Assembly (NCBI GenBank): GCA_963719425.1 | Contig: OY970382.1 | Location: forward strand, 7,888-71,887 | Source of the DNA: an uncultured bacterium | GTDB lineage: Bacteria; Patescibacteriota; Minisyncoccia; UBA6257; 2-01-FULL-56-20 | Reading direction: 5' to 3' | Length of the DNA stretch: 64,000 bases | Shown here: positions 1 through 64,000 of the stretch, piece by piece | How positions within the stretch are numbered: position 1 is the first letter of the stretch | Layout: every line of letters begins with the position of its first letter | Notes under the pieces: generated by a model | The model's database searches: none | Seen by the model: the letters and a program-made list of their open reading frames with translations, nothing else | What the model was told of the DNA's origin: nothing | Position numbers and translations under genes: made by a program

Positions 1-215
1 ACGTCCGGAAGACGTGCTCAATAGCCCTGCCTTCCAGGCGTTAAAGCCCCCGTCGTTCCCGTTGCCTGGTCCGCAGACCTCCTCTGCCACGGGCCGTCCG
101 AATCCCTTCCTCCCACTCTAGCGCGCCGTAGCAGTTTTTATTGGACGAGGCATCTATCCAGCCGCAGTTTCGCCAGGCGAAACTGCGGTTCCATGGATGT
201 GCTAAAATACAAGCA

Positions 216-1940
216 ATGACCTCCGACGAACTACTGACGCAACTGCAGGCGAAAGGGATCATTGATGCTGCGCTCGCGAACCGGATCAAGCGCGATGCGC
301 TCATAAGCGGAGAGCCCGTTGAAACGGTTATTGCGAAGCAACGGGCAGTTGACGACGTAAAAATCGCGGAGATTAAAAGTGAGCTGCTTAAGATTCCTTA
401 TAAGAAAGTTTTTCCCGCGGACGTTGATGCAAAGCTTTTTCAATTGATTTCAGAAGAGACCGCGAGGAGCTACGAGGTAATTCCCATTGCGCTCCAAGAT
501 AATCTTCTTGTGGTCGGCATGCTTCATCCCGATGATTCGAAATCCCAGGAAGTGCTAAAATTCATTGCGCGCCAGAATCATATGAATCTCGGCGCCTACC
601 TCGTCGCGTACGGCGATTGGGAAGCGGTGCTCCGAAGATATTCCCCGTATCGGACGGAGATCGCGAGGGCAGTTGAATCACTCACGGTGGGAGAAGAGGG
701 AAGCGTGCAGCGGACCGTGAGATTGGAAGATGCGGGAGGTAGCGAAGACGCCCCTGTCATTAAGATCGTGGCCGACACCTTCCGCGAGGCAGTCGAGAGC
801 AAGGCATCGGACATCCATATTGAACCGCAGCAGGGATTTCTTCGCATTCGCCTCCGCAATAACGGCGATCTTCATCAGGTGGCATCATTGCCGGTGCAGC
901 TTGCGCAGCCGATCGTTTCACGTGTCAAGGTCATTTCTAATTTAAAAATAGACGAGACAAGGATCCCGCAGGATGGCCGCTTCCGCGCGAAGATTTTTGA
1001 CCGCGACGTTGATTTCCGCGTGGCGACATTTCCCACGCCGCTCGGCGAGAAGGTCGCGATTCGGGTCCTCGACCCGACTACGGGACTCAAAAACTTTGAA
1101 AATCTTCCATTTCGCTACGGCAACCTGGAGGCAATAAAAGCGGGACTTGCAAAACCATTCGGGATGGTGCTCATCACGGGTCCGACTGGCTCGGGAAAAA
1201 CCACGACGCTCTACGCTTTCCTCCAGGCGCTGAACCAGGAAAATGTGAACATCGTAAGCTTGGAAGATCCGGTAGAATATTTCATTGCGGGCGTCAACCA
1301 ATCTCAAGTGCGCCCGGAGATCGGTTATGATTTCGCGTCGGGCTTGCGCCAGATCCTGCGGCAGGATCCGGACATCATTATGGTAGGCGAGATCCGCGAC
1401 AACGAGACCGCGGGGCTCGCGGTGCAGGCGGCGCTTACCGGCCACGTCGTACTCTCAACGCTCCACACGAACAATGCGGCGGGCGTGATTCCACGGCTTA
1501 TTGACATGAAGGTTGAGCCGTTCCTTCTCCCGGTTTCCCTCAATGTGATGATGGCGCAGCGCTTGGTGGGGGAACTCTGCCCCGATTGCAAGTTCCAGGA
1601 GGAAGCGTCGCCGGAGTTGCAGAAGGTTGTGAGAAGGACGTTGGAAAGCGTACGTCCGGAGTTCAAGGTGAAATATCCAGAGCCGTACAAGGTTTGGCAT
1701 ACGAAAGGGTGCGCCACCTGCAAGGGGAAGGGCATCGTGGGGCGTACCCCGATCTACGAGGTTTTCCGGATGACGCCGGCGCTGGAAGAAATCATTGCGA
1801 GCGGCAGCACTACTACCCAGAAGATTGTGAAGGAAGCGAAGAATCAGGGAATGGTCACGTTGCGCGAGGACGGCGTCATGAAGGCGCTTGACGGGATAGT
1901 GTCAATAGAAGAGGTGATACGGGAGACGGAGGAGGCATAG
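216..1940 (+). CDS. pilB: Type IV pilus assembly ATPase (PilB/GspE family)
   Basis: N-terminal GspII-like domain; Walker A GPTGSGKTTT; Asp/His boxes; C-terminal tetracysteine CPDC...CATCKGKG. The ATG at 216 is preferred over the ORF-track TTG at 141. Confidence 0.85.
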   Translation: MTSDELLTQLQAKGIIDAALANRIKRDALISGEPVETVIAKQRAVDDVKIAEIKSELLKIPYKKVFPADVDAKLFQLISEETARSYEVIPIALQDNLLVVGMLHPDDSKSQEVLKFIARQNHMNLGAYLVAYGDWEAVLRRYSPYRTEIARAVESLTVGEEGSVQRTVRLEDAGGSEDAPVIKIVADTFREAVESKASDIHIEPQQGFLRIRLRNNGDLHQVASLPVQLAQPIVSRVKVISNLKIDETRIPQDGRFRAKIFDRDVDFRVATFPTPLGEKVAIRVLDPTTGLKNFENLPFRYGNLEAIKAGLAKPFGMVLITGPTGSGKTTTLYAFLQALNQENVNIVSLEDPVEYFIAGVNQSQVRPEIGYDFASGLRQILRQDPDIIMVGEIRDNETAGLAVQAALTGHVVLSTLHTNNAAGVIPRLIDMKVEPFLLPVSLNVMMAQRLVGELCPDCKFQEEASPELQKVVRRTLESVRPEFKVKYPEPYKVWHTKGCATCKGKGIVGRTPIYEVFRMTPALEEIIASGSTTTQKIVKEAKNQGMVTLREDGVMKALDGIVSIEEVIRETEEA

Positions 1941-2117
1941 CCTGCCTGCAGCAGTGTTTTGAAAAACCCTCTCCGGCCTCGCAAAAATCCGGCTCGCTCG
2001 TAACGAAAAAATGCTGCCCTGGTCGCTGCTCCCGGGCACCCGGCATTTTTTCTATTCGCTCGCGGATTTTTTCGCTCGGCCTCCGCACGGTTCTTCAAAA
2101 CACTGCCGCAGGCAGGG
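1940..2117. repeat. ~180-bp imperfect palindrome directly after the pilB stop codon
   Basis: Outer arms GCCTGCCTGCAGCAGTGTTTTGAA and TTCAAAACACTGCCGCAGGCAGGGC; nested inner complementary blocks (CCGGCCTCGC..GCTCGCTCG, GAAAAAATGC..GCATTTTTTC). Confidence 0.6.
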
Positions 2118-2163
2118 CTACACCCACTTCCTCATTTTTATATTACAGTTTCGACGCACCCCG

Positions 2164-2189
2164 AATCGTTCGAATCCTGTCCTGCGCAC
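2164..2189 (+). promoter_or_regulatory. Degenerate copy of the conserved intergenic motif (AATCGTTCGAATCCTGTCCTGCGCAC)
   Basis: Aligns to the 33-nt motif found at 2491, 3221, 4127, 4746 and 13729; followed by TTGACA at 2192. Confidence 0.4.
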
Positions 2190-2490
2190 GTTTGACAGCG
2201 GCTTAGGATGGCGTTATTGTATTAGTGGCACAGGGAAGATCGTGCCGACGTTAACCTGGTGAACGAGGTGTTGTCATGAAGCGAAATCGTTGTGCTTTGA
2301 AGCGAAGCAAGCTGGTCCTGAATTCCGGTTCCTGACGTTCGCTCGGCACGTGATAAGTCTGGACGGGAGGGAGAAGGAAAGAAAGATCTCCTTCTTCCTC
2401 CCTACAGAATAATTTCCGCAAATAAACCTGAAAGGGCTTTTTTATTTTATACATGCCGTGAGCTCGGTTAAATAATTTGCCTTGGACCAT

Positions 2491-2523
2491 AAAATCGTTC
2501 GAAGATCGTCCAGGCCCGTGCGC
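2491..2523 (+). promoter_or_regulatory. Conserved 33-nt intergenic motif, copy 1 (AAAATCGTTCGAAGATCGTCCAGGCCCGTGCGC)
   Basis: 31/33 identical to the copy at 13729; internal direct repeat ATCGTYC-N4-ATCGTCC; 18 nt upstream of the pilin start. Confidence 0.6.
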
Positions 2524-2540
2524 TTTGGTACAATTAAATC

Positions 2541-3221
2541 GTGAACAATAGAGGGTTTGCATTGCTTGAAATCCTAATTGTGGTCATCGTGATTGGCCTA
2601 TTGGCTGGAGGAGGGTGGTATGTGGCTCATTTACAAAATCGGCAATCCGCGATTACTACAGGACTTAATGCGGAGCAGCAAGCGCAGAACGTAGTACGGC
2701 AAGCAAACCGGCAAACACAGCAGGAGCAAAATGCAGTGAATCAAACCACCGAGGTTACGAGTTCGATGACAACTCCAGTCATAACCCCTAGCCAGAATCG
2801 CAGTGGTCTAAGCCTCGCCTCAGGAGATAATGTAGGCATGATTCTTACCGATCCGCTAGGACGACGTACTGGATATGATGTGGTAAGTGGAAAAGAAGTA
2901 AGGCAGATTCCAAATAGCAGTTATTCTTCAGAAGCCATAAGCAGCAGCGAAAACCCTAGTTATATTCCTCCTACAGGTTACTTTATCGACATAAATCAGC
3001 CAATGGACGGCGACTACGAACTTACGTTAATTGGGAATCAAGGCATAATCGGCAGCACGAGTACGAATAATTACGACCTACAAATGAGCACCTTTTTTAG
3101 TGACGGCTTAGATCAATCAGACGACGAACTTACGGGAAGGCTCTTAAACAACCAAGCGACCTTCCATATTCATTTCGTTGCATCGCCGGATAGCAGTTCT
3201 ACCATCCAGGCCACGGAATAA
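2541..3221 (+). CDS. Type IV pilin (prepilin N-terminus MNNRG/FALLEILIVVIVIGLLA)
   Basis: Class III signal peptide with a G/F cleavage site and Glu at +5, followed by a hydrophobic helix; Ser/Thr-rich C-terminal part. GTG start. Confidence 0.75.
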   Translation: MNNRGFALLEILIVVIVIGLLAGGGWYVAHLQNRQSAITTGLNAEQQAQNVVRQANRQTQQEQNAVNQTTEVTSSMTTPVITPSQNRSGLSLASGDNVGMILTDPLGRRTGYDVVSGKEVRQIPNSSYSSEAISSSENPSYIPPTGYFIDINQPMDGDYELTLIGNQGIIGSTSTNNYDLQMSTFFSDGLDQSDDELTGRLLNNQATFHIHFVASPDSSSTIQATE

Positions 3222-3252
3222 TATCATTCGAAAATCGTCCACGCCCGCGCAC
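3221..3252 (+). promoter_or_regulatory. Conserved intergenic motif, copy 2 (ATATCATTCGAAAATCGTCCACGCCCGCGCAC)
   Basis: Same motif and same strand as the other copies; begins at the pilin stop codon. Confidence 0.55.
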
Positions 3253-3339
3253 GAGAAACAGTTAAAAAATAAGTGAGCCGTTGGACACGGAGGTATCCAA
3301 CGGCTCCACACAAAAATCCTACAACATTTCCCGAAATCG

Positions 3340-3990
3340 TTATCCCCTGGGCACTCGGAGCTGGTTGATAAGCCAAAGCACCTCCTGCGTCATACCATCA
3401 ATCCCACCCGGAGGGATGACGGGACCCTTTGTTGTCATGATCACGTACAGCGGCCGATCCATAATGAATGGCTCCATTGGGATGTTCGTGCCGTTGTCTT
3501 TTGAGAATCCCTCCCCGAGTTCGGCTGCCCCGAGCATCAGCAATCCCTCAAGCTTCTCCTTGGTGAGGCCATACCGTTCGGGCCCGCCAGTGAAAACGGC
3601 GTAGAAGTAAGCTCTCCGCACATCAGGCATGAGTATCTTCCATCCTTCCTTCGGACGTGCCGGATCAAGGAGGGGCTTTGCATAATGCCGAGCTTCGGCT
3701 TCCATGAGCGCAATAGCCACGCTATTCTCTAAAGCATCTTTCCCGAAGCTAACCCGTACCTGCGAGGTGCCATTCCTAAGTGAATCGTACTGGTGCGAGT
3801 AACCAACCACTTGATCGGCTAGAGTTAGATTGCCCTTCCTCATCTCGTTCACGAGAAATTGGACGTGGGCAACCCTTTGCTTGTCTTCTCTGGCCTTTTG
3901 GTATTTCAGCAAGGCGGGAAAGCCGATGATGTAGGTGGCAATGACGAAAATCACCAGGACAATACTTGCGACTACACCCTTCTTTCGCAT
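3340..3990 (-). CDS. Hypothetical membrane-anchored protein
   Basis: Start chosen at MRKKGVVASIVLVIFVIATYII (N-terminal TM anchor); no recognisable family. Confidence 0.5.
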   Translation of the reverse strand: MRKKGVVASIVLVIFVIATYIIGFPALLKYQKAREDKQRVAHVQFLVNEMRKGNLTLADQVVGYSHQYDSLRNGTSQVRVSFGKDALENSVAIALMEAEARHYAKPLLDPARPKEGWKILMPDVRRAYFYAVFTGGPERYGLTKEKLEGLLMLGAAELGEGFSKDNGTNIPMEPFIMDRPLYVIMTTKGPVIPPGGIDGMTQEVLWLINQLRVPRG

Positions 3991-4126
3991 GTTCTTTTTC
4001 TCCTCTCGGTTTAGTAGGTTTCCGATCCTGTGGGGTATTTTGAGCAACAAGGACCTTATACATAATAGCATTTATAATAACATATGTCAAGCCGGAATAA
4101 AACAGGCCTGTTTTTGGCTAAAAGCC

Positions 4127-4159
4127 AAAAGTGTTCGAAAATTGTCCAGGCTCGTGCAC
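4127..4159 (+). promoter_or_regulatory. Conserved intergenic motif, copy 3 (AAAAGTGTTCGAAAATTGTCCAGGCTCGTGCAC)
   Basis: Motif alignment; lies about 20 nt upstream of a TATTAT-like -10 and 70 nt upstream of the dCMP deaminase gene. Confidence 0.55.
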
Positions 4160-4230
4160 GAAACAATCGGCTCGGTAATTATTATTAAACGCCACTTGTT
4201 CCTTTGCTGCCGAAGGGATATTCTGAGCGA

Positions 4231-4719
4231 ATGACATTCGATTGGAAAAAGCTGTTCATAGTCGCATATTCCAAGGCACAAGAGAGCACGAATCCATCTA
4301 CGCAAAACGGGGCTGTTTTGGTCAATGAATCTGGAGATATTGTTATGGTCGCAGCGAATACTTTTCCCGAAGGTATCAAGGAAATTCCGGAGCGGCGGGT
4401 CAAACCGTTGCGATATGTATTCAGCGTGCACGCCGAAAGAAATGCGATTTATCAAGCCGCGAAAGTTGGTGTCAAAACAAATGGTCTTACTATGGTTTGT
4501 TGTTGGGGTGCATGTACCGACTGCGCTCAAGCAATAATTCAATCGGGCATCAAACGGTTAGTCGTGCACAAGCAAGCCCTTGATCGATCTGGGAGTTGGC
4601 AGGAGAACATACGTTTAGCCTTTGATATGCTACGCGAAGCGGGCGTGGAAATTGTTGTTTATGACGGAAAAATTGGCATAGGAAAAATCCTGCGCGACAG
4701 AGCGCATTGGGAACCTTGA
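4231..4719 (+). CDS. dCMP/cytidine deaminase family protein (ComEB-like)
   Basis: Zinc-binding motifs HAERNAI and CWGACTDCAQAI (H-A-E ... C-x2-C). Alternative TTG start at 4204. Confidence 0.7.
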   Translation: MTFDWKKLFIVAYSKAQESTNPSTQNGAVLVNESGDIVMVAANTFPEGIKEIPERRVKPLRYVFSVHAERNAIYQAAKVGVKTNGLTMVCCWGACTDCAQAIIQSGIKRLVVHKQALDRSGSWQENIRLAFDMLREAGVEIVVYDGKIGIGKILRDRAHWEP

Positions 4720-4745
4720 TAATTCAATAGTTTGTGATAACCGTC

Positions 4746-4778
4746 AAAATCGCTCAAAGATCGTCCAGGTCGGCGCGC
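4746..4778 (+). promoter_or_regulatory. Conserved intergenic motif, copy 4 (AAAATCGCTCAAAGATCGTCCAGGTCGGCGCGC)
   Basis: Motif alignment; a TATACT -10-like element lies about 20 nt downstream; pilT starts at 4821. Confidence 0.55.
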
Positions 4779-4820
4779 GGCCGTTTCCCTTTGTGGTATA
4801 CTTTAGAAAAAGAACCACCC

Positions 4821-5897
4821 ATGGCGGAAGATTATAAGACGAGATTGAATGAGCTTTTGACGACGTGCGCGAAGCAGAGCGCTTCCGATTTGCACCTCGC
4901 GGTCGGACGGCGGCCGACATTACGTATTGACGGCACCCTTGTGCCGCTTCAGAAGGAGCCTATTATGACGCCCGAGGTTGCGGAAGGCATCATTTCGGAG
5001 CTTACCACCACGGAGCAGAGGGAGAGACTTATTACCCAGCGGCAGCTTGACCTCGCCTATAGTTTTGAGGACAAAGCGCGGTTCCGTGTGAATGTCTATT
5101 ACCAGCGCGGCTACCTCGCGGCAGCGCTACGCCTCGTGCCCGCGCGCATCAGGACGATTGAGGAATTGAACCTCCCGCCCCTTCTCCACGATTTCAGCAA
5201 ACTGTCGCAGGGATTCGTCCTCGCCGTAGGTCCCGCAGGACACGGGAAGTCATCAACGCTCGCGGCAGTCCTTGACGAAGTGAACCACACCCGGGCCGAC
5301 CACATCATTACCATTGAGGATCCGGTTGAATATCTTTTTACGCAGGATAAATGCATCGTTTCACAGCGCGAAATAGGAAGCGATGCAGTGAGCTTTCATA
5401 GCGCCCTGCGCACCGTTCTGCGGCAGGACCCGGACGTCATCATGATCGGCGAAATGCGCGACACTGTTTCCATTTCTACCGCAATGACGGCAGCGGAAAC
5501 AGGGCACCTGGTATTTTCCACGCTGCACACGAACTCCGCGTCGCAGACGATCGATCGCATTATTGATTCTTTTCCGGCTGAGCAGCAGGGGCAGGTGACC
5601 TCCCAGCTCGCGGCGACCTTGGTCGCGATTGTTTCTGAGCGTCTCTTGCCGAGAATCTCCGGTGGCCGCATCCCATCCATGGAAATTATGATTGTGAATC
5701 CGGCCATTCGGAACCTTATCCGCGAGCGGAAAACGTATCAGGTTGATCTCGTGATTGAGACTTCGTTGCAGGAGGGCATGGTGACGCTGAACCGCTCGCT
5801 TGTGAATCTCATAAAAAACAAGGAAGTAACGCTCGAGAATGCCGAACTCTATTCATTGAATCCGGCGGAACTTCGGATTCTCCTTGAACGGACATAA
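4821..5897 (+). CDS. pilT: Twitching-motility / pilus retraction ATPase
   Basis: Walker A GPAGHGKSST; PilT-type Asp and His boxes; ~358 aa hexameric secretion ATPase architecture. Start at MAEDYK. Confidence 0.85.
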   Translation: MAEDYKTRLNELLTTCAKQSASDLHLAVGRRPTLRIDGTLVPLQKEPIMTPEVAEGIISELTTTEQRERLITQRQLDLAYSFEDKARFRVNVYYQRGYLAAALRLVPARIRTIEELNLPPLLHDFSKLSQGFVLAVGPAGHGKSSTLAAVLDEVNHTRADHIITIEDPVEYLFTQDKCIVSQREIGSDAVSFHSALRTVLRQDPDVIMIGEMRDTVSISTAMTAAETGHLVFSTLHTNSASQTIDRIIDSFPAEQQGQVTSQLAATLVAIVSERLLPRISGGRIPSMEIMIVNPAIRNLIRERKTYQVDLVIETSLQEGMVTLNRSLVNLIKNKEVTLENAELYSLNPAELRILLERT

Positions 5898-5899
5898 TA

Positions 5900-7111
5900 A
5901 TGAGATTTAAGTATCAGGCCAAAACTAAGGAAGGGGAGATGCAGGTCGGGCTCGTAGAGGCAGGGAACCGCGATGGTGCCGTGAGTATTCTCACAAGCCA
6001 CGATCTCTTCATTTTGAGCGTGGAACCTGAAGAAAAGATGGGCTTTCTTGACCGAATCTCCTCATTTTTGAACCGCGTTCGCCGCAAGGATATGATCGTC
6101 TTCACGCGCCAACTCGCGACGCTCCTTGAGGCAAGGGTTCCTTTGAATAATGCGTTGAAGACCCTGCGCGACCAGACGGCGAATAGAATTCTCCAAGATG
6201 TGGTTACGCGGGTTTCTGAAGATATTGACGCAGGCCTTGCATTTTCCCAGGCGATGGAGCGGCAGGAGGGAGTATTCCCCGATTTCTACATCGAGATGGT
6301 ACGGGCTGCGGAGGTGACCGGAAATATGAACGAAGTTGTGGAATTCCTTGCTGATTATAGCGAGAAGGAAGGGACCCTCATGAGCAAAGTGGTCTCGGCC
6401 CTCATTTATCCCGCGATCGTGATAGCACTTTTTCTCGTGGTTGCTTTCATCCTCGTCACCTTTGTGTTTCCGTCTATCGGGACGGTGTTCTCCCAGAATG
6501 ATGTGCAACTGCCATGGTTTACGCAGGCGCTCCTCTCGGTGGGGAGTTTCATGGCGCAATGGTGGATTGTCGTTGTGGTCGCCGCGATCGTTCTCGGGGT
6601 GGCCCTCGTCGATTATTTTGAGACTGTCGAGGGGAAAGCGCTCCTGGACGATCTGAAGATCCGGTTACCCATCGCGAAGAAGATATATATTCCCGTCATC
6701 ATGGCGCGCTTCGGGAATTCGGCGGCGCTTCTCGTCCACGGCGGCATTCCCATCGCGCAGTCGCTGGAGATCATCAGCCGTATGGTAGGGAACACGCTCT
6801 ATGAGGATATTATCCACGACATCGCCGGCGATGTGCGCCAAGGAAAACTCCTTTCCGAGAGCATCGCGAGCCATCCAAGATTTTTTCCAACGATCGTTTC
6901 CCAAATGGTTGCGGTGGGCGAGACGACCGGGAAAACCGAGGAAATGTTTGCTCGGCTTGCGAGCATTTATATGCGGGAGACCGACCTGGTTTCAAATAAT
7001 CTCGTCGAGCTCATTCAACCCATCTTGATGGTGGGGATGGGCGTTATGGTCGGACTCCTTTTTGCCTCCATTCTTGTTCCTATCTATAGCCTGTCGGCGA
7101 ATATCCACTAG
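5900..7111 (+). CDS. pilC: Type IV pilus inner-membrane platform protein (PilC/GspF)
   Basis: Two GspF-like repeats and three TM segments; ATG lies 2 nt after the pilT stop. Confidence 0.85.
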   Translation: MRFKYQAKTKEGEMQVGLVEAGNRDGAVSILTSHDLFILSVEPEEKMGFLDRISSFLNRVRRKDMIVFTRQLATLLEARVPLNNALKTLRDQTANRILQDVVTRVSEDIDAGLAFSQAMERQEGVFPDFYIEMVRAAEVTGNMNEVVEFLADYSEKEGTLMSKVVSALIYPAIVIALFLVVAFILVTFVFPSIGTVFSQNDVQLPWFTQALLSVGSFMAQWWIVVVVAAIVLGVALVDYFETVEGKALLDDLKIRLPIAKKIYIPVIMARFGNSAALLVHGGIPIAQSLEIISRMVGNTLYEDIIHDIAGDVRQGKLLSESIASHPRFFPTIVSQMVAVGETTGKTEEMFARLASIYMRETDLVSNNLVELIQPILMVGMGVMVGLLFASILVPIYSLSANIH

Positions 7112-7147
7112 CCTTTTCCCCCAGATTAGTTATCCACAGGGAGCGGC

Positions 7148-7175
7148 TTGCCACAGGTTCCCATATTGTTATAAT
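7148..7175 (+). promoter_or_regulatory. Sigma70-like promoter TTGCCA-N16-TATAAT 7 nt upstream of the pilA ATG (leaderless-type)
   Basis: TTGCCA at 7148-7153 and TATAAT at 7170-7175; the ATG is at 7183. Confidence 0.5.
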
Positions 7176-7182
7176 TGTTGTA

Positions 7183-7746
7183 ATGGAACTGATGGTTGGC
7201 AGAGAAAGCAGAGAAAAACGAGGCTTTACCCTCATCGAAATCCTGGTCGTTGTCGCCATTATTGCGGTTTTGGCATCAGTGGTTTTGGTCGGTTTGGGCC
7301 CGACCCAACAGACGGCGCGCGATGCGCGCAGGCTTTCCGACATCCGGGAAGTGCAGAACGCCCTTGAGCTTTACTACTATAAGTGCGGTTACTATCCTGG
7401 CAGCGCGTCCGGCGGTACTTGCGCGGCGGGCAGTCCCGGCAGCGATTGGAACGGCTTAGCGGGTACACTTGGGGGCGCGAACATTGGCGTTAGTGCGAGT
7501 TCTATACCGTCTGACCCTAGCGCAAATCGGACGTATGGGTATGCGTATAACACGGGCAATACTACGTACGTGCTCGGCGCGGCGCTTGAGAACCCGAACA
7601 ACAGCGTACTCACGAGTTACAGTGCGCCATCTACCAGTGGGTATACTTGGGTGCCGAGCGGCGGCAGTGCGATCGGCCCGAATGCGTCCTGCAGCGGGCA
7701 GCCTACGAATAGCGGCAGCGGAGCTACCTATTGCATCTCGCTCTGA
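7183..7746 (+). CDS. pilA: Type IV major pilin (PilA-like)
   Basis: Prepilin leader MELMVGRESREKRG/FTLIEILVVVAIIAVLASVV; Gly/Ser/Thr-rich C-terminal half ending in C...C. Confidence 0.8.
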   Translation: MELMVGRESREKRGFTLIEILVVVAIIAVLASVVLVGLGPTQQTARDARRLSDIREVQNALELYYYKCGYYPGSASGGTCAAGSPGSDWNGLAGTLGGANIGVSASSIPSDPSANRTYGYAYNTGNTTYVLGAALENPNNSVLTSYSAPSTSGYTWVPSGGSAIGPNASCSGQPTNSGSGATYCISL

Positions 7747-7796
7747 TAGTTTTTTAGGGATGCGGTTTTGCATCGCATGCGTGGTAGAATAGCATC

Positions 7797-8633
7797 ATGC
7801 TTTCCGCCACCATCCTTTTCCTCTGCGGCCTCGCGGTCGGAAGTTTTATGAATGTTCTCGCCTTGCGGTATGACGGCGGGCATTTTTTATTTGACCCGAA
7901 GGTGATCGGCGGCCGTTCGCACTGCCCCCACTGCGGGCGCACCCTCGGCTGGTCCGAGCTCATCCCCATCGCAAGCTTTTTCGTTCAACGGGGGAAATGC
8001 AAACACTGCGGGGTGCCCATCGGGCTTCACTACCCGCTCGTGGAATTACTTTCGGGACTTGTTTTTGTATTTGTGCCGCTTTGGCTTGGGGGAGATTTCT
8101 TCCTTTCGGTGCTTTGGATCGCGGCATTGGAAGCATTACTCCTCGTCGCCTACATTGATATCCGCCTCCAAATCGTGCCGGACGAACTGAATATCATGCT
8201 CGCGATCGTCGCCATTTTTGCAGCCATTTTTTCCGTCGGGTATCTCGGCCCGGCGAACCATTCCTTTCTCGGCCCCTATGCGGCACCGTTCGGTTTGCAG
8301 AATAATTTTTGGGCGAGCCATCTTATCGGCGCTCTCTTTGGCGGAGCATTTTTCGGCGCGTTGGTTCTCATAACCCATAGGAAGGGCATGGGGGTAGGCG
8401 ATGTGAAGCTTGGCCTCCCACTCGGCTTGCTTTTTGGCTGGCCGGACATTCTTCTTCTCTATGGATCGGCCTTTGTCATCGGCGCGCTCGTTGGCGCGGT
8501 GCTGCTTCTCGAAAAGAAGAAAACCATGAAAAGCGCCCTGCCCTTCGCACCATTTCTCGCGCTTGGGGCTGCCTTTGTTTTTTTCTTCGGTGCCGCCGCT
8601 CTTGGATGGTATTTTCGTATAATAGGTCTATGA
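7797..8633 (+). CDS. pilD: Prepilin peptidase (A24 family)
   Basis: N-terminal tetracysteine CPHCGR...CKHCGV; multiple TM helices; conserved D residues typical of PilD. Confidence 0.85.
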   Translation: MLSATILFLCGLAVGSFMNVLALRYDGGHFLFDPKVIGGRSHCPHCGRTLGWSELIPIASFFVQRGKCKHCGVPIGLHYPLVELLSGLVFVFVPLWLGGDFFLSVLWIAALEALLLVAYIDIRLQIVPDELNIMLAIVAIFAAIFSVGYLGPANHSFLGPYAAPFGLQNNFWASHLIGALFGGAFFGALVLITHRKGMGVGDVKLGLPLGLLFGWPDILLLYGSAFVIGALVGAVLLLEKKKTMKSALPFAPFLALGAAFVFFFGAAALGWYFRIIGL

Positions 8634-9223
8634 AGGGCTTTACCCTCCTTGAACTCCTTATCGTCATTGCAATCTCCGCAATGCTCTCAGCGATCGCCAT
8701 AACCTATACGAGCATCGCGAGAAATCAGGTGGCGCTTTCGGTTGAAACCGCGAAGGCCTCCCAGTTTATTCTTCGCGCAAAAAGTCTTGCTATCGCAACT
8801 TATAACAGTGCCCCCGGCACCTGCGGATACGGGGCATCGTTCAACATCGCGAATAATACCTATTCGCTCTTCGCCTACACCCCAGATCCCTCCAAATACA
8901 ACGGCACCGTTTCGCCCTGTCCAAGCGTAGCGTCTACCACCGCGTTGGGGATTTCTTCCGGCGAGATGGGACAATCTTCACAGAGTTCTTGGAATGTACC
9001 GCTCGCGAACGGCGTTCGCATGGAGTCGGGAGGGAATGGCGACGACCTTGCGCTTGTGCTCTTCTCTCCGCCTGATCCCGCAGTTTTGATCAGCCGCGAC
9101 GGCCAAAACTTTCTTGACCCCGCTGCGACCCAGAACATAACCTCAAAGGTCTATCTTATCACTGCCGACGGTAGCGCATCTGCTACGATTTCTGTGAGTG
9201 CCGCAGGGCAGATCAACTTTTGA
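8630..9223 (+). CDS. Minor (pseudo)pilin with prepilin N-terminus MKG/FTLLELLIVIAISAML
   Basis: Class III signal; ATGA overlap with the pilD stop. Confidence 0.7.
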   Translation: MKGFTLLELLIVIAISAMLSAIAITYTSIARNQVALSVETAKASQFILRAKSLAIATYNSAPGTCGYGASFNIANNTYSLFAYTPDPSKYNGTVSPCPSVASTTALGISSGEMGQSSQSSWNVPLANGVRMESGGNGDDLALVLFSPPDPAVLISRDGQNFLDPAATQNITSKVYLITADGSASATISVSAAGQINF

Positions 9224-9228
9224 ATCAC

Positions 9229-9765
9229 ATGAAAGCCCGGAACCGCAACGGTCAGTCACTTGTTGAAGCGATGATTGCCCTCAGTGTGCTCGTGACGGGT
9301 TTTTTGGGCATTATGACGCTTCTCTCGCAATCGTTTTTCTTGAGCCGCACCACCTCTGACAGGCTCATCGCAACCTATCTGGCTTCTGAGGGGATTGAGC
9401 TTGCAAAGAACCTCATTGACCACGATGTGTATGCGGGAAACGGCTGGGGAGTGTGTTTCGCCGTCCCCGTAGGCGGAAGCGGGGATTACGAGGTTGATTA
9501 TGCGACATTGACGCAGGGCCAAAATTGTCCTCCCGCCGTCTATAGCGGCAGGTATCTCATATTTGACCAAACAGCCCATCTCTATGGCTATAATTTCGCG
9601 AGCACGAGCACGGATGACCTCGCGGTGACCGATTTCACGCGGGATATTCGGGTAGCCGTGCCGGCGGCCTCACAAGGGAACGAGATCGTGGTTACCTCCA
9701 TCGTCGGGTGGTCCAATGGGCAAAATATCATACTGGAGGACCACTTTTATAATTGGCGTCCATGA
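9229..9765 (+). CDS. Minor pilin, PilV-like (MKARNRNG/QSLVEAMIALSVLV)
   Basis: Glu at +5 after Gly; hydrophobic helix. Alternative TTG start at 9220. Confidence 0.6.
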   Translation: MKARNRNGQSLVEAMIALSVLVTGFLGIMTLLSQSFFLSRTTSDRLIATYLASEGIELAKNLIDHDVYAGNGWGVCFAVPVGGSGDYEVDYATLTQGQNCPPAVYSGRYLIFDQTAHLYGYNFASTSTDDLAVTDFTRDIRVAVPAASQGNEIVVTSIVGWSNGQNIILEDHFYNWRP

Positions 9766-10316
9766 AATCATTGCCTATGAAAAAAGGATTCACCCTAATG
9801 GAATTGTTGGTTGCCATCGGCTTATTTTCCGTCGTCGTCGCGATCGCGGTGGGTGGGTTTACGAATGCGCTCCGCACGCAGCGTGAGGTCGCGGCGCTCA
9901 TCGCCGCCCAATCAAACGCGGGTCTCGCCCTGGAGCAGATAGCGCGCGAAGTGAGAACCGGGTATTTTTTCTGCCACGACTCCTCCGGCGCGTCAACGTG
10001 CTCTTGTTCGCTCAACGGGTTTGCGCTGACTTGCTCCAATCTCAGCTTTGAAAATGCGTCGGGCGCGGCGGTGGGGTATTCTCTTGCGAATAATGCCCTT
10101 GCGAGGAGCGAAAACGGCAGTCCGGCGCAGCCCATTACGAGCGATAACGTCGCCGTTAGGTATTTGATCTTCACGCTGTTCGGGAACGCCGAAGGCAGTC
10201 AATGGAATCCGCGCATTACGATCTCAATCGGCGTCGCGCCAAACTCTGCCGATCCGGCGCTGCAAAGCGACGTTCTCAATCTCCAGACGACCGTGAGCGC
10301 CCGCGGAGTGTTATAA
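9753..10316 (+). CDS. Minor (pseudo)pilin (MKKG/FTLMELLVAIGLFSVVVAI)
   Basis: Class III signal peptide; overlaps the upstream gene by 13 nt. Confidence 0.7.
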   Translation: MASMKSLPMKKGFTLMELLVAIGLFSVVVAIAVGGFTNALRTQREVAALIAAQSNAGLALEQIAREVRTGYFFCHDSSGASTCSCSLNGFALTCSNLSFENASGAAVGYSLANNALARSENGSPAQPITSDNVAVRYLIFTLFGNAEGSQWNPRITISIGVAPNSADPALQSDVLNLQTTVSARGVL

Positions 10317-10324
10317 TCACTAGG

Positions 10325-10759
10325 ATGAGAATGAAAACAGGGAGTAAGAGGAGTGGGCAAGCGATGCTCCTCTCGGTCTTGGCGCTCGGAGGGGCGATTT
10401 TAGGCGCGACCACGATCGCGGGTTTTTTAATGCTCTACCAAATTAGAGCGACGACGGACTCGGAGAATTCGGCGAAGGCAATCTTTGCGGCGGATTCGGG
10501 CATCGAATGGGCGCTTTTCAGTTTTTATTGCGGGCAAACCGCGCGGTGCACGGTTCCTCCCCCGCTTCCTGGGAATCCGCCGGGCACCTTGGGGGATGGT
10601 GCAGTGGTTGACGTAACCTGCTACGACAGTTCCGGCGTTGCCACGACGACCTGTTATGCCACGACGACCGCAGCCTCGGCCATCGCGATGGGTACCTCAT
10701 TTGATGCGACGCGCGCCTTTTTCCTGGGCCTTGGAAACGCTACCGCGACAGCGCCGTAG
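10325..10759 (+). CDS. Pilin-like protein (PilX-like; SG/QAMLLSVLALGGAILGA)
   Basis: Prepilin-like N-terminus but without Glu at +5; lies in the pilin cluster. Confidence 0.4.
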   Translation: MRMKTGSKRSGQAMLLSVLALGGAILGATTIAGFLMLYQIRATTDSENSAKAIFAADSGIEWALFSFYCGQTARCTVPPPLPGNPPGTLGDGAVVDVTCYDSSGVATTTCYATTTAASAIAMGTSFDATRAFFLGLGNATATAP

Positions 10760-12892
<2,133 letters not shown>

Positions 12893-12896
12893 TGTT

Positions 12897-12972
12897 GCGG
12901 GCGTAGAGGAGCCTGGTCGTCCTCGGATCCCTGTCACGGATCAAATCGTGGGTTCAAATCCCATCGCCCGCG
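12897..12972 (+). tRNA. tRNA-Asp (GTC)
   Basis: Acceptor GCGGGCG/CGCCCGC; anticodon loop CTGTCAC; G73; T-loop TTCAAAT; CCA not encoded. Confidence 0.8.
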
Positions 12973-13106
12973 CACCGATTTTTAACCTTGCAAATCAAAC
13001 TAATTTTTGTACAGGCGAACAGACGTTGAAGCGGGGTTGTTCGAATCCTAGCCTGTGCACAACACAGCCGTTCAGTTAATGGCTACTTTCAGCAGGTCAG
13101 AATATA

Positions 13107-13730
13107 ATGTCCGGTAAAGGTGCACTCATGCAAGACAATAACGCACTCCCTAAACCAGCAATCTTCATATTTGATATCTTTGGTGTACTTTCCGATTCTT
13201 TTAACAACAAGTGGAGAAAAGAAAATCTAAGGGAGAGGCCGGATTTGCAATTGGTTTTTGATGATTTATCTCGCGATATTGATCTTGGCAGGAAATCCCA
13301 GATCGATTTTTATCGTAAAGCGGCAGAAATTTCTGGGAAAAGCCCGGAACAAATCAAGAGTGAAATGGAAGGTGGATTCTTAGTAAACGAACGACTGTTC
13401 GATCTTATAAAAAGACTGAGAAAAAACTACAAGAGTGCGATACTTTCGAATTCTGAAGCTGTATTTGTACGGCAACTCTTTGCAAGTAGCGGTTTCCCCC
13501 TCGAACAGTATTTTGATTTCACCTTCATCTCTTCTGAAATTGGCCTTCTGAAGCCGGCTCCAGAAGCATTCGAATATTGCTTGAAGAAGATAAAGATGAA
13601 ACCCGAAAAATGTCTTTTCGTTGACGATTCCGAGCTTAATCTCTCCGGCGCATCTGAGGCGGGAATGCTTACCTATCACTTTATGACCCAGCAATTATTT
13701 GAGGACTGGGTGACCAAAAGAGGGTTTTAA
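13107..13730 (+). CDS. HAD-superfamily hydrolase
   Basis: Motif I-like IFDIFGVL and C-terminal motif LFVDDSELNLSGASEAG. Confidence 0.55.
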   Translation: MSGKGALMQDNNALPKPAIFIFDIFGVLSDSFNNKWRKENLRERPDLQLVFDDLSRDIDLGRKSQIDFYRKAAEISGKSPEQIKSEMEGGFLVNERLFDLIKRLRKNYKSAILSNSEAVFVRQLFASSGFPLEQYFDFTFISSEIGLLKPAPEAFEYCLKKIKMKPEKCLFVDDSELNLSGASEAGMLTYHFMTQQLFEDWVTKRGF

Positions 13731-13761
13731 AATCGTTCGAAGATCGTCCAGGCCCGTGCAC
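13729..13761 (+). promoter_or_regulatory. Conserved intergenic motif, copy 5 (AAAATCGTTCGAAGATCGTCCAGGCCCGTGCAC)
   Basis: Near-identical to copy 1; begins at the HAD stop codon. Confidence 0.6.
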
Positions 13762-13762
13762 A

Positions 13763-14821
13763 ATGTATGGCATTGTGACGACGCAGCAAGGTTTAGCGAC
13801 CCTGTGGATTGCGCATCTCCTTGTACGCATTTCGATGTTGTATAATGAAAGCATGGTTCAGGACCAGCTTGTTGAGTATATTTCGTCACAGATGAAGCTT
13901 GGGGTTTCACGCGAGACGATCAAGGCAACGCTCACTAGTGCCGGATGGGCAGTAGCGGATGTGGAGGATACCCTTAAAAAGGTAGAGGGCGGCGCGGCCA
14001 AGCCCGCCGTGATTGCGAGTACGACACCTGGGACCGCAACGCCATCAAGCGTGATGCCAATGGGTACTTCGCCAAAGCCGGCATCCACCCCGACCAGCTT
14101 TTCCCCGTCTGTGGCGGGCGGTGGTGCGGCGAAGGGTGCGGAGCCGCAGACCATACGGGTGAGCGATTTGGTTTCCGCGAGCGTCGTCGCAGGCCCCTTT
14201 GCGGATCCAACCAAAAGCGCTGTTAAGAAAAATTCTCCGATTGATCCCACGCGCATTGGAGGAGTGCCCCGAAGCGGCCGCGTTATGATGATCGTCGGGA
14301 TAATCATCATCGTTGTCCTCGGCGCTCTCGCGGGATATCTTTACTTCCAGAACAACGGTCTTGCGGCTCAAGTTGCATCGCTTGGCGCTCAAAGTGCCGA
14401 TGTAGCATCGCGCGTTTCTTCTTTAAATGCCCAGGTCCAAGCGTTTGACGCCTCAAATACCGCGCTTACGGCACAGGTGGCGTCGCTCACGGGAGAGAAC
14501 GCCGACCTTCTCACCAATCTTTCGTTCGCTGCGCTGCCGCCGCTTTCTTCCAGCACACCCGCGAGCGAGACCGTTTCAATAAGCGGCACGCTCACGGGAG
14601 GAAAATCGTCGTACGCCCTTACGACGCAGTACGGCGTTGTCGTCTATGTGAAAAACGCGATGGATGCCAATGTTGCCGCGGCGCTGAAGCCGCTCCTTGC
14701 AAGTACGAGCACCGTGTCACTCGTGGGAACCCATGTGCCTGGTTCGCAATATATAACAGTGACTGCTGTCAATGGTTCCGCCACGAAGAGCACTGCCACA
14801 AGCAGTTCCACCACCCCTTAG
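13763..14821 (+). CDS. Hypothetical membrane protein (one TM; Ala/Ser/Thr-rich; coiled-coil-like AQVASL repeats)
   Basis: ORF with TM segment MMIVGIIIIVVLGALAGYLYF. Alternative start ATG at 13852, directly after TATAAT at 13843. Confidence 0.45.
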   Translation: MYGIVTTQQGLATLWIAHLLVRISMLYNESMVQDQLVEYISSQMKLGVSRETIKATLTSAGWAVADVEDTLKKVEGGAAKPAVIASTTPGTATPSSVMPMGTSPKPASTPTSFSPSVAGGGAAKGAEPQTIRVSDLVSASVVAGPFADPTKSAVKKNSPIDPTRIGGVPRSGRVMMIVGIIIIVVLGALAGYLYFQNNGLAAQVASLGAQSADVASRVSSLNAQVQAFDASNTALTAQVASLTGENADLLTNLSFAALPPLSSSTPASETVSISGTLTGGKSSYALTTQYGVVVYVKNAMDANVAAALKPLLASTSTVSLVGTHVPGSQYITVTAVNGSATKSTATSSSTTP

Positions 14822-14823
14822 CG

Positions 14824-16263
14824 TTATTTTTCATAAAGCTGGCCGAGGCCAAGGATGTCTTCCTCGCGCCATTTTTTTCCAATAAGCTGGAAGCCGATCG
14901 GCAGTTCCTTCGGTGCGAGCGCCGAGACCGGCGTTGTGGGGATAGAGATTGCGGGAAGGCCGGCGAGTTTGACTTGGATCATGAAAATATCGGAGAGATA
15001 CATCGTGAGGGGATCGTCAACTTTTTCGCCGATTTTGAACGCTGGCGTTGGAGCAACCGGCGTAAGGATGACGTCCACTTTTCTGAACGCTTCATCAAAA
15101 TCCTGCTTGATGAGTGTCCGCACTCTTTGGGCTTTCTCGTAGTAGGCGTCGTAATATCCCGAGGAGAGCACGAAAGTTCCGAGAATGATCCGTCGTTTGG
15201 CTTCGGGCCCGAAGCCAGCACTCTTCTCACGGAAATAAAGTTCGCTCAAGGACTCTTCCTTTCCTTTCCCACTGGCGTCTTTTACGCTCCGTGCATAGCG
15301 GATGCCGTCAAACCGCGCGAGATTGGAGCTTACTTCCGCAGGCACGATGATATAATAGCAGGAAAGACCGTACTTCGTATGTGGCAAGGAAATTTTTTTA
15401 AATCGGAGACCCAAGTTTTTTAGTTTTTGTATTGCGGACTCCACGGCACGGCTCACTTCCCACGAGATACCATCAATAAAATACTCATCTGGTAGCCCGA
15501 TGGTAAGCGATTTCGTCGTCTCGCCGTAGTCGGCGGGGACGCTCGTGGCGTCAAGTGGGTCTTGTCCTGCGATCGCCTTGAAGAGGATTGTGGCGTCTTC
15601 TACGGTCTTTGTGAGCGGTCCGATTTGGTCCAAACTGGAGGTCATTGCCATAAGCCCGGAGCGGGAGACGGCGCCATAGGTAGGATTCAGGCCCACGACG
15701 CCGCAGAAGCTCGCGGGTAATCGGATAGAGCCCCCGGTGTCGGAGCCGAGCGCGGCTACGGTAAGATCTGCCGCGACCGCTGCGGCAGAACCGCCCGAGG
15801 AGCCGCCCGGGACGCGGTCAAGATCGCGTGGGTTGTGCGTGAGCTGAAATGCGGAATTTTCCGTGGATGATCCCATGGCAAACTCGTCCAGGTTCGTTTT
15901 CCCAAGGAAGACTGCCCTCTCCTTTTTTAATTTTTGAATGACGCCCGCGTCGTAAGAGGCTACGTAATTTTCAAGGATCTTTGACGCCGCGGTCGCCGGT
16001 TGGCCCTTGATCAAAATGACGTCTTTAATTGCGAGAGGAACGCCCGCAAGTGTCCCAATCTCCTCATTTCTTGCGAGCGCGATATCCACCTCTTCCGCCT
16101 GCCGTAGCGCCGATTCCTCCGCTAAGCTCAGATACGCGCCGATCTTTTTGTCCTGCGCCTTGATCTGCTCGAGATACGCTTGCGTGATCTCAAGCGCGGA
16201 GAATTTCTTGGCGAGCAATCCTTCGTGGAATTTTTTTATGGTGAGATTGCGGAGGAGCTCCAT
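14824..16263 (-). CDS. gatA: Glutamyl/aspartyl-tRNA amidotransferase subunit A
   Basis: Amidase signature GGSSGGSAAAVAA...GSDTGGSIRLPA. Start at MELLRN. Confidence 0.85.
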   Translation of the reverse strand: MELLRNLTIKKFHEGLLAKKFSALEITQAYLEQIKAQDKKIGAYLSLAEESALRQAEEVDIALARNEEIGTLAGVPLAIKDVILIKGQPATAASKILENYVASYDAGVIQKLKKERAVFLGKTNLDEFAMGSSTENSAFQLTHNPRDLDRVPGGSSGGSAAAVAADLTVAALGSDTGGSIRLPASFCGVVGLNPTYGAVSRSGLMAMTSSLDQIGPLTKTVEDATILFKAIAGQDPLDATSVPADYGETTKSLTIGLPDEYFIDGISWEVSRAVESAIQKLKNLGLRFKKISLPHTKYGLSCYYIIVPAEVSSNLARFDGIRYARSVKDASGKGKEESLSELYFREKSAGFGPEAKRRIILGTFVLSSGYYDAYYEKAQRVRTLIKQDFDEAFRKVDVILTPVAPTPAFKIGEKVDDPLTMYLSDIFMIQVKLAGLPAISIPTTPVSALAPKELPIGFQLIGKKWREEDILGLGQLYEK

Positions 16264-16279
16264 GGCGCAATTTGCTGTA

Positions 16280-16582
16280 TTATTCAAACACTGGCGGCAC
16301 TTTGAGGTAGCCGCCTTTTTTCTCGGGGAACGCTTCTGTGCCCGCACCGCGGTTCGTGTTCTCGCGCTCCGTGTCGTCGCGGAACACGTTGCGCAGATCT
16401 GTCCCGCCAGTCATCGGCGGAACGTTGGACGTGTCAAGCTCCTGCAGTTCTTTGAAATAATCCAGGATGCTGCCCAGATCTTTCAAAAGTTTTTCCTCTT
16501 CCTTCGGATCAAGCGATAGGCGCGCGAGCTTTGCCAAGTGCTCCAGTTCACGCTTGGTAATTGCGGATGCCATGCTTTGCAT
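16280..16582 (-). CDS. gatC: Glutamyl/aspartyl-tRNA amidotransferase subunit C
   Basis: ~97 aa; ITKRELEHLAKLARLSLDPKEEEKL pattern; immediately upstream of gatA. Confidence 0.75.
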   Translation of the reverse strand: MQSMASAITKRELEHLAKLARLSLDPKEEEKLLKDLGSILDYFKELQELDTSNVPPMTGGTDLRNVFRDDTERENTNRGAGTEAFPEKKGGYLKVPPVFE

Positions 16583-16600
16583 TCTAGCCCGAACGCAGGA

Positions 16601-17962
16601 TTATTTCAATTTTCGGACAAGCGTTTTGAATTGTTCGCCGCGGTCGGCGTAGTTCTTAAACTGATCAAAGCTCGCCGCGCCGGGAGAGAACAGCACGACC
16701 GGCCGCTTTGATGCGGTCAGCGCTTTTTTTGCGGTTGCTTCGGCGGCCCGGTAGGCGGCCTGCGCGGCAGCGCGAAGATCCGGGACAAGTTCAATAGCGC
16801 GATAATCTGGCGCGCGCCGGACCGGCGCCTCGCGCGTCGCCTTGATTGCGCGCCATATCTTTCTTCGGTTTTGTCCAAAAAGCACCACGCGAACCACGCG
16901 TGTTTTCTTGAGCGCACGCGCAAGCGGCGCATAGTCCAGATTTTTGTCCCTCCCGCCCGCAATGAGAACTATGGGATGATCGGGGAATGCTCGCACGGCG
17001 GCGGCGGTCGTCTGCGGGTTCGTTGAGGCGGAATCGTTATAGAACGCGATGCCATTGACCTTCCGCACGAATTCAAGGCGGTGCTCGTTGCCCGGGAACG
17101 ATTTTACAACGCGTGTGATCGCGCGGTTCGGGACGCCGAGGGCGTGTGCGACGGCCACTGCCATTACGGCGTTTTTGAAATTATGGTATCCGGGCATCGC
17201 AAGGTCTTCCGGTGCGAAAAGGCCGAAGCGCTTTTCGTCCACGGCGGTCTTTTTGCCGCGCCCATGGCGCGCCGTCCACGCGCTCCTACGGTTGTTCTTG
17301 AAGAAGAAAATTTTGTCGCGCGGCGACTGGAATCGTGCAATGTTCGTCTTTACCCCGTAATATTCCTTGAGATTTTTGTGCGCATCCTGGTGATCAGGGA
17401 ACGTATCAAGAACGACGGCGATCGGCGGGGAAGTTTTGAGGTCCTGGAGTTGGAAACTGGAAAGCTCGAGGATGACAAGCGAGTTTTTTTTAAGCTTCGG
17501 CAGGATCTCAAGCGCCGGCGTGCCCACGTTACCTGCAAGATAGACGTCGCGATGAGCGGCCTTCAATACCTTATAGAGGAGCGTCGCTGTTGTGCCTTTG
17601 CCTTTGGTCCCCGTGATGCCGATGATCTTCGCCGGGCAGTATTCAAAAAAGAGGGCCATCAAGCTGGAAAATGGCACGCCCCTTCGCCGCGCGCGCACGA
17701 GCGCGGGGAGCATATAGGGAACGCCCGGGGAGCGCAGCATAAGGTCAAAATCCTCAAGGCGTGCGAGATAATTTCTGCCGAGCCGCGCGCGAACCCCCTT
17801 CGGAACCTTTATGGCTTCGTTTTTGTCTAAGATCCAAATTTCCGCGCCACGGAACCCGCGCCTAGCTTTTATAAACTTCAAGAGCGATTGCCCCTCGCGA
17901 CCAAAACCAAGAAGCCCAACCTTCATTATTGTTATCATCACACCCTTCGTCTTTTTTGACAA
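16601..17962 (-). CDS. murD: UDP-N-acetylmuramoylalanine--D-glutamate ligase
   Basis: N-terminal Rossmann GLLGFGREG; Mur ligase P-loop GITGTKGKGTTATL; Mur ligase C-terminal domain. Confidence 0.75.
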   Translation of the reverse strand: MSKKTKGVMITIMKVGLLGFGREGQSLLKFIKARRGFRGAEIWILDKNEAIKVPKGVRARLGRNYLARLEDFDLMLRSPGVPYMLPALVRARRRGVPFSSLMALFFEYCPAKIIGITGTKGKGTTATLLYKVLKAAHRDVYLAGNVGTPALEILPKLKKNSLVILELSSFQLQDLKTSPPIAVVLDTFPDHQDAHKNLKEYYGVKTNIARFQSPRDKIFFFKNNRRSAWTARHGRGKKTAVDEKRFGLFAPEDLAMPGYHNFKNAVMAVAVAHALGVPNRAITRVVKSFPGNEHRLEFVRKVNGIAFYNDSASTNPQTTAAAVRAFPDHPIVLIAGGRDKNLDYAPLARALKKTRVVRVVLFGQNRRKIWRAIKATREAPVRRAPDYRAIELVPDLRAAAQAAYRAAEATAKKALTASKRPVVLFSPGAASFDQFKNYADRGEQFKTLVRKLK

Positions 17963-17985
17963 TGTATTAAAAAGTTATTTAGAAT
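17956..17985 (+). promoter_or_regulatory. Candidate promoter TTGACA-N18-TAGAAT facing the GC-rich structured region and tRNA-Met
   Basis: TTGACA at 17956-17961 and TAGAAT at 17980-17985; divergent from the murD start. Confidence 0.4.
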
Positions 17986-17994
17986 TGGTTGACG

Positions 17995-18240
17995 GGCGTT
18001 TTGTGTCAATCGCGCGGGAGGGTTGGGAATGGTTTTCCGGGGAGCCCCATAAGCTCCCGAAGCCGGTCCGATTCCGGCCCCCGCAACAAGCTTCGATCTT
18101 CCTCCCGAAAGGGACGGCGTCGCTCGCTCCGGCGGGCGAGCGCGCCTCGCTCTCGCCACGGCAGGCGACCTAGAGGTCGCCTCAAGCCGCCGTGGCTCCG
18201 AGGCGCCCTTTCGGAAGGAAGATCTCCGCTATGTTGTTCG
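17995..18240 (+). ncRNA. GC-rich highly structured region (candidate ncRNA or tRNA leader)
   Basis: Long-range 19-bp pairing of GATCTTCCTCCCGAAAGGG (18095-18113) with CCCTTTCGGAAGGAAGATC (18206-18224); internal hairpins GGAGC..GCTCC and GGCGACC-TAGA-GGTCGCC; no coding signal. Confidence 0.3.
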
Positions 18241-18279
18241 CTTTACGGGGAAGCGGGAAAATAATATAGTAGTGCTTGA

Positions 18280-18351
18280 GCCGGCGTAGCTCAGTGGCAG
18301 AGCAGGGCTTTCATAAGGCCAAGGTCACAGGTTCGAATCCTGTCGCCGGCA
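18280..18351 (+). tRNA. tRNA-Met (CAT) elongator type (or tRNA-Ile2 if lysidinylated)
   Basis: Acceptor GCCGGCG/CGCCGGC with G1:C72; D-arm GCTCAGTGGCAGAGC; anticodon loop TTCATAA; T-loop TTCGAAT; CCA not encoded. Confidence 0.75.
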
Positions 18352-18366
18352 CCCAATCCGTGCCCC

Positions 18367-18395
18367 TTGACACGGTTTTGATTGTTTGGTATACT
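18367..18395 (+). promoter_or_regulatory. Near-consensus promoter TTGACA-N17-TATACT
   Basis: TTGACA at 18367-18372 and TATACT at 18390-18395; shares CTTGACACGGTTTTG with the promoter at 23367. Confidence 0.55.
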
Positions 18396-18440
18396 TTAAG
18401 CATAAATGTCAGCGTTGTATGATAATAAGAAATAAGAAGT

Positions 18441-19253
18441 ATGAAACCAGAACAAATCCCGGGTCCCCGGGAGAAAACACCAGCCGTTCAGGGCGGAGAG
18501 AAAAGACCTGACCAGGAGCAGGTCATTGATGTCGGAGAACTGATGAAACAACCCGAGTATGCAAGGGCGGTAGCGGCTAGGAAACAGGAACAAAATTATA
18601 TCCCTCTGCGGGGCACCATGGAGATGTTGGGAGTGAACCCGGAGGATGCGCTAAAGAAGAATCAAGTTGAAGGACCCACATACCGTGAAATTGCCGGGCA
18701 GTACCTTGCGGCGGCTGCGGAAAGGGTTAGCAGTCTTAAGGGCAGGATTGGAGGTTTTATTAATAACGCGGGGCATAAGTTAGTGTCCTTCGGTTTGGAG
18801 ATGCAGGGGGGAACGTTGGGGGAAAGGCGTGAAAATCAGACCGGTAAAGAAACCGGAGAAAAACCGTCCACCAATGTCCGATTCTTCAGCAAAGCACAAA
18901 TTGATGTTGCGCTGGGGAGGACTAATCCTCAGCGCCCGGAGGTAGCAGCGGCTGGACAGCAGGGAGAACGGATGGGGGGACCAGCGGAGAAGGTGAGAGG
19001 AAGGTATGGCGAAGTAGTGGATGCCGGCATGGCCCAGTACGCTGCCCTTATGCAACGGGCGGACGGTGCGCAAACCGCGCTCCAAACGGCAGCTGAGTTA
19101 GCACGCCGAGGGCAAGAGCGAAAAGCGCGCGAAATGGGGAAGGCCGAGGCCCATAGAGAATATGGCAAACGACTGCTTGATATGATGATGGCTCGGGCTC
19201 GCCTTGCCGAGGTCAAGCTTCGGCTGCGGCAGCTGGAAGGAGCAGCTGCTTAA
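18441..19253 (+). CDS. Hypothetical protein (charged, coiled-coil-rich)
   Basis: 270-aa ORF downstream of a strong promoter; no recognisable motifs. Confidence 0.45.
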   Translation: MKPEQIPGPREKTPAVQGGEKRPDQEQVIDVGELMKQPEYARAVAARKQEQNYIPLRGTMEMLGVNPEDALKKNQVEGPTYREIAGQYLAAAAERVSSLKGRIGGFINNAGHKLVSFGLEMQGGTLGERRENQTGKETGEKPSTNVRFFSKAQIDVALGRTNPQRPEVAAAGQQGERMGGPAEKVRGRYGEVVDAGMAQYAALMQRADGAQTALQTAAELARRGQERKAREMGKAEAHREYGKRLLDMMMARARLAEVKLRLRQLEGAAA

Positions 19254-19271
19254 TTCTTAAATCTGCGCAAC

Positions 19272-19622
19272 ATGAGTAAAGAAGAAATGGAAAATCTTAT
19301 CGGGGGAATGCCACTTGACGATGGCGAGAAAGCGGCCCTGGTGAGCGACCTCAATAGCGGTATGCCCGCGCAGAAGATTATTGAGAAAATCGAATTGCTC
19401 CTTGCGGCAAAAGAAAAGGCATTGGACGATGCGGATCCCGAAGCCGCCGCGGCGCACGTTGCGATTAAACGTGAGTACCAAGAAGAGATTCAGAAAGCGG
19501 CAGCGGAGTTTGATGGGAAAATGAAGCAGATCTGGCAGGAGGCCGATGCCGTTGCAAAAGACGTTTCCCGGCAGCTGGACGGTGTCCGCGCCGACGAGAT
19601 CAAAGAGGGAATTCAGGGGTAG
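19272..19622 (+). CDS. Hypothetical small acidic protein
   Basis: 116-aa ORF immediately downstream of the previous gene. Confidence 0.4.
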   Translation: MSKEEMENLIGGMPLDDGEKAALVSDLNSGMPAQKIIEKIELLLAAKEKALDDADPEAAAAHVAIKREYQEEIQKAAAEFDGKMKQIWQEADAVAKDVSRQLDGVRADEIKEGIQG

Positions 19623-19721
19623 CCCGCTAGTTCTTTTTTCGTTCTCGCCATCTTGTTTCCGAGGTGGAATTTTGTTGCTGTTCGTCGTCACCCCTGTTAA
19701 ACTTAATGAAATAGTTGCCTT

Positions 19722-20864
19722 ATGACTGCCGAAATCGTTATCACATCACCGGAAGAGAAATCCCTCCAGGCGGAGATTGAGAGGAGAAGCGACGCGGAAG
19801 GGGCACGCATGCTGCGGTTCATGCGGATGCCGGACCTTTCGCGCACGAAAGGGAGCCCGATTTGCGAAATTGTGCAGCGTATCGTGGCACTCCCGGATTT
19901 CAAGACATTCGACGTTGTGCAGGTGCCGGAGATTGTGCCCGCGCGGGAGAGTTTTGATCTTTTTAATTTTCCGCCCGACCATCCCGCCCGCAGCCGCTCC
20001 GACACGTATTACGTGAACAACGACTACATTTTGCGCACGCACACCACGATCATGTGGTATTACTGGCTCGGCCTTTCCAAGGTGAAAGAGAAAATGCAGC
20101 GTGGGGAAGCAGTGGGCGCCTTGTGCTACGGCAAGGTATATCGCAAGGACGAGATAGACCGTGAGCACATGAACATATTCCACCAGATGGACGGTTGGTA
20201 TCTTTGTCGCCGAGAGGAAAAAGAGATAGGCCTGGAAGACCTGAAAGCCGTTTTGGTAAAGATCGCGCAGGCAATTTACGGGCCGGACATCAAGTATCGT
20301 TTCAATAAAGATACGTTTCCCTACACGGATCCGAGCTTGGAGATGGAAATAGAAGTGGGGGGGCGCTGGGTGGAGGTCTTGGGCAGTGGCGTCGTACAGC
20401 CGAAGGTTTTGGACAACTTCGGCGTTGATTCTCGCGTTTGGAATGGCTGGGCGTTTGGCTTCGGCCTGGAGCGGCTTGCCATCTTGAGCATGCAGCTTCC
20501 CGACATCCGGCTCTTGTGGTCGCGGGACCTGCGCGTCACGCGCCAGCTCCGCCTTGGGAATGCTTATAAAGAGGTAAGTAAATTCCCTCCCGTCAGCCGC
20601 GATATTTCGTTCGTCGTGGGCGCGGGCTTCGTGCCCAATAATTATTTTGATGTTATCCGCGACATCGGTGGCGACCTTGTGGAAGAGGTGGCATTGCTTG
20701 ATAAGTATGAAAATCCGGAAAAATTCGGCAAAGGGAAAACAAGCTATACCTTCCGCGTGGTCTATCGCGGGAACGACAGGACGCTCACAAACGCGGAGGT
20801 GGACGTGATACATCACGCGCTTGAAGGAAAGACTGCCGACGAGTTCGGCGGAACGGTACGGTAG
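19722..20864 (+). CDS. pheS: Phenylalanine--tRNA ligase alpha-type catalytic subunit fused to a C-terminal FDX-ACB anticodon-binding domain
   Basis: Class II motifs (FPYTDPSLEMEI; motif 3 GWAFGFGLERLAILSM); ~95-aa C-terminal extension KFPPVSRDISFVV...YRGNDRTLTNAEVD resembling the PheT / mitochondrial PheRS FDX-ACB domain. Confidence 0.75.
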   Translation: MTAEIVITSPEEKSLQAEIERRSDAEGARMLRFMRMPDLSRTKGSPICEIVQRIVALPDFKTFDVVQVPEIVPARESFDLFNFPPDHPARSRSDTYYVNNDYILRTHTTIMWYYWLGLSKVKEKMQRGEAVGALCYGKVYRKDEIDREHMNIFHQMDGWYLCRREEKEIGLEDLKAVLVKIAQAIYGPDIKYRFNKDTFPYTDPSLEMEIEVGGRWVEVLGSGVVQPKVLDNFGVDSRVWNGWAFGFGLERLAILSMQLPDIRLLWSRDLRVTRQLRLGNAYKEVSKFPPVSRDISFVVGAGFVPNNYFDVIRDIGGDLVEEVALLDKYENPEKFGKGKTSYTFRVVYRGNDRTLTNAEVDVIHHALEGKTADEFGGTVR

Positions 20865-20886
20865 TATTTCCGTTATAGTTAAGGAG

Positions 20887-22344
20887 ATGGCAAAACTTCT
20901 CGCACCGAAAGAAGTTTCTGAAATCGCCCTCACGCTCGCAAAGGCGGGATTTGAGGCGTATCTTGTCGGTGGCTGCGTGCGGGACATGCTCTTGGGCCGC
21001 GAGCCTAAGGATTGGGATGTGGCGACGAACGCGCGGCCGGAGGAGATCCAGAAACTTTTTCCGGAGAGCGTGTACGAGAATTCGTTCGGCACAGTGGGCG
21101 TGAAAACCGAATCGGAGGATCCAAAGCTCGCGGTGATTGAAGTGACGACCTATCGGATTGAGGGGAGATATACGGATAAGCGGCATCCGGATGAGGTAAA
21201 GTTCGCGAAGACGATTCAGGAAGATTTGGCCCGCCGCGATTTTACGGTGAATGCGCTCGCGATGAATTTGAAAGGAGAAGTGTACGATCCATTCGGAGGG
21301 AAGAATGATTTGAAGAGCAGGATAATTCGCACGGTGGGGAGTCCGGAGGAGCGGTTCAATGAAGACGCGCTACGCCTCATGCGCGCGGTGCGCTTTGCGG
21401 TGGAATTGGATTTTGAGATCGAGATGAACACGCGCCGCGCAATTGAGAAGCAATCGCCTGAGCTTGAGATGATTGCGAAGGAACGCGTCCGCGACGAACT
21501 CGTGAAGATAATGGAGACGCCGCAGGCGGCAAAGGGGATCATTCTTTTGGAAGAACTCGGTTTGCTGCAGTATGTTTTGCCGGAACTGCGCGAGGGGCTG
21601 GGCGTCGGGCAGAATCTGCACCATATCTATACGGTATTTGAGCATAGCGTCCGATCGCTGGATTACGCCGCGAAGCAGGATTATCCGCTCGTGATCCGGA
21701 TGGCGGCGCTCTTGCACGATGTCGGTAAACCGCGCGCGAAACAGGGCGAGGGCCGCAATGCTACTTTCTATCAGCACGAATTCATCAGTGCGAAAATGAC
21801 CGCAAAGGCGCTGGACCGCCTGCGGTTCTCAAAGGAATTTATAGAAGAGGTGACGCACCTTGTTCGTTACCACATGTTCTATTACAACGTGGGGGAGGTC
21901 TCCGAGCGGGGGGTGCGCAGGTTTCTTGCGCGCGTGGGGCCGGAAACCGTGCCAGACCTCTTCAAGGTGCGCGAGGCCGACCGCATTGGCTCCGGCGCGC
22001 CAAAGGCCACGCCATACAAGAATCGCCACCTGATGTTCATGATTGAAAAAGTGAAGAATGACCCGGTTTCGCCGAAGATGCTCAAAGTGAACGGCGATGA
22101 CGTGATGGAGATATTGCGTATCCCGCCGGGCCACCGCGTTGGGTGGGTGCTCGCCATATTGCTTGAAGAGGCGCTGGACGATCCTGAAAAGAACATTAAA
22201 GAAAACTTGACAGTGCGCGTCACGGAGCTGGGGAAACTCTCCGACGCGGAGTTAAAAAAGCTTGCCGAGAAAGCCCGCACTACGAAAGACGAATTTGAGG
22301 AAGGGCTGGAAGAAGAAATAAAAAAGAAGTATTTTGTAAAGTAA
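20887..22344 (+). CDS. cca: CCA-adding tRNA nucleotidyltransferase with HD domain
   Basis: Head motif GGCVRDMLLGREPKDWDVAT; HD motif HDVGK. Start at MAKLLAP, preceded by AAGGAG. Confidence 0.8.
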   Translation: MAKLLAPKEVSEIALTLAKAGFEAYLVGGCVRDMLLGREPKDWDVATNARPEEIQKLFPESVYENSFGTVGVKTESEDPKLAVIEVTTYRIEGRYTDKRHPDEVKFAKTIQEDLARRDFTVNALAMNLKGEVYDPFGGKNDLKSRIIRTVGSPEERFNEDALRLMRAVRFAVELDFEIEMNTRRAIEKQSPELEMIAKERVRDELVKIMETPQAAKGIILLEELGLLQYVLPELREGLGVGQNLHHIYTVFEHSVRSLDYAAKQDYPLVIRMAALLHDVGKPRAKQGEGRNATFYQHEFISAKMTAKALDRLRFSKEFIEEVTHLVRYHMFYYNVGEVSERGVRRFLARVGPETVPDLFKVREADRIGSGAPKATPYKNRHLMFMIEKVKNDPVSPKMLKVNGDDVMEILRIPPGHRVGWVLAILLEEALDDPEKNIKENLTVRVTELGKLSDAELKKLAEKARTTKDEFEEGLEEEIKKKYFVK

Positions 22345-22738
22345 TGAGATCTTTTCACGACGAGCAGCTGTGGAGCACCCTTTGCACTTTGTGGACCGTT
22401 GTCTTTATGATCTTCGTCGTCGCAAATTTTTTCTTATTCAACAGGTACGAGCCGCTTATTCTTCCGTTGAGCGCGGTGTACGCCGGCGTCCTCACGCTCT
22501 ATGCGGGCACAAAGGAGTTTGATCGTTGGTACGACATTCATGACAGCCGACACCCCGCGAGCTTTTCGTCATCGCATGGACCGTGCTCATCTTCACGCTT
22601 GCCGCCATCGCTTTTTTCTCCAGCGGCAGGGGCTATGTCCTCGATTCCGAGATCGTTGCGGATTACATCATGGTGCTTTCCATCTTTGCCATCACGCAAA
22701 AATCAAAACAGCTTCACCGGACGCGGCGGAGAGGGTAA
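22344..22738 (+). pseudogene. Small 4-TM membrane protein disrupted by a frameshift near 22555 (C-run caccccgcg)
   Basis: Frame 0 gives MRSFHDEQLWSTLCTLWTVVFMIFVVANFF...RHP; the hydrophobic continuation ELFVIAWTVLIFTLAAIAFF...IMVLSIFAITQKSK is in frame 2, ending at 22738. Confidence 0.4.
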
Positions 22739-22779
22739 GTTGAATTATTTTCCAAAAGAGGGTTAAATAGTTTAGATAA

Positions 22780-22853
22780 CGGGCCGTCGTATAGTGGTAG
22801 TATACACGCTTCGGGTGCGTGCGGTCTGGGTTCGATTCCCAGCGGCCCGACCA
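22780..22853 (+). tRNA. tRNA-Pro (CGG)
   Basis: Acceptor CGGGCCG/CGGCCCG; anticodon arm CACGC-TTCGGGT-GCGTG (matches the E. coli proK loop TTCGGGA); T-loop TTCGATT; A73 and CCA encoded. D-arm slightly irregular. Confidence 0.6.
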
Positions 22854-22947
22854 GGATCCCTTGTGTTTCTTTCGGGGGTGGCTATAATGGGCTCAGGAGG
22901 CGATTTGTTGGAAGCCTTTCAAATTTCGGAAGAGGGAGGTGAGGACA

Positions 22948-23301
22948 ATGCCGCAGGCGGTGATTGTGAAGTACTGTCGCTTGGACACCGAACTTACTGC
23001 AGCAATGGAAGACGCCGCAGCAAAGAAGGCGAAATTGGTACCGATCCTAGTCTGCAGCGTCTGTAACCCGCGGAATCACAACCGGGGACATCTCAATATC
23101 GATACCACATGGAAAGTTCTGGTGGAAAAGAAATTCCTGTGCCTTGGGCATTTCAGGCAACATGTTTCTGGGAATCGGGTGGAGTTCGGCATGAGCGAAA
23201 AAAGCGAAGTTAATAACCTTGCCGTTATGCCGTTATTGGTTCCTGCACAGCACATCGTGGGCCTCTACTTCCCCAAGGGGAAGTCACATCCCGATTTTTA
23301 G
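22948..23301 (+). CDS. Hypothetical small protein with CxxC and CLGH motifs
   Basis: RBS GAGGGAGG 8 nt upstream of the ATG; 117 aa. Confidence 0.4.
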   Translation: MPQAVIVKYCRLDTELTAAMEDAAAKKAKLVPILVCSVCNPRNHNRGHLNIDTTWKVLVEKKFLCLGHFRQHVSGNRVEFGMSEKSEVNNLAVMPLLVPAQHIVGLYFPKGKSHPDF

Positions 23302-23366
23302 CCCGCCACGCGAAGTGATACATTTGTTGGTATCCTCCTCGCGGCGGGCCGTTCTTTTACATATAC

Positions 23367-23394
23367 ACAAGGGTATTGACACGGTTTTGCGGCC
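23367..23394 (+). promoter_or_regulatory. Near-consensus promoter TTGACA-N16-TATAAT upstream of the rRNA locus
   Basis: TTGACA at 23367-23372 and TATAAT at 23389-23394. Confidence 0.6.
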
Positions 23395-23486
23395 GTGTAT
23401 AATTGACTTCGTACGGATGGACAAGAATTTCAACCTTCAAGATCACAGCGGCTGAACCGCGCGTTTTTGCGCACCGGATAAGCCGC

Positions 23487-23512
23487 CGTGTGCGGCTGGT
23501 TTTTTTCTTGGG
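23487..23512 (+). terminator. Intrinsic terminator-like hairpin AGCCGC-CGTGT-GCGGCT followed by a T7 run
   Basis: Perfect 6-bp stem, 5-nt loop and TGGTTTTTTT; lies about 100 nt downstream of the promoter at 23367. Confidence 0.5.
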
Positions 23513-24279
23513 ATTCGTGCAAACTTCGTAATTTCACAGAAGATTCATCAGTGATTGGTTTGTAACAACCAGTTGCTGGGAGAATCTCTCCGAATTGTAG
23601 AGTCGGGGAAGGAATAGTAGAAGCTCTGCATCATGTTTTTTGCCATCGCATTTTGGCAAATCCAATTTCTTACGATCGGCAGAGCAAAAAGTCAGCATTG
23701 GGATGGTTGGCATTTCCGTCGCAAGACGGATCTCAATAAGGGCGAATGGTGGATGCCTTGACTAGAAAAGGCGATGAAGGACGTGGCGTAGCGACGATAC
23801 GCCTCGGGGAGGTGCGTAGCAACCTGTGATCCGGGGATGTCCGAATGGGGAAACCTAATTACGTAAACCGTAATTGTTTCGGCGCAAGCCGATTCGCGTA
23901 CCTGGCGAAGTAAAACATTTCAGTAGCCAGAGGAACAGAGAACAAATCAGTTTATTCCCTTAGTATCGGCGAGAGAAAAGGGAAGGGCCCAAACTAAGGT
24001 TCTGATTTTTTCGGAATCTTGGGGTAATAAGAGAAAGACGCTGTTTTGCCGGTCGCCGAGCTTCCGTATAATCGGGACTTCGGCGATTGGTGAAATAAGG
24101 AGGAGTCAAAAAATCGTTGGTTAGCCAAAGCCGGCTGGAAAGCCGGGGCCAAAGCGGGTGATAGCCCCGTAGGCGAAAACTTACGATCTCCTTAGTTTTT
24201 CAACTTGAGTACTTCGGGGTAAATAAGTCCCGAAGGAATTTGCCTGTACTATCAGGCAAGGCTAAATACTTTTCTAGAT

Positions 24280-24316
<37 letters not shown>

Positions 24317-25100
24317 CAGGCCGGCGAGGCCGTTGAAATAGAACCTGAAACCATTTGTCTACAAGGAATTGAAGCTCCAAGTGCGGATGCAGCAATGCGT
24401 TCGCGCGGGGCGACAATGTGCCTATTGAAGAATGAGCCAACGACTTATCTTGTGTTGCTTGTCTAAACGCGCATAGCGTGCAGGCATAGCGAAAGCGAGT
24501 CTTAATAGGGCGTACATCCCACTCAATTTATTGGGTGGGATCGCAGCACAAGGTAGACCCGAAGCCAGATGAGCTTGCCTTGGCCAGGGTGAACCTCGGA
24601 GAAATCCGAGGGGAGGCCCGAACTGGTGAGTTGTTCAAAACTCTCGGATGAGCTGAGGTAAGGAGTGAAAAGCTAATCGAATTTGGTAATAGCTGGTTCT
24701 CTCCGAAATAGTTTTAGGACTAGCGGTGCGGAAAATCTTGCGGGGGTAGAGCACTGGATGATCTGTAAAGGCCGAAAGGCCGACAGATCAATCAAACTCC
24801 GAATACCGCAGGCGGATCCCGCACTAGTCAGACTGCGGGGGCTAAGCTCCGTGGTCGCGAGGGGAAGAGCCCAGACCGTTATCTAAGGTCCCCAAATCCA
24901 TGCTAAGTGTGAAAGGTAGTCATCACCCATAGACAGATAGGAGGTTGGCTTAGAGGTAGCCATCCTTTAAAGAGTGTGTAACAACTCACTATTCGACGGG
25001 TGGTGGCGCCGAAAATGTACCGGGGCTAAGCATGGTACCGAAGATACGGATTCGCTGACTTCATTGAGGAAAAATTTGTTCTTTGATTTGCGGCTTTGTG

Positions 25101-25173
25101 TGACGCGTAGCTCAGTTGGTAGAGCATCCGACTCTTAATCGGAAGGTCGCGGGTTCGAACCCCGTCGCGTCCA
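25101..25173 (+). tRNA. tRNA-Lys (CTT) embedded in the 23S IVS
   Basis: D-arm GCTCAGTTGGTAGAGC; anticodon arm TCCGA-CTCTTAA-TCGGA; T-loop TTCGAAC; acceptor has a T1:C72 mismatch; CCA not encoded. Confidence 0.6.
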
Positions 25174-25210
25174 CCCACCGTCTTTGATGGTGGAGAGAAA
25201 GCTCATGTGT

Positions 25211-25355
25211 CGGAGCGTAGCACAAGGGTAGTGCGCCTAGATGATCTTAAGTCTCCGGACCGTCAAAAGGATTTATGAATGACCTTTTGGCCCGCCGGCA
25301 GCGCGAGGTCTGTGCAACTAGGAGGTTGCAGGTTCAAGTCCTGTCGCTCCGACCA
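25211..25355 (+). tRNA. tRNA-Ile (GAT)-like gene interrupted by a ~70-nt insertion in the anticodon loop
   Basis: Acceptor CGGAGCG/CGCTCCG plus A73 and CCA; D-arm GCACAAGGGTAGTGC; anticodon stem CCTAG (25236-40) pairs with CTAGG (25318-22); loop ends ATGAT...AA would reconstitute ATGATAA; T-arm GCAGG-TTCAAGT-CCTGT. Confidence 0.4.
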
Positions 25356-26116
25356 AAAGTTTTGAGCGAGGCGTGTCGACACTATACTGTCGCGCGCCTC
25401 GCCTCCTCAATGAAGTCAGTGAGTGGTAGGAGAGCATTCGTACTGCAGTGAAGCCCGACCCGCGAGGGCGAGTGGAGCGATACGAAGAGAAAATGTTGGC
25501 ATGAGTAACCACAATCCCAATGAGAAATTGGAACCCCGAAAATCCAAGGTTTCCGTGGCACTGGCAATCAACCACGGGTTAGGCGATCCTAAGGCAATGG
25601 CGAAAGCCGCAGCTGATGGCATGCTGGTTAATATTCCAGCCCTCCTTTGTGATTATCCGTCGTGTGCGAAGGAAATAGGTGCGTATGCCTTATTGGTTTG
25701 GTATCGCTGGTCCGAAGTTCAACAAGGATCGGCGGAAGGTGAGGAATTTACCTCATCAACACGCATGAAGAGCCTTCCAAGAAAAGCGCGGCGGTTACGT
25801 TGCAGAGGATCCGTACCGTAAACCGACACAGGTGGATAGGGCGAGAAGCCCAAGGGGAACGAGTGATTTGCCTCTAAGGAACTCGGCAAAAAAGCGGCCG
25901 TACGTTTGCTATATGGCCTGATCTTCCTTAACCGGAAGATCCGCAGCGAAAGTTTCTCTGGCGACTGTTTACCAAAAACACAGCTCCCTGCTAACTCGCA
26001 AGAGGATGTATAGGGGGTGACGCCTGACCGATGCGAGAAGGTCAAGGTTGGGAGTGCCGTGCCGCAAGGTGCGGGACCCACTGACTCAAGCCCTCGTCAA
26101 TGTCAGCGATAACTAT

Positions 26117-26832
26117 AGACATAACGATTGTAGTTATAAAATCTGGCTATATGCTGGAAACTCTGTGTATCTGACATTACGGTATTTAATGAAAATTTTA
26201 TCCAAATTTAATTTTCATGTGGTACCGTGAAAATATGATCAGTGCAGACAATCAGCAGGAAAGGCTTTGTGGCATTGGTTGGTATCTTGCCGGCTTCGTT
26301 GATGGAGAGGGAAGTTTTAATACTTCTCTCCGAAAAGGAAATGGGCACCGCCTCGGATGGCAGGTGCAATTAACCTTCAATGTAGCCCAAAGGGATATCA
26401 GCAACCTGGAATTGTTAAAACAATATCTAGGATGCGGACGATTACAATATCGTAAAGATGGAGTACATTACTTCGTCGTGAGCGATTACCGTTCGATTAT
26501 TGATCGCGTAATACCGTTCTTTGAGAAATTCACGTTTTTCTCCGCTTCCAAGAAGAAGAATTTTTCTCTATTCAAGCAAATTGCATTTCTGATGGGTCAA
26601 GGAAAACATCTTGATCCGGCGGGATTGCAAGAAATTATTGCAATTAGGGAATATTTGAACGAGGGAAGAGGAAGGACGCGGAAATATAACAAAGACGATA
26701 TCACGATCGACCACAAAGAATCCTCAGAGACTATACGCCGGAGTTCATCAATGGTGATGGACAAGATATAGTCCGATCTCATGGGCGACCATGAGGATCC
26801 CGCTTAAAAACGAGCGAGTGATAACGTAAAAG
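26117..26832 (+). mobile_element. Group I intron at the 23S L1917-equivalent site, carrying a LAGLIDADG homing endonuclease gene
   Basis: 5' exon ends AACTAT(U); intron ends in G; the flanking exons AACTAT|AATCGTTCTAAGGT align to E. coli AACUAU|AACGGUCCUAAGGU. Confidence 0.6.
26235..26771 (+). CDS. LAGLIDADG homing endonuclease (single-motif, I-CreI/I-CeuI-like)
   Basis: Motif LAGFVDGEGSF; ~180 aa; lies inside the rRNA intron. Alternative start at 26217. Confidence 0.8.
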   Translation: MISADNQQERLCGIGWYLAGFVDGEGSFNTSLRKGNGHRLGWQVQLTFNVAQRDISNLELLKQYLGCGRLQYRKDGVHYFVVSDYRSIIDRVIPFFEKFTFFSASKKKNFSLFKQIAFLMGQGKHLDPAGLQEIIAIREYLNEGRGRTRKYNKDDITIDHKESSETIRRSSSMVMDKI

Positions 26833-26846
26833 AATCGTTCTAAGGT

Positions 26847-27083
26847 GGAATTGGTACTGCCTTAGTAAAACCTAACTATATGCTGGAACACCCGCGCATA
26901 TCAGAGTACCGAAAGGTGACAATCTCTGATCGAAGCGGACAATCAGCAGGAAACTTCACGGGAAGGATCCTCAGAGACTACACGTTAGGATCGCCGCAAG
27001 GCGATAAGATATAGTCCGAACTGCATAACGATATGCAGAGCCAAGCAGAAATGTTTTGGCCAACAAAAGTTGTAACACGTTCG
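26847..27083 (+). mobile_element. Short ORF-less group I intron at the L1931-equivalent site; a paralogue of the L1917 intron with the endonuclease gene deleted
   Basis: 5' exon ends TAAGGT(U); intron ends in G before AGCGCAATTCC (E. coli AGCGAAAUUCC). Shares blocks CTATATGCTGGAA, GACAATCAGCAGGAAA, ATCCTCAGAGACTAYACG and AGATATAGTCCGA with intron 1 in the same order. Confidence 0.5.
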
Positions 27084-27780
27084 AGCGCAATTCCTTTTCG
27101 GGTAAGTTCCGAAGCGCACGAAAGGCGTAACGACTGGAGAACTGTCTCGGAGGCAAGCTCGGTGAAAATGCGATTCCCGTGAAGACGCGGGATACCTGCA
27201 GCGGGACGAAAAGACCCCGGAAGCTTTACTGCAGCTTGGTATTGTCTTTAGGATCTTGATGCGTAGCGTAGTGGTGAGGATTTGAAGCCGCGCTCTCGGG
27301 TGCGGTGGATCCGACAATGAAACAGCCATCTTTAAGATTTTAAAGACTAACTGATGTGGAAGTGCGCAAGCATAAACCATATCAAGACAGTGCTTGGTAG
27401 GCAGTTTAAATGGGGCGTTTTCCTCCAAAAGAGTAACGGAGGAGTTTATTAAGGTCGGCTTAGCCCGGATGGAAATCGGGCAGGACGTGCAAACGCAAAA
27501 GCCGGCTTGACTGCGAGACCTACAAGTCGAGCAGGTGCGAAAGCAGAAGTTAGTGACCCGACGGCTATGTTCATGCGTGTTTTACTACGTGCATGAATTC
27601 TTGATAGAAAGGCCGGAGACACCGGATAAAAGCTACTCCGGGGATAACAGGCTGGTGAAGTCCGAGAGTTCCTATCGACGACTTCGCTCGGCACCTCGAT
27701 GTCGGCTCGCGACAGCGCCCGGGTGGAGAAGCTCGGAAGCGTTTGGCTGTTCGCCAATTAAAGTCGCACGTGAGCTGGGT

Positions 27781-28102
27781 GAGTGAACAACACTTCAAAT
27801 GAGCCCAGCAATCCTTTACACGAGGCTCGATTGTGTCCCAATCGAGAGAAAACAAAAAAGGAAAATAAATTGACTCATAACGGCGAAGTCCTCAGAAAGG
27901 ATAATGCCGTGGGAAGGTTGCGGTTTTTTTCCAGGCGCTCTTTTTGCGCCAAGAGAATCGTGAACCCCCGTAACGACTTGATCGTTTATGCGATCGGAGC
28001 GAAAAGATGGGAAGATCGTCTTCTCGCTAAAACGTCAGTCCTTGCGATTGGAATAGCAAGGAAAGGAATAGTCTAGTGCTCTTAGCAATAAGAGGAACAT
28101 TG
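27781..28102 (+). mobile_element. ORF-less group I intron at the L2593-equivalent (I-CreI target) site of 23S
   Basis: 5' exon ends GAGCTGGGT(U); intron ends in G; 3' exon resumes TCAGACCGTCGTGAGACAGG (E. coli UUAGAACGUCGUGAGACAG). Confidence 0.55.
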
Positions 28103-28134
<32 letters not shown>

Positions 28135-28252
28135 TGCTGCAGGCGTTTACACTTGAGGGGAGTTGGCATTAGTACGAGAGGACTTTGCTGAACCTACCTC
28201 TGGTCTACCGGCTTTGGTACCAACTGAACTGCCGGGTAGCTATGTAGGGAAG

Positions 28253-28286
<34 letters not shown>

Positions 28287-28508
28287 ACCCCAAGATTAGG
28301 TGTGTGTGATTTCGTGGAAGACTACCACGTTGATAGGCTCCAGGTGTAAGGCCCGCAAGGGTTTCAGCCGAGGAGTACTAATAATCCCGCCAACCATCCC
28401 AATGCTGACTTTGTTGTGTTCGTTTCGCCGTCAAAACTCTGAAGCGAACACTCTCTGCTAACAAAAAGGAGTGAGTGCGCTATAACTTATAGCGCGCGAA
28501 ACGACCTT

Positions 28509-28634
28509 TTGATGTCGGTGCTCTATCCGGGCGTGTCCCACCTCTTCCCATTCCGAACAGAGAAGTGAAAGCGCCCCGATCCCATGATACTTGCGGGTTC
28601 GCCTGCGGGGAAAGTAGGATGTGCCGACATCAAA
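28509..28634 (+). rRNA. rrf: 5S rRNA
   Basis: Terminal helix TTGATGTCGGTG / GCCGACATCAA; conserved CCCATTCCGAACAGAGAAGTGAAAGCGC. Confidence 0.8.
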
Positions 28635-28647
28635 GGGCCGTTTTTTT
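28609..28647 (+). terminator. Putative terminator: 5S terminal helix followed by a T7 run
   Basis: GGGCCGTTTTTTTG immediately after the 5S 3' end. Confidence 0.35.
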
Positions 28648-28684
28648 GTTCGCGGCATATTTGTAACCTTGGATAAGATTTGGT

Positions 28685-29470
28685 ATGTTGGAGTCAATGA
28701 GCAAAGAGGGACTGCCTGAACGCGTTCCGGGTGAGTCGGAGAACGTGGGCACGCCGGAAAAGAAAGAGATTAAAATGGTGGAAGCCGTAAGGATTCGGAC
28801 GGTTTTTACGGACCAGAAGGCGTTGGAGAAAATCGCTGACAAGTTGCATTCAGAAGGATTTGTCAGCGGGTTCAGCGTAGAACCCATTGAGGCCGGCTAC
28901 TTTCGCCATGGGGGGCGGGTCAAGGAGCACCAATACGCGTTGGATCTTTTGATCGATCCCAGCGGGACCAAAGAGCGCCGGCAGACCGTCATCCAGGTTA
29001 TAAACTCGGAGATAGGGAAAAAGTGGGAAACACCAGCTATCACCGAAGAAAAAGTTCAGATCAATAAGGATCTTCTGGGATTTATAAAAAGGGCTGAGAC
29101 CGAATACGGGAGGTATAGAAAAGAAAGACGCATGCGTCTTTCGCTCACCCTGGCCTTGCTTATGAGTATTTCTGGATTGATAGGTGCTGTTTCAAAAAGA
29201 TATGTCGAACGCAGAGAGGAAAAAGCGGTAGCCGCAGAACGTGAGAAAGAGTTTGAGCGCCTTAATAGGATCAATCAAAAGATTCAATTACAGATTTCTA
29301 ATATCGAGTTGAAATTACAAATAGGTCGACAGCTAGAAAAAAAATCAGAGATTGACGGGATCGATCATTATCCGGAGATTGATCAAATCGAAAATACGGT
29401 TGAAGAAGGAGTTGGTGAAATTATGAAACTGATGGAACTTGAAAAGGGGAAGGAGCGAGACAATCGCTGA
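28685..29470 (+). CDS. Hypothetical protein (N-terminal alpha/beta domain, central TM, C-terminal coiled coil)
   Basis: ORF with TM segment LSLTLALLMSISGLIGAV; no confident family assignment. Confidence 0.45.
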   Translation: MLESMSKEGLPERVPGESENVGTPEKKEIKMVEAVRIRTVFTDQKALEKIADKLHSEGFVSGFSVEPIEAGYFRHGGRVKEHQYALDLLIDPSGTKERRQTVIQVINSEIGKKWETPAITEEKVQINKDLLGFIKRAETEYGRYRKERRMRLSLTLALLMSISGLIGAVSKRYVERREEKAVAAEREKEFERLNRINQKIQLQISNIELKLQIGRQLEKKSEIDGIDHYPEIDQIENTVEEGVGEIMKLMELEKGKERDNR

Positions 29471-29517
29471 AGCTCATCCGCCTGCACGTAACAACCAAAA
29501 AGCGGTACAATGGATGC

Positions 29518-30291
29518 ATGGCCTCGCGGCGGACGAAGCAGGCGATTTACGGCATCGCATATCTCGTTGTTTTCATCGGCATCATCGCCGGCGTTTATTT
29601 TGCGTTTATACGGCAGGCACCTTCCTGCTTCGACGGCATTCAAAATGAAGGAGAGACCGGCGTTGATTGTGGCGGCCCGTGCGCGAAGGTATGCACTCCT
29701 GCGAGCACCGAAGGCCTTGTTGCAGACAATGTTTCCATATTCATCCCGGGCCCAGAGCGCTATACATTTCTTGCGCAGATAGAAAATCACAACACTGGCT
29801 TCGCGGCGGACTACTTTGACTACTCATTTGATCTTTACGATGCGTCGGGAACCCTTCTTCAATCGTTTCCGGACCATTCCTTCATCTATGCGGGCGAGGT
29901 GAAATATCTGCTGCTCGCCAATGTTGCGGAGACGACGACCGCGGACCACGCAGTACTTACGACGGCGAATCCGGACTGGGTGACCGCCTCGGCGATGGGT
30001 CTTGCGCCGCGGTTCGGGAATCCACTGCCGGTCACGGGGAGCATAATATCCTCAAGCACCATTACGGTCACGGGACGCATAACGAACGGAGAAGTGGCGT
30101 CGTTTACGCACGTGCTCGTCATCGCCGTTTTTTACGACGCCGCGGGGAAACCGGCGGGGGCTTCGCAGACCGTGATTGATACTATTGCTCCAAACCAGAC
30201 GGTCGATTTCTCCGTCATGTATCCCGCGGCGCCCGCCGCCACGATTGATCCATCCCTCACAAAAATGTTTGCCTACGCGCTTCGGTCATAG
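29518..30291 (+). CDS. Hypothetical membrane-anchored exported protein with the Cys motif CFDGIQNEGETGVDCGGPC
   Basis: N-terminal TM anchor (AIYGIAYLVVFIGIIAGVYFAFI); Cys-rich module; beta-rich remainder. Confidence 0.5.
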   Translation: MASRRTKQAIYGIAYLVVFIGIIAGVYFAFIRQAPSCFDGIQNEGETGVDCGGPCAKVCTPASTEGLVADNVSIFIPGPERYTFLAQIENHNTGFAADYFDYSFDLYDASGTLLQSFPDHSFIYAGEVKYLLLANVAETTTADHAVLTTANPDWVTASAMGLAPRFGNPLPVTGSIISSSTITVTGRITNGEVASFTHVLVIAVFYDAAGKPAGASQTVIDTIAPNQTVDFSVMYPAAPAATIDPSLTKMFAYALRS

Positions 30292-30311
30292 TCCGCGGCA
30301 CCCTTCTTGGT

Positions 30312-31358
30312 ATGCTTGCACTTTTCATTCCTCTCGGCATTTTGATCGTGGCGGGCCTCACGCTTCTTTCCGCCGTTTCGCCCCACCTTTTTTATACTCA
30401 AATCGCGTGGGTCGCGGTAGGCGCAGGACTTGTTGCGCTTTTTCTGTACGTGGATTGGCGGGCCGTGTTCAATGCGCGATGGGTCATGTGGGCGATTTAT
30501 CTCTTCGCGCTTCTCCTCATCATCATTGCGTACGGATACGGCCCTTCCATCAGAAACACAAAGAGTTGGATCGTCATAGGGCCGTTCAGCTTCCAACCGG
30601 TGGAGTTGATGAAGGTGGCGCTTATTTTCCTCTATGCACGGTACTTCAGCAGGAGGCACCTTGCGGTCGCGCGGTGGAGGTATATTATCACCTCTTTTGT
30701 GTTCTTTCTGATCCCCGCGGCCGTAGCGGTATACCTGCCGGACGTGGGTTCGGCGGTCATCTTTTTTGCAATCTGGTTCGGATTTCTCCTTCTCTCCGGC
30801 CTTCCGCTCCGGCGCCTCGCGGTCGCGGTGCTCGTGTTTGCGCTCGCCGCCGTCGCGGTGTGGTTCTACGTTCTCAAAGATTACCATCGAGCGCGGATCG
30901 TCGGATTCTTCTATCCCGCGCAGGACCTCTTGGGGATCAATTACAGTTCCACGCAAGCGAAGATTGCCATTGGTTCGTCGGGACTTTTCGGCAAGGGCTA
31001 CGGGCAGGGGACGCAGACAGAGCTTGGGTTCCTGCCGGAGCCCTCGCAGGATTTCATCTTTGCGGGAATTGTGGAGGAATGGGGGGTTGCGGGAGGGCTC
31101 GTCGTCATCGGTGCCATGTTCTTTTTGGTGTTCCAGATTTTGAAGGTCGGCTCGCTCGCGGACGAGAACTTTGAGAAATTCATTTGCCTTGGCACCGCGA
31201 TGGTGCTCGGGGTGCAGTTTCTCCTGAATGCGGGGTCGGCGACGGGGCTTACGCCGGTTGTGGGCGTCACGTTTCCTTTCGTAAGCTACGGCGGTTCCAG
31301 CATGCTCGCAAATTTTTTCCTTTTGGCGGTGGTGAATTCCATCCGCAAGCGGTCATAA
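30312..31358 (+). CDS. ftsW: SEDS-family peptidoglycan glycosyltransferase (FtsW/RodA)
   Basis: About 10 TM segments; conserved GSSGLFGKGYGQGTQ and SYGGSS motifs. Confidence 0.8.
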   Translation: MLALFIPLGILIVAGLTLLSAVSPHLFYTQIAWVAVGAGLVALFLYVDWRAVFNARWVMWAIYLFALLLIIIAYGYGPSIRNTKSWIVIGPFSFQPVELMKVALIFLYARYFSRRHLAVARWRYIITSFVFFLIPAAVAVYLPDVGSAVIFFAIWFGFLLLSGLPLRRLAVAVLVFALAAVAVWFYVLKDYHRARIVGFFYPAQDLLGINYSSTQAKIAIGSSGLFGKGYGQGTQTELGFLPEPSQDFIFAGIVEEWGVAGGLVVIGAMFFLVFQILKVGSLADENFEKFICLGTAMVLGVQFLLNAGSATGLTPVVGVTFPFVSYGGSSMLANFFLLAVVNSIRKRS

Positions 31359-31361
31359 ACA

Positions 31362-32330
31362 ATGCCGCCGTTTCTCACCAAAAAATTTCTTGTTGGTTCA
31401 CTTGCGCTTTTCTTCCTTGTCGCCGCGCTGGGATTCTTTTTGTACGAACTGCGGCCGGCGAGCACTGCTCACGATACAGTCGTTTTTGAAATAGAGCCCG
31501 GAGAAGGATTTCGCGTGATCATCGGGCGTCTTCACGAGGCAGGCGTCGTGCGGTCGGCGTTTGCGACTGAAGCATTCTCTCTCCTCAATGGTTCGGCGCT
31601 TTCCATGCAGCCGGGCTCGTATAAACTGGACGCGGAGATGTCGGCGCCGGAAATTCTTAATGAGATCGCGACTGGGTCGGGAAGGGAAACAACCGTTACC
31701 ATTCCCGAAGGATCAAATCTTTATCAAATTGATGCGCTCCTTAGCAACGCGCTTGTGATCCATCGTGGCGATCTCATTGCGTTCGCACGCGGGAAGGATT
31801 TGGAAGGAACATTGTTCCCCGACACCTACCGCTTTTATACCAATGGCGAGGTGAGCGATGTGGTGCAGAAAATGACTGATGATTTTAATGTGAAAGCCGC
31901 GCCGCTCCTCCAAGGGGGCAAAGCGAATGCAACGAGCGATCTTATTGTAGCGTCAATCGTAGAAAAAGAAGTGGCGGAACCCAATGATCAAAAGATTGTA
32001 GCGGGAATTCTTTGGAAGCGCCTTGAGGCCCACATGCCGCTCCAGGCCGACGCGGCGGTTTGCTATGCGATGCAGGTCGCAGAACCGCTTACTGCTCCGG
32101 ACTGCACTACCCTTGACTTGAAAATTGATTCCCCCTATAATACCTACTTATACAAGGGACTCCCCCCGAGCCCTATTGGAAATCCTGGCATTTCGGCGAT
32201 CCAAGCAGCTCTCACGCCCACAAGCTCTCCTTATTGGTTTTATATAAGCGATCCCAAGACAGGGAAAACCATCTTTGCGAGAACCATTGACGAACAACAC
32301 CAAAATACAGTTAAATACTTAGTACAGTGA
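31362..32330 (+). CDS. mltG: Endolytic murein transglycosylase (YceG/MltG family)
   Basis: N-terminal TM; C-terminal YNTY..GLPPSPIGNPG signature. Confidence 0.75.
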   Translation: MPPFLTKKFLVGSLALFFLVAALGFFLYELRPASTAHDTVVFEIEPGEGFRVIIGRLHEAGVVRSAFATEAFSLLNGSALSMQPGSYKLDAEMSAPEILNEIATGSGRETTVTIPEGSNLYQIDALLSNALVIHRGDLIAFARGKDLEGTLFPDTYRFYTNGEVSDVVQKMTDDFNVKAAPLLQGGKANATSDLIVASIVEKEVAEPNDQKIVAGILWKRLEAHMPLQADAAVCYAMQVAEPLTAPDCTTLDLKIDSPYNTYLYKGLPPSPIGNPGISAIQAALTPTSSPYWFYISDPKTGKTIFARTIDEQHQNTVKYLVQ

Positions 32331-32368
32331 TCCAACGGTACCTCTTGAAATAAAGAGTAGCGCCGTTT

Positions 32369-39109
<6,741 letters not shown>

Positions 39110-39148
39110 CTGGACAGGCCGCAGCGCTTCCCTTATACTGACCACACT

Positions 39149-39589
39149 ATGAACGACGTAGAAACGGAAAAGGATACAAAGACCTACGAACTTACGCTTC
39201 TCCTCAAAAGCGAGGACGACGCGGCGCGCATGATGGAGCTTGTCCGTCAACATAGCGGCGAGGTAGTCGCGGAGCCACGCGCAAAAAAAATCGCGCTTGC
39301 ATACAAGATTAAAGGAAACACAGAGGCCGTCTTTGTTTCCTGCGTATTTGCGGCGCGGGGAGAAGATGCAAAAAATCTTGAACGCGACCTCCGCACGCAG
39401 CCGGATGTGATTCGTTCAATGATTATCGTGGCATCTCCCGTCGCCGTACAACGGGAACCCACGGCTATGCCGTCGTTCCCGTTCCACGCGCCGAAACGCG
39501 GGAGGATATCTCCCGAATCCAGACCTTCGGCACCCCGTCCGCTTTCTAACGAAGCGCTGGAGAAGAAGATAGAAGAAATCTTGGGGTGA
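39149..39589 (+). CDS. rpsF: 30S ribosomal protein S6
   Basis: S6-like core (YELTLLL...DVIRSMII) with a C-terminal extension; followed by ssb. Confidence 0.7.
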   Translation: MNDVETEKDTKTYELTLLLKSEDDAARMMELVRQHSGEVVAEPRAKKIALAYKIKGNTEAVFVSCVFAARGEDAKNLERDLRTQPDVIRSMIIVASPVAVQREPTAMPSFPFHAPKRGRISPESRPSAPRPLSNEALEKKIEEILG

Positions 39590-39689
39590 CCCAGGGATGC
39601 ACTGCTCGTGTTTGGGCTCCTGCGAAGACGAAGTCGCCCAAGCCGCTGTCAAGTTTTCTTTAAGATGTTTTTAATGACTGATGTGCTAG

Positions 39690-40199
<510 letters not shown>

Positions 40200-40273
40200 G
40201 TGTGCTGCGGCACTTTGCCGTCATGGGTAAGACAAATGCCGTCAAAGTGCCGCAGCACACCTGGGCGTTTTTT
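40200..40273 (+). terminator. Strong intrinsic terminator after ssb
   Basis: ~19-bp stem GGTGTGCTGCGGCACTTTG / CAAAGTGCCGCAGCACACC followed by CTGGGCGTTTTTTTATT. Confidence 0.7.
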
Positions 40274-40323
40274 TATTACCCCATCTTGATTTTTGTTCGA
40301 CGTTTTGGTAGCCTTACCCTCAC

Positions 40324-40749
40324 ATGGCAAAGAAAGTAAAAACAACTTTGAAGTTGCAGCTTCCGGCGGGGGCGGCAAACCCAGCGCCTCCAGTGGGCAC
40401 GGTTCTGGGCCCGCAGGGCATCAACTTGCAGGAGTTCTGCAAGCAGTTCAACGACGCCACAAAGGATATGAAGGGGGATGTGGTACCGGCGCTTATTACT
40501 ATTTACGAAGATCGAAGTTTCAAATTTATTTTAAAGACCCCACCCGCCGCGGCGCTCTTGAAAAAAGCTGCTGGCATTGAAAAGGGCTCCGGGAATCCGC
40601 TCACAACGAAGGTGGGAAAGGTAACAAAGGCAGATGTGCGGCATATCGCGGAAAAGAAGCTGCCTGACTTAAACACCGACAATCTGGACGCGGCGGAAAA
40701 AATCATCCGCGGCACCGCGCGGAACATGGGGATAGAGGTGATGGATTAA
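40324..40749 (+). CDS. rplK: 50S ribosomal protein L11
   Basis: [34 protein letters not shown]...; 141 aa. Confidence 0.9.
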
Positions 40750-40791
40750 AGGCGGGTCAAGCCACCTTTCGAACTTTTTTCTCCAGCGCGC

Positions 40792-41088
40792 TCACGCGGA
40801 CCTGAAGGTCCAGCACATCGGCACGGGTACAATTTCTTTGATCTCCTCGCGTATCTCGCGAAGCTCAATGAAGAGCGCATCAAAGCGTTGGAAAACCCCA
40901 CGCATGTCCTTTTCAAGATTTTCCACGCGTTCCGTGAGGGCGTGGAGATCTTCTTTAAGCGAACCAAGTTCGTCTTTAGTGGCCATCCGCTTTTCTATAT
41001 CCACAAATCCCTTGTTCACTAAACAGGCAAGGTGATCCATGCCTTCCAGGAACATACTTTTTGTAACCATTTCGTTGCCGTTTTCCAT
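40792..41088 (-). CDS. Hypothetical small coiled-coil protein
   Basis: ORF MENGNEMVTKSMF...; no recognisable family. Confidence 0.35.
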   Translation of the reverse strand: MENGNEMVTKSMFLEGMDHLACLVNKGFVDIEKRMATKDELGSLKEDLHALTERVENLEKDMRGVFQRFDALFIELREIREEIKEIVPVPMCWTFRSA

Positions 41089-41188
41089 GCTTCCAGTTTG
41101 AGGCAAGCTACCGAAATGTCAAAGGTTCTTTAATAAAATTTTAATAAGCCGGTCCTCCGCAAAAAGGTATATAATGAGATAAATCGCC

Positions 41189-41878
41189 ATGGCGGCCAGG
41201 GGCAAGTTCATCGTGATAGAGGGAACGGACGGTTCGGGGAAGACCGTGCAGTTTGAGCGGCTGGTGCTCGCATTACCCGAAGGCACAAAAATGGGGACGC
41301 TGGACTTCCCGCAGTACGGCGAACCGTCTTCGTATTTCGTGGAGAAATATCTCACCGGGAAATATGGCGGCGACCTCGGGCCGCATGCGGCATCTATCCT
41401 TTTCGCCGTGGATCGCTTTGACGTCAAATTGAAAATCCTTCAGTGGTTGGGCGAGGAAAGGGTCGTTCTCGCGAACCGCTACGTCGCGTCCAGCATGGCG
41501 TATCAAGGGGCGAAGATCCCTCACGAAGACGAGCGCGAAGAATTTTATCGCTGGCTCCACGCGCTTGAATACGAAACTTTCGGCATACCGAAGCCGGATG
41601 TGAACATTGTGCTTCATGTGCCCGCGGAAATTTCTTACCAACATGCCGGGAAGAGCCACGCGCGGGGCCACTTAGGAAGTGGGAGCCAAACTGAAGCGCG
41701 TGACCTCCACGAGGCGGACTTTGCGTACCAGAAGCGCGCGGAGGAGGTATACCTGGAAATCGCCGCGCTTTTTCCGAGAGAATTTGAAGTGATTGAATGC
41801 GCGCCGAGAGGCGTCCTTCTTTCGCCGGACGAGATCCACGGCCTTGTGTGGCAAGTTGTCCAAAAAGTTTTAGGCTGA
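41189..41878 (+). CDS. tmk: Thymidylate kinase
   Basis: P-loop FIVIEGTDGSGKTVQ; DRF/DRY-type motif; TATATAAT lies 9 nt upstream of the ATG. Confidence 0.85.
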   Translation: MAARGKFIVIEGTDGSGKTVQFERLVLALPEGTKMGTLDFPQYGEPSSYFVEKYLTGKYGGDLGPHAASILFAVDRFDVKLKILQWLGEERVVLANRYVASSMAYQGAKIPHEDEREEFYRWLHALEYETFGIPKPDVNIVLHVPAEISYQHAGKSHARGHLGSGSQTEARDLHEADFAYQKRAEEVYLEIAALFPREFEVIECAPRGVLLSPDEIHGLVWQVVQKVLG

Positions 41879-41934
41879 CACGCATTAGCCGCGCAAACTT
41901 TACTTCGCTCTGCAAATCGTGGATAATCAAGCCA

Positions 41935-43356
41935 ATGGCAGGGCATCAACCGACCATCGGCTTGGAGATTCACGCGGAACTGAAAACGCGGACGAAGATG
42001 TTCTGTGATTCGTGCAATGTCTCGGAGGAAACGCGTCCCAACGTGAATGTTTGCCCGGTGTGTCTCGGGCATCCGGGAACGTTGCCCGTGCCGAACAAAC
42101 AGGCAATCACGTATGCGATGAAGACCGGGCTCGCGCTCGGCGGACACGCGAACGCGGTCACCAAGTTTGACCGCAAAAATTATTTCTATCCCGACCTCCC
42201 GAAGGGCTATCAGATTTCGCAGTACGACAAGCCGCTCATCCACGGCGGCGAATTAATGGGCGTTCGTATCCGGCGGGTCCACTTGGAAGAAGACACGGGA
42301 ACGCTCGTGCACGCGGACGATGCTTCGCTCGTGGATTACAATCGTTCCGGTGTGCCTCTGATGGAACTTGTGACAGAACCGGACTTGCATAGTGCGGATG
42401 ATACGGCTGCTTTCGCGCGCGAGCTTCAGCTCATATTGCGTTACCTCGGCGTTTCGGACGCCAACATGGAAAAAGGGGAGATGCGCATTGAGGCGAACGT
42501 GAGCCTGGACATGGGTACCAAGACGGAGCTCAAGAACATCAATTCGTTCAAGGCGGTGCACGATGCGGTGGGGTACGAACTCAAGCGGCAGGAAGAGGCT
42601 TTGGAGCGCGGCGAAAAGTTGGTGCAAGAAACGCGCGGCTGGGACGCAGCGAAGCAAAAAACCGTTTCACAGCGGTCAAAAGAAGAGGCGCATGATTACC
42701 GCTATTTCCCCGAGCCGGACATTCCGCCGTTTGAGGCCGCCGCATTCGAGCCCGAAAAGCTGCGCGAGACGTTGCCGGAACTTCCCGCGCAAAAGAGAGA
42801 ACGGTTTGCGCGGGAATACGGCCTCGCCGCGCCCCAGGTGGAAATTTTGGTCTCCGACCTTCTTGTCGCGGATTATTTTGAAGAAGCGGCGTCGGAGCTC
42901 CGCGAGCAATTGCCGGGCGAGCGTTTGCCCGCGAGCGCCGCTGCGACGCTTTATAACTATCTTACGAGCGACCTGCGCGGCCTGATGAACGAGGATGGTG
43001 TGACGTTCTCAGGGTTGAAAGTGAAGCCGGAACATCTCGCGCATCTTACGGCGCTCATTGAAGAAAAGAAAATAACGAGTCGCCAAGCGAAGGATATGCT
43101 TGCGAGGATGTTTGCGACCGGCGACGATCCGGAGGAGATTGTGAAGAGCGAAAGCATCAATGTTTTTGATGACGAAAAGGAAATCGGCGAAGTGGTTCGG
43201 GTTGTGATTGTAGAAAATCCTGCCGCCGCCGCTGATTACAAAAAAGGCAAGACCGCGAGCCTGCAATTCTTGATCGGCAAGGCAATGGGAAAATTGAAGG
43301 GCCGCGCGCAACCCGCGACGCTCAAAGAACTTTTTGAACGACACTTGGTGAAATAG
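41935..43356 (+). CDS. gatB: Aspartyl/glutamyl-tRNA amidotransferase subunit B
   Basis: N-terminus MAGHQPTIGLEIHAEL; Cys cluster CDSC..CPVCLGHPG; C-terminal YqeY-like domain. Confidence 0.85.
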   Translation: MAGHQPTIGLEIHAELKTRTKMFCDSCNVSEETRPNVNVCPVCLGHPGTLPVPNKQAITYAMKTGLALGGHANAVTKFDRKNYFYPDLPKGYQISQYDKPLIHGGELMGVRIRRVHLEEDTGTLVHADDASLVDYNRSGVPLMELVTEPDLHSADDTAAFARELQLILRYLGVSDANMEKGEMRIEANVSLDMGTKTELKNINSFKAVHDAVGYELKRQEEALERGEKLVQETRGWDAAKQKTVSQRSKEEAHDYRYFPEPDIPPFEAAAFEPEKLRETLPELPAQKRERFAREYGLAAPQVEILVSDLLVADYFEEAASELREQLPGERLPASAAATLYNYLTSDLRGLMNEDGVTFSGLKVKPEHLAHLTALIEEKKITSRQAKDMLARMFATGDDPEEIVKSESINVFDDEKEIGEVVRVVIVENPAAAADYKKGKTASLQFLIGKAMGKLKGRAQPATLKELFERHLVK

Positions 43357-43454
43357 GCAATGTTTGTGTGGGGTTTACAAAAAATCTCAAAAGGGGATAA
43401 TGGGATTAGGGTAGCCAGAGTTGCCTTATCCACTGTGGAAGGGAGAAGGCTAGT

Positions 43455-43694
43455 ATGGAGGAATGTTCAGAAAACTGTTCAAACTGTTCCTCAAGGGGAC
43501 CCAAAGCCTGCTATAATTGCGCGACGCAGCTGCTCGCGCGAGAAGGCTGCGGGCGAGATGGTCGGGCGGCGACATCGTCGCCGCAGGACCGTACAGAAGC
43601 GGAGGGGCAAAAGAGGTTCAACGCCACACTCCTGAGCTTCTCCAGCTTACCGCCTGAAACACGTGTATTCTCTTTCTTCGATAGCGTAAGCTAG
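43455..43694 (+). CDS. Small cysteine-rich protein (79 aa; MEECSENCSNCSSRGPKACYNCATQ...)
   Basis: Good RBS GGGAGAAGG upstream; six Cys in the first 32 residues (C-x3-C-x2-C ... C-x2-C). Confidence 0.4.
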   Translation: MEECSENCSNCSSRGPKACYNCATQLLAREGCGRDGRAATSSPQDRTEAEGQKRFNATLLSFSSLPPETRVFSFFDSVS

Positions 43695-43750
43695 TCAAAG
43701 GGAAGAGCCAGCGAGGGGGCGGGGATGTACGAGTACGTGTCCCCGCCTTT

Positions 43751-44635
43751 TCAATACCGCGGAAAATTTCTTGTCCAGTGGGTCTCGCGATCTTTCCTGA
43801 ACCACGTCATCTGGCGCTTGGCATAGCGCCACGTGTTGGTTTTGATCCGCGCCACCGCATCTTCGAGCGAGATCGTTCCGTGAAGGCAATCAATGATCTC
43901 ACGATAACCAATGGCGTTGAGTGCCTCGCAATTCACGCCATATTTTTTCACTAGCCGTTTGACTTCCTTGAGGAGTCCGGTGCGCATCATTCGGTCCACG
44001 CGGGCGTTAATGCGTTTGCGGAGCTCGTCCGGCGGGGGGTTGAGGCCGATTTTGAGCGCGTCAAAAAGTGGCGGGCGCGCTTTGCGCTGGGCGGTGAATG
44101 GTTTCCCGGTCGCGAGCGCAACCTCAAGCGCCCGCACGACGCGCCGCGGATTTTTCATGTCTACAATATTCGCCGCTTCAGGATCGAGCGCCACGAGCTT
44201 TTTTGCAACCGCGGCGAGACCTTTTTTCTTAATTTCGCTTTCAATTGCGGCGCGGAGCTTTGGATTCGCGCTTACTTTCGGAATGTCAAGATTGTCCAGT
44301 ACTGCTTTTACATACAATCCCGTGCCACCGACAAGAATAGGCAGTTTTTTTCTCCGCAAAATGTTTTTGATTGCGGCAATGGCATCCGCCTTATATTCCG
44401 CAACCGTGTAGTGCTCGTCCGGATTTTTTATATCAATAAGATGGTGGGGGATGGCGCGCCGCTCCGAACTCGTCGGTTTTGCCGTACCGATGTTCATCCC
44501 GCGATAGATCTGCCGCGAGTCGGCGGAAACAATTTCGCCATTGAACTTTTTGGCGACGGCGACCGCGAGCGCAGTTTTGCCGCTTGCGGTAGGGCCGAGG
44601 ATGGCGATAACGGTTCCACGGGCCTTGCTCGACAT
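43751..44635 (-). CDS. miaA: tRNA dimethylallyltransferase
   Basis: P-loop ILGPTASGKT; DSRQIYRGMNIGTAKP motif. Confidence 0.85.
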   Translation of the reverse strand: MSSKARGTVIAILGPTASGKTALAVAVAKKFNGEIVSADSRQIYRGMNIGTAKPTSSERRAIPHHLIDIKNPDEHYTVAEYKADAIAAIKNILRRKKLPILVGGTGLYVKAVLDNLDIPKVSANPKLRAAIESEIKKKGLAAVAKKLVALDPEAANIVDMKNPRRVVRALEVALATGKPFTAQRKARPPLFDALKIGLNPPPDELRKRINARVDRMMRTGLLKEVKRLVKKYGVNCEALNAIGYREIIDCLHGTISLEDAVARIKTNTWRYAKRQMTWFRKDRETHWTRNFPRY

Positions 44636-44823
44636 TAACTTCGTATGTACGGTAAAATTGATTTTAGAAGAAAGGGCGGGCTTTCTGTGGAAAATTCTAA
44701 TTCAGTTTTTTTCGTAATTCTAACCAGCTCGTCCTTACCCTCATGTGTTTTCCGTGGGCGAAAGCCCAAGCCCGGGATGGATCAGACAGTTGAGCATGAC
44801 TGTCTGCCCCCGGGCCTTTCCTT

Positions 44824-46590
44824 TTATAGAACCTTTTTTTCTATTTCATTTCCGATTTTCCTTACGAAAAGTTCAAGTTTTTGTGCGCCCTCGTCTCCTT
44901 TTCTCGTCCGTACGGCCACCGTGCCGTTTTTTTGTTCTTTTTCGCCGACCACAAGGACATAGGGGATTTTCATGAGTTCCGCTTCGCGGATGCGCTTGCC
45001 GAGCGATTCGTTCGCTTCGGAAAGTTCGGCGCGAATCCCTGCGGTCACGAGCGCTTTGCAAACCTTCCTCGCATACTCGGAAAATTTTTCGCTGACCGGG
45101 AGCACCGTCGCCTGCACGGGCGCAAGCCACACAGGGAAGACGCCTGCAAAGTGTTCAATGAGCACGCCGAGGAACCGTTCAATAGAACCCATGATGGCGG
45201 CGTGGATCATCACGATTCGCTCATGCTCGCCCTTTTCGTTTACGCAGAAAAGATCAAAACGCTCCGGCATGTTCATGTCCAACTGGATGGTCGCCACCTG
45301 GTGTTCGCGGCCAAGGGCATCCTTTGCCATGAAGTCCAACTTAGGGCCGTAGAACGCCGCTTCGCCCACGCCGTCAAATGCATCCGCTTTTTTCTCCGCG
45401 GCGATCTCACGGAGCATGGTTTCCGCCTGCTTCCATCGTTTCGCGTCGCCCAGATATTTTTCGGGATGCGCCGGGTCGTGGAGTGAGAGCCGCACGCGAA
45501 GCGAAAAACCGAAGGCGCCATAGAATTCGTGCACGATATCCCAGATTTTCCCAAATTCCTCTTTGGCCTGCGACTCGCGGCAGAAGACATGCGCATCGTC
45601 CTGCGTGATCGCGAGGACGCGCGTGAGCCCCGCGAGTTCACCCGATTGCTCGTCGCGATATACTTTGGTCGTCGTGGCATATCGCTGCGGGAGCTCTCGG
45701 TAGCTCCATTGCCGGCGCGCGTAGATCTGCACGTGGTGCGGGCAGTTCATCGGCTTCATAACGAAGAGGCGCCCCTCGCGCGTCGTTATTTTGAAAAGAT
45801 CATCTTTGAATTTTTCCCAATGGCCGCTTGTTTCATAAAGCTCTTTTTTGGCGAGATGAGGAATGTCCACTTGCACGTAGCCGCGCTTTTCGCGGAGTTC
45901 CCAAACGAAATCGTCCAAAAGATTGCGGAGGAGCGTGCCGCGCGGCGTCCAAAGGGGGAGCCCCGGCCCCACAAGGTCCGAAAACGTAAAAAGATCCAGT
46001 TGCTGGCCAAGCTTTTTGTGATCACGCTTCTCGGCTTCCTCGCGGAGGTTCAAGAAGTCCTCCAGCTCTTTTTTACTCCCGAACGCGAGGCCGTAGATGC
46101 GCTGGAGCATTGGGTTTTTCTCGCTCCCGCGCCAATAGGCGCCCGCAATCTTATCCAGCTTGAACCCGTCCAGCGGAATTTCTTTCGTGTTCGGGACGTG
46201 ACCTCCGCGGCACAAATCCAAAAAAATCTCGCCCGTGCGATAGACGGAAACCTTCCCGCGGGCATCCGCATGGGCATCTGCGAGTTCTTTGATAAGCTCC
46301 AGTTTGAACGGTTGTTTTGCAAATAGCTTTTTTGCATCGGCGGCAGAAATCTCCTCGCCCGTGAACAGCAGGTTCTTTTTCGCGAATTCGCGCATCGTTT
46401 TCTCAAGCGTCTTCAAATCCTCCGGCGCGAGCGTGTGTGGGAGGAGGAAGTCGTAATAAAAGCCGTTCTCGATCGTGGGGCCGATGCCGAGTTTCGCGTC
46501 CGGAAATTCTTTCAAAACCGCCGCCGCGAGCAAGTGTGCAAGCGAGTGGCGGATGGCATCCAAGGATGGTGCGGTTTCAGATTTCGGCAT
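44824..46590 (-). CDS. thrS: Threonine--tRNA ligase (lacks the N-terminal TGS domain)
   Basis: Editing-domain motif RHSLAHLL...GIGPTIENGFYYDF; class II catalytic core; C-terminal anticodon-binding domain. Confidence 0.8.
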   Translation of the reverse strand: MPKSETAPSLDAIRHSLAHLLAAAVLKEFPDAKLGIGPTIENGFYYDFLLPHTLAPEDLKTLEKTMREFAKKNLLFTGEEISAADAKKLFAKQPFKLELIKELADAHADARGKVSVYRTGEIFLDLCRGGHVPNTKEIPLDGFKLDKIAGAYWRGSEKNPMLQRIYGLAFGSKKELEDFLNLREEAEKRDHKKLGQQLDLFTFSDLVGPGLPLWTPRGTLLRNLLDDFVWELREKRGYVQVDIPHLAKKELYETSGHWEKFKDDLFKITTREGRLFVMKPMNCPHHVQIYARRQWSYRELPQRYATTTKVYRDEQSGELAGLTRVLAITQDDAHVFCRESQAKEEFGKIWDIVHEFYGAFGFSLRVRLSLHDPAHPEKYLGDAKRWKQAETMLREIAAEKKADAFDGVGEAAFYGPKLDFMAKDALGREHQVATIQLDMNMPERFDLFCVNEKGEHERIVMIHAAIMGSIERFLGVLIEHFAGVFPVWLAPVQATVLPVSEKFSEYARKVCKALVTAGIRAELSEANESLGKRIREAELMKIPYVLVVGEKEQKNGTVAVRTRKGDEGAQKLELFVRKIGNEIEKKVL

Positions 46591-46668
46591 GTATAGCCAT
46601 TGTAAGCCAGAAACCCAGCATCTTCAAGCTTCACCTTTCGCATTCAATGGTATAGAATGAAAATCAAT

Positions 46669-47943
46669 ATGTTGGATATCAAATTTATCCGCGAGAACGC
46701 AGAGCTCCTGAAGGACGTTGCGGCAAAAAAGAATTTGGATCCGAAGGTGATTGACGAGCTTCTCCGCGTGGACAAGGCGCGGCGGGAGCGCATCCAGGCC
46801 GCCGAGGGATTGCGCGCGAAGCAGAAAACAACAAAAGACCGCGAGGAGGCAAGGAAGTTGAAGGCGCAGTTCAAGAGCGAAGAGGAGGAACTAAAGACGC
46901 GAGAGCGGGAGTTTAATGAACTGATGGCGCTCGTGCCGAATATTATTTCGCCCGACACGCCGATCGGGAAGAGCGGCGAGGACAATCCCGAGATCTATCG
47001 CTGGGGGAAGCAAAGGGAATTTGATTTCACGCCAAAAGACCACATAGAGCTCGGCACGTCGTTGGATATTCTGGATTTTGAGCGGGGGACAAAAGTCGCG
47101 GGCTTTCGCGGCTATTACGTGAAGAACGACGGGGCGCTTTTGACCATGGGCATCATGATGTACGCCCTGCATAAGATGGTGGAAAAGGGATACAAGCCGA
47201 TGATCCCGCCGACGCTCGTGAAGGGCTTCGCGCTCTTCGGCAGCGGCTATTTCAAAGGATTTGAGTACGATCCGGCGGTTGATGAGATTTATCAGATAGC
47301 AACCTCGGACAGGGAAGCGAGCGGGGAATTGAGCCGCGAGAAGAAATTCCTCGTGGGGACTGCGGAGCCGTCGCTCCTCGCATACTTTGCCGACGAGACG
47401 CTCAAGGCGGAAGATCTGCCGATCAAAGTGTGCGGGTATAGCCAGTGCTATCGGAGCGAGATAGGCAGCTACGGAAAGGACGTGAAGGGGATGTACCGGG
47501 TCCATGAATTTATGAAAGTGGAACAGGTGGTGGTCGCCGAAGCCGACATTCCAAAAGCGAACAAGCTTCAGGACGAGATGACGACGATTTCCGGCGAGAT
47601 GCACGAAGAGCTCGGACTGCCCTATCGGCGCATACAGCTCTGCTCGGGCGACATGAGCCCGGGGAAATATCGCGCATTTGATCTGGAAGCATGGCTTCCC
47701 GCGAGCAAGCGCTGGGCGGAAACCGGTTCGGCGAGCGATTTTCTGGACTGGCAGGCGCGCCGGTTAAATGTGAAGTACGTCGACGCCGCGGGAAACAAAA
47801 AGTACGCGTACTTGCTCAACAACACGGCGCTTCCTAGTCCGCGGATTTTCATGGCAATCTTGGAAAATTATCAGACGAAAGACAGCAAGGTTGAGGTGCC
47901 GAAGGTGTTGCAGAAATACGTTGGAAAGAGCGTGATTGGATGA
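46669..47943 (+). CDS. serS: Serine--tRNA ligase
   Basis: N-terminal coiled coil MLDIKFIREN...; class II motifs. Alternative ATG at 46657. Confidence 0.85.
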   Translation: MLDIKFIRENAELLKDVAAKKNLDPKVIDELLRVDKARRERIQAAEGLRAKQKTTKDREEARKLKAQFKSEEEELKTREREFNELMALVPNIISPDTPIGKSGEDNPEIYRWGKQREFDFTPKDHIELGTSLDILDFERGTKVAGFRGYYVKNDGALLTMGIMMYALHKMVEKGYKPMIPPTLVKGFALFGSGYFKGFEYDPAVDEIYQIATSDREASGELSREKKFLVGTAEPSLLAYFADETLKAEDLPIKVCGYSQCYRSEIGSYGKDVKGMYRVHEFMKVEQVVVAEADIPKANKLQDEMTTISGEMHEELGLPYRRIQLCSGDMSPGKYRAFDLEAWLPASKRWAETGSASDFLDWQARRLNVKYVDAAGNKKYAYLLNNTALPSPRIFMAILENYQTKDSKVEVPKVLQKYVGKSVIG

Positions 47944-48776
47944 AGATCGGCGTATTTGATTCGGGCCTCGGCGGATTGTTCATCATGCGGGCTTTGGCGC
48001 GCGAACTTCCGCAATATGATTACGTTTATCTCGGCGACACGCAGCGGGTGCCGTACGGCAATCGCTCTCCCGAAACTGTACACCGTTTTTTGGAAGAGGC
48101 GGTGGGATATCTTTTCCGCGTGAAAAATTGCGGGCTTATTATCGTCGCATGCAACACGGCTTCCGCGGAGGCGCTTCGCAAAATCCAGCGGCAATATCTC
48201 CCCCGGCATTATCCCACGCGCAGGGTGCTCGGCGTGATCATCCCCACCGTGGAAGAGGCGCTCGCCCAGCACCATTTTTTGAAAGAAAATGGTGCTGGGC
48301 GAGCGGATCCACACGTAAAGCGGCTCGGCGTGCTCGCCACCGCGGGCACTGTCCGGTCGGGGACATATGTGCGCGAGGCGCGCAAGCTGAATCCGCGTGT
48401 GAAGGTTTTCCAAAACGCGGCGCCGTTGCTCGTTCCTTTGGTTGAAAACGACGGGCTGCGTTGGGCGGGACCGATTGTACACGCGTATCTCGCGCCGCTC
48501 ACGCGGAAAAAAGTAGAAAAGATCGTTTTAGGATGCACGCATTATCCGGCTCTCAAAAAAATGATCCAAAAGATAGCCGGCGTTCCTGTGATTTCCCAGG
48601 ACGAACTCATTCCGCGCAAGCTAAAAGATTATTTAAGACGCCATCCCGAGATAGATTCGCAGCTCGGCAAAAAGCGCAAAAGGGAACTCCTCGTTACCGA
48701 TATCACGCCGGCGTATGTGCGGTTGTCCCGCAAGTGGTTTGGGAAAGCCGCAAAACTGAAGCGTGTTGCGTTGTGA
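47940..48776 (+). CDS. murI: Glutamate racemase
   Basis: IGVFDSGLGGL; ACNTAS; GCTHYP motifs. Confidence 0.85.
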   Translation: MKIGVFDSGLGGLFIMRALARELPQYDYVYLGDTQRVPYGNRSPETVHRFLEEAVGYLFRVKNCGLIIVACNTASAEALRKIQRQYLPRHYPTRRVLGVIIPTVEEALAQHHFLKENGAGRADPHVKRLGVLATAGTVRSGTYVREARKLNPRVKVFQNAAPLLVPLVENDGLRWAGPIVHAYLAPLTRKKVEKIVLGCTHYPALKKMIQKIAGVPVISQDELIPRKLKDYLRRHPEIDSQLGKKRKRELLVTDITPAYVRLSRKWFGKAAKLKRVAL

Positions 48777-48864
48777 GATAAAACTCACCCGTCTGGATCA
48801 ATGGTTATGCGCGCGGGTATCGGGGGACGATAGGAAATGAGCTATAATCTACGTATCTGGAGAT

Positions 48865-49692
48865 ATGCCCGGCATGTACAAGTATGGTAGGGTGGTCGCA
48901 TTCTGCGCCACGGTATGCTGGCTGTTATTCATGTTCTCCGCCTTCCGGGGATTCCACTTTTGGTACGCGGGGTTTGTTTTCTTCTTCTGGTTGGCGCTCG
49001 CCTCGCTCAATTATCGGCATGATACGAGCTTATGGCTTTTCAGAAATAAATTCCGCTCATTTTTCTTTTTCTATCTTCAGATTGTCGTTCTTACCTTTTT
49101 CGTTGATTTTATCATTGGACAGCGGCTCACGGGTTTCTGGAGTTATCCATATTACAATTCAGTGTGGGATTGGCTAAGGTTGCTCCTCGTTATTTATCCT
49201 TTCGGCGGTCTCGCGGTTTTAGAGCTGGTTTATTTCCTCGCCGCGCTTTTTGGTGAGCGATTTCATTTCATCAGCAGACAGAAGACAACTGTGCACCGCG
49301 TGGTAGATGCGGTTGATATCCTTTGGGTTTATCTTCTTTACTTTCTTATCTTTACCTCGCCACTCCTTCTCCTTGTCAATGTTGGCCTTGGCTACAGAGT
49401 TTTCATGTTCGTAGTAGCCCTTGGTTGGCCGGTCGTTGCCACCATTAAGTTCTGGTACCATATTGCCCATTGGCTGCATTGGGTTCTGATTCTCGTTGCT
49501 ACCGCACTTCTTTCGGTTATGCTTCACGAATTTCCCAATGTCGGCGTTTTTGAGTGGAAATATCAGAACCTGCCGGTGCTTAACCAAAGCATCTTAGGGA
49601 TTCCCCTCGGCGTCATCTTTGGCTGGTATGTGCTTGTGATCGGTGTATTTCGGATCTGGCTCTACTTTGCGGTTGGGAAGAGACAGGATTGA
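48865..49692 (+). CDS. Hypothetical polytopic membrane protein (Trp/Phe/Tyr-rich)
   Basis: 7-8 predicted TM helices; no confident family. Confidence 0.5.
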   Translation: MPGMYKYGRVVAFCATVCWLLFMFSAFRGFHFWYAGFVFFFWLALASLNYRHDTSLWLFRNKFRSFFFFYLQIVVLTFFVDFIIGQRLTGFWSYPYYNSVWDWLRLLLVIYPFGGLAVLELVYFLAALFGERFHFISRQKTTVHRVVDAVDILWVYLLYFLIFTSPLLLLVNVGLGYRVFMFVVALGWPVVATIKFWYHIAHWLHWVLILVATALLSVMLHEFPNVGVFEWKYQNLPVLNQSILGIPLGVIFGWYVLVIGVFRIWLYFAVGKRQD

Positions 49693-49744
49693 CCGTCTGG
49701 ATACCGCACCTTTGAGCAGCCAGTTGAATTCAGACTGGAATCCG

Positions 49745-50881
49745 CTACGGGTAGACGATTCTCCGTATCTGCGCGGGAAGACGGATGAATATTTCGTACG
49801 GGATCGTCCCGCAGAGCTTTGCCATGTTTTCTACGGAGTTCGGCGCGCCGCGCTCGGCGCTCACGACGAGCACTTCGTCGTCTATCTGTGGATAGGGAAC
49901 TCGCGAGACGTTAATGGAAGTCATGTTCATATTGATGCGGCCGACATAGGGGCAGGGGACGCCGGCTACGGTGGCCGTGCCGCGATTTGAAAGCCGGCGG
50001 TCAATGCCTTCCGCGTAGCCGACGGGGATCGTGGCAACAGTCATCGCGCGTTTGGCTTTGAAGGCCGCGTTGTAGCCGACGCTCTCGCTGGCCGCGATCT
50101 TTCGCACCGATGTGATGCATGTTTTCATTTCAAGTGCGGGCAGGAGGTCCATGGTACGGTCCAAGCTCGTGTTTATGCCATAGAGGCCGATGCCGAGGCG
50201 CATCATATTCGCGTCAATCTCGCGGGCGTAGCGGCTTCCGGCGGTGTTCGCCAGATGGAAAAAGCGCACACTCGCTGCCTCGCGGACCTCGCGTACGGCG
50301 GCATTCCATCGCTTGATCTGTATCTTTGTGAGCGCGGATTTCGGAGTGTCGGCGTCGGCAAGGTGGGAATACACTCCCTCAAACGTGATGTGTTTGCTAC
50401 GGCCCACGATGCAGAGCGCTTCTCCCAGTTCTTCAGGGAGGACGCCCTGTCGGTGCATGCCGGTGTCAATTTTAAGGTGAATGGTGATGGGATGCCGCTG
50501 CACGAGGGAGAGCCGCTGCAGTTCGGGGAGGCTTGTGACGCTGAATAACACGTTCTTCAACGTGCTCCGCAGAATGTTCGGGAGCGGCGTGTAGCCGAGG
50601 ATGAGCAGCGGCGTGCGCACGCCCTCGTTTCTCAAAATGAGCGCTTCCACGTACGAATCCACACACAGAAAGGGGAGCGATTGGTCGTCAAGAATCTTTG
50701 CAACCTGGACAAGGCCGTGGCCATACGCATTGCTTTTGAGCACAGGAGCGATTGCGACGCCCGGATTTGCCACCTGAAATTGCCGGAGGTTGTGGAGAAT
50801 CCGGTCGCGATAGATGACGATAATGATGAGCGGCTCATAGCGGAACCGCAGGCCTCTTAATTTGCGGAACAAAGCTCTCAT
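49745..50881 (-). CDS. alr: Alanine racemase
   Basis: PLP-binding motif VLKSNAYGHG; ~378 aa with a C-terminal beta domain. Confidence 0.8.
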   Translation of the reverse strand: MRALFRKLRGLRFRYEPLIIIVIYRDRILHNLRQFQVANPGVAIAPVLKSNAYGHGLVQVAKILDDQSLPFLCVDSYVEALILRNEGVRTPLLILGYTPLPNILRSTLKNVLFSVTSLPELQRLSLVQRHPITIHLKIDTGMHRQGVLPEELGEALCIVGRSKHITFEGVYSHLADADTPKSALTKIQIKRWNAAVREVREAASVRFFHLANTAGSRYAREIDANMMRLGIGLYGINTSLDRTMDLLPALEMKTCITSVRKIAASESVGYNAAFKAKRAMTVATIPVGYAEGIDRRLSNRGTATVAGVPCPYVGRINMNMTSINVSRVPYPQIDDEVLVVSAERGAPNSVENMAKLCGTIPYEIFIRLPAQIRRIVYP

Positions 50882-50908
50882 AGAGTGTTATTATCATTAT
50901 ATAGGCAT

Positions 50909-51769
50909 ATGGAACTTGGCGCATACCTCTCCGACAAACAGAAAAAGCGCAAAAGGCGACGGCGGTACGCATACGCCATTCTTGCGTGCGCATTCGTTTT
51001 TTTTCTTGCGCTCGGCACAGCATGGGTTGCGTTCCGTTCGCCGTGGCTTCGTATAAAAAACATCACAATCACGGGAAATAACGCGGTATCTTCCGACAGC
51101 GTGACGACGTTGCTCCAGTCAAGCGTGCTCCGCGACCATAATTTTTTGAAGTCACTCCTCGGCATCAACAATATGCTCATCTGGCCGAGCACGCTCGCAA
51201 CGAGCGACCTTGTATTCATCCCGCAGCTTGCGTCGGTCGCGCTCGCAAAGGATTATTTTTCGCGTACGGTTACTATAGAGGTGGCAGAGCGCGCGCCGTT
51301 CGGGATATGGTGCTTCGTCTCCGGCATTTCCGGATCGCTCGCGCCCGCGGCGGTCGCATCTGGCACCGCGGCATTGGGAAACGAGAACTGTTATTGGTTT
51401 GATAGCCAGGGAGTTCTTTTTGCGAGGACGTTTGATACGCAGGGGAGCTTGATGTTCGCCATCCACGATTATTCCCAAAGCGGCCGCGGTCTCAATAACA
51501 AGGTCCTGCCGGACGAGTTCGTGCCGAATTTTGTCTCCATCATGAACGTGATTCGGGCGAGCGGCGTGCAGGTGGACGACGTGGCGCTCAAAGACATCGG
51601 CCTCCAGGAAATTGACGTCGCGACCTACGACGGCCCCACGCTCCATTTCAGTTTGCGCTTTCCGGCGGACGAAGACCTCGCGGTGCTCCAAAGCTTGATG
51701 GCAAAACCCGGCTTTGATAATTTAGCGTACATTGACTTCACGGTGGAGAACCGCGCGTATTATAAATGA
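50909..51769 (+). CDS. ftsQ: FtsQ/DivIB-like cell division protein (POTRA domain)
   Basis: Basic N-terminus, one TM (AILACAFVFFLALGTAWVAF), IKNITITGN POTRA start. Alternative GTG start at 50885. Confidence 0.6.
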   Translation: MELGAYLSDKQKKRKRRRRYAYAILACAFVFFLALGTAWVAFRSPWLRIKNITITGNNAVSSDSVTTLLQSSVLRDHNFLKSLLGINNMLIWPSTLATSDLVFIPQLASVALAKDYFSRTVTIEVAERAPFGIWCFVSGISGSLAPAAVASGTAALGNENCYWFDSQGVLFARTFDTQGSLMFAIHDYSQSGRGLNNKVLPDEFVPNFVSIMNVIRASGVQVDDVALKDIGLQEIDVATYDGPTLHFSLRFPADEDLAVLQSLMAKPGFDNLAYIDFTVENRAYYK

Positions 51770-51906
51770 GCTCATAATCCTCCTGTCTTCGGTGAGAACC
51801 AAGCACGTTTTTAAAAGTTGTTCGAATCCAGTTATGGAAAGATTTGCATGAGACGAAACCAAAGGTGAATTTTCTTTGGGAAAATCGGAAAAACTAAATC
51901 AACTTC

Positions 51907-53877
51907 TTATTGAAGATGGTAAATGAAGATTGAGGTACCGGCACGGAAGTCCGGGGCGGGGACGCTGCCCATACCGGACGCAGGAGGCCGTAGTGCCATG
52001 AGCCACGAATAGGTGTCGGAGGCGTTACGGGTTTGGTTAGGAGCGAGCGGCTGAATCGCGCCTTCAAGCGTATTTACGGAAATGGCGAGCCAGTGGATGC
52101 CCTGATCCGCGGGATTGCCCTTAGAGGAGGACCAATCCACTTCCTTGTTCCCCAAGTAATAGTGCGGGTTTCCGCCGCCGAAGTAGTCCACGGCAATCTT
52201 GTCCACTTCGGGATGCGCGGTAACCCATGTCTGCAATCGCAAAAGATCTTGCCCCCAATCGTAGTTTGAGTCGGTCACGTAGTGATAGCCGTTCCAAATG
52301 CCGCCACCGAGTTCGTTGAAATAGGAAAGGAAATATGGCGCAGCGAAAAGGGTTTCAAGGAAAAGCCAAACAACCAAAACGATAAGGATCAAATATTTGA
52401 TGCTTGCTCGCGCAAAGGATTTTGCCGCGGCACCGATGGATGCGCCGATTGAGGTGAGCGTCGCGTTGCCCGAGGGCGGGAAGCGGAAAGTGATATTCGT
52501 GATCCACTTTTTCCAGACGCCGGCGGCAAGGATATAGATGAAAGGAAGCGTGGGCATCAAATGGCGGAAGCCGATATTCAACGGGCTTTGCATGCTGTAG
52601 CCCCAATAGAGTACGATGAACGACACCATGGCGAATTCCGGAAGGTTCACGCCGATGTAATCCAAAATGCGTTGCCCCCGGCGTCGGCCAAGGTACGAAT
52701 CGCGCTTGATCATCCACCAGACGGCGAGCACGAGTGCCACGAGCACAATAATGAGCGTGGGGATGGGCTCTTTAAGGAGGAAGAGGAGAGGGAAATATTC
52801 TGGGCCGCCGGCACCGCGCACTTCGCCCCGGAAGTAGATAGTATTGCCGCCGGCGGATCGTTGGAACACCATAAGGATCCCAAGCATATATTGCGCGAGC
52901 GGCCGCAGTACGGGACTTTTGGCCATCCAGATATCAAGGTCGGCAAGACAGCGCAAGCCTGCGCAGTGCGCGCCCGCGGGCGTGGGACCGTTTGCGAAAG
53001 AACCAAGAATGAACTGCGTATCGGAGACTTGTTTTGCGATGGGATAATTGACAGTGAAAAGGAAATAGATCGGGTAGACGATGAACACGTAGCCGATCGC
53101 GAAGATGAGAATAAGGTGCCACAGCCACCGGAGATCACGCATAAGAAATGTTTTGAAACGCCGTGACTGCTCCATTGTGCCGTGTTCGGTGATGACGTTG
53201 CGGAGCCAGAGCACGAAGGCAAGAAAAATGAATAGCGGCACGAGGAACGGCGTGGAGAATTTCGTGATCTGCGCGACGCCGAAAGAAAGGCCGGCGTACC
53301 AAAGATGTTTCGTGGATGGTGATTCCACGAACTTCAAAAAGTAGTACGTGGCGAAGATAACGCCAAAGGCGGCGCCGACGTCCGTCGTCACGTAGTGTCC
53401 GTGCGCAAGGACAGTGGGATCAAGTCCGAAGAGTGCTGCGGGCAGAAGCGCCCACCAGTTGCCCATGAGTCCGCGCGCGAGAAGATAGATAAAGAGTATG
53501 ACGAGAAGCGTGATCAAAATCGGGATAATGCGCGCGGTTTGGATGATCGTGTTCGCATCATTGCCCATTTGATAGAGGAATTGCGCGCCGACATCCCATT
53601 GCGCGTTCACCTGATTCTGCCATGCGTCGCTTTGGACCGGGAAGGTGGGGTTTAAGAAAAGCGTGGGCAACATCGCGAGCGCCTTTATGAGCGGCGGATG
53701 CTCGGGATTCAGGCGGTAGTCAAGATTGTGCACGTAGCCGTAGCCTGCCGGAATGTGCGCGAGCTCGTCCATAATAGCCGAGTCGGTGCGCGAGGCCCAC
53801 AACATGAGCGAGAAAGAAGCGAGGCAAACGAGGGCGAGCGTCCACCACGCAAGACAAGAAGAAGTTTTCTTGAACAT
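51907..53877 (-). CDS. GT-C fold glycosyltransferase (ArnT/PMT-like family 39/83)
   Basis: N-terminal TM plus DELAH.PAGY motif (DE..H of the PMT/ArnT family); about 12 TM segments; 656 aa. Confidence 0.5.
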   Translation of the reverse strand: MFKKTSSCLAWWTLALVCLASFSLMLWASRTDSAIMDELAHIPAGYGYVHNLDYRLNPEHPPLIKALAMLPTLFLNPTFPVQSDAWQNQVNAQWDVGAQFLYQMGNDANTIIQTARIIPILITLLVILFIYLLARGLMGNWWALLPAALFGLDPTVLAHGHYVTTDVGAAFGVIFATYYFLKFVESPSTKHLWYAGLSFGVAQITKFSTPFLVPLFIFLAFVLWLRNVITEHGTMEQSRRFKTFLMRDLRWLWHLILIFAIGYVFIVYPIYFLFTVNYPIAKQVSDTQFILGSFANGPTPAGAHCAGLRCLADLDIWMAKSPVLRPLAQYMLGILMVFQRSAGGNTIYFRGEVRGAGGPEYFPLLFLLKEPIPTLIIVLVALVLAVWWMIKRDSYLGRRRGQRILDYIGVNLPEFAMVSFIVLYWGYSMQSPLNIGFRHLMPTLPFIYILAAGVWKKWITNITFRFPPSGNATLTSIGASIGAAAKSFARASIKYLILIVLVVWLFLETLFAAPYFLSYFNELGGGIWNGYHYVTDSNYDWGQDLLRLQTWVTAHPEVDKIAVDYFGGGNPHYYLGNKEVDWSSSKGNPADQGIHWLAISVNTLEGAIQPLAPNQTRNASDTYSWLMALRPPASGMGSVPAPDFRAGTSIFIYHLQ

Positions 53878-53896
53878 TGCTTATATTATAGCGTAG

Positions 53897-54059
53897 AACC
53901 CATCTCACATGTAGGATATTTGTCTCTTCCGGCCAGTTTCGGCTACGAAAAGCGAATTCCTCCTTGAAATACCAATAGGTATTCCTTCGTCGGAATTCGC
54001 TATTCTCGCACGAAACTGGCTCGGAACATACAAACACCTACATGTGAGATGGGTTCCAA
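53897..54059. repeat. 163-bp palindrome with perfect 20-bp terminal inverted repeats (GAACCCATCTCACATGTAGG) in a divergent intergenic region
   Basis: Additional nested perfect blocks (GCCAGTTTCG, AGCGAATTCC, GAARAATACC) placed symmetrically. Confidence 0.65.
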
Positions 54060-54082
54060 AGAGATGATGGTACAATACAATT

Positions 54083-56110
54083 ATGCCAGATATCGTTCCG
54101 CCGCCGCGCAAAGACGAGGAAATTCGTCCCAGCGACCTTGTGAAAGTTATCAAACAGGAACCTAAAGACGAGGCGTTGGAGAAAGAAAGTCTGCTGCCCC
54201 GCAGGCCTCGCCTCCCCAAAGGTATCGTATGGGGGATTGCGGGGCTTGTCGTGCTTTTTGTTGGCGGCTCAATTGTTTCTTTTTACCTCATCCGCGCCAA
54301 GGTGGCCTCTTCGTTTTCCACAAGCCTTGGGACGCTTCGCTTGGGAGTGGAAGATCTTCAAAATTTTGATCCCCAGTCTGCCGCACAGAAATTTTCTTCT
54401 TTGCGGGATCTTCCCTCGGGCAATCTTGGCGCCGCAGTGAAAACATTCGGGTCTCTTTTGGGGGGAGGAGGCGGCGCCATCACGTCGCTCGTCAATCTTT
54501 CCAATCAGCTCACGCTTTTTGCGCAAGAGGTGAGCGACGTGGCGTCAAGCTCGTACGGGTTTTTTACGACCGGTGAGGGAGGGCCTTTCGTTGCTGACCT
54601 TGGCCGTATACGCGATACGTTAGGTACGATTGATGCCGCAAGCGATCAACTAACGGGCACGGCATCGTTGTTCGGAGGGCTTTCCTCGTTCGGGGGCAAC
54701 GATTTTTATCTTTCGCTCAAGACGCAGGTTGAGAGTGCAAAGAACGCGCTGGACGTTCTTTTGCCTTGGCTCTCCGATCCGCGTCCCCATCATTTCCTTG
54801 TGCTTTTGGAAAATCCTTCGGAGATGCGTCCCGCGGGAGGATTTCTTGGAAGCTATGCGGATGTTACGATTGCGAGCGGCACCATAACCGACATCGCCGT
54901 TCATGATATTGCGGACGTTGACGCGGCATTCAATCGCAACATTATTCCTCCGAAGCCGCTGCAGCTTGAGGTGACAAGATGGCGGCCGGCAGATGCGAAC
55001 TGGTTTTTTGATTTCCCCACCTCTGCCTCAAAAACCATCGCTTTTTTTGAGGGATCGGCCCTTTACGCAAATACTTCCACGACGTTTGATGGCGCCGTTG
55101 CGATCTCGCCGAAGGTGATCGGGGATCTCTTGGCCGTCACGGGTCCGATTGTGACCGGGAAACCGACGACGACCTTCACGGCGGATAATTTCCTCATTCA
55201 GGTTCAAAAGATCGTTCAAAGCGGTCAGTCGTCGTCCGCCACCTATCCCAAGCAGGTCATCGGCGATCTTTCAAAAGCGATTTTCGCAGCGCTTGCTTCT
55301 TCAACTGCGGATGGGCACGATGCCTTGTTCGCTGCGGCGCTTGATTGGATAACAAAGAAAGACGTGATGGTGTATTTCAAAGATCCGGCGATGGAAGCCG
55401 TTGCGGACGCGAACGGCGCTTCGGGTGCGGTGTATGCACTGCCACAGAAATTCAACGGCGATTACCTTGCGGTCGTGGATGCAAACATAAACGGTGGGAA
55501 ATCGGACTTATATGTTTCAAGCACGGTCACCTATACTGCGCAAATCAATCCGGACGGCACGATGACAGGACACCTTGTCGTAACGCGGAAGCACAACGGT
55601 GTGAAAAGCCCGTATTCATGGTACCGGGCGACGAACCAGGATTACGTGCAGATTTTCGTTCCTGAGGGCACGACGCTCGCGAATGTTTCCGGCACCGTTT
55701 TGAAGAAAATTACGCCGCCGATCAACTACGCAAAAAAGGGGTACGAAGCCGATCCCACCGTTTCTACGATTGAATCAACGGAGCAGACTCTCTTTGCGTA
55801 TCCGGGCGTCGCGTGGCACGAGGAGTCCGGGAAGAAAGTGTTTACGACGTGGTCCGTCGTGAAGGCAGGGGCTTCCACGCAGTTCTCACTTGACTACGCG
55901 CACTCTTTGCCCCTTCCTCCCGCGGAGGGCGTGGCATACCAGTTTGTTTTTGAAAAACAGGCGGGCACGCATAGATCGTATGAGTATGATGTTGACGCGC
56001 CGCTTGGCTATGTCTTTGTTGAAAACGGCGGCCTTGCGACGTATTCGTATCAGTCCGGCGATCCGCCCGGGCGGCTCATCTTCAATTTGACGTTGCAGAA
56101 ACTTCAATAG
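54083..56110 (+). CDS. Membrane-anchored DUF4012-like protein
   Basis: N-terminal TM; motif LLENPSEMRPAGGFLGSYADVTI resembling the DUF4012 RxTGGF signature (from memory, not searched). Confidence 0.5.
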   Translation: MPDIVPPPRKDEEIRPSDLVKVIKQEPKDEALEKESLLPRRPRLPKGIVWGIAGLVVLFVGGSIVSFYLIRAKVASSFSTSLGTLRLGVEDLQNFDPQSAAQKFSSLRDLPSGNLGAAVKTFGSLLGGGGGAITSLVNLSNQLTLFAQEVSDVASSSYGFFTTGEGGPFVADLGRIRDTLGTIDAASDQLTGTASLFGGLSSFGGNDFYLSLKTQVESAKNALDVLLPWLSDPRPHHFLVLLENPSEMRPAGGFLGSYADVTIASGTITDIAVHDIADVDAAFNRNIIPPKPLQLEVTRWRPADANWFFDFPTSASKTIAFFEGSALYANTSTTFDGAVAISPKVIGDLLAVTGPIVTGKPTTTFTADNFLIQVQKIVQSGQSSSATYPKQVIGDLSKAIFAALASSTADGHDALFAAALDWITKKDVMVYFKDPAMEAVADANGASGAVYALPQKFNGDYLAVVDANINGGKSDLYVSSTVTYTAQINPDGTMTGHLVVTRKHNGVKSPYSWYRATNQDYVQIFVPEGTTLANVSGTVLKKITPPINYAKKGYEADPTVSTIESTEQTLFAYPGVAWHEESGKKVFTTWSVVKAGASTQFSLDYAHSLPLPPAEGVAYQFVFEKQAGTHRSYEYDVDAPLGYVFVENGGLATYSYQSGDPPGRLIFNLTLQKLQ

Positions 56111-56133
56111 GGAAACCGCGATGGCATAAATCT

Positions 56134-57996
56134 GTGAATAATATTCGAAACTTTGTTATCATCGCCCATATTGATGCCGGGAAGTCCACGCTTGCTGACC
56201 GTTTTTTGGAGATCACGGGGACGGTGCCCCTGCGCTCCATGCGCGCACAGTATCTGGATCGCTTGCCTTTGGAGCGCGAGCGGGGAATTACGATCAAGAT
56301 GGCGCCGGTGCGGATGCGGTACCAGCCCAGCACCACTTTTGCTGACGAAAGTGGTGCTGGGCGGATGGGCGGCGAGGAATATATTTTGAATCTGATTGAC
56401 ACGCCGGGACACTCGGATTTTTCGTATGAGGTTTCTCGCGCGCTCGCGGCGGTGGAAGGGGCGATACTTTTGATTGACGGTACCAGGGGAATCCAGGCGC
56501 AGACGCTGTCCAATTTGCGCGCGGCGCAGAACGCGGGACTCGCGATTATCCCCGCCGTGAACAAGATTGACCTCGCGTTGCCGCAGATTGAAAGGATAGT
56601 GGAATCGGTCGCCGAACTTTTGCATATGCCGAAGGAGGGCGTGCGCCGGGTTTCCGCAAAGACCGGCGAAGGCGTGAGGGAATTATTGGACACGGTAGTG
56701 CGGGAAGTGCCGCCCCCTCGCGACGTTCCCGCGGATGCAAAACCCTCTCTGAACGCGAACCGCGGTGCCCATGGCGTCGGAAAAGCTCTTATCTTTGATT
56801 CGCTCTATGATGATCACAAGGGCATCATCGCTTTCATACGCGTGTTCGGTGGCGAGTTCAAAACCGAGCATATGCGGTTTATGGCAACAGGCGTTGCATT
56901 CAAACCGAAGGAGGTGGGTTATTTTACGCCGGACCCCGTGGCATCGCCTGCGGTCATAAACGGCGAGATCGGCTATCTTGCGACGGGGCTCAAGGAGCCG
57001 TCGCGCGTGAAAATCGGGGACACGGTGCTTGCAACCCATCACGGAAAAGGGGAGGCCGTCGCTGATGCGTTGCCCGGCTATCGTGAACCGGCGCCTGTCG
57101 TTTTCATTTCGTTTTATCCCGACCATGACACGAAGTTTGACGATCTCAAACGCGCGTTTGAAAAGTTGCGACTGAACGATGCAGCGCTTTCTTTTGAGCC
57201 GGATGCCAACGAGGCGCTTGGCCGCGGCCTCAAGGTTGGTTTCCTTGGACAACTTCATTTTGAGATCATTGCGAGCCGCTTGGAACGGGAATATAACCTG
57301 CAATTTTTAACGAGTTTTCCTACGATTGCGTACCGCGTACAGGATCACGGCGTGGTGCGCGTGATCAAGCAACCGCAGGATTTTCCGGACAAGCCGGAGA
57401 AAGTGTGGGAGCCCTTCGTTCACTTGGAAATCCTCACGCCGCAGAAATATTTGAGTGCGGTTGTGAATTTACAAACTGTGTTTGATGTTGAAATTTCCCA
57501 GGTCAAAAATATCGGTGAGAATCTTTTGATTGAGGGGAAAATTCCGCTTCGCGAGCTGATTCGCGACTTTGATGACCGCCTGAAATCAGCCTCGCAGGGA
57601 TATGCATCGTTCACCTACGAGCTTGCCGGGGAACAGGAAGCAGAGGTGGAGAAATTGGAAATTTTAGTTGTGGACGAAGTGGTGCCTGCACTCACGCGCC
57701 TCGTTCCCAAGAAAGATCTTGAGCGCGAAGGAAGACAGACCGTGGAGCGGCTGAAGGAACTTTTGCCGAAGGAGCAGTTCGCGCAGGCGATCCAGGCAAA
57801 GGCGCTCGGCCGCATCATCGCGCGCGAAACGATTCCGGCGATGAAGAAATTATTGGGCAATTTCGGGAAGACTGGCGGCGACCGCACGCGGAAGATGAAG
57901 CTGTGGCGGAAACAGCGGCGCGGGAAGGAAAAACTGCAGAGCATGGCCCGGGTGGAGCTCGCGCCGGAGGTGTTTCGGGAGATACTAAAAAAGTAA
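56134..57996 (+). CDS. lepA: Elongation factor 4
   Basis: G1 motif NFVIIAHIDAGKST; DTPGH; LepA-specific C-terminal domain. GTG start. Confidence 0.85.
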   Translation: MNNIRNFVIIAHIDAGKSTLADRFLEITGTVPLRSMRAQYLDRLPLERERGITIKMAPVRMRYQPSTTFADESGAGRMGGEEYILNLIDTPGHSDFSYEVSRALAAVEGAILLIDGTRGIQAQTLSNLRAAQNAGLAIIPAVNKIDLALPQIERIVESVAELLHMPKEGVRRVSAKTGEGVRELLDTVVREVPPPRDVPADAKPSLNANRGAHGVGKALIFDSLYDDHKGIIAFIRVFGGEFKTEHMRFMATGVAFKPKEVGYFTPDPVASPAVINGEIGYLATGLKEPSRVKIGDTVLATHHGKGEAVADALPGYREPAPVVFISFYPDHDTKFDDLKRAFEKLRLNDAALSFEPDANEALGRGLKVGFLGQLHFEIIASRLEREYNLQFLTSFPTIAYRVQDHGVVRVIKQPQDFPDKPEKVWEPFVHLEILTPQKYLSAVVNLQTVFDVEISQVKNIGENLLIEGKIPLRELIRDFDDRLKSASQGYASFTYELAGEQEAEVEKLEILVVDEVVPALTRLVPKKDLEREGRQTVERLKELLPKEQFAQAIQAKALGRIIARETIPAMKKLLGNFGKTGGDRTRKMKLWRKQRRGKEKLQSMARVELAPEVFREILKK

Positions 57997-58049
57997 CACA
58001 AGACGGCAGCTGTCTTGTATGTTTCTTTTTGAGAATCTAAACTGAAGCT

Positions 58050-58343
58050 ATGAAGATTGCAGGCGCCGTCGTGCTCCTCGTTGTTCTTGTGCTTGTGGGC
58101 GTACGGGTGTACTCGTTTTTTGCGCAAGAGAAGCAGTTGGGCCAGGAGCTCGCCGACATAGAAACGCGGCTTACAAAGGCGCAATACGACGAGGCAAGCT
58201 TACAGTCGGAGGTGCAGTACCTTGCAAATCCACTCAATTTGGAAAAGGAATTGCGCGCGCGGTTCAACTATAAAAAACCGGGCGAGACGATGATCATCAT
58301 CGTGCCCGCGCAAACTTCCACTGCGGCCACAACCACAGATTAA
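58050..58343 (+). CDS. ftsB: Septum formation initiator (FtsB/DivIC-like)
   Basis: Single N-terminal TM followed by a coiled coil; 97 aa. Confidence 0.55.
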   Translation: MKIAGAVVLLVVLVLVGVRVYSFFAQEKQLGQELADIETRLTKAQYDEASLQSEVQYLANPLNLEKELRARFNYKKPGETMIIIVPAQTSTAATTTD

Positions 58344-58352
58344 AAAAAGAGT

Positions 58353-58994
58353 ATGAAGGTTGATGCCGAAGAACTTATACGCGATCTGATTGTGGAAGGA
58401 TATTTGAAAACGCCGGCGCTCATCAAGGCGTTCCGGGCGATTGACCGCAAGGATTTCGTGTTGCCGGAATATGCCGGGGAGGCGTACGGAAATTATCCGT
58501 TGCCGATTGGATTCGGACAGACAATTTCCCAACCGCTCACAGTCGCGTTCATGCTGGAACTCCTCGCATCGCGCGCGGGAGAAAGTATTTTGGACATCGG
58601 CTCGGGCTCGGGGTGGCAGACCGCGCTTTTGGCGTACGTGGTGAGCGGGGGAGGAAATGCGCGTGGCCGCGTGGTGGCAATAGAGCGGATCCCCGAGCTC
58701 CAAGCGATGACCGAGCGCAACGTGGAGAAATACGGTTTCGTAACGCACGGCATTGTGCGTGCGGTACTCGGCGACGGTTCAAAGGGATATGCCGCGGACG
58801 CGCCGTATGATAAGATCATTGCCGCGGCGGCGGGGGAGGAAATTCCTGCCGCGTGGAGAGAGCAACTCCGGCCGGGCGGGAGGATTGTGGCGCCCGTAAG
58901 GGATAGCGTCGTCGCGGTGGATAAGGCCGCCAAGGGAGATTTCAAAATACGGGAATATCACGGATTCAGCTTCGTGCCGCTCGTTGAAGATTGA
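58353..58994 (+). CDS. pcm: Protein-L-isoaspartate O-methyltransferase
   Basis: SQP motif TISQPLTVAFMLELL; SAM motif ILDIGSGSGW. Confidence 0.85.
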   Translation: MKVDAEELIRDLIVEGYLKTPALIKAFRAIDRKDFVLPEYAGEAYGNYPLPIGFGQTISQPLTVAFMLELLASRAGESILDIGSGSGWQTALLAYVVSGGGNARGRVVAIERIPELQAMTERNVEKYGFVTHGIVRAVLGDGSKGYAADAPYDKIIAAAAGEEIPAAWREQLRPGGRIVAPVRDSVVAVDKAAKGDFKIREYHGFSFVPLVED

Positions 58995-59024
58995 GCGTTC
59001 GCGATGGTACAATGCTTACGTCGC

Positions 59025-59095
59025 GGGTGTAGTACAGTGGCAGTACGGTAGCTTCCCAAGCTATAGACGAGGGTTCGATTCCCTTCACCCGCTCC
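59025..59095 (+). tRNA. tRNA-Gly (CCC)
   Basis: Acceptor GCGGGTG/CACCCGC; anticodon loop TTCCCAA; U73; T-loop TTCGATT; CCA not encoded. Confidence 0.75.
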
Positions 59096-59132
59096 GGCGA
59101 CTGAGCGATGTTAGAATCTGTCTGGTGTGGGA

Positions 59133-60809
59133 TTAGACTACCTCTGCCTGATAGCACTGCTCGCAGTAGACGATTTCGGGTCTCTCCGGCGCAAAGTTTG
59201 TTTTGACATCTTTTCCGCACCGACTGCACCGACGACCATAGAGGGTAAACGGTCCCCGTTTCTTGATTCTCGCCATATGACGGCAGTTGAAACATTTTCG
59301 TGGTATTGGGATAAAAAGCCGCTTATAGAGGAGTAGCTCCTGCGGAATGATGCGGTAGTTTCTACCACACTCCGCACACGCAAAAACTTCTTTGGTGATA
59401 GATTCGGAAACATCACGGATATGGTCCGGGATTTTTTCGAGTAGCATAGTCTCCTTTCCCTTTGTCGTTTGCACATCGTCCTGCCACCCAAGTCCCTGTG
59501 CGAGCGTTTCTTCTTTAGTCATAGGTAAATTGTCTTGCCCGATCGTTTCGTTATAGGCGAAGAGACCAACCTGCGGAGGCAACGGGAGGCCATAGCCATT
59601 CTTTTCTTTTAACTCTTTAATAATGTGTTCTCTGATGCGCTTATATTCCGTCTCTGGATATTTCTTGTTTAGTACGCAAAATTCTGCATTTTTGAGCCCG
59701 TCGCAACCGATGCAGTTATTGCATGTATTTAGTCCGAGTGAGTAGTCAATATCGTGACTAGCAGAGATGAGGGCAGATCCAATAACGCGATTGGAATATC
59801 CTACCGCCGCATCGGCGAGCAACAATTCGCTGTTGAATCCATATCCGGTGGTATCGTAGGAACCCTTCGTATTTTTGTTGAAAAAGGCATATTTGCAATC
59901 TTCGCAGTTCGCATCCTCAAATGAATACTTCACGTTTTTTGATTCGGTAAGATAATCGCCGATGCAGTTGACCGATTTCAAATTCTGATTCTCGCGCTGC
60001 GGAAATTGTAGCGCGAATTGCTCAAAGCGCCGCTCAGCTTCTTTCATCTTGGAGTAACTTCCCAAGATCCCATGTACCCTCCTTTCGTATTCTTCCTTGG
60101 AAAGTTGTTCGTTGAAGAAGCGGTATTTTTGATTGCGTAAATTCATACACCCGAAGCAATAGGTGCACCCGCTACAGTTCGCAATATAGGCGCAGTCAAT
60201 GTTTCCGCTTATGTTTTGCCCGTGATACACGCGCGAGGAATGATGGCCGTTGATGCATTCGTAGCAATCCTCCAAAAACGTTGCGTAGTAGAGGTCCGAA
60301 ACATATTTGCAATGCCGCATACCGCGAGAGTAGAGCACCTCTTCTCCTTCGCCGGAGTTAAAGACGAGGTAGCAGTTTTTTTCATATGGCCCGGCGTAAT
60401 TGATGTACTCGCTGTTTACGTTAGTGGGGCTGTGGGTGATGTAGAGGGCTTGCTTCGGAGTTTTTCTGAAAAGTTCTCCGAGCTGCTCAAAGAATGGCTT
60501 TTTGAGATCGAAATCGACGTTGAATGAGAATCGGTCCCAGTTGTCTGAATCAAAGCACTTCGTGCAGTAAGCCGTATATGGTGATCGGGGGTTATACGCG
60601 GAAACGATGGTTTTCCCGCATAGGCCGCATTTGGAGTTGTATAAAGTACGTTCGTTGCGATAGAGCGCTCGCCATTTGAAGCGACAGTTCGGACAGATGC
60701 TTGGAGGTTGAGCCCCCATCTTCTTGTAAAAATCAAAATCTTCCGGTTCAATCGTGAACTGGTTTTTGCAATTCCGGCATGCCCGCGTTTCTTGCTCCAT
60801 TACTCTCAT
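59133..60809 (-). CDS. Large cysteine-rich protein with zinc-ribbon-like modules at both termini and internal C-x2-C repeats
   Basis: N-terminus CRNCKNQF..FYKK..CPNCR...CGLCGK...CTKCF and C-terminus CAECGRNY..LYKR..CFNCR...CSRCGK...CEQCY are internal repeats; the central region has >20 additional Cys, mostly in C-x2-C spacing. Confidence 0.6.
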   Translation of the reverse strand: MRVMEQETRACRNCKNQFTIEPEDFDFYKKMGAQPPSICPNCRFKWRALYRNERTLYNSKCGLCGKTIVSAYNPRSPYTAYCTKCFDSDNWDRFSFNVDFDLKKPFFEQLGELFRKTPKQALYITHSPTNVNSEYINYAGPYEKNCYLVFNSGEGEEVLYSRGMRHCKYVSDLYYATFLEDCYECINGHHSSRVYHGQNISGNIDCAYIANCSGCTYCFGCMNLRNQKYRFFNEQLSKEEYERRVHGILGSYSKMKEAERRFEQFALQFPQRENQNLKSVNCIGDYLTESKNVKYSFEDANCEDCKYAFFNKNTKGSYDTTGYGFNSELLLADAAVGYSNRVIGSALISASHDIDYSLGLNTCNNCIGCDGLKNAEFCVLNKKYPETEYKRIREHIIKELKEKNGYGLPLPPQVGLFAYNETIGQDNLPMTKEETLAQGLGWQDDVQTTKGKETMLLEKIPDHIRDVSESITKEVFACAECGRNYRIIPQELLLYKRLFIPIPRKCFNCRHMARIKKRGPFTLYGRRCSRCGKDVKTNFAPERPEIVYCEQCYQAEVV

Positions 60810-60894
60810 TCTATCAGAACGAGAAAGGCTACACGTCTCTCGGTCTGTCCGATACTAAAAACGGTTGTTCCGCGCCCCGCTCCAGCAGTCGTTG

Positions 60895-61665
60895 CTACTC
60901 CTTCTTCTTGAACAAGCTCACTACGAAAAGCGCGGCAGCCGTGACGACGATCGTGGGTCCTTGGTCAAGGCCGTACTGGGCGGAGATGTAAAATCCGATG
61001 AGCATTGCGGTGATGGAAAGCGCCATGGAGGTCAGAAGGAACATGCCGAGCGAATGGGTAAACTGGCGTGCGGCGGAGGCGGGAATGATGATGAGGGAGC
61101 CCACAAGCAGTGCGCCGAGGAAGCGCAGCGAAACGAGGATGGCAAGGCCGAAGATGAGCAAGAACCAAAGATTCACGGTATTCACGTTGATGCCGGCGGA
61201 GGCGGCGAGCTCCGGGGAAAAGAGGGCGATGATCAGTTTATTGCGCAGCACCCAGAGCGTCCCGATGACGATTATGCTCACTGCCATCCCGAAGATAAAT
61301 CCGCCAGTCGTGAGATTTCCGAATCCACCAAAGAGCGCGTCCACAAGGTCTTCGGTGGAATGGATAAGAAGCGCGCCGAGCGCAACGGAGGAAGCGAAAA
61401 TGACGCCGATCGCGGCCTCAGCGGAAAGTTCGGTGGATTTTTGAAGATGCCAGATAAGGAGGATGCCTATGAGGAGCGTGAGGCCGCCGCCCGCGAGCGG
61501 ATTGATTTTCCAGACGATGGCAAGGCCGAGACCGGGAATTGCGATGTGCGACATCACGTCGCCCGCGAGGATTGTCCGCTTCATCAGTGCGAAGGCGCCG
61601 ACGAGGCCTGCGGCTGCTGCAGCAAAAATGGCGAGCGTGACGGAGTAGATATCAGTGAGGGTCAT
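60895..61665 (-). CDS. ABC transporter permease, ABC-3 (Zn/Mn ZnuB/MntB-like)
   Basis: 8-TM ABC-3 architecture. Start at MTLTDIYSV. Confidence 0.7.
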   Translation of the reverse strand: MTLTDIYSVTLAIFAAAAAGLVGAFALMKRTILAGDVMSHIAIPGLGLAIVWKINPLAGGGLTLLIGILLIWHLQKSTELSAEAAIGVIFASSVALGALLIHSTEDLVDALFGGFGNLTTGGFIFGMAVSIIVIGTLWVLRNKLIIALFSPELAASAGINVNTVNLWFLLIFGLAILVSLRFLGALLVGSLIIIPASAARQFTHSLGMFLLTSMALSITAMLIGFYISAQYGLDQGPTIVVTAAALFVVSLFKKKE

Positions 61666-62362
61666 GGAGGTGATGGAAGTGGTGGAAATATTTGTGCGGC
61701 CCATAAAGTTTTTCCAAAACATCTTTAGTAAGCGCTTCGTCGGGCGGGCCGAAACAGAGGGCGGAGGTGTGGAGGCAAAGCACTTTCGTGGCGTATTGAT
61801 ACACGAAGTTGAGGTCATGCGAAACGAGAATGGTCGTCATGTCATATTGGTCCTGAAGGCGGTGGACGAGTTCGTAAACTTGCTCTTCGCCGGCTTCGTC
61901 AATACTCGCGGTCGGTTCGTCCAAGAGCAGCACGCTCGGCTTTCCCAAAAGCGCGAAGGCGATAAGCGCGCGCTGGAACTGTCCGCCCGAAAGGTGCCCC
62001 ACGGGCGTTTCAAGTATTTTTTTTGTGATGCCGACGGCATCCGCAACGGCGCCCGCTTCGGTTTTTGCGAGCCGAAGCGTTGCCGATTTTGCTGCAAGGA
62101 GATTGTGAAAGTTGATTGGGAGGTGGCGATCAGCATCTATTTTTTGCGGCACATAGCCCACATGCGTCTCATTGGTCCAAGAGATTTCACCGCGATAAGG
62201 AATCATGCCAAGAAGCGCGCGTAGAAGCACGCTTTTGCCCGCCCCGTTAAGGCCGATGACCGCGAGCGCATCCCCCTTTTCAAGTTTAAAACTGACATCC
62301 CGCAGCGCGGTTTTCCCGCCAAACGTTACGCTCAAGTCGGAAACGGTAAGCATATCTGCCAT
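61652..62362 (-). CDS. ABC transporter ATP-binding protein (ZnuC-like) with a His-rich C-terminal tail
   Basis: Walker A GLNGAGKS; signature LSGGQ; Walker B LLLDEP; tail HHFHHLHDPH. Start at MADMLTV. Confidence 0.8.
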   Translation of the reverse strand: MADMLTVSDLSVTFGGKTALRDVSFKLEKGDALAVIGLNGAGKSVLLRALLGMIPYRGEISWTNETHVGYVPQKIDADRHLPINFHNLLAAKSATLRLAKTEAGAVADAVGITKKILETPVGHLSGGQFQRALIAFALLGKPSVLLLDEPTASIDEAGEEQVYELVHRLQDQYDMTTILVSHDLNFVYQYATKVLCLHTSALCFGPPDEALTKDVLEKLYGPHKYFHHFHHLHDPH

Positions 62363-62428
62363 TGTGAGTATTGTAGCGTAGCGGCGGCGGACGGGGAAGA
62401 GACCAGACCGGAATGATAGAATGAAGGT

Positions 62429-64000
62429 ATGCGGCGGCCGTCTAAAGGAAAACTTCAGAACCGGATTTTCCTCGTGATCTTGATCGGGCTTGTTCCTATC
62501 GCGGTCGCGGTGGGGCTGGGTATCTATGCCGTGCAGAGTTCGCACCGAGAGGATGTGGCGCGGCTTGAATCGGCAGTGCTTACGGAAAAAGCACAGGAAG
62601 TAGAGAATTATGTAAACGAGGACATCTTGAGCCATCCGCGGATCATATCGCCCCAAGGGACGAACATTGAACAATCAACGGCGACGCAGGAATTCGCCCT
62701 CAGCCAAACCATGAATGTGCTCACCTTTTTGAACGCGGAATCTTTTGTCAATTTGAACGGAGAGGAATCGGTGCGCCTTGATCGTACGCATCCCGACGGC
62801 TATCCCGCGGATGCGTTGCGCGATATGAGCGCCACGCCGGAGTTCCATGCCGCCCGCGCTGGCAACTACTATATTGGTCCCGTTTCGTACGCTTCGTCCA
62901 CGCCCGTGGTCACTTTTTCGTCTCCTGTGGAAGATGACGCAAAGAATGTAACGGGGGTGATAGTGGGAGAAGCGAACCTTATGGAGCTGCAGACGATCGT
63001 GGCGGGAGCAAAGATTGGGACCACCGGATACCTATATCTTGTAGATGGACAAGGGAACATAATCGGCGGGGGAGGGCCGATGAGCGGAACAATAGGGCAA
63101 GAGCCGGCCGCGAACGGAATCATTTTCCCGACGGTTCAAGCGGCGCTCGCCAAGGAAGATCTCCTTACCGCCGCTACACAAGCGACCTATAAAAACATTA
63201 CAGGAGAAACAGTGGTCGCCGCGGAGAAATATATTCCGGAATTCGGCTGGGGGCTCGTCGTGGAGTGGCCGACAAGCGAGGCGAACGCCGTGATCAACAC
63301 GCTTTTCTTCCGCAACGCCATCACGTTTGCCATCGTACTGCTCATCGCATTCGCCGCGTCGCTCTTCCTCGCCGCATACGTGGTGCGTCCGGTGCGGAAG
63401 TTGCAGGAGGGCGCGGCGCGGGTGGCGCAGGGAAAATTTGATGAGGGGGTTTACATCGCAACTGGCGACGAATTGGAAGCTCTCGGCGACTCGTTCAATA
63501 ACATGGTGCAAGGACTGAAGCAGTTGGAACAGTTGAAAGATGAGTTCGTTTTCGTTGCGGCGCACGAGCTGCGGACCCCGGTGGCCGCTATGAAGGGATA
63601 TCTGTCCCTTATTCTTGATGGGACGACGGGCGCCATCACCGACGGGACCAAAGCATATGTGGAGAAAGTGATCGCATCAGACAACCGCCTCGTCCAGTTG
63701 GTGAACGACCTTCTTGAAGTTGCCCGTTCAGAGGCGGGCCGGCTCACGATCAAGGTGTCGCCAATTGACGTGGCACCGCTCGTCCGCGCCGTGCTTGATG
63801 AGCTGAAGTCCCTCGCCGACGAGAAGTCGGTGAAGATGGTCTACGAACCGCCCGCAGACCTGCCGAAGGCGATGGGCGACGCGGACCACGTGAAGGAGGT
63901 GATGGTCAATCTCGTAGGCAATGCGATCAAATACATGGGCGGTGCGGGGACGGTGACCGTCTCGCATGAGGCGAAGGATGGCAGGCTTATAACGCACGTC
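62429..64000 (+). CDS. Sensor histidine kinase (extracytoplasmic Cache-like domain, HAMP, HisKA, HATPase), 3'-truncated by the window end
   Basis: Open frame to the window end, absent from the supplied ORF track; TM1, periplasmic domain, TM2, HAMP; H-box FVAAHELRTPVAAMKGY; N-box VNLVGNAIKY. Confidence 0.75.
   Translation, partial: MRRPSKGKLQNRIFLVILIGLVPIAVAVGLGIYAVQSSHREDVARLESAVLTEKAQEVENYVNEDILSHPRIISPQGTNIEQSTATQEFALSQTMNVLTFLNAESFVNLNGEESVRLDRTHPDGYPADALRDMSATPEFHAARAGNYYIGPVSYASSTPVVTFSSPVEDDAKNVTGVIVGEANLMELQTIVAGAKIGTTGYLYLVDGQGNIIGGGGPMSGTIGQEPAANGIIFPTVQAALAKEDLLTAATQATYKNITGETVVAAEKYIPEFGWGLVVEWPTSEANAVINTLFFRNAITFAIVLLIAFAASLFLAAYVVRPVRKLQEGAARVAQGKFDEGVYIATGDELEALGDSFNNMVQGLKQLEQLKDEFVFVAAHELRTPVAAMKGYLSLILDGTTGAITDGTKAYVEKVIASDNRLVQLVNDLLEVARSEAGRLTIKVSPIDVAPLVRAVLDELKSLADEKSVKMVYEPPADLPKAMGDADHVKEVMVNLVGNAIKYMGGAGTVTVSHEAKDGRLITHV

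What the first reader, a model, noticed from the sequence alone, without database searches (positions are those of the whole stretch)
17956..18279. GC-rich, highly base-paired ~250-nt non-coding region with its own promoter, upstream of tRNA-Met
The region 17995-18240 is far more GC-rich than its surroundings and has no plausible ORF. It contains extensive long-range complementarity: a 19-bp pairing between 18095-18113 and 18206-18224, and local hairpins GGAGC..GCTCC and GGCGACC-TAGA-GGTCGCC. A TTGACA-N18-TAGAAT promoter sits at 17956-17985. It could be a housekeeping ncRNA or a large tRNA leader. I could not match SRP, RNase P or tmRNA signature sequences by eye, and 6S RNA has no sequence signature that could be checked this way.
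Basis: seen in the sequence. Interest (0 to 1): 0.55.

Follow-up and report, generated by a model that had tools for sequence, protein, structure and literature searches.

The report
Hidden initiator tRNA plus structured trailer
The GC-rich "non-coding RNA" is two things in one transcript: an unusual start-codon (initiator) tRNA gene that standard tRNA finders miss, followed by a 147-base Y-shaped RNA that is conserved in related ultra-small bacteria, is absent from the RNA family catalogue, and most likely forms the end of the tRNA's transcript.

Summary
The promoter, the high GC content, the 19-nt inverted repeat and the strong predicted folding are all real.

The region is not one housekeeping RNA, and it is not a leader of the downstream tRNA-Met.

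- **17956-17985: promoter.** It is conserved in at least 15 related Paceibacteria (CPR) loci.
- **18013-18086: a non-canonical initiator tRNA.** It has a CAU anticodon and a C1xA72 mismatch. Its D arm resembles that of tRNA-Sec, with a 6-bp stem and a UGGU loop. It also has an extra base in the acceptor stem, C33 and C55, and no encoded CCA. It is the orthologue of canonical tRNA-fMet genes in relatives. ARAGORN misses it, and the Rfam tRNA model scores it below threshold.
- **18087-18233: a Y-shaped three-way-junction RNA.**
  - It starts right after the tRNA.
  - I found 15 copies, including one partial copy, in related genomes.
  - 42 of 48 base pairs show compensatory changes, and no Rfam family matches it.
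  - Twelve full copies and the partial one follow tRNA-fMet or a fragment of it. Two fill the gap between convergent protein genes.
  - Sister lineages carry a plain long hairpin plus a T-run at the same place.
- **18280-18353: tRNA-Met.** It has its own conserved promoter at 18242-18270.

The best reading is a lineage-specific 3'-end, processing or protective module of the initiator-tRNA transcript. Its conserved loops imply a binding partner that is still unknown. The function is inferred, not shown.

The parts
17956..17985 (+). Sigma-70-type promoter of the initiator-tRNA transcription unit (-35 TTGACA at 17956-17961, -10 TAGAAT at 17980-17985). The inferred transcription start is near 17992.
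   Evidence: Matches 11 of 12 consensus positions. A TTGACAAT...TAnAAT promoter is conserved upstream of the orthologous tRNA in 15 relatives.
17986..18012 (+). Short 5' leader containing a small hairpin (GUUGAC...GUCAAU).
   Evidence: Minimum-free-energy fold. The sequence is identical in L001 and L002.
18013..18086 (+). Non-canonical initiator tRNA (tRNA-fMet type).
- Anticodon CAU at 18048-18050, in the loop CCCAUAA.
- C1 (18013) opposite A72 (18085); discriminator A73 is 18086.
- 6-bp D stem (18024-18029 with 18034-18039) and a UGGU loop.
- Extra A18019 in the acceptor 5' strand.
- T loop UCCGAUU.
- CCA is not encoded.
   Evidence: - Rfam's best hit is the tRNA-Sec model at 33 bits, E = 1e-4, below its threshold.
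- ARAGORN misses it even at 80% of its thresholds.
- It aligns with about 22 orthologues, several of which ARAGORN calls as tRNA-Met.
- The cloverleaf is 98.8% paired across 11 distinct sequences, and 5 pairs show compensatory changes.
18087..18233 (+). Y-shaped three-way-junction RNA element, the trailer of the initiator tRNA. Its segments are:
- 5' flank and P0: 18087-18094
- P1, 5' strand: 18095-18113
- J12 (AC): 18114-18115
- P2 hairpin with a bulged U: 18116-18146
- J23: 18147-18149
- P3a CUC: 18150-18152
- internal loop UC: 18153-18154
- P3b: 18155-18196, with the 3' bulge CAAGCC
- internal loop UCC: 18197-18199
- P3a GAG: 18200-18202
- J31: 18203-18205
- P1, 3' strand: 18206-18224
- tail UCCGCUAUG: 18225-18233
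   Evidence: - Covariance model hit of 143.9 bits.
- 14 full homologous copies plus one partial copy in relatives.
- 85% of cells are paired, and 42 of 48 pairs show changes on both sides. The covariation score is 0.48, against 0.09-0.14 for slid controls.
- RNAalifold independently recovers P0, P1, P3a and P3b.
- z = -8.1.
- No Rfam family matches.
18242..18270 (+). Separate promoter of the downstream tRNA-Met (TTTACG-N17-TATAGT). The -10 box ends 9 nt before the tRNA.
   Evidence: Matches 9 of 12 consensus positions. The same geometry is seen in L094 (TTTACG-N17-TATATT) and L001 (TTGAGA-N17-TATAGT, with the -35 box inside the degenerated P1 3' strand), read.
18280..18353 (+). Canonical tRNA with a CAU anticodon. 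It may be elongator Met or tRNA-Ile2; this was not resolved.
   Evidence: ARAGORN. Rfam tRNA model, 68.4 bits.
18358..18385 (+). Terminator-like hairpin plus T-run that ends the tRNA-Met unit. It overlaps the next promoter (18367-18395).

Best explanation
**Layout of the region.** It holds two small transcription units.
- Unit 1: the conserved promoter at 17956-17985 drives a roughly 240-nt primary transcript. It carries a non-canonical initiator tRNA (18013-18086) followed at once by a 147-nt Y-shaped RNA domain (18087-18233).
- Unit 2: a separate promoter at 18242-18270 drives tRNA-Met (18280-18353), which ends at its own terminator.

**What is shown.**
- The tRNA is the orthologue of tRNA-fMet.
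- The Y domain is a conserved RNA structure with covariation.
- The Y domain always lies at the 3' end of a transcription unit, usually that of tRNA-fMet.

**What is inferred.**
- The Y domain acts in cis as the 3'-end module of the transcript.
- Its long P0-P1 helix, about 21-24 bp, plays the part that a plain long hairpin plus T-run plays at the same place in sister lineages. It would end the transcript, shield it from 3' exonucleases, or both. It also offers a double-stranded (RNase III-type) cleavage site.
- Because CCA is not encoded, the tRNA would be released by an endonucleolytic cut after A73. CCA would then be added by the CCA-adding enzyme encoded 2.5 kb downstream.
- The Y RNA would be left as a very stable by-product.
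- The sequence-conserved loops are UC/UCC in P3, UUC/UCC between P0 and P1, the ACCAAG bulge and J12 AC. They imply a specific but unidentified partner beyond simple hairpin function.
For: **The tRNA.**
- C1xA72, a CAU anticodon and a 3' end close to that of canonical tRNA-fMet genes. It aligns with them at the same locus next to murD.
- Its cloverleaf is supported by covariation.
- CCA is not encoded. A PolyA_pol/HD nucleotidyltransferase gene lies at 20821-22344.

**The element as a structure.**
- Covariation statistics and an independent RNAalifold prediction.
- The element starts 0 nt after A73, so it must be co-transcribed with the tRNA.

**Its 3'-end role.**
- L093 and L094 have an almost identical tRNA, but at the same position carry simple 22-27-bp hairpins followed by a T-run.
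- The only two copies not linked to a tRNA both sit where a terminator is expected.
  - The L019 copy starts at the stop codon of tyrS and lies between convergent genes.
  - The L035 copy fills the gap between convergent gatA and a 303-aa ORF.
- tRNA-Met has its own conserved promoter.
- There is a precedent. In E. coli, RNase III cuts a hairpin just downstream of the initiator tRNA gene metY and releases the tRNA (PMC5371410, citing Regnier and Grunberg-Manago 1989).
Against: - No transcript data were available, so no 3' ends or cleavage sites are known.
- There is no consistent U-tract after the helix. It is U-rich in the window, L014 and L010, but not in L084, L009 or L015. The terminator scan does not call the element.
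- A pure terminator or RNase III stem would not need the conserved P2 and P3 loops.
- The element is dispensable. It is absent from the relatives at 68-72% MurD identity.
- G-U versus A-C counts (20 versus 19) do not identify the transcribed strand on their own.
- I could not check whether this genome encodes RNase III or RNase Z.
Confidence: 0.45

Rival explanations
1. The Y-shaped RNA is itself the functional product. It would be a stable protein-binding or trans-acting small RNA whose production rides on the initiator-tRNA promoter and on tRNA-processing enzymes. Known parallels are dicistronic tRNA-snoRNA genes, tRNA-C/D sRNA units in Nanoarchaeum, RtT RNA and 3'ETS-leuZ in E. coli.
For: - The internal loops and bulges stay constant in sequence while the helices turn over completely.
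- The fold is extremely stable (z = -8.1).
- Its 5' end would be defined by tRNA 3' processing.
- Copies at mRNA 3' ends (L019, L035) fit the way 3'UTR-derived small RNAs are made.
- RtT RNA and 3'ETS-leuZ show that tRNA-operon spacers can be functional RNAs (PMC4986893; PMC6191717).
Against: - The element is patchily distributed, and close relatives replace it with a plain hairpin.
- In L001 the P1 helix has decayed to create a promoter.
- No partner protein or target is evident, and no neighbouring gene is conserved across copies.
Confidence: 0.25
2. It is a selfish or relic DNA element. It could be a low-copy, MITE-like or structure-dependent mobile element, or the scar of integrative elements that target the 3' end of tRNA-fMet. 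It would persist at transcript ends because insertions are tolerated there.
For: - The distribution is patchy, and copies occur at three kinds of site.
- Tandem or partial duplications are each preceded by a tRNA 3' fragment (L012, L009, L015b, L088).
- The tRNA-fMet 3' flank is an insertion hot spot.
  - GIY-YIG genes lie there in L007, L009 and L096.
  - HepT/MNT and a Y1 transposase lie there in L092.
- The tail CUCCGCU resembles the tRNA acceptor 3' strand CCCCGCA.
Against: - The helix arms covary instead of keeping a transposase-recognised sequence.
- I saw no target-site duplication at L019 or L035.
- The 64-kb window holds a single copy, even with search filters off.
- None was found in viral contigs.
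- In L009 the element is the displaced native flank, not the inserted DNA.
Confidence: 0.12
3. It is a long processed 5' leader or spacer of the downstream tRNA-Met.
For: It lies upstream of tRNA-Met on the same strand in the window, L001, L014 and L090.
Against: - tRNA-Met has its own conserved promoter between the element and the tRNA.
- The element is fixed to the 3' end of tRNA-fMet with 0-nt spacing.
- It occurs with no downstream tRNA in L084, L010, L015, L009, L019 and L035.
Confidence: 0.05
4. It is a divergent member of a known housekeeping RNA family: 6S, SRP, RNase P or tmRNA.
For: None beyond size and GC richness.
Against: - No such Rfam hit even at E<=10, in the window or in four relatives.
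- ARAGORN finds no tmRNA.
- The three-way-junction architecture and the patchy distribution do not fit an essential RNA.
Confidence: 0.02

Closest known systems
Bacterial initiator tRNA (tRNA-fMet), for 18013-18086
   Same: CAU anticodon, C1xA72 mismatch, A73, and the acceptor 3' strand CCCCGCAA as in E. coli tRNA-fMet. It is orthologous to canonical tRNA-fMet genes of related Paceibacteria at the same locus.
   Different: - 6-bp D stem with a 4-nt UGGU loop, as in tRNA-Sec.
- An extra base in the acceptor 5' strand, or equivalently a 7:66 mismatch.
- C33 and C55.
- Only G30-C40 and C31-G39, not three G-C pairs, in the anticodon stem.
- No encoded CCA.
- Below the thresholds of ARAGORN and Rfam RF00005.
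RNase III-cleaved hairpin downstream of E. coli metY (metY-rimP-nusA-infB operon)
   Same: A double-stranded RNA structure immediately downstream of an initiator tRNA gene, within the same transcript. Cutting it releases the tRNA (PMC5371410).
   Different: There is no sequence relationship. The E. coli site is a simple hairpin ahead of mRNA. Here the structure is a conserved three-way junction with sequence-conserved loops, lies at the end of the unit, and its cleavage is untested.
RtT RNA (Rfam RF00391), released from the tyrT tRNA operon trailer of E. coli
   Same: A structured RNA liberated from a tRNA-operon transcript (PMC4986893). From my own knowledge, the tyrT repeats each carry the 3' end of the tRNA. 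L012, L009 and L015b show Y copies that are each preceded by a tRNA-fMet 3' fragment.
   Different: No match to the RtT model at E<=10. The fold, the tRNA and the phylum all differ.
Intrinsic terminators, and co-transcribed hairpin repeats such as Neisseria Correia/nemis elements, which are RNase III substrates (from my own knowledge)
   Same: It occupies the position of terminator hairpins: after a tRNA, or between convergent genes. It has a long closing helix.
   Different: It is branched, low-copy, lacks a consistent U-tract, and its arms covary rather than being conserved in sequence.
Dicistronic tRNA-small-RNA units, such as plant tRNA-snoRNA, Nanoarchaeum tRNA-C/D sRNA and MALAT1-mascRNA (from my own knowledge)
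   Same: A structured RNA shares a promoter with a tRNA or tRNA-like module and has its ends defined by tRNA-processing enzymes.
   Different: Those products have known functions and belong to known families. Here the function is unknown, and the system is bacterial (CPR).

Membership tests
Bacterial initiator tRNA (tRNA-fMet) | CAU anticodon in a 7-nt loop | tested here: met
   The loop CCCAUAA spans 18046-18052 and the anticodon is 18048-18050. CAU is invariant in all aligned homologues.
Bacterial initiator tRNA (tRNA-fMet) | Unpaired 1:72 position (C1xA72), the formylation determinant | tested here: met
   C18013 lies opposite A18085. This is invariant in 11 of 11 odd-type sequences and is also present in the canonical relatives.
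Bacterial initiator tRNA (tRNA-fMet) | Four-arm cloverleaf maintained in evolution | tested here: met
   98.8% of cells are paired across 11 distinct sequences, 5 pairs change on both sides, and slid controls give 41-62% pairing.
Bacterial initiator tRNA (tRNA-fMet) | Three consecutive G-C pairs (29:41, 30:40, 31:39) in the anticodon stem | tested here: not met
   The pairs are A-U, G-C and C-G. Several canonical orthologues of this clade also lack the feature, for example L014. I therefore treat it as a lineage trait, and file the gene as an 'initiator-type, non-canonical' tRNA.
Bacterial initiator tRNA (tRNA-fMet) | Detection as a tRNA by standard models (Rfam RF00005 at its gathering score; ARAGORN) | tested here: not met
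   There is no RF00005 hit at the gathering score. The best hit in the clan is tRNA-Sec at 33 bits, below its 47-bit cut-off. ARAGORN finds nothing even at 80% of its thresholds.
Bacterial initiator tRNA (tRNA-fMet) | Orthology with recognised tRNA-fMet genes | tested here: met
   Same locus next to murD. It aligns continuously with the genes ARAGORN calls tRNA-Met(CAU) in L013, L014, L016, L017, L020 and L023.
Bacterial initiator tRNA (tRNA-fMet) | Methionylation, formylation and use in the ribosomal P site | not testable with these tools
   Needs biochemistry, or sequencing of charged tRNA.
6S RNA, SRP RNA, RNase P RNA, tmRNA | Match to the family covariance model | tested here: not met
   None was listed at E<=10 over 17800-18450 or in L082, L084, L088 and L010. 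ARAGORN finds no tmRNA.
RtT RNA (RF00391) | Match to the family model; location in a tRNA-operon trailer | tested here: not met
   No model match. The location criterion is met, so this is an analogy, not membership.
Intrinsic (factor-independent) terminator | Stable helix followed directly by a U-tract, at the end of a transcription unit | tested here: inconclusive
   - Position criterion: met.
- Helix criterion: met.
- U-tract: variable. After P0 the sequence is UAUGUUGUU in the window, UUUUAUUUUU in L014, and U-poor in L084 and L009.
- The pattern scan does not call it.
RNase III processing stem | About 20 bp or more of near-continuous double-stranded RNA; staggered cleavage by RNase III | tested here: inconclusive
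   P1 (19 bp in the window, 25 bp in L035) together with P0 meets the length criterion and is kept by covariation. Cleavage, and whether the genome encodes rnc, could not be tested.
MITE or IS-derived repeat | Terminal inverted repeats conserved in sequence, target-site duplication, many copies per genome | tested here: not met
   The arms covary instead of being conserved. I saw no target-site duplication at L019 or L035. The 64-kb window holds one copy with filters off.

The most novel reading that the evidence does not exclude
The Y-shaped RNA is a new class of bacterial RNA signal or small RNA specific to Paceibacteria. Two forms of this reading remain open.
- It is a factor-recognised 3'-end handle. 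For example, a structure cut by RNase P, RNase Z or RNase III could define the 3' end of the initiator tRNA, much as mascRNA defines the 3' end of MALAT1.
- It is a free-standing protein-binding RNA whose level is tied to initiator-tRNA synthesis.

In either form it would be paired with an initiator tRNA whose Sec-like D arm, C33 and C55 point to a modified initiation or tRNA-modification machinery in these reduced genomes.
Probability: 0.25. Interest if true: 0.75.

Novelty: new variant of a known kind. Interest (0 to 1): 0.55.

Why it matters
- **Genome annotation.** Genomes of this Paceibacteria clade would appear to lack an initiator tRNA, because the real one escapes ARAGORN and the Rfam tRNA model. 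That affects completeness estimates and metabolic inferences for CPR bacteria.
- **tRNA biology.** The initiator tRNA is one of the most constrained molecules in biology. A variant has a 6-bp D stem with a 4-nt loop, a bulged acceptor stem, C33 and C55. It is conserved across lineages whose MurD proteins are only about 50% identical to the window's. This is a natural experiment on what formyltransferase, IF2, the P site and TruB-type modification actually require.
- **A new RNA family.** The Y-shaped trailer is not in Rfam and has unusually clear covariation. It gives a concrete, testable case of how organisms with few RNases form and process RNA 3' ends.

Tried and rejected
- **Known RNA families.**
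  - Rfam at gathering thresholds gave nothing in the region.
  - Rfam at E<=10 gave only the sub-threshold tRNA-Sec hit and chance miRNA or sRNA matches.
- **Coding ORF.** Rejected because of indels and compensatory changes.
- **Motif checks by eye.**
  - Kink-turn in the P3 internal loop: the non-bulged strand lacks the required GA.
  - SRP domain IV, Y RNA Ro-binding helix, hammerhead core and integron attC R'/R'' boxes: none fits.
  - T-loop reading of UCCGA: it competes with the P3a pairs, and I could not settle it.
- **Candidate long-range pairings.** I tried tail with tRNA 5' acceptor strand, P2 loop with tail, and ACCAAG bulge with 5' flank. The tail could pair with the acceptor strand through G-U pairs in every copy, but this could equally reflect descent from a duplicated tRNA 3' end. 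The other two are not kept across lineages.
- **Strand call from G-U versus A-C counts.** Uninformative, at 20 versus 19.
- **Wider searches.**
  - The metagenome pattern scan anchored on the tRNA end gave only 9 loci, 3 of them new members.
  - The viral-contig scan gave none.
  - Seven extra murD loci gave one more copy.
  - A second covariance model found no further copies in about 460 kb of related sequence.
- **Source contig.** Neither the window's own MurD nor its downstream ORF is on record in the contig index.
- **Literature.** Searches for CPR initiator tRNAs, Parcubacteria RNA motifs and Patescibacteria terminators found nothing relevant.
Full report
**Source organism and observation.**
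The window comes from a CPR/Patescibacteria genome of the Paceibacteria (Liptonbacteria/Minisyncoccia) type.
- Its MurD protein (16601-17926, minus strand) is 79-81% identical to those of two MAGs labelled Minisyncoccia or uncultured bacterium. It is about 50-70% identical to many Liptonbacteria and Paceibacteria MAGs.
- An identical MurD is on record from an 887,956-bp contig.

- GC is 0.67-0.71 across 18000-18249, against 0.43-0.51 on either side.
- The 19-nt inverted repeat 18095-18113 / 18206-18224 is 95% complementary.
- Both local hairpins are there.
- TTGACA-N18-TAGAAT at 17956-17985 matches 11 of 12 consensus positions.
- The plus strand of 17986-18279 folds at -156.9 kcal/mol with z = -6.0. 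The minus strand folds about as well, z = -5.9.
- At gathering thresholds Rfam finds nothing here, and ARAGORN finds only the downstream tRNA-Met.

**The first 74 nt are an initiator tRNA.**
An E-value scan gave one suggestive hit: the tRNA-Sec model at 18014-18084, 33 bits, E = 1e-4, below its 47-bit cut-off. Read directly, 18013-18086 has these features:
- C1 opposite A72, with the acceptor 3' strand CCCCGC followed by A72 and A73, as in E. coli tRNA-fMet;
- a CAU anticodon in the loop CCCAUAA;
- a 5-bp T stem;
- no encoded CCA, since the sequence continues CAAG.

This 74-nt stretch is 75-96% identical to sequences next to murD in about 22 related loci, even where MurD is only about 50% identical. 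In several of those loci (L013, L014, L016, L017, L020, L023) ARAGORN calls the orthologue tRNA-Met(CAU). L014 looks like a textbook tRNA-fMet.

The window belongs to a sub-clade that also includes L001-L004, L011, L013, L018, L024, L026, L082, L084, L088 and L091-L095. In this sub-clade the 5' third of the tRNA is aberrant:
- an extra base in the acceptor 5' strand (A18019);
- a 6-bp D stem closed by a 4-nt UGGU loop, which is why the tRNA-Sec model scores best;
- in the window, C33 and a UCCGAUU T loop.

The proposed cloverleaf is 98.8% paired across 11 distinct sequences. Compensatory changes occur in all four stems, and slid controls give 41-62% pairing. ARAGORN does not find the window's copy even at 80% of its thresholds. 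The three G-C pairs that are a hallmark of initiator anticodon stems are absent, but several canonical orthologues of the clade lack them too. I therefore call this a non-canonical initiator-type tRNA. A PolyA_pol/HD nucleotidyltransferase (CCA-adding type) is encoded at 20821-22344, which fits CCA being added after transcription.

**The promoter is real.**
A TTGACAAT...TAnAAT promoter lies at the same distance upstream of this tRNA in 15 other loci, although the sequences between the boxes and downstream of them have diverged.

**The next 147 nt are a conserved Y-shaped RNA.**
Immediately after A73, seven relatives carry a homologous structured element. A metagenome pattern scan added three more.

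A covariance model built from ten sequences scores the window at 143.9 bits. It also finds copies that were not used to build it:
- L009 (86 bits);
- a second L015 copy (59 bits);
- L019 (39 bits);
- L035 (60 bits);
- a partial second copy in L012.

The same search over about 520 kb of mainly non-CPR control loci gave only the L035 copy, which is a Patescibacteria locus, and one chance hit at E = 0.18.

The architecture is as follows:
- a 2-bp P0;
- a 3x3 pyrimidine loop;
- a 17-25-bp P1;
- J12 AC;
- a P2 hairpin with a bulged U;
- P3a (CUC/GAG, which covaries to AUC/GAU and UUC/GAA);
- a conserved internal loop UC/UCC;
- P3b of very variable length, carrying a conserved 3' bulge (A)CCRAG in the long forms;
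- a pyrimidine-rich tail, CUCCGCU.

On 13 sequences, 85.4% of cells are paired and 42 of 48 pairs change on both sides. The covariation score is 0.48, against 0.09-0.14 for slid controls, and 0 of 500 shuffles reach it. That alignment was fitted to the model, so I also ran RNAalifold, which independently recovers P0, P1, P3a and P3b. The element alone folds at -94.9 kcal/mol with z = -8.1. No Rfam family matches it in the window or in four relatives, even at permissive thresholds.

**Context of the element.**
- Twelve full copies follow tRNA-fMet directly, or follow a duplicated or decayed 3' fragment of it. The partial copy in L012 also follows a tRNA 3' fragment.
- In L009, a GIY-YIG gene has inserted between the tRNA and a repeated 19-nt tRNA 3' end. 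The native 3' end plus the Y element was pushed downstream.
- Two copies are not linked to a tRNA.
  - In L019 the element starts at the stop codon of tyrS and lies between convergent genes.
  - In L035 it fills exactly the 161-nt gap between convergent gatA and a 303-aa ORF.
- In about 460 kb of related sequence no other copy exists. The window itself holds one.
- By my rough count, about one in three tRNA-fMet 3' ends carries the element, against roughly one in a hundred other gene ends. The link to the initiator tRNA therefore looks real, but it is not exclusive.
- Relatives at 68-72% MurD identity (L091-L095) keep a near-identical odd tRNA but lack the element. L093 and L094 instead have simple 22-27-bp hairpins followed by T-runs at the same place.
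- The downstream tRNA-Met has its own promoter, with the -10 box ending 9 nt before the tRNA.
  - In the window it is TTTACG-N17-TATAGT at 18242-18270.
  - L094 has TTTACG-N17-TATATT.
  - L001 has TTGAGA-N17-TATAGT, whose -35 box was created by mutations that degrade the P1 3' strand.

**Mechanism.**
Shown:
- The Y element is co-transcribed with the initiator tRNA, because the spacing is 0 nt.
- It is a selected RNA-type structure.
- It always lies at the 3' end of a transcription unit.

Inferred:
- It is the 3'-end module of that unit and the positional equivalent of the terminator hairpins in sister lineages.
- Its long P0-P1 helix ends or protects the transcript and provides a double-stranded cleavage site.
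- The tRNA is released by a cut after A73 and then receives CCA.

E. coli offers a precedent. RNase III cuts a hairpin just downstream of the initiator tRNA gene metY and releases the tRNA (PMC5371410).

Three things weaken this model:
- there is no consistent U-tract;
- no transcript data were available;
- the loops are conserved in sequence, which a plain hairpin would not need.

Those loops point to a specific partner. They keep open the rival that the Y RNA is itself a functional small RNA released by tRNA processing, as RtT RNA and 3'ETS-leuZ are (PMC4986893; PMC6191717). A selfish-element or recombination-scar origin is also possible. The distribution is patchy, duplications occur in tandem with tRNA 3' fragments, and this flank is an insertion hot spot. 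However, the covarying arms, the absence of target-site duplications and the low copy number argue against a MITE.

**Verdict.**
- The region is a small tRNA locus that hides a non-canonical initiator tRNA and a structured trailer RNA absent from Rfam.
- The trailer is a new variant of a known kind of feature (tRNA-operon trailers and 3'-end structures), and its exact function is still open.

Noticed in passing
window 25101-25175 and about 25210-25347, inside the 23S rRNA gene (23728-28401): - The 23S gene is 4674 nt long, against a 2925-nt model.
- Region 24700-25700 covers only model positions 856-1505, so about 350 nt are extra.
- Inside that insertion lies a strong tRNA-Lys(CUU) call of 67.9 bits.
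- Directly after it, by eye, is a second tRNA-like sequence. Its acceptor is GUCGGAGC/GCUCCGAC-CA, its T arm is GCAGGUUCAAGUCCUGU, and it has a long internal insert.
- tRNAs embedded in an rRNA insertion would be unusual.
   Followed up: partly
window 26796-27038, with an ORF at 26217-26771: A group I intron lies in the 23S rRNA gene (64.5 bits). A 184-aa ORF lies just upstream of the catalytic core and may be a homing endonuclease. No 16S rRNA gene is present in the window.
   Followed up: no
L009 3748-4133; L007 about 400-800; L096 1730-1990: Small GIY-YIG genes sit repeatedly just downstream of tRNA-fMet. In L009 the insertion duplicates the last 19 nt of the tRNA (AAAATTCCCGCCCCCGCAA). This suggests a free-standing homing cassette that targets the initiator tRNA gene.
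   Followed up: partly
L092 542-2300: In this relative, the interval between tRNA-fMet and tRNA-Met holds a HepT/MNT toxin-antitoxin pair, a Y1 (IS200-type) transposase and a PRiA4_ORF3 gene. The spacer is therefore a variable island locus.
   Followed up: no
L001 5693-5720 (the same sequence occurs in L085, L089 and L090): In the closest relative, the P1 3' strand has accumulated G-to-A changes that break the helix. Those same changes create a TTGAGA -35 box 17 nt upstream of the TATAGT -10 box of tRNA-Met. A structural arm has been turned into a promoter.
   Followed up: partly
L088 about 2440-2590; L012 2071-2236; L082 1-54: Tandem degenerate or partial copies of the Y element. In L088 the 3' half (UCCGAUA-N20-CUCCGCUA) is repeated three times. 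In L012 the second copy is preceded by a tRNA 3' fragment.
   Followed up: partly
Alignment of tRNA-fMet orthologues (L001-L029, L082-L096): Across this clade the initiator tRNA commonly has C33 (loop CCCAUAA). Position 55 of the T loop varies between U, C and G (UUCGA, UCCGA, UGCAA). Both positions are almost invariant elsewhere in biology.
   Followed up: partly
window 18358-18395: The terminator-like hairpin of tRNA-Met (CCGTGCCCCTTGACACGG plus a T-run) contains the -35 box of the next promoter. That promoter is TTGACA-N17-TATACT, with 11 of 12 consensus positions and a TG extension, and it lies upstream of the 270-aa ORF at 18441-19253. The ORF is low in complexity and has only a weak DprA_N match.
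   Followed up: no

Follow-up and report, generated by a model that had tools for sequence, protein, structure and literature searches.

A putative single-chain phenylalanyl-tRNA synthetase gene upstream of cca in a Parcubacterium

The locus and its genes

The DNA analyzed here is a stretch of 64 kb (the window) from a genome of 888 kb. One of its ORFs, which begins with ATG, ends with TAG and encodes 380 amino acids, was originally predicted to join a PheS catalytic core to a C-terminal ferredoxin-fold anticodon-binding (FDX-ACB) domain. HMM searches bore out this architecture (Table 1): the Pfam model tRNA-synt_2d (PF01409) matched the core with an E-value of 7.6e-56, and FDX-ACB (PF03147) matched the C-terminal extension over its entire length (model positions 1–94 of 94; E = 3.5e-20), with a score of 72.7 bits (gathering cut-off 31.1), far beyond chance. 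The expected resemblance of the extension to the C-terminus of PheT was also observed. The last 100 residues align to positions 698–798 of the 798 in TIGR00472, the bacterial PheT model, residues 284–379 match the C-terminal domains in PheT β chains of known structure, and the FDX-ACB domains of relatives align to residues 696–794 of Escherichia coli PheT. Motif 3, GWAFGFGLERLAILSM, occupies residues 242–257 (nt 20445–20492), KFPPVSRDISFVV lies at residues 287–299 (nt 20580–20618) and DRTLTNAEVD at residues 352–361, each where the prediction had placed it. A linker of ~10 residues (276–285), following a PDIRLLW segment, connects the core to the FDX-ACB domain. The PheS N-terminal domain (PF02912) was not found in the protein by Pfam, and the chain is without the B1, B3/B4 editing, B5 and B6/7 domains of PheT.

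A new transcription unit probably begins after the terminator-like hairpin upstream of the gene. No clear Shine-Dalgarno sequence was seen before the ATG at 19722, and no T-box or other leader RNA upstream of the gene matched Rfam at the gathering threshold. Downstream, the next gene is cca, as had been proposed; its product carries PolyA_pol, PolyA_pol_RNAbd and HD domains in Pfam, with concordant NCBIfam results. It begins 22 nt past the stop codon of the PheRS-like gene with no terminator in the gap, so that the two genes probably share a transcript. The start of cca is most likely the ATG at 20887, which gives a product of the same length as its relatives, rather than an overlapping TTG at 20821. 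The window also carries a 23S rRNA gene with an intron and insertions. The original assignment of this DNA to the CPR agrees with that gene and with the relatives of the 380-aa protein, all of which are from Patescibacteria/Parcubacteria.

Table 1. Positions of the features at the locus, in window coordinates
Feature	Position	Strand	Basis
Terminator-like hairpin with T-rich tail, between a 116-aa ORF (end 19622) and the PheRS-like gene	19648..19667	+	Consensus scan only
Single-chain PheRS-like gene: PheS catalytic core and C-terminal FDX-ACB (B8-like)	19722..20864	+	ORF, Pfam, NCBIfam, PDB match, AF2 model, FARS2 fold
Class II catalytic core, aa 45–275	19854..20546	+	PF01409, motifs, invariant residues, comparison with E. 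coli PheS and FARS2
FDX-ACB domain (ferredoxin-fold anticodon-binding, PheT-B8-like), aa 286–380	20577..20861	+	PF03147, TIGR00472 alignment, PheT β chains
cca (CCA-adding tRNA nucleotidyltransferase), 485 aa	20887..22344	+	Pfam, NCBIfam, junction sequence

Catalytic core and predicted fold

The core contains HPAR (residues 87–90), LRTHTT (104–109), motif 2 (GKVYRKD...FHQMDG; 137–158), the pocket segment FPYTDPS (199–205) and motif 3 (GWAFGFGLERL; 242–252). Across 38 family members, residues R141, H149, F153, H154, Q155, D157, F199, P200, T202, A244 and R251 are invariant; in terms of motifs, invariance covers the Arg, His and FHQ of motif 2, the Arg of motif 3, HPAR and the Ala that corresponds to A294 of E. 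coli. Three pocket substitutions distinguish the protein from canonical and mitochondrial PheRS, namely FPFT to FPYT, HTS to HTT and FHQxEG to FHQMDG, and these count as conservative. The Tyr of FPYT and the Asp of FHQxDG are shared with SrmL, a bacterial PheS-like protein discussed below. The 380-aa protein retains the catalytic residues of PheRS and most of its Phe pocket.

The AF2 model of the protein has a pLDDT of 90.9 and a pTM of 0.85. Its top six Foldseek matches are all closed-state entries of human mitochondrial PheRS, FARS2 (including 3CMQ and 5MGH; E ~1e-34 to 4e-33), which is also the closest solved structure by sequence (E = 1e-60). The comparison with FARS2 suggested at the outset thus returned a full-length match to the closed form, with TMq of 0.75–0.77, TMt of 0.71–0.72 and an rmsd of 3.3–4.1 Å over ~390 columns, whereas the TM score to open, tRNA-bound FARS2 was 0.57. 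Bacterial PheS structures superpose on the core of the model only.

Relation to mitochondrial PheRS, SrmL and canonical PheRS

Across the bacteria, PheRS is generally described as an (αβ)2 heterotetramer, and a single chain is taken as an organellar trait. The label “mitochondrial-type” attached to the gene at first holds for architecture and fold and fails for descent. Like human FARS2 and yeast MSF1, the window protein is a PheS core with a C-terminal FDX-ACB domain in one chain, with neither the α N-terminal coiled-coil nor the editing domain. It is 31–32% identical to the mitochondrial enzymes, matches their closed state over the full length of the fold, and has in common with them a PDIRLxW...R...Q linker motif and the RDISF and YR elements of the FDX-ACB domain. 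Unlike them, it is bacterial, has no mitochondrial insertion after motif 2, has a ~13-aa insertion of its own before motif 2, and carries FPYT, HTT and FHQMDG. Its score on the mitochondrial model TIGR00469 (pheS_mito) is 248.1, below the cut-off of 258.35, a value that scores of the family straddle (P0121, 264.3, which passes; L092_380, 240.8; L087, 228.5).

In neighbor-joining trees of the core columns, the clade of the window protein (window-type hereafter) has 100% bootstrap support, and a mitochondrial/giant-virus group that is without it has 98%. The window-type clade joins other bacterial sequences at 95–97% support, and its nearest relative outside the CPR is P0124, from an Oligoflexia MAG, where the gene has a metabolic context. 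Among Parcubacteria, window-type genes are carried by at least 380 representative species of GTDB, from Liptonbacteria, Yanofskybacteria, Giovannonibacteria, Kaiserbacteria, Paceibacteria and others. The protein is a new bacterial form of a known one-chain architecture. Proteins of ~350 aa scoring above the pheS_mito cut-off were also considered as the enzyme of other bacteria and rejected; the one inspected lies on a giant-virus-like contig (L099).

SrmL (NF051887) resembles the window protein in combining a PheS core with an FDX-ACB-like domain, in its similar length and in being bacterial, with members in cultured Actinomycetota and in Patescibacteria. NF051887 is nominally the top NCBIfam match of the window protein, at 248.9 bits against a cut-off of 300, whereas true SrmL proteins score 376–441. 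In the same trees SrmL forms its own clade with 100% support. The SrmL active-site signature, derived here from two true members and not a published definition, has no HPAR and has lost the first pocket Phe (HPYT); it further shows E[AC]G, an altered GCG and an altered motif 3 (GLA[SL]G), whereas the window protein has HPAR, FPYT, GSG and GWAFG. On a Giovannonibacteria-type contig (L092/L093), a true SrmL gene (404 bits) and a window-type gene lie ~6.5 kb apart; the latter is 64% identical to the gene in the window, and the two co-resident proteins are 32% identical to each other. SrmL is a separate paralogue, and it can occur alongside the window-type enzyme. Actinomycetota, in which SrmL is found, generally have canonical pheST.

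The canonical (αβ)2 enzyme (TIGR00468 and TIGR00472) is related to the window protein in parts. Its PheS core is homologous, with ~29–33% identity to solved bacterial PheS; the FDX-ACB domain has its homologue in domain B8 of PheT, and a partner found in sister lineages has one in domain B2. It differs in having two chains rather than one and an adjacent pheT, which is absent at the window-type gene. The window protein scores 170.1 on TIGR00468, below the cut-off of 237.45.

Gene neighborhood and conservation

Window-type genes lie within a gene order conserved in the CPR, on contigs 300–900 kb long, surrounded by tRNA genes, aminoacyl-tRNA synthetase genes, gatCAB and cca. The order PheRS-like gene followed by cca is kept in L001–L005 and at many further loci, and the PheRS-like gene is present in single copy at each locus. 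No tRNA-Phe gene was found within 10 kb of it at 60 loci. Over syntenic loci the PheRS-like protein has a median identity of 65%, compared with 66% for GatA, 69% for LigA, 69% for CCA and 55% for MurD, so that its pace of change is roughly as low as that of GatA, LigA and CCA. The conservation is not extraordinary: it lies at the level of the housekeeping neighbors and not higher.

A B2-like partner in sister lineages

In several relatives (L040/L072/L085/L036), an ORF encoding a tRNA_bind domain lies immediately upstream of the PheRS-like gene, and in others (L077/L079) the domain is fused in-frame to the PheRS-like chain, giving a protein of 507 aa. The tRNA_bind ORF is 38–41% identical to E. 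coli PheT residues 36–150, the region of B2, and the fused form reaches 178 bits against TIGR00472 over positions 44–168. On three independent long contigs, tRNA_bind always adjoins a gene of 375–379 aa for the core plus FDX-ACB. Stand-alone tRNA-binding OB-fold proteins of PF01588, which we take to be the Trbp111/CsaA/EMAP-like class, are likewise single-domain proteins of ~140 aa; the partner in the sister lineages differs from them in being linked or fused to the PheRS-like gene and in being closest to PheT B2. The partner is absent from the 64 kb window. Its occurrence elsewhere suggests a dismantled PheRS that would have kept the core, B8 and sometimes B2. No such partner or fusion is known to have been described for mitochondrial PheRS.

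Search for canonical pheS and pheT

The original statement that pheT is not adjacent extends to the whole window, in which neither a pheT nor a second pheS was found when Pfam was run on the largest ORFs of a size expected for CPR PheT. Searches of the window by tblastn recovered only the PheRS-like gene, whether the query was its core, its FDX-ACB domain, or PheT or PheS of E. coli. E. coli PheT residues 150–690 had no match, even at E < 10, in the window and in ~90 carrier loci scanned over flanks of 10 kb on either side (~1.4 Mb). With random placement ~1.7 pheT matches would be expected in these flanks, the probability of finding none being ~0.18, and the synteny shared by many of the scanned loci weakens the scan further.

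One published Parcubacteria MAG, PMX_810_sub (90.7% complete), has adjacent canonical pheT and pheS, and PF01409 and PF03147 each occur in it exactly once (PMC9600506, Table S3); it is therefore without a window-type gene. The β subunit is also present in other CPR (PMC5370408), so loss of pheST is not CPR-wide. Taken together, this indirect evidence favors replacement of canonical pheST by the single-chain gene. The complementarity of canonical pheST and the window-type gene is an observation from one genome.

A candidate housekeeping PheRS and its alternatives

The ORF probably encodes a working single-chain PheRS, and most likely the housekeeping PheRS of this Parcubacterium, a reading to which we assign a probability of about 0.65. 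It builds on the observed architecture, catalytic residues, fold, clade and its distribution, synteny and difference from SrmL; Phe specificity, a monomeric state, the hinge, co-transcription with cca and the absence of canonical PheST from the rest of the genome are inferred parts of it. The class II core would bind Phe and ATP and form Phe-AMP, while the FDX-ACB domain, the counterpart of domain B8 of the canonical β subunit, would recognize the anticodon GAA in tRNA-Phe. If the enzyme behaves like its human mitochondrial counterpart, it would rest in a closed form in which the FDX-ACB domain lies against the core, and this domain would have to swing out on a hinge before tRNA could be admitted. 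With no B3/B4 editing domain in the chain, tRNA-Phe mischarged with Tyr or meta-Tyr would escape clearance in cis. Co-transcription with cca would allow two functions acting at the 3' end of tRNA to be expressed together, and in sister lineages an OB-fold module like PheT B2 could be supplied by the upstream gene or by the N-terminal fusion.

An unlikely but serious alternative is that a canonical pheS-pheT pair lies elsewhere in the genome and that the single-chain enzyme is an accessory paralogue, acting as a back-up or stress-resistant PheRS or supplying aminoacyl-tRNA for non-ribosomal use. The evidence covers 64 kb of 888 kb, canonical pheST occurs in at least one Parcubacteria genome and in other CPR, and related single-chain proteins are accessory elsewhere (SrmL in Actinomycetota, and the Oligoflexia protein with its metabolic context). 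The hosts of SrmL and P0124 would be expected to have canonical pheST. Arguing against an accessory role are the single-copy, housekeeping-level conservation of the gene among translation genes in 380 or more species whose genomes are ~0.8 Mb, the PheRS-like pocket of the protein, and the ~1.4 Mb of flanks without pheT. In Giovannonibacteria the place of an extra PheS-like ligase is already filled by SrmL on the same contig, and the sole Parcubacteria genome known to have canonical pheST has no window-type gene. Proteins labeled “pheT” are listed in proteomics tables of Gracilibacteria; such labels can, however, denote B2-only proteins of 140 aa, as labels at JGI illustrate.

Far less probable is an SrmL-type “mystery ligase” that activates a substrate other than phenylalanine. 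This reading could draw on the nominal top rank of NF051887 and on the Tyr and Asp common to both pockets, but the score falls short of the cut-off and of the range of true members, SrmL is a separate, fully supported clade, and the window protein keeps HPAR, the first pocket Phe, the GCG element and motif 3, all lost or altered in SrmL; moreover, both types occur as distinct genes on one contig. Least credible is that the gene arrived recently from a eukaryote, mitochondrion or giant virus, or that it is an assembly contaminant or a decaying relic, which we regard as highly improbable. Although human FARS2 is the best solved homologue and a related single-chain gene lies on the giant-virus-like contig L099, the mitochondrial/giant-virus clade is separate and the window-type clade groups with other bacterial sequences, the genes sit in conserved CPR synteny on long contigs, and the ORF is intact and evidently constrained.

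Implications of a putative bacterial single-chain PheRS

A wider proposal, which we hold at about even odds, is that a large part of the Parcubacteria radiation, possibly with Gracilibacteria and Doudnabacteria, would have dropped the (αβ)2 PheRS for an editing-free enzyme of core plus B8, in some lineages with a stand-alone or fused B2 module, and that the one-chain form, rather than an organellar peculiarity, would be a bacterial invention whose old clades number at least three (CPR-type, SrmL and mitochondrial/giant-virus). Such an invention would bear directly on the source of the mitochondrial enzyme. If the housekeeping reading is correct, the window-type clade would supply outgroups from bacteria for tracing the ancestry of mitochondrial PheRS. 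A housekeeping role would also make the family a second, independent natural test of a minimal PheRS consisting of the core and B8, with B2 optional, and the lack of cis-editing of Tyr-tRNA-Phe and meta-Tyr-tRNA-Phe would have consequences for translational fidelity in ultra-small symbionts.

Full-text literature searches found no paper on single-chain PheRS in CPR or on the definition of SrmL. TIGR00468 and TIGR00472 both belong to the GTDB marker set, and phylogenomic sets that count on both pheS and pheT would, if the housekeeping reading is correct, systematically miss them in these lineages. Automated annotation gives the parts of the family wrong labels, with “hypothetical protein” used by NCBI and “alpha chain” or “beta chain” by JGI.

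A single-chain PheRS-like gene beside cca

The intact gene upstream of cca encodes two modules. The PheRS class II core (PF01409) matches residues 45–275 (E 7.6e-56 in Pfam), and the C-terminal 100 residues align both with the final 100 positions of NCBIfam's PheT model for bacteria and with the C-terminal domains in solved structures of PheT, bearing out the original prediction of a PheS core followed by FDX-ACB (PF03147, aa 286–380); the three sequence strings cited for the ORF were located at aa 242–257, 287–299, and 352–361. As had also been claimed, the next gene is cca rather than pheT. Neither pheT, a second pheS, nor a tRNA_bind gene was found in the 64 kb window, which also encodes ThrRS, SerRS, GatA, GatB, LepA, LigA, and MurD. 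The most likely cca start gives a protein matching its relatives in length. Translation initiation signals look atypical at both genes: no Shine-Dalgarno-like sequence precedes the PheRS-like ATG (window 19700–19724), and a purine-rich AAGGAG touches the cca ATG without a spacer (window 20881–20889). A stretch resembling an extended -10 element, TGTTAAACT, lies ~20 nt upstream of the PheRS-like ATG.

Features of the window and of related loci (L numbers) from other genomes
Source	Position	Strand	Feature	Remarks
Window	141-10760	+	Type IV pilus gene cluster	ORFs at 8606-10759 outside the scan
Window	18441-19253	+	270-aa ORF, no convincing family	Marginal DprA_N match only, 22.5 bits
Window	19272-19622	+	116-aa ORF, no convincing family	61% conserved in L001, the closest relative
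Window	19648-19667		Terminator-like hairpin	Between upstream ORFs and PheRS-like/cca pair
Window	19722-20864	+	Single-chain PheRS-like gene, 380 aa	ATG start, TAG stop
Window	20887 (most likely ATG)	+	cca, CCA-adding enzyme, 485 aa	22 nt past PheRS-like stop; domain matches
Window	23728-28401	+	23S rRNA	4,674 nt vs 2,925-nt model
Window	25101-25175	+	tRNA-Lys(CUU)-like element, strong	Rfam tRNA 67.9 bits; also ARAGORN
Window	26217-26771	+	LAGLIDADG homing-endonuclease ORF, 184 aa	Just upstream of group I intron
Window	26796-27038	+	Group I intron in 23S rRNA	RF00028
Window	32369-39109	+	Fused compact rpoB-rpoC, one 2,246-aa ORF	Domain matches
L040	310-735		B2-like tRNA_bind, separate 141-aa gene	Ends 20 nt ahead of PheRS-like gene
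L077	9611-11134		In-frame tRNA_bind + core + FDX-ACB fusion, 507 aa	Also in L079
L087	10001-11580		PheT-B2-like tRNA_bind beside or fused to single-chain PheRS	Also L088, L090
L092	10001-11116	+	True SrmL	404 bits
L092	11227-12675	-	482-aa class II tRNA-synt_2 (Asp/Asn/Lys-type) gene	Convergent with adjoining SrmL
L092	17551-18693	-	Window-type PheRS gene, 380 aa	~6.5 kb from SrmL
L099	10001-11083		Single-chain PheRS, 360 aa	331 bits, over pheS_mito cut-off
L100; L101	9463-10833; 154-1524		Sister-group single-chain PheRS-like gene, 456 aa

Fold and active site

Among solved structures, human mitochondrial PheRS (FARS2) is the top sequence match and covers both modules (E 1e-60), while bacterial PheS chains match in the core only (E 1e-39 or weaker). 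An AlphaFold2 model made from 38 family members has high confidence (pLDDT 90.9, pTM 0.85), and the comparison with FARS2 suggested in the original prediction turned out in its favor: Foldseek ranked closed-state FARS2 structures (5MGH, 3CMQ, and others) first (E 1e-34 to 4e-33; TMq 0.75–0.77, TMt 0.71–0.72, ~390 aligned columns), with open, tRNA-bound FARS2 (3TUP) at TMq 0.57 and bacterial PheS at ~0.54, in the core only.

Active-site residues were compared in an alignment that also included E. coli PheS, part of FARS2, and relatives. HPAR, the motif 2 Arg (R141), H149, F153-H154-Q155, the motif 3 Arg (R251), and A244, the equivalent of E. coli A294, are invariant in the 38 aligned members; we take these positions to have the roles known from T. 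thermophilus and E. coli PheRS. The amino acid pocket carries three conservative, family-wide changes, FPFT to FPYT, HTS to HTT, and FHQxEG to FHQMDG (FHQIGG in one operon-type member), which are compatible with Phe activation and could tune specificity. The chain lacks the B3/B4 editing domain. The protein is probably a functional PheRS.

Relationship to mitochondrial PheRS and SrmL

The window protein has two near-equal best NCBIfam matches, each under its curated cut-off: SrmL (NF051887, a "PheS-related mystery ligase"; 248.9 bits vs. 300) and the mitochondrial single-chain model pheS_mito (TIGR00469; 248.1 vs. 258.35). Close relatives fall on either side of the pheS_mito cut-off, e.g., the related protein P0121 at 264.3. 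The true SrmL members identified score 376–441 bits on NF051887. True SrmL no longer carries HPAR or the initial pocket Phe (HPYT), and its GCG and motif 3 are altered; the window protein retains all of these. Examples named by NCBI come from Kocuria, Arthrobacter, Microbacterium, Kitasatospora, and Kibdelosporangium, and SrmL also occurs in Patescibacteria, including Giovannonibacteria. On each of two Giovannonibacteria-type contigs (L092 and L093), a true SrmL (404 bits) is accompanied ~6.5 kb away by a 380-aa gene 64% identical to the window protein (SrmL 244.9, pheS_mito 240.8 bits), and the two are distinct co-resident paralogues. At two other loci, L097 and L098, the neighbors of SrmL are two radical-SAM genes and a LysRS of class I.

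A neighbor-joining tree (234 catalytic-core columns, 60 bootstraps) recovered the window-type and SrmL clades at 100% each, the cca-type sublineage of the window at 90%, the window-type clade with an Oligoflexia group at 95%, these plus a Gracilibacteria sequence at 97%, and a mitochondrial/giant-virus group at 98%; a sister position of SrmL to the window group received 40%, too low to place it firmly. All single-chain forms seem to share one origin in this tree, but with just two canonical PheS sequences included that origin is not established. The description "mitochondrial-type" holds for architecture and fold, but not for descent or family score, since the protein belongs to a separate bacterial clade and falls under the TIGR00469 cut-off; its pocket substitutions, and the B2 partner or fusion in sister lineages, for which no description was found, also set it apart from mitochondrial PheRS. 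Pfam detects the core plus FDX-ACB architecture, and TIGR00469 and NF051887 capture part of it; a full-text literature search found no paper describing single-chain PheRS in CPR, or SrmL.

The sister-group gene in L100 and L101 (locus GC 32.5%) owes its Gracilibacteria assignment to 13 in-frame TGA codons that are opposite Gly in homologues and are rendered as Trp in the database translation, an alignment that indicates an organism using genetic code 25 (Gracilibacteria/Absconditabacteria). The content of the 252 kb contig L099 resembles that of a giant virus: its ORFs are mostly unannotated, and it encodes ankyrin repeats, a papain-like peptidase, thymidine kinase, and MC1. Its single-chain gene belongs to a set of ~350-aa proteins scoring above the pheS_mito cut-off.

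Distribution and the B2-like partner

In a search of 5.8 billion proteins, the best 120 matches were all two-domain, with 66–100% identity; organism-named entries among them were Patescibacteria every time. The label given to these proteins is "hypothetical protein" at NCBI and "PheRS alpha chain" at JGI. Clustering at 50% leaves essentially one full-length representative of the family, with the next relatives at ≤47% identity. Strict peptide patterns identified at least 380 carriers among GTDB species representatives, in Liptonbacteria, Yanofskybacteria, Giovannonibacteria, Kaiserbacteria, Paceibacteria, and Minisyncoccia; the nearest of them, at 91% identity, has a closed chromosome of 898,885 bp. 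Every locus has one copy of the gene, usually with tRNA-Met, tRNA-Asp, and tRNA-Pro genes around it, and across syntenic loci its conservation equals that of GatA, LigA, and CCA and exceeds that of MurD.

Six of 85 related loci have a small upstream ORF, assigned to tRNA_bind by Pfam, that resembles E. coli PheT residues ~36–150, the B2 OB-fold (34–41% identity); it is directly upstream in five and ~700 bp upstream in L072. Unfused genes directly upstream encode 134–156 aa. Stand-alone tRNA_bind proteins form a large Patescibacteria family, labeled "PheRS beta chain" by JGI (2,519 matches, the best 120 all single-domain and 123–173 aa). On three independent long contigs, one from Doudnabacteria, the stand-alone form is always directly upstream of a 375–379-aa core plus FDX-ACB gene, with gyrB close downstream. 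One sublineage therefore keeps the alpha core and two modules of the beta subunit, B2 and B8, as a "mini-PheRS" that is either fused or split over two genes. For the cca-type sublineage no B2 partner was found locally, leaving core and B8 only.

Sole PheRS or accessory paralogue

The reading that we favor, at roughly two chances in three, is that the window protein would serve as the functional, housekeeping, and probably sole PheRS of its genome. That it is instead an accessory paralogue, with canonical pheS-pheT elsewhere in the genome, is the less likely reading, even though single-chain PheS-like ligases with an accessory role are clearly real (SrmL, the Oligoflexia MAG relative), PheRS-beta is documented in CPR (PMC5370408), and "pheT" proteins, their lengths not given, are listed in Gracilibacteria tables. 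Against a second PheRS, E. coli PheT residues 150–690 gave zero tblastn matches, even at E<10, in ~1.4 Mb of DNA from carriers, where random placement in 0.8 Mb genomes predicts ~1.7 matches and zero has a probability of ~0.18; the evidence is weak, and shared synteny makes it weaker still.

The converse pattern is seen in the Parcubacteria genome PMX_810_sub, a 90.7% complete Paceibacterales MAG with canonical pheST, in which pheT (B3/4, CLM, B5, and FDX-ACB, without tRNA_bind) adjoins a pheS with PF02912 (PMC9600506 Table S3). Its complete gene table contains PF01409 once, PF03147 once, and PF01588 never (PMC9600506 Table S3), so a window-type gene is absent; this is the complementarity predicted by replacement, one genome's worth. 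Giovannonibacteria, moreover, already fill the role of extra PheS-like ligase with SrmL, and a second, strongly conserved anticodon-reading PheRS-like enzyme with a dedicated B2 beside full PheST would be unexpected in a ~0.8 Mb genome.

Other features of the window

In the rpoB-rpoC fusion, the full set of RpoB domains (Rpb2_1 to Rpb2_7, aa 25–1047) leads directly into the full set of RpoC domains (Rpb1_1 to Rpb1_5, aa 1059–2170); Helicobacter and Wolbachia also have fusions of this kind. The rRNA region is 23S-5S with an intron, and group I introns with homing endonucleases are typical of CPR rRNA genes. The tRNA-Lys(CUU)-like element lies within a ~325-nt 23S insertion between model positions 756 and 1631, where it might serve as a signal for processing of the rRNA into fragments. 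The pilus cluster encodes PilB-like and PilT-like ATPases, a PilC-like platform protein, a prepilin peptidase, and ORFs with N-terminal methylation motifs; CPR episymbionts often have pili.

Follow-up and report, generated by a model that had tools for sequence, protein, structure and literature searches.

The window analysed here, a 64-kb stretch of DNA, carries a 23S rRNA gene on its + strand (23728–28401; Rfam RF02541, bacterial LSU, 2029.8 bits, model positions 1–2925) with a 5S rRNA gene 3' of it (28513–28630). No 16S gene lies within the 64-kb window, and 16S is here unlinked to 23S. A separate canonical tRNA-Pro(CGG) is found at 22780. The 23S gene is 4674 nt long, against 2925 positions in the model, and contains several insertions. 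One Rfam search, which also covered the insert that concerns us below, places a group I intron at 26796–27038.

An earlier, sequence-only reading of this DNA had held that the 23S gene is broken by an insertion at helix 45 and had named a covariance-model alignment to the LSU as the check. That alignment, run over 24850–25650, agrees: 25064–25415 is a pure insertion between LSU model positions 1218 and 1219. The inserted segment, about 350 nt long, sits in a hairpin loop after the conserved ...ACCGAAG..., and the alignment picks up again at ...CAGUGAGUGGUAGGAGAGC. We take the interrupted hairpin to be helix 45 (E. coli ~1170), judging by the known E. coli sequence. Relative to the bacterial LSU consensus the locus thus has extra sequence in the loop, which is the kind of 23S insertion that marks a helix-45 intervening sequence (IVS). 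The insert as a whole shows folding far above that of shuffled sequences (z = −6.7). There is no credible open reading frame in the window's insert, and we rejected a protein-coding role on this basis. Nor did Rfam detect a group I intron (RF00028) core in it (25040–25430, E values up to 10). An assembly artefact was rejected because dozens of independent assemblies share the same architecture.

The insert is closed by an extended helix-45 stem, whose 5' strand (25050–25070, +) and 3' strand (25404–25424, +) are identified by an inverted repeat and by covariation in relatives. The repeat itself (25052–25070 / 25404–25422) has arms separated by 333 nt and reaches 21 bp when G-U pairs are counted. 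The perfect 15-bp stem described in the sequence-only reading is real (25055–25069 / 25405–25419) and lies within this longer repeat. A helix of 21 uninterrupted base pairs matches classical RNase III substrates in size and thus provides the long RNase III-suitable stem expected of a helix-45 IVS.

The same closing helix delimits 55 distinct inserts in Patescibacteria-like (CPR) 23S genes. The window's own assignment to CPR goes by the named relatives of its 23S and by its gene content. Across the 53 distinct sequences of a family alignment (A1), the helix is paired in 99.6% of cells, and both partners have changed in 13 of its 21 pairs. Of the pairs, seven outer and two inner ones are independent of the criteria by which the inserts were extracted; these pairs covary and are paired in nearly all sequences. 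The helix core, UUCAU(U/A)GAGGA, is nearly invariant across the family.

Two further elements near the ends of the insert recur in relatives. The 5' spacer and tRNA leader (25071–25100, +) contains the family motif GTTCTTT (25078–25084), which is present in 21 of the 55 distinct inserts, compared with 1.0 in shuffles, and mostly stands right after the 5' strand of the helix. At the other end, a GC-rich hairpin (25366–25401, +) borders directly on the closing helix's 3' strand. It is recognised from its predicted fold and from its recurrence: a hairpin occupies the 3' position in 53 of 55 distinct inserts (20.4 of 55 in shuffles), with differing sequences. No T run follows the hairpin at 25366–25401, which therefore does not look like a terminator. 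A smaller hairpin, CCACCGUC-UUU-GAUGGUGG, was read from the sequence of the tRNA-Lys 3' trailer (25175–25193, +) and is part of the minimum-free-energy fold. The sequence-only reading had also mentioned small hairpins, as possible processing sites.

Between the ends lie two tRNA-related units. The first, at 25101–25173 (+, tRNA positions 1–73), is a tRNA-Lys(CUU). ARAGORN calls it at 25101–25175, Rfam scores it at 67.9 bits with the tRNA family (RF00005; gathering score 29) and our own tRNA covariance model, built without this tRNA's sequence, scores it at 77.8 bits (E 1e-21), which bears out the canonical tRNA-Lys(CTT) that had been recognised from the letters. The anticodon loop, CUCUUAA, is canonical (7 nt, U33, purine at 37), and the discriminator is A73. 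CCA is not encoded; the genome has CCC after A73. At the end of the acceptor stem stands a U1.C72 mismatch where the homologue in the closest relative, L065, has G1:C72; the mismatch could mean weaker RNase P processing or charging, or it could be a sequencing error.

Comparison with L065, whose 23S is 91% identical to that of the window and whose insert also contains a tRNA-Lys(CUU), is informative about selection. The two tRNAs differ by six compensatory pair changes and zero one-sided changes and have identical anticodon loops, and the spacers around them are unalignable. Because stem changes are compensatory and the anticodon loop is unchanged, the comparison lends indirect support to tRNA-Lys(CUU) being a selected, functional tRNA that is processed and used in translation. 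We consider a working decoder its most likely identity; AAG makes up half of all Lys codons within the window.

The second unit is a tRNA-derived element at 25211–25355 (+), recovered by ARAGORN in intron mode, by a scan for acceptor-plus-T-arm modules and by our own model, which matches it as separate halves (25211–25263, E 5e-4; 25296–25352, E 6e-5). The acceptor stem is 7 bp long (C1:G72), and A73 and CCA are both encoded. The D arm comes with U8, A14 and G18G19, the anticodon stem comprises 5 bp (CCUAG/CUAGG), the variable loop is 5 nt long, and the T-arm loop reads UUCAAGU. In place of the 7-nt anticodon loop, however, the element has 77 nt. The Rfam tRNA model does not report the element at E values up to 10, and it does not form a cloverleaf with a 7-nt loop. 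The second tRNA-like gene of the sequence-only reading is thus upheld as tRNA-derived and set aside as a usable tRNA: since 77 nt replace the anticodon loop, the element as encoded is not a tRNA and, judged from its sequence, should be incapable of decoding as it stands. If it is kept at all, this would presumably be for a tRNA-like top half recognised by RNase P, RNase Z and the CCA enzyme.

With regard to origin, this element is Pro-like at its acceptor end, where it matches a tRNA-Pro(CGG) of L051 exactly, and in variable loop and T arm it most resembles the insert tRNA-Val(CAC) of L044. The covariance model also offers an alternative, a 57-nt minihelix that uses the acceptor-like CGGCAGCG (25296–25303); this may be the remnant of a partial duplication or chance. 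A match to the YrlA/Y RNA-like mimic (RF02553) was discarded, having scored 20.4 bits against a gathering score of 69 and just spanning from the tRNA-Lys T arm into the second element's D arm.

Most of the extra sequence is a 70-nt stretch that ARAGORN labels an intron (25243–25312, +) and that forms a long imperfect hairpin prolonging the anticodon stem. We rejected a repeat or mobile element, as we found the stretch only once in the window and in none of the 78 loci retrieved. It matches no Rfam family and shows no group I intron core at E values up to 10. The one predicted structure that we inspected has symmetric internal loops along the extended hairpin and lacks a bulge-helix-bulge motif, and the window ORFs that we scanned yielded no splicing endonuclease domain.

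We asked how widespread tRNA cargo is among inserts of this type, as the sequence-only reading had suggested looking for the arrangement in related genomes. Within a metagenome sample chosen regardless of tRNAs, and scored with our own tRNA covariance model, 24 of 48 distinct inserts bear tRNA-model matches. At nine other loci (L001, L004, L005, L008, L009, L010, L012, L036 and L065), covariance models confirm tRNAs at this site within the 23S gene. The acceptor-plus-T-arm scan gives a consistent picture, with modules in 29 of 55 inserts compared with 0.1 of 55 in shuffles. A pattern search of 185,579 species genomes, for a tRNA T-loop 66–126 nt past the helix-45 flank, was strict and may have missed other lineages; it returned 12 loci: seven have insert tRNAs, all with the CPR-type helix; L002 and L007 are 23S genes without a tRNA; and L003, L006 and L011 are chance matches outside rRNA. 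Encoded CCA is found in 14 of 30 cases inside inserts and 6 of 24 outside (p = 0.16), and an origin by retro-insertion, which an excess of encoded CCA might have suggested, was dropped because the difference is not significant.

The units are uniform in orientation and diverse in identity. None of 37 tRNA-model matches and none of 24 ARAGORN calls lies on the rRNA antisense strand, a pattern to be expected if what is maintained is expression as part of the rRNA transcript. Among the 24 calls there are 22 different anticodons, and no amino-acid identity is preferred. Cargo length across the family extends over 57–1102 nt, and no tRNA is found in the shortest inserts, of 57, 60 and 81 nt. The closing helix is kept in every family member, tRNA present or not, which implies that tRNA units are not needed to define or remove the insert.

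Cargo is also highly variable between close relatives, which gain and lose whole tRNA units. The 23S genes of the window, L065 and L036 are ~91% identical and carry different cargo. L063 and L029 likewise differ by whole units, and a tRNA-like unit that they share is identical save for the anticodon arm, with an anticodon loop that ARAGORN finds non-standard in both copies. Throughout the family, many members carry units with anticodon loops of 6 or 8 nt, with A34 anticodons or with large insertions, suggesting that the cargo is often not under selection for decoding.

This fast turnover, together with the degenerate state of many units, is what would be anticipated if the tRNAs were redundant duplicates residing in a tolerant site, the insert being cut by RNase III and degraded and the tRNAs contributing nothing. 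The presence of a separate tRNA-Pro(CGG) at 22780, when the second element has a Pro-like acceptor end, is in keeping with such redundancy. We nevertheless regard it as improbable that the cargo is merely carried along. The stems of tRNA-Lys show six compensatory and zero disruptive changes relative to L065 amid spacers that cannot be aligned, orientation is strictly sense and stems remain intact in units that do not decode; neutral decay would not preserve them.

Intact stems in non-decoding units are a recurrent feature. In L016, L017, L025, L028 and L052, the anticodon loop is replaced by 22–75 nt and the modules score 53–64 bits; these five, like 25211–25355, keep perfect acceptor, D and T arms. 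Other units in the family have a D loop expanded by 36–54 nt. We tentatively raise the possibility, in which we have limited confidence, that such long-bodied units (anticodon loop of 22–77 nt or D loop enlarged by 36–54 nt, with acceptor and T arm and often CCA intact) represent a new selected class of bacterial tRNA-derived RNA. The proposal comes in two versions: the units could be tRNAs interrupted by a previously unknown small bacterial intron, or they could be dedicated RNase P/Z 'punctuation marks' or stable tRNA-like RNAs derived from the rRNA precursor.

The same observations can be taken further, to the view that the units as a whole are kept mainly as RNase P/RNase Z cleavage signals that remove the insert and fragment 23S, with decoding incidental. 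Perfect arms in non-decoding units, a shared L063/L029 unit that varies in the anticodon arm alone and has non-standard loops in both copies, sense orientation of all units and the lack of a preferred amino-acid identity would all fit. If this were true, tRNA-processing enzymes rather than RNase III would fragment 23S, in a bacterial counterpart of mitochondrial tRNA punctuation. We think it unlikely, however, since the 21-bp helix is present in every member, including the tRNA-free inserts of 57, 60 and 81 nt, and since the exact anticodon loop of tRNA-Lys with its covarying stems points to selection for decoding.

It is scarcely credible that the insert escapes excision and remains part of the mature ribosome, an expansion segment showing tRNA-shaped domains on the 50S surface. 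RNase P normally acts on a canonical pre-tRNA embedded in a longer transcript, so cleavage would be expected at least at that point; cargo of 57–1102 nt that changes between close relatives is moreover a misfit with a fixed structural role. What can be said for retention is that the closing helix and 3' hairpin are conserved like structural rRNA and that CPR rRNAs contain many unexplained short insertions (PMC11270868).

We thus favor as the probable explanation that the insert belongs to a type of helix-45 IVS common in CPR 23S genes that serves as a landing pad for tRNA genes, with RNases III, P and Z releasing the cargo and leaving a fragmented 23S. The order of elements is the 21-bp helix, the GTTCTTT spacer, at least one sense-strand tRNA or tRNA-like unit, the 3' hairpin and, last, the helix's second strand. 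No promoter-like site occurs on the + strand inside the insert. Upstream of the 23S gene, a sigma-70-type promoter match (TTGACA-16-TATAAT, 23376–23403, +) agrees with the consensus at 12 of 12 positions and is the sole perfect match within 22700–28800; as a consensus match only, it is the likely start of a 23S-5S transcript that would include the insert tRNAs. The promoterless units would then be transcribed within the 23S-5S precursor, probably from this site.

Processing of such a precursor can be outlined as follows. RNase III would cut the long helix as in classical IVSs, removing the insert without re-ligation. RNase P would be expected to cut at 25100/25101 and 25210/25211, and cleavage after A73 of tRNA-Lys would fall to a 3' endonuclease, RNase Z for example. 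The CCA-less tRNA-Lys would need a CCA-adding enzyme to be finished, and a gene for such an enzyme lies nearby (20821–22344, +; Pfam PolyA_pol, 1.9e-41, with PolyA_pol_RNAbd, HD and tRNA_NucTran2_2); we infer that this activity is relevant here and that the neighbouring enzyme could complete the tRNA. The mature tRNA-Lys would then end in a non-templated CCA, ...GUCCACCA, where the genome reads ...GTCCACCC. The predicted outcome is a two-piece 23S (~1.3 kb plus the rest), together with a mature tRNA-Lys(CUU) transcribed one-to-one with 23S. The window ORFs that were scanned included no rnc, and we saw no rnpA/rnpB or rnz in the window either; CPR genomes are reported to keep rnc (PMC12641178).

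These observations have practical consequences. Censuses of tRNAs and completeness checks of Patescibacteria genomes could miss tRNAs nested in 23S or judge them spurious, and an rRNA gene broken by tRNA calls could be mis-annotated. The variable cargo and the non-decoding units amount to a natural experiment on which parts of a tRNA are kept when processing alone is selected. Existing metatranscriptomes could directly reveal the non-templated CCA on tRNA-Lys.

A comparison with known systems places the insert family among several partial relatives. Classical helix-45 IVSs are found in Salmonella, Yersinia, Campylobacter, Leptospira and Coxiella, where RNase III removes them without re-ligation. 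The inserts described here resemble them in site, in a long closing helix of RNase III-substrate size, in lacking an intron ribozyme and in the predicted outcome of a fragmented functional 23S. Known IVSs are spacers of 100–450 nt, at times with an S23p open reading frame (Coxiella, PMC4990558), and our literature searches found no classical IVS that contains a tRNA. The window's family differs from them in a near-invariant helix core across a deep clade, a conserved abutting 3' hairpin and sense-oriented tRNA units that turn over.

The inserts are most likely the same as the 23IS4 insertion sequences of CPR 23S, short inserts that Tsurumaki et al. (2024, PMC11270868) classed as probable RNase III IVSs. 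Both are short, are neither group I nor group II introns and lie at a known IVS site in CPR 23S. Neither tRNA cargo nor a conserved helix core is described in that survey, and the 3' hairpin and the long-bodied units are likewise absent from it; the word tRNA has 0 occurrences in its full text.

Group I introns have been reported in tRNA genes of Patescibacteria (PMC13011429). These share with the second element the phylum, an interruption of the anticodon loop and a tendency to be missed by standard tRNA finders. Whereas those interruptions are self-splicing group I introns, the 70–77 nt in 25211–25355 have no Rfam match and are shorter than the 253-position group I model, and the same holds for the 22–75-nt replacements at related loci.

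The sequence-only reading knew of no tRNAs described inside an rRNA IVS, and our full-text literature searches likewise returned no such description. Its claim to novelty stands for bacteria, where we found no case, but has a precedent outside them: in Tetrahymena pyriformis mitochondria a tRNA gene divides the LSU rRNA (Heinonen et al., 1987, cited in PMC2996981). As far as the literature searched shows, the window's insert and its widespread family would be the first description of tRNA genes nested in a bacterial rRNA gene. As in tRNA punctuation, the mitochondrial arrangement has LSU rRNA pieces with a tRNA gene between them and tRNA ends as cleavage points. The Tetrahymena case is organellar, has another break position and rearranged pieces and involves neither an RNase III-type helix nor a family with variable cargo.

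The closest functional parallel is provided by the tRNA-Ile and tRNA-Ala found in the 16S-23S spacers of most bacteria. They are co-transcribed with rRNA and enclosed by RNase III helices; RNase P and 3' processing set them free, and their transcription is coupled to that of the rRNA. Spacer tRNAs lie between rRNA genes and have conserved identities (Ile, Ala), whereas the insert tRNAs interrupt 23S and are highly variable in identity. The spacer tRNAs are the best model of the way in which the insert probably works.

The 23S gene (23728-28401) matches the Rfam bacterial LSU model end to end (2029.8 bits) and is followed by a 5S gene (28513-28630), while an Rfam search found no 16S within the 64-kb window. 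At 4674 nt against a 2925-position model, the gene carries approximately 1.7 kb of extra sequence. A covariance-model alignment of 24850-25650 is unbroken to ...ACCGAAGAUACGGAUUCGCUGACUUC and restarts at CAGUGAGUGGUAGGAGAGC, so that 25064-25415 has no counterpart in the model and falls between its positions 1218 and 1219, within a hairpin loop. From the known E. coli sequence, we take this hairpin to be helix 45, the classical site of intervening sequences (IVSs), and the alignment thus agrees with the sequence-only reading, which had placed the insertion there. The arms of the inverted repeat that closes the insert (25052-25070 / 25404-25422) lie 333 nt apart. Counting G-U pairs, the closing helix reaches 21 bp (25050-25070 / 25404-25424), and the perfect 15-bp stem described in that reading forms its core. 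The whole insert folds well beyond shuffled sequences (z = -6.7) and contains no credible ORF and, by Rfam, no intron ribozyme. Site and helix thus assign the insert to the helix-45 IVS kind, for which excision is predicted.

Two further 23S insertions are evident relative to L012, a locus from the genome scan described below. The second large insertion (26118-27083) contains a LAGLIDADG_1 homing endonuclease ORF (26217-26771; Pfam 4.5e-21), downstream of which Rfam detects the core of a group I intron (26796-27038; 64.5 bits), and its position and content match CPR 23S intron sites reported around 1917-1952 (PMC11270868). The third, of ~322 nt near the 3' end (27781-28102), has no Rfam match at the gathering threshold and includes a terminator-like hairpin and T run (27906-27924); a degenerate group I intron lacking an ORF, in one of the sites near 2593-2657, is a possible identity.

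The helix-45 insert had been claimed to contain a canonical tRNA-Lys, and ARAGORN calls a tRNA-Lys(CUU) at 25101-25173 on the forward strand. This gene scores 67.9 bits in Rfam (gathering score 29) and 77.8 bits (E 1e-21) with our own covariance model, trained on 30 other tRNAs. It has the canonical anticodon loop CUCUUAA and discriminator A73. Its blemishes are a U1.C72 mismatch and the lack of an encoded CCA, which is also absent from three of the four other window tRNAs; a CCA-adding enzyme gene lies at 20821-22344. A metagenome locus with a 23S 91% identical to that of the window (L065) carries a homologous tRNA-Lys(CUU) in its insert, 77% identical to the window's. Between the two, six stem pairs have both bases changed, with no single-sided change apart from the window U1.C72, 4 of 31 unpaired positions differ and the anticodon loop is the same, while the spacers flanking the tRNAs are not alignable. 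These compensatory changes around an unchanged anticodon loop indicate that the tRNA is under selection for both structure and anticodon. AAG, its codon, accounts for half the Lys codons in window genes.

The second tRNA-like gene proposed for the insert is likewise present, as a tRNA-derived element at 25211-25355 (+) that ARAGORN calls in intron mode only and whose halves are each matched separately by our model (E 5e-4 and 6e-5). The element has a perfect 7-bp acceptor stem (CGGAGCG/CGCUCCG), A73 and an encoded CCA. Its D arm is standard (U8, A14, G18G19), its anticodon stem has 5 bp (CCUAG/CUAGG), its variable loop 5 nt and its T arm the loop UUCAAGU. In place of the 7-nt anticodon loop, however, the element has 77 nt predicted to fold into a long imperfect hairpin, and it is unable to decode as encoded. 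The 77 nt match no Rfam family and have no second copy in the window or in the family loci compared. The acceptor end is Pro-like (C1:G72, A73, CCA), and the 23S is preceded, a few hundred nucleotides upstream, by a tRNA-Pro(CGG) gene in the window (22780-22853), in L012 (4948-5019) and in five metagenome loci (L044, L051, L059, L065 and L075). In another metagenome locus, L036, a canonical tRNA-Pro(CGG) is located within the helix-45 insert rather than upstream. The Pro-like acceptor end of the window's element suggests that the insert and the neighbouring tRNA gene have exchanged sequence.

Elsewhere in the window, a 380-aa ORF (19722-20864, +) carries a PheRS alpha catalytic core (tRNA-synt_2d, 7.6e-56) and, at its C terminus, an FDX-ACB anticodon-binding domain (3.5e-20); no gene for a PheRS beta subunit was seen in the vicinity. 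Mitochondrial PheRS typically has this single-chain layout, whereas bacterial PheRS is usually alpha2-beta2 with FDX-ACB on the beta subunit. The window also encodes a type IV pilus cluster (141-9223 and 32369-39109; two T2SSE ATPases, T2SSF, prepilin peptidase and pilin-like N_methyl proteins), a 2246-aa ORF, LigA, GatB, ThrRS, SerRS, MiaA and LepA. Such a gene complement is in keeping with an episymbiont of small genome size.

The same arrangement was found in related genomes. We scanned 185,579 genomes (one per species) for the conserved helix-45 flank followed 66-126 nt on by a T-loop and obtained 12 loci, seven of which (L001, L004, L005, L008, L009, L010 and L012) have one or two tRNAs at the same site within the 23S match (Rfam 50.6-73.1 bits). 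All seven share the closing helix, with the core UUCAU(U/A)GAGGA / UCCUC(A/U)AUGAA. The named genomes among them are Patescibacteria and Parcubacteria MAGs, plus one labelled uncultured Bdellovibrionales (L010, CAYLPD010000011.1) that carries a CPR-type helix-45 insert with a tRNA-Asp(GUC). Because the L010 23S is closest to CPR loci (78-84% identical, a Moraniibacteriota MAG among them), this contig is probably mis-binned.

A metagenome scan that required the flank plus the initial eight bases of the helix core, but no tRNA, identified 66 loci. With the genome loci and the window added, 67 inserts (55 distinct) of 57-1102 nt could be delimited. Across 53 distinct sequences, 99.6% of closing-helix cells are paired and 13 of the 21 pairs are altered on both sides, with 12 pairs partly imposed by the procedure that locates the 3' strand. 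No such constraint applies to the seven outer and two inner pairs, which are paired in nearly every sequence (two unpaired cells) and show abundant covariation. A hairpin adjoins the 3' strand in 53 of 55 inserts (about 20 in shuffles). The most recurrent word inside the inserts, GTTCTTT (window 25078-25084), occurs in 21 of the 55 inserts (1.0 in shuffles), usually directly after the helix 5' strand or directly before the 3' hairpin, and may be recognised by a nuclease or other protein. The shortest inserts (57, 60 and 81 nt) contain little beyond the helix and 3' hairpin, and none has a tRNA. Two tRNA-less inserts of 346 and 364 nt (L015 and L049) are mostly filled by sense-strand ORFs of 97 and 88 aa, which may encode small proteins.

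We counted cargo in 48 distinct metagenome inserts chosen without regard to tRNAs. At least one ARAGORN call is present in 18 (24 calls, 19 with a standard 7-nt loop and 5 with an odd loop), and at least one match to our model at E < 0.01 in 24 (37 matches, 27 at 50 bits or more); since some of these matches are training sequences, ARAGORN provides the independent count. No call or match is antisense, and the architecture, conservation and sense orientation of the family are secure. Cargo identities include Lys, Arg, Thr, Gly, Trp, Asp, Ser, Pro, Val, Glu, Tyr, Cys and Ile, and close relatives differ: the window has tRNA-Lys and the long element, L065 has tRNA-Ser(UGA) and tRNA-Lys(CUU), and L036 (23S 90.7% identical to the window) has two odd units and tRNA-Pro(CGG). 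L063 and L029 differ by whole units, with tRNA-Asp only in the former and tRNA-Glu only in the latter, while the unit common to both is the same save for the anticodon arm, and ARAGORN assigns both copies a non-standard anticodon loop.

Seven of the matches to our model are 101-145 nt long. In alignments of long units from L016, L017, L025, L028 and L052, 22-75 nt replace the anticodon loop and the rest is canonical. L025 additionally encodes two D-loop-expanded units (1140-1245 and 1283-1407, - strand; 55-64 bits), with 36 nt added to the D loop of one and 54 nt to that of the other. Both retain a standard 7-nt anticodon loop (reading Val-GAC in one of them) and an otherwise canonical structure; insertions of this size should disturb the tRNA elbow. 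The second element of the window is thus one example of a recurrent, long-bodied sub-class of tRNA-like units.

A perfect match to the sigma-70 consensus (TTGACA-16-TATAAT, 23376-23403) forms a candidate promoter ~325 nt upstream of the 23S, and no promoter-like site was found on the + strand inside the insert. A terminator-like hairpin and T run (23481-23497) lies between this site and the rRNA start, and the region 23376-23497 could act as a leader or in antitermination. Established rRNA and tRNA processing leads us to infer that the insert would be transcribed as part of a 23S-5S precursor and that RNase III would cleave the 21-bp helix, as in classical IVSs; rnc is reported as kept in CPR (PMC12641178). 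RNase P and a 3' nuclease would then free the tRNA units, the CCA enzyme would finish tRNA-Lys and the 23S would remain in two pieces. The predicted processing, fragmentation and use of the tRNA in this scheme are well motivated. Some units may be kept as cleavage signals, as non-decoding units retain exactly the part recognised by RNase P, RNase Z and the CCA enzyme, but the universality of the helix in the family and the tRNA-free state of its shortest members argue against this being their main role.

Site, helix, both tRNA elements and recurrence in relatives thus confirm what had been observed in the window and support its interpretation: the insert is a helix-45 IVS that doubles as a tRNA gene cassette, of a type widespread among Patescibacteria-like bacteria. 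A search of full-text literature, with most subscription-journal papers outside its scope, found no description of tRNAs in a bacterial rRNA IVS. A systematic survey of CPR rRNA insertions interprets the short inserts found at this position as probable RNase III IVSs, with no mention of tRNA (PMC11270868), and a study of Patescibacteria tRNA introns is silent on tRNAs inside 23S (PMC13011429). The nearest precedent is the Tetrahymena pyriformis mitochondrial LSU rRNA, described as having a tRNA gene between its two parts (Heinonen et al., 1987, as cited in PMC2996981), which is organellar rather than bacterial. The hosts' 16S and 23S are unlinked (PMC8172020), and the insert would in effect resemble an additional internal transcribed spacer carrying its own spacer tRNAs, but one located inside the 23S.

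Follow-up and report, generated by a model that had tools for sequence, protein, structure and literature searches.

A tRNA-shaped module with a Pro-type acceptor end and an extended anticodon arm in a helix-45 intervening sequence of a Minisyncoccia 23S rRNA gene

The tip of helix 45 is the classic site of intervening sequences (IVSs) in bacterial 23S rRNA. The helix-45 IVSs of Salmonella, Leptospira, Campylobacter and Coxiella share this site, are a few hundred nucleotides long and are closed by an inverted repeat that forms a basal stem (PMC4990558, PMC2801512). They occur sporadically among close relatives, and RNase III excises them without religation of the rRNA. Those described so far are empty or carry a small ORF (S23p, Coxiella; PMC4990558). 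CPR bacteria are reported to keep RNase III, encoded by rnc (PMC12641178), and a 2024 survey of CPR rRNA insertions assigned short, non-intron 23S inserts at known IVS sites to the RNase III type of IVS, with tRNA nowhere mentioned (PMC11270868). In open-access papers and bioRxiv we found no description of tRNAs inside a 23S IVS, which is absence of evidence.

Spacer tRNAs lie between rRNA genes, or between the pieces of such genes in organelles, and are functional decoders. Plant mitochondrial t-elements and the mascRNA of MALAT1 are tRNA-like processing elements of organellar or eukaryotic origin. [quoted passage not shown] Here, we compare with these systems a tRNA-shaped element inside a 23S rRNA gene of a member of the Minisyncoccia. 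The window referred to below is the whole stretch of DNA that was analysed, 64,000 nucleotides in length.

The host 23S rRNA gene lies on the + strand at 23728-28401 (Rfam RF02541, 2029.8 bits, model positions 1-2925). It measures 4674 nt against the 2925 positions of the model, contains a group I intron 1.4 kb downstream of the element, and is followed by 5S rRNA. In place of the helix-45 tip, the gene carries an IVS of about 357 nt (25059-25415, + strand), delimited by Rfam alignment, BLAST and folding: the Rfam alignment puts the extra sequence at model position 1218/1219, which belongs to the helix-45 loop, and the BLAST alignment with L121, a relative that has no IVS, is interrupted at 25058 and 25416. 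The whole IVS region is structured beyond shuffled sequences (z = -7.0). Its ends form an inverted repeat (25052-25070 / 25404-25422) that is 95% complementary, and the centroid fold extends this to a basal stem of 21 continuous bp, whose 5' arm (25050-25070, + strand) is the presumed RNase III site and whose 3' arm spans 25404-25424 on the same strand.

Within this stem, the order from 5' to 3' is a spacer, tRNA-Lys(CUU) at 25101-25175, a spacer hairpin of 8 bp at 25175-25193 that separates the two tRNA modules, the tRNA-like element, and a terminal 15-bp hairpin at 25366-25402 that connects the element to the 3' arm of the basal stem; all lie on the + strand, and both hairpins are taken from the centroid fold. 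The tRNA-Lys(CUU), called by ARAGORN and scoring 67.9 bits with the Rfam tRNA model, is near-canonical; its defects are a U1.C72 mismatch and ACCC in place of ACCA. Weak Rfam hits to YrlA (20 bits, E = 0.14) and Plastid-ycf2 reflect this tRNA-Lys and the two adjacent tRNAs. The position at the helix-45 tip, the long double-stranded end stem and a sporadic distribution among close relatives place the structure in the helix-45 IVS class. The element thus sits inside a helix-45 IVS of the 23S gene, beside tRNA-Lys. Neither this setting nor the tRNA-Lys neighbour figured in the original prediction from which the present analysis started.

The element itself, 145 nt long, occupies 25211-25355 on the + strand. 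Its acceptor stem pairs CGGAGCG (25211-25217) with CGCTCCG (25345-25351) at all seven positions and is followed by A73 (25352) and an encoded CCA (25353-25355). The D arm (25220-25234) has a 4-bp stem, GCAC/GTGC, and the loop AAGGGTA; the anticodon stem pairs CCTAG (25236-25240) with CTAGG (25318-25322) over 5 bp; a variable loop of 5 nt, AGGTT, precedes the T arm (25328-25344), read as GCAGG-TTCAAGT-CCTGT with a 5-bp stem. All 21 stem pairs are standard, including one G.U. The core tertiary nucleotides read from the sequence are U8, A14, A15/U48, G18, G19 and A21, together with G26, G46, T54, T55, C56 and A58. The element therefore has the canonical stems and conserved nucleotides of a tRNA, and a 77-nt loop where a tRNA has a 7-nt anticodon loop with a contiguous anticodon. 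The features expected of a processing substrate are there as well: the acceptor/T minihelix is intact over its 12 bp, the T-loop is canonical, and both A73 and CCA are present.

ARAGORN in its default mode overlooks 25211-25355. With introns allowed, exactly this interval becomes its one new call in the window, and the same mode made no call in 20 shuffled windows (1.28 Mb). Because the call is unique in the window and absent from the shuffles, the cloverleaf is real and not a chance match. In a constrained fold, the cloverleaf with an extended anticodon arm reaches -52.5 kcal/mol, compared to -53.5 kcal/mol for the minimum free energy structure. The Rfam tRNA model RF00005 gives a local match of 12.6 bits that covers the T arm only. 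We conclude that 25211-25355 is a genuine tRNA-shaped sequence. On this point the original prediction held: it had listed all arms of a tRNA in this interval, as sequence, ARAGORN and fold now confirm, and had placed the anticodon-stem halves 77 nt apart, as they are. The folding check that it had named came out in its favour, since the two halves do form a cloverleaf, within 1 kcal/mol of the minimum free energy.

The stretch between the two anticodon-stem halves (25241-25317, + strand) consists of AU, a hairpin and UGUGCAA. As was also foreseen for the 70-nt insert, it folds: the hairpin at 25243-25310 is imperfect, with helical segments of 6+2+4+9 bp, and ends in a 9-bp apical stem (GUCAAAAGG/CCUUUUGGC). 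It lengthens the anticodon arm, so the 7-nt anticodon loop is replaced by 77 nt folding as an extension of that arm. We then tried all eight ways of making a 7-nt loop from the two ends of this stretch. Half of these splits (2+5, 3+4, 4+3 and 5+2) give loops with U33 and a purine at position 37, and their anticodons are, in that order, UGC, GGC, GAC and GAU (Ala, Ala, Val and Ile). About 28% of shuffled inserts permit at least one such U33/R37 loop. ARAGORN itself opts for tRNA-Ala(UGC), placing the insert at 33/34.

The original prediction had joined ATGAT to AA to obtain a perfect Ile-GAU loop and had named the element tRNA-Ile(GAU). The arithmetic of that reconstruction is right; its uniqueness is not, as four splits work, and the identity is not supported, GAU being one of four possible loops on an acceptor end, C1-G72 with A73, that is of the Pro type. 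The elongator-type G1-C72 pair is expected at the acceptor end of bacterial tRNA-Ile. With C1-G72 instead of G1-C72 and GAU not uniquely recoverable, we rejected tRNA-Ile(GAU). The G3.U70 wobble in the acceptor stem is the major determinant for AlaRS; it is absent from the element, because pair 3-70 is G-C, and tRNA-Ala was rejected as well. The same G-C pair, and the finding that ARAGORN reports no tmRNA in the window, led us to reject a tmRNA. The anticodon can be read in four ways, and isoleucine is an unlikely identity for the element.

We examined the possibility that the 70 nt are an intron. A BHB motif was sought exhaustively in the anticodon arm as helix, 3-nt bulge, 4-bp helix, 3-nt bulge and helix, and none spans a junction pair from which a 7-nt loop could be rebuilt. 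The single weak candidate (25243/25273) is confined to the 5' part of the insert and does not reach across the junctions. The suggestion of an archaeal-like intron, for which a BHB fold at the junctions had been proposed as the check, is thus not sustained. The element resembles tRNAs with archaeal and eukaryal BHB introns in that its anticodon loop region holds a short insert, but differs in its bacterial host, the ambiguous position of the insertion and the lack of a BHB at the junctions. In Rfam searches of the insert and its surroundings, at thresholds of E<=1 and E<=10, the T arm gave the only local match, and neither an intron nor a ribozyme nor any other family was hit.

The group I introns of Patescibacterial tRNAs resemble the insert in that they are found in the same phylum, interrupt the anticodon loop and are missed by standard annotation. 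However, they are 184-894 nt long, match RF00028 and self-splice in vitro, whereas the insert described here has 70 nt and no intron signature. A group I intron was rejected on the length and on the lack of any RF00028 match at E<=10; the earlier judgement that 70 nt are far too short for one agrees with the known size range of 184-894 bp and with the absence of an Rfam hit. A second copy of the 77 nt was sought in the window and in about 200 kb of sequence from relatives and not found, and the insert was rejected as a repeated or mobile mini-element. The best reading is that the element is not an intron-bearing tRNA, and the tempting false lead of a new class of bacterial tRNA intron is thereby removed.

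The acceptor end points elsewhere. The element begins with CGG and ends with CCGACCA, giving C1-G72 and A73, which is the combination of bacterial tRNA-Pro. Among 117 tRNAs predicted in the fetched loci, the CGG...CCGA signature belongs exclusively to tRNA-Pro (20/20), and all 14 distinct tRNA-Pro sequences from these loci begin with C. The acceptor end of the element is therefore of the Pro type. When the loop is excluded, four of the five closest bodies among 127 tRNAs belong to tRNA-Pro, among them the tRNA-Pro(CGG) that the relatives L125 and L131 carry in their IVSs; with the loop included, overall identity to tRNAs is 64-69%, with many isotypes alike. The element and the IVS tRNA-Pro of L125/L141 also share the slot of the last module. 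Between the element and the L125 tRNA-Pro, 14 of 21 stem pairs are identical, six are changed on both sides, one has become G.U and none is broken, a comparison that presumes homology and takes it from position and acceptor type only. No split of the element's loop yields an NGG anticodon (G35, G36), and the element is for this reason classed as derived from tRNA-Pro and not as a working tRNA-Pro. A genomic tRNA-Pro(CGG) with an encoded CCA lies just upstream, at 22780-22853.

To place the IVS in its family, helix 45 was read in twelve distinct relatives and in four metagenome contigs found by the basal-stem pattern. The CCA-adding enzyme encoded nearby places the host in the Minisyncoccia (CPR/Patescibacteria) and yields relatives at graded distances. 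The relatives keep the synteny of PheRS, CCA enzyme, 23S-5S, FtsW and YceG. A plain short helix-45 hairpin with no IVS is present in L121/122, L167, L168, L170, L172, L173 and L175; L121/122 is the closest relative, with a CCA-adding enzyme 93% identical, so any function of the IVS or the element must be dispensable. L124 has an unrelated, AT-rich insert in helix 45. The same basal stem (GACTTCATWGAGGA / TCCTCWATGAAGTC) is found in the window, L139, L123, L125/126 and L131/141/152, where L125 is identical to L126, and L131, L141 and L152 are identical among themselves; L139 bears the window's own variant of the stem.

The cargo on this shared stem differs from copy to copy, with one to three tRNA or tRNA-like modules per tRNA-bearing IVS. 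While the window's IVS holds tRNA-Lys(CUU) followed by the Pro-type tRNA-like element, that of L139 holds tRNA-Arg(UCG), with G1.A72 and A7.A66 as defects, and then runs into the contig end. L123 has hairpins only. The IVSs of L125/126 and L131/141/152 contain two aberrant tRNA-like modules, the first of them Ala-type, and then a canonical tRNA-Pro(CGG) with CCA. Presence and absence among relatives, together with differing cargo on a shared stem, mark the IVS as a derived, sporadic element with a conserved frame and exchangeable cargo.

Outside the interior of module 1, the IVSs of L125 and L141 are about 99% identical. Inside it, the whole D and anticodon region has been exchanged, and the acceptor strands, T arm and CCA are untouched. 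In L141, ARAGORN gives module 1 an acceptor of the Ala type (G3.U70, A73, CCA) and a long extra arm, and places a 9-nt insert in its anticodon loop. The window's element follows the same pattern, its top half preserved and its anticodon domain remodelled. Each of the six modules (6/6) is oriented in the rRNA sense. A CCA is encoded by four of five ARAGORN-called IVS modules as opposed to 6/33 genomic tRNAs (Fisher p = 0.012); as an IVS-specific mark it was nonetheless rejected, being enriched and not exclusive, for the window's genomic tRNA-Pro has one too. Homology of the terminal hairpins of the window and L125 IVSs is not claimed either, the alignment being too gappy.

The IVS sequence around the element has diverged beyond alignment from that of the relatives. 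For the element itself the searches brought up no homologue, and the exact IVS was seen in one assembly. A scan of a genome collection for helix-45 sequence plus T arm gave at least 119 loci, and those listed were chance matches or tRNA-Lys without 23S context. The metagenome scan with the basal-stem pattern gave 38 hits, 34 of them due to chance and four useful. In a viral collection, the 3' half of the element matched only a 35-nt fragment of a tRNA 3' end, in two IMG/VR contigs and with no 5' half, and the basal-stem pattern had one hit, in a non-rRNA coding sequence. The 35-nt IMG/VR fragments look att-like.

Taken together, we consider it probable that the element is a non-decoding module derived from tRNA-Pro, the second of two tRNA units in the helix-45 IVS of the single 23S gene of this Minisyncoccia member. 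Its non-decoding status is almost certain: having no anticodon loop, the RNA would be unable to decode. According to this model, the module would be transcribed as part of the pre-23S rRNA, and RNase III would cleave the basal stem as it does in other IVSs of helix 45, so that the 23S rRNA would end up in two pieces; excision without religation is expected for the window's IVS by the same analogy. RNase P and 3'-end processing enzymes could recognise the tRNA-shaped units by their acceptor/T-arm half and CCA, so that these would be cut out of the IVS RNA like spacer tRNAs, and the 70 nt would never be spliced out of the module. We infer the RNase III, RNase P and 3'-end steps from these other systems. 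The fold predicted for the precursor continues the acceptor helix by 9+2+6 bp, with leader and trailer engaging A73, CCA and the positions beyond, and this pairing could hinder RNase P.

The intact stems, the acceptor, T arm and CCA kept between L125 and L141, and the CCA enrichment suggest constraint on the top half of the modules. The top half may be preserved because it is selected, as a signal for processing or as part of a stable small RNA, or simply because it is young. The released RNA of about 145 nt, in turn, may have a role of its own, may aid in dismantling the IVS, or may do nothing.

The strong rival to this reading is a plain decaying pseudogene: an IVS-borne copy of tRNA-Pro, inactivated by a 70-nt insertion into or replacement of its anticodon loop, would persist as neutral cargo of a selfish, sporadic IVS and have no processing role. 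The original prediction had offered a decaying pseudogene as one of its options, and in this it came close to our verdict; we keep it as a rival that is possible, if doubtful, and do not prefer it. Its appeal lies in the absence of the IVS from the closest relative and six others, in the cargo that varies between IVS copies and in the slight defects of other IVS tRNAs (U1.C72 in the window's tRNA-Lys, G1.A72 and A7.A66 in the L139 tRNA-Arg). Moreover, a second Pro gene would be redundant, given the genomic tRNA-Pro(CGG) at 22780-22853. Simple decay accords poorly, on the other hand, with 21 stem pairs and core tertiary nucleotides that are all intact amid a diverged IVS, with the acceptor, T arm and CCA that L125 and L141 keep around a replaced interior, and with the enrichment of CCA in IVS modules. 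A recent origin would explain these observations too.

The remaining explanations retain a working gene or invoke another source for the insert. It is very unlikely that the element is a functional tRNA (Ile-GAU, Ala-UGC, Ala-GGC or Val-GAC) from which the insert is removed by a route other than group I splicing, be it an endonuclease of the BHB type with a ligase, RNase III with RtcB, or some unknown small ribozyme. The perfect cloverleaf, the encoded CCA and the four splits that restore a U33/R37 loop would suit such a tRNA. Patescibacteria are, besides, unusually rich in tRNA introns, and the 33/34 split fits the rule for group I introns that the insertion follows a U and the intron ends in G (PMC13011429). 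Yet no BHB spans the junctions, no ribozyme or intron family appears at E<=10, the acceptor end is of the Pro type and not that of Ile (G1-C72) or Ala (G3.U70, where G3-C70 is found), and the whole lies within a dispensable IVS that the nearest relative lacks. The U...G rule at the 33/34 boundary would equally fit a remnant of a group I tRNA intron whose catalytic core was later deleted, and such introns are common in Patescibacterial tRNAs, with a resident one further down the same 23S gene. This origin is highly improbable for an insert that is a simple imperfect palindrome, has no similarity to RF00028 even with lax filters, and resembles neither the resident intron nor any other sequence in the window. 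We give practically no credence to an assembly chimera, in which tRNA-bearing DNA was misjoined into the 23S gene. The window's exact IVS is indeed known from one assembly only, but the insert is bounded by a perfect extension of helix 45, and the stem and tRNA cargo recur at the same place in NCBI, JGI and ENA assemblies, whose independent agreement rules the chimera out.

The module reading can now be set beside the described systems. Spacer tRNAs and mitochondrial tRNA punctuation are alike in that the tRNAs are co-transcribed in sense with rRNA, and there removal by RNase P and 3'-end processing separates the rRNA pieces; the modules described here differ in sitting within a helix of a continuous bacterial 23S gene. 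With t-elements and mascRNA, the element shares a cloverleaf-like fold, an intact acceptor/T-arm half, a non-decoding anticodon region and a place in a longer transcript. This is a resemblance of design only, the sequences being unrelated, and cleavage of the element by RNase P is an expectation drawn from the analogy. tRNA genes and tRNA-shaped modules nested in a bacterial 23S helix appear to be an undescribed architecture.

A bolder proposal, which we hold to be rather unlikely, is that the helix-45 IVS serves this clade as a cassette holder for punctuating tRNAs or minihelices, and that the element is a selected, stable tRNA-like small RNA and not a relic. If this were true, RNase P and the 3'-end enzymes would fragment the 23S rRNA together with RNase III, and the same step would free the accessory tRNAs Lys-CUU, Arg-UCG and Pro-CGG. 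It would also free non-decoding RNAs that keep acceptor-end identity alone, such as the Pro-type element, and the Ala-type G3.U70 module of the relatives could in principle still be charged by AlaRS.

These results bear on how tRNAs are annotated in CPR genomes, where the search should cover the interiors of rRNA genes, and where intron-mode tRNA calls inside such genes are not to be taken as decoders. If the modules are processed as tRNAs, the 23S rRNA of these CPR bacteria would be broken by the tRNA-maturation machinery, in a bacterial counterpart of organellar tRNA punctuation, and the gain, remodelling and loss of accessory tRNAs would take place in rRNA insertions.

The 64-kb window contains the 23S rRNA gene (positions 23728-28401, forward strand) but no 16S rRNA gene, and the 23S-5S pair is therefore not linked to the latter. 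The 23S gene is preceded, about 875 nt upstream, by a tRNA-Pro(CGG) whose CCA end is encoded (22780-22853). In the related locus L121 a tRNA-Glu and a tRNA-Gly immediately precede the 23S gene.

In a single ORF of the window (32369-39109, 2246 aa) the full set of RpoB domains precedes the full set of RpoC domains. This ORF encodes the RNA polymerase subunits beta and beta' as one fused chain, a fusion likewise found in the relatives L168, L170 and L173. PheRS is encoded as a single 380-aa chain (19722-20864) in which the class II core (tRNA-synt_2d) is fused to FDX-ACB, the anticodon-binding domain; this is a monomeric architecture, as typical of mitochondria. The PheRS gene adjoins that of the CCA-adding enzyme, an arrangement kept in all relatives. 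In two CPR relatives, mobile-element genes were observed next to this conserved block: TraG/T4SS coupling-protein-like and relaxase-like genes in one (L124:2030-7068), and a reverse-transcriptase gene accompanied by a bAvd-like one, a pair resembling a diversity-generating retroelement, in the other (L167:6902-8293).

The 23S gene is interrupted at further sites besides the intervening sequence (IVS) in helix 45. The second insertion, of approximately 966 nt (26118-27083), is a group I intron, matched by Rfam RF00028 at 26796-27038 (64.5 bits), and includes a LAGLIDADG_1 homing-endonuclease ORF (26217-26771). The third, of about 322 nt relative to L173 (27781-28102), matched no Rfam family at gathering thresholds, and its site holds around 670 nt in L121. 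Alignment to the Rfam model also showed two smaller, lineage-specific expansions in domain I/II, one that follows model position 312 and measures about 65-85 nt (window ~24040-24105) and one of about 22 nt near model position 583 (~24380-24400).

Within the helix-45 IVS of the window, a near-canonical tRNA-Lys(CUU) was detected at 25101-25175 (Rfam, 67.9 bits). The uppermost pair of its acceptor stem is mismatched (U1.C72), and its 3' end reads ACCC, not ACCA. The IVS of L139, which has the window's own basal-stem variant, opens with a tRNA-Arg(UCG) (L139:1666-1741) bearing G1.A72 and A7.A66 mismatches; its cargo is known from the first 145 nt of the IVS, where the contig stops.

In two IMG/VR contigs (L165, reverse strand, 4891-4925; L166:1743-1777), a 35-nt fragment matches the Pro-type tRNA-like module of the window (25211-25355) over its T-arm, acceptor 3' strand and CCA, with 94% identity. 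The 5' half of the module is absent beside it in both contigs, and the fragment has the look of a tRNA-Pro-type 3' end copied into a phage att site.

The first IVS module of L125 (15097-15185) and L141 (reverse strand, IVS positions ~58-161) combines an Ala-type acceptor end (G3.U70, A73, CCA) with a canonical T-arm. Its D and anticodon interior is wholly unlike between the two loci, whose IVSs are elsewhere about 99% identical. Because AlaRS does not require the anticodon, the minihelix of this module might still be chargeable by AlaRS.
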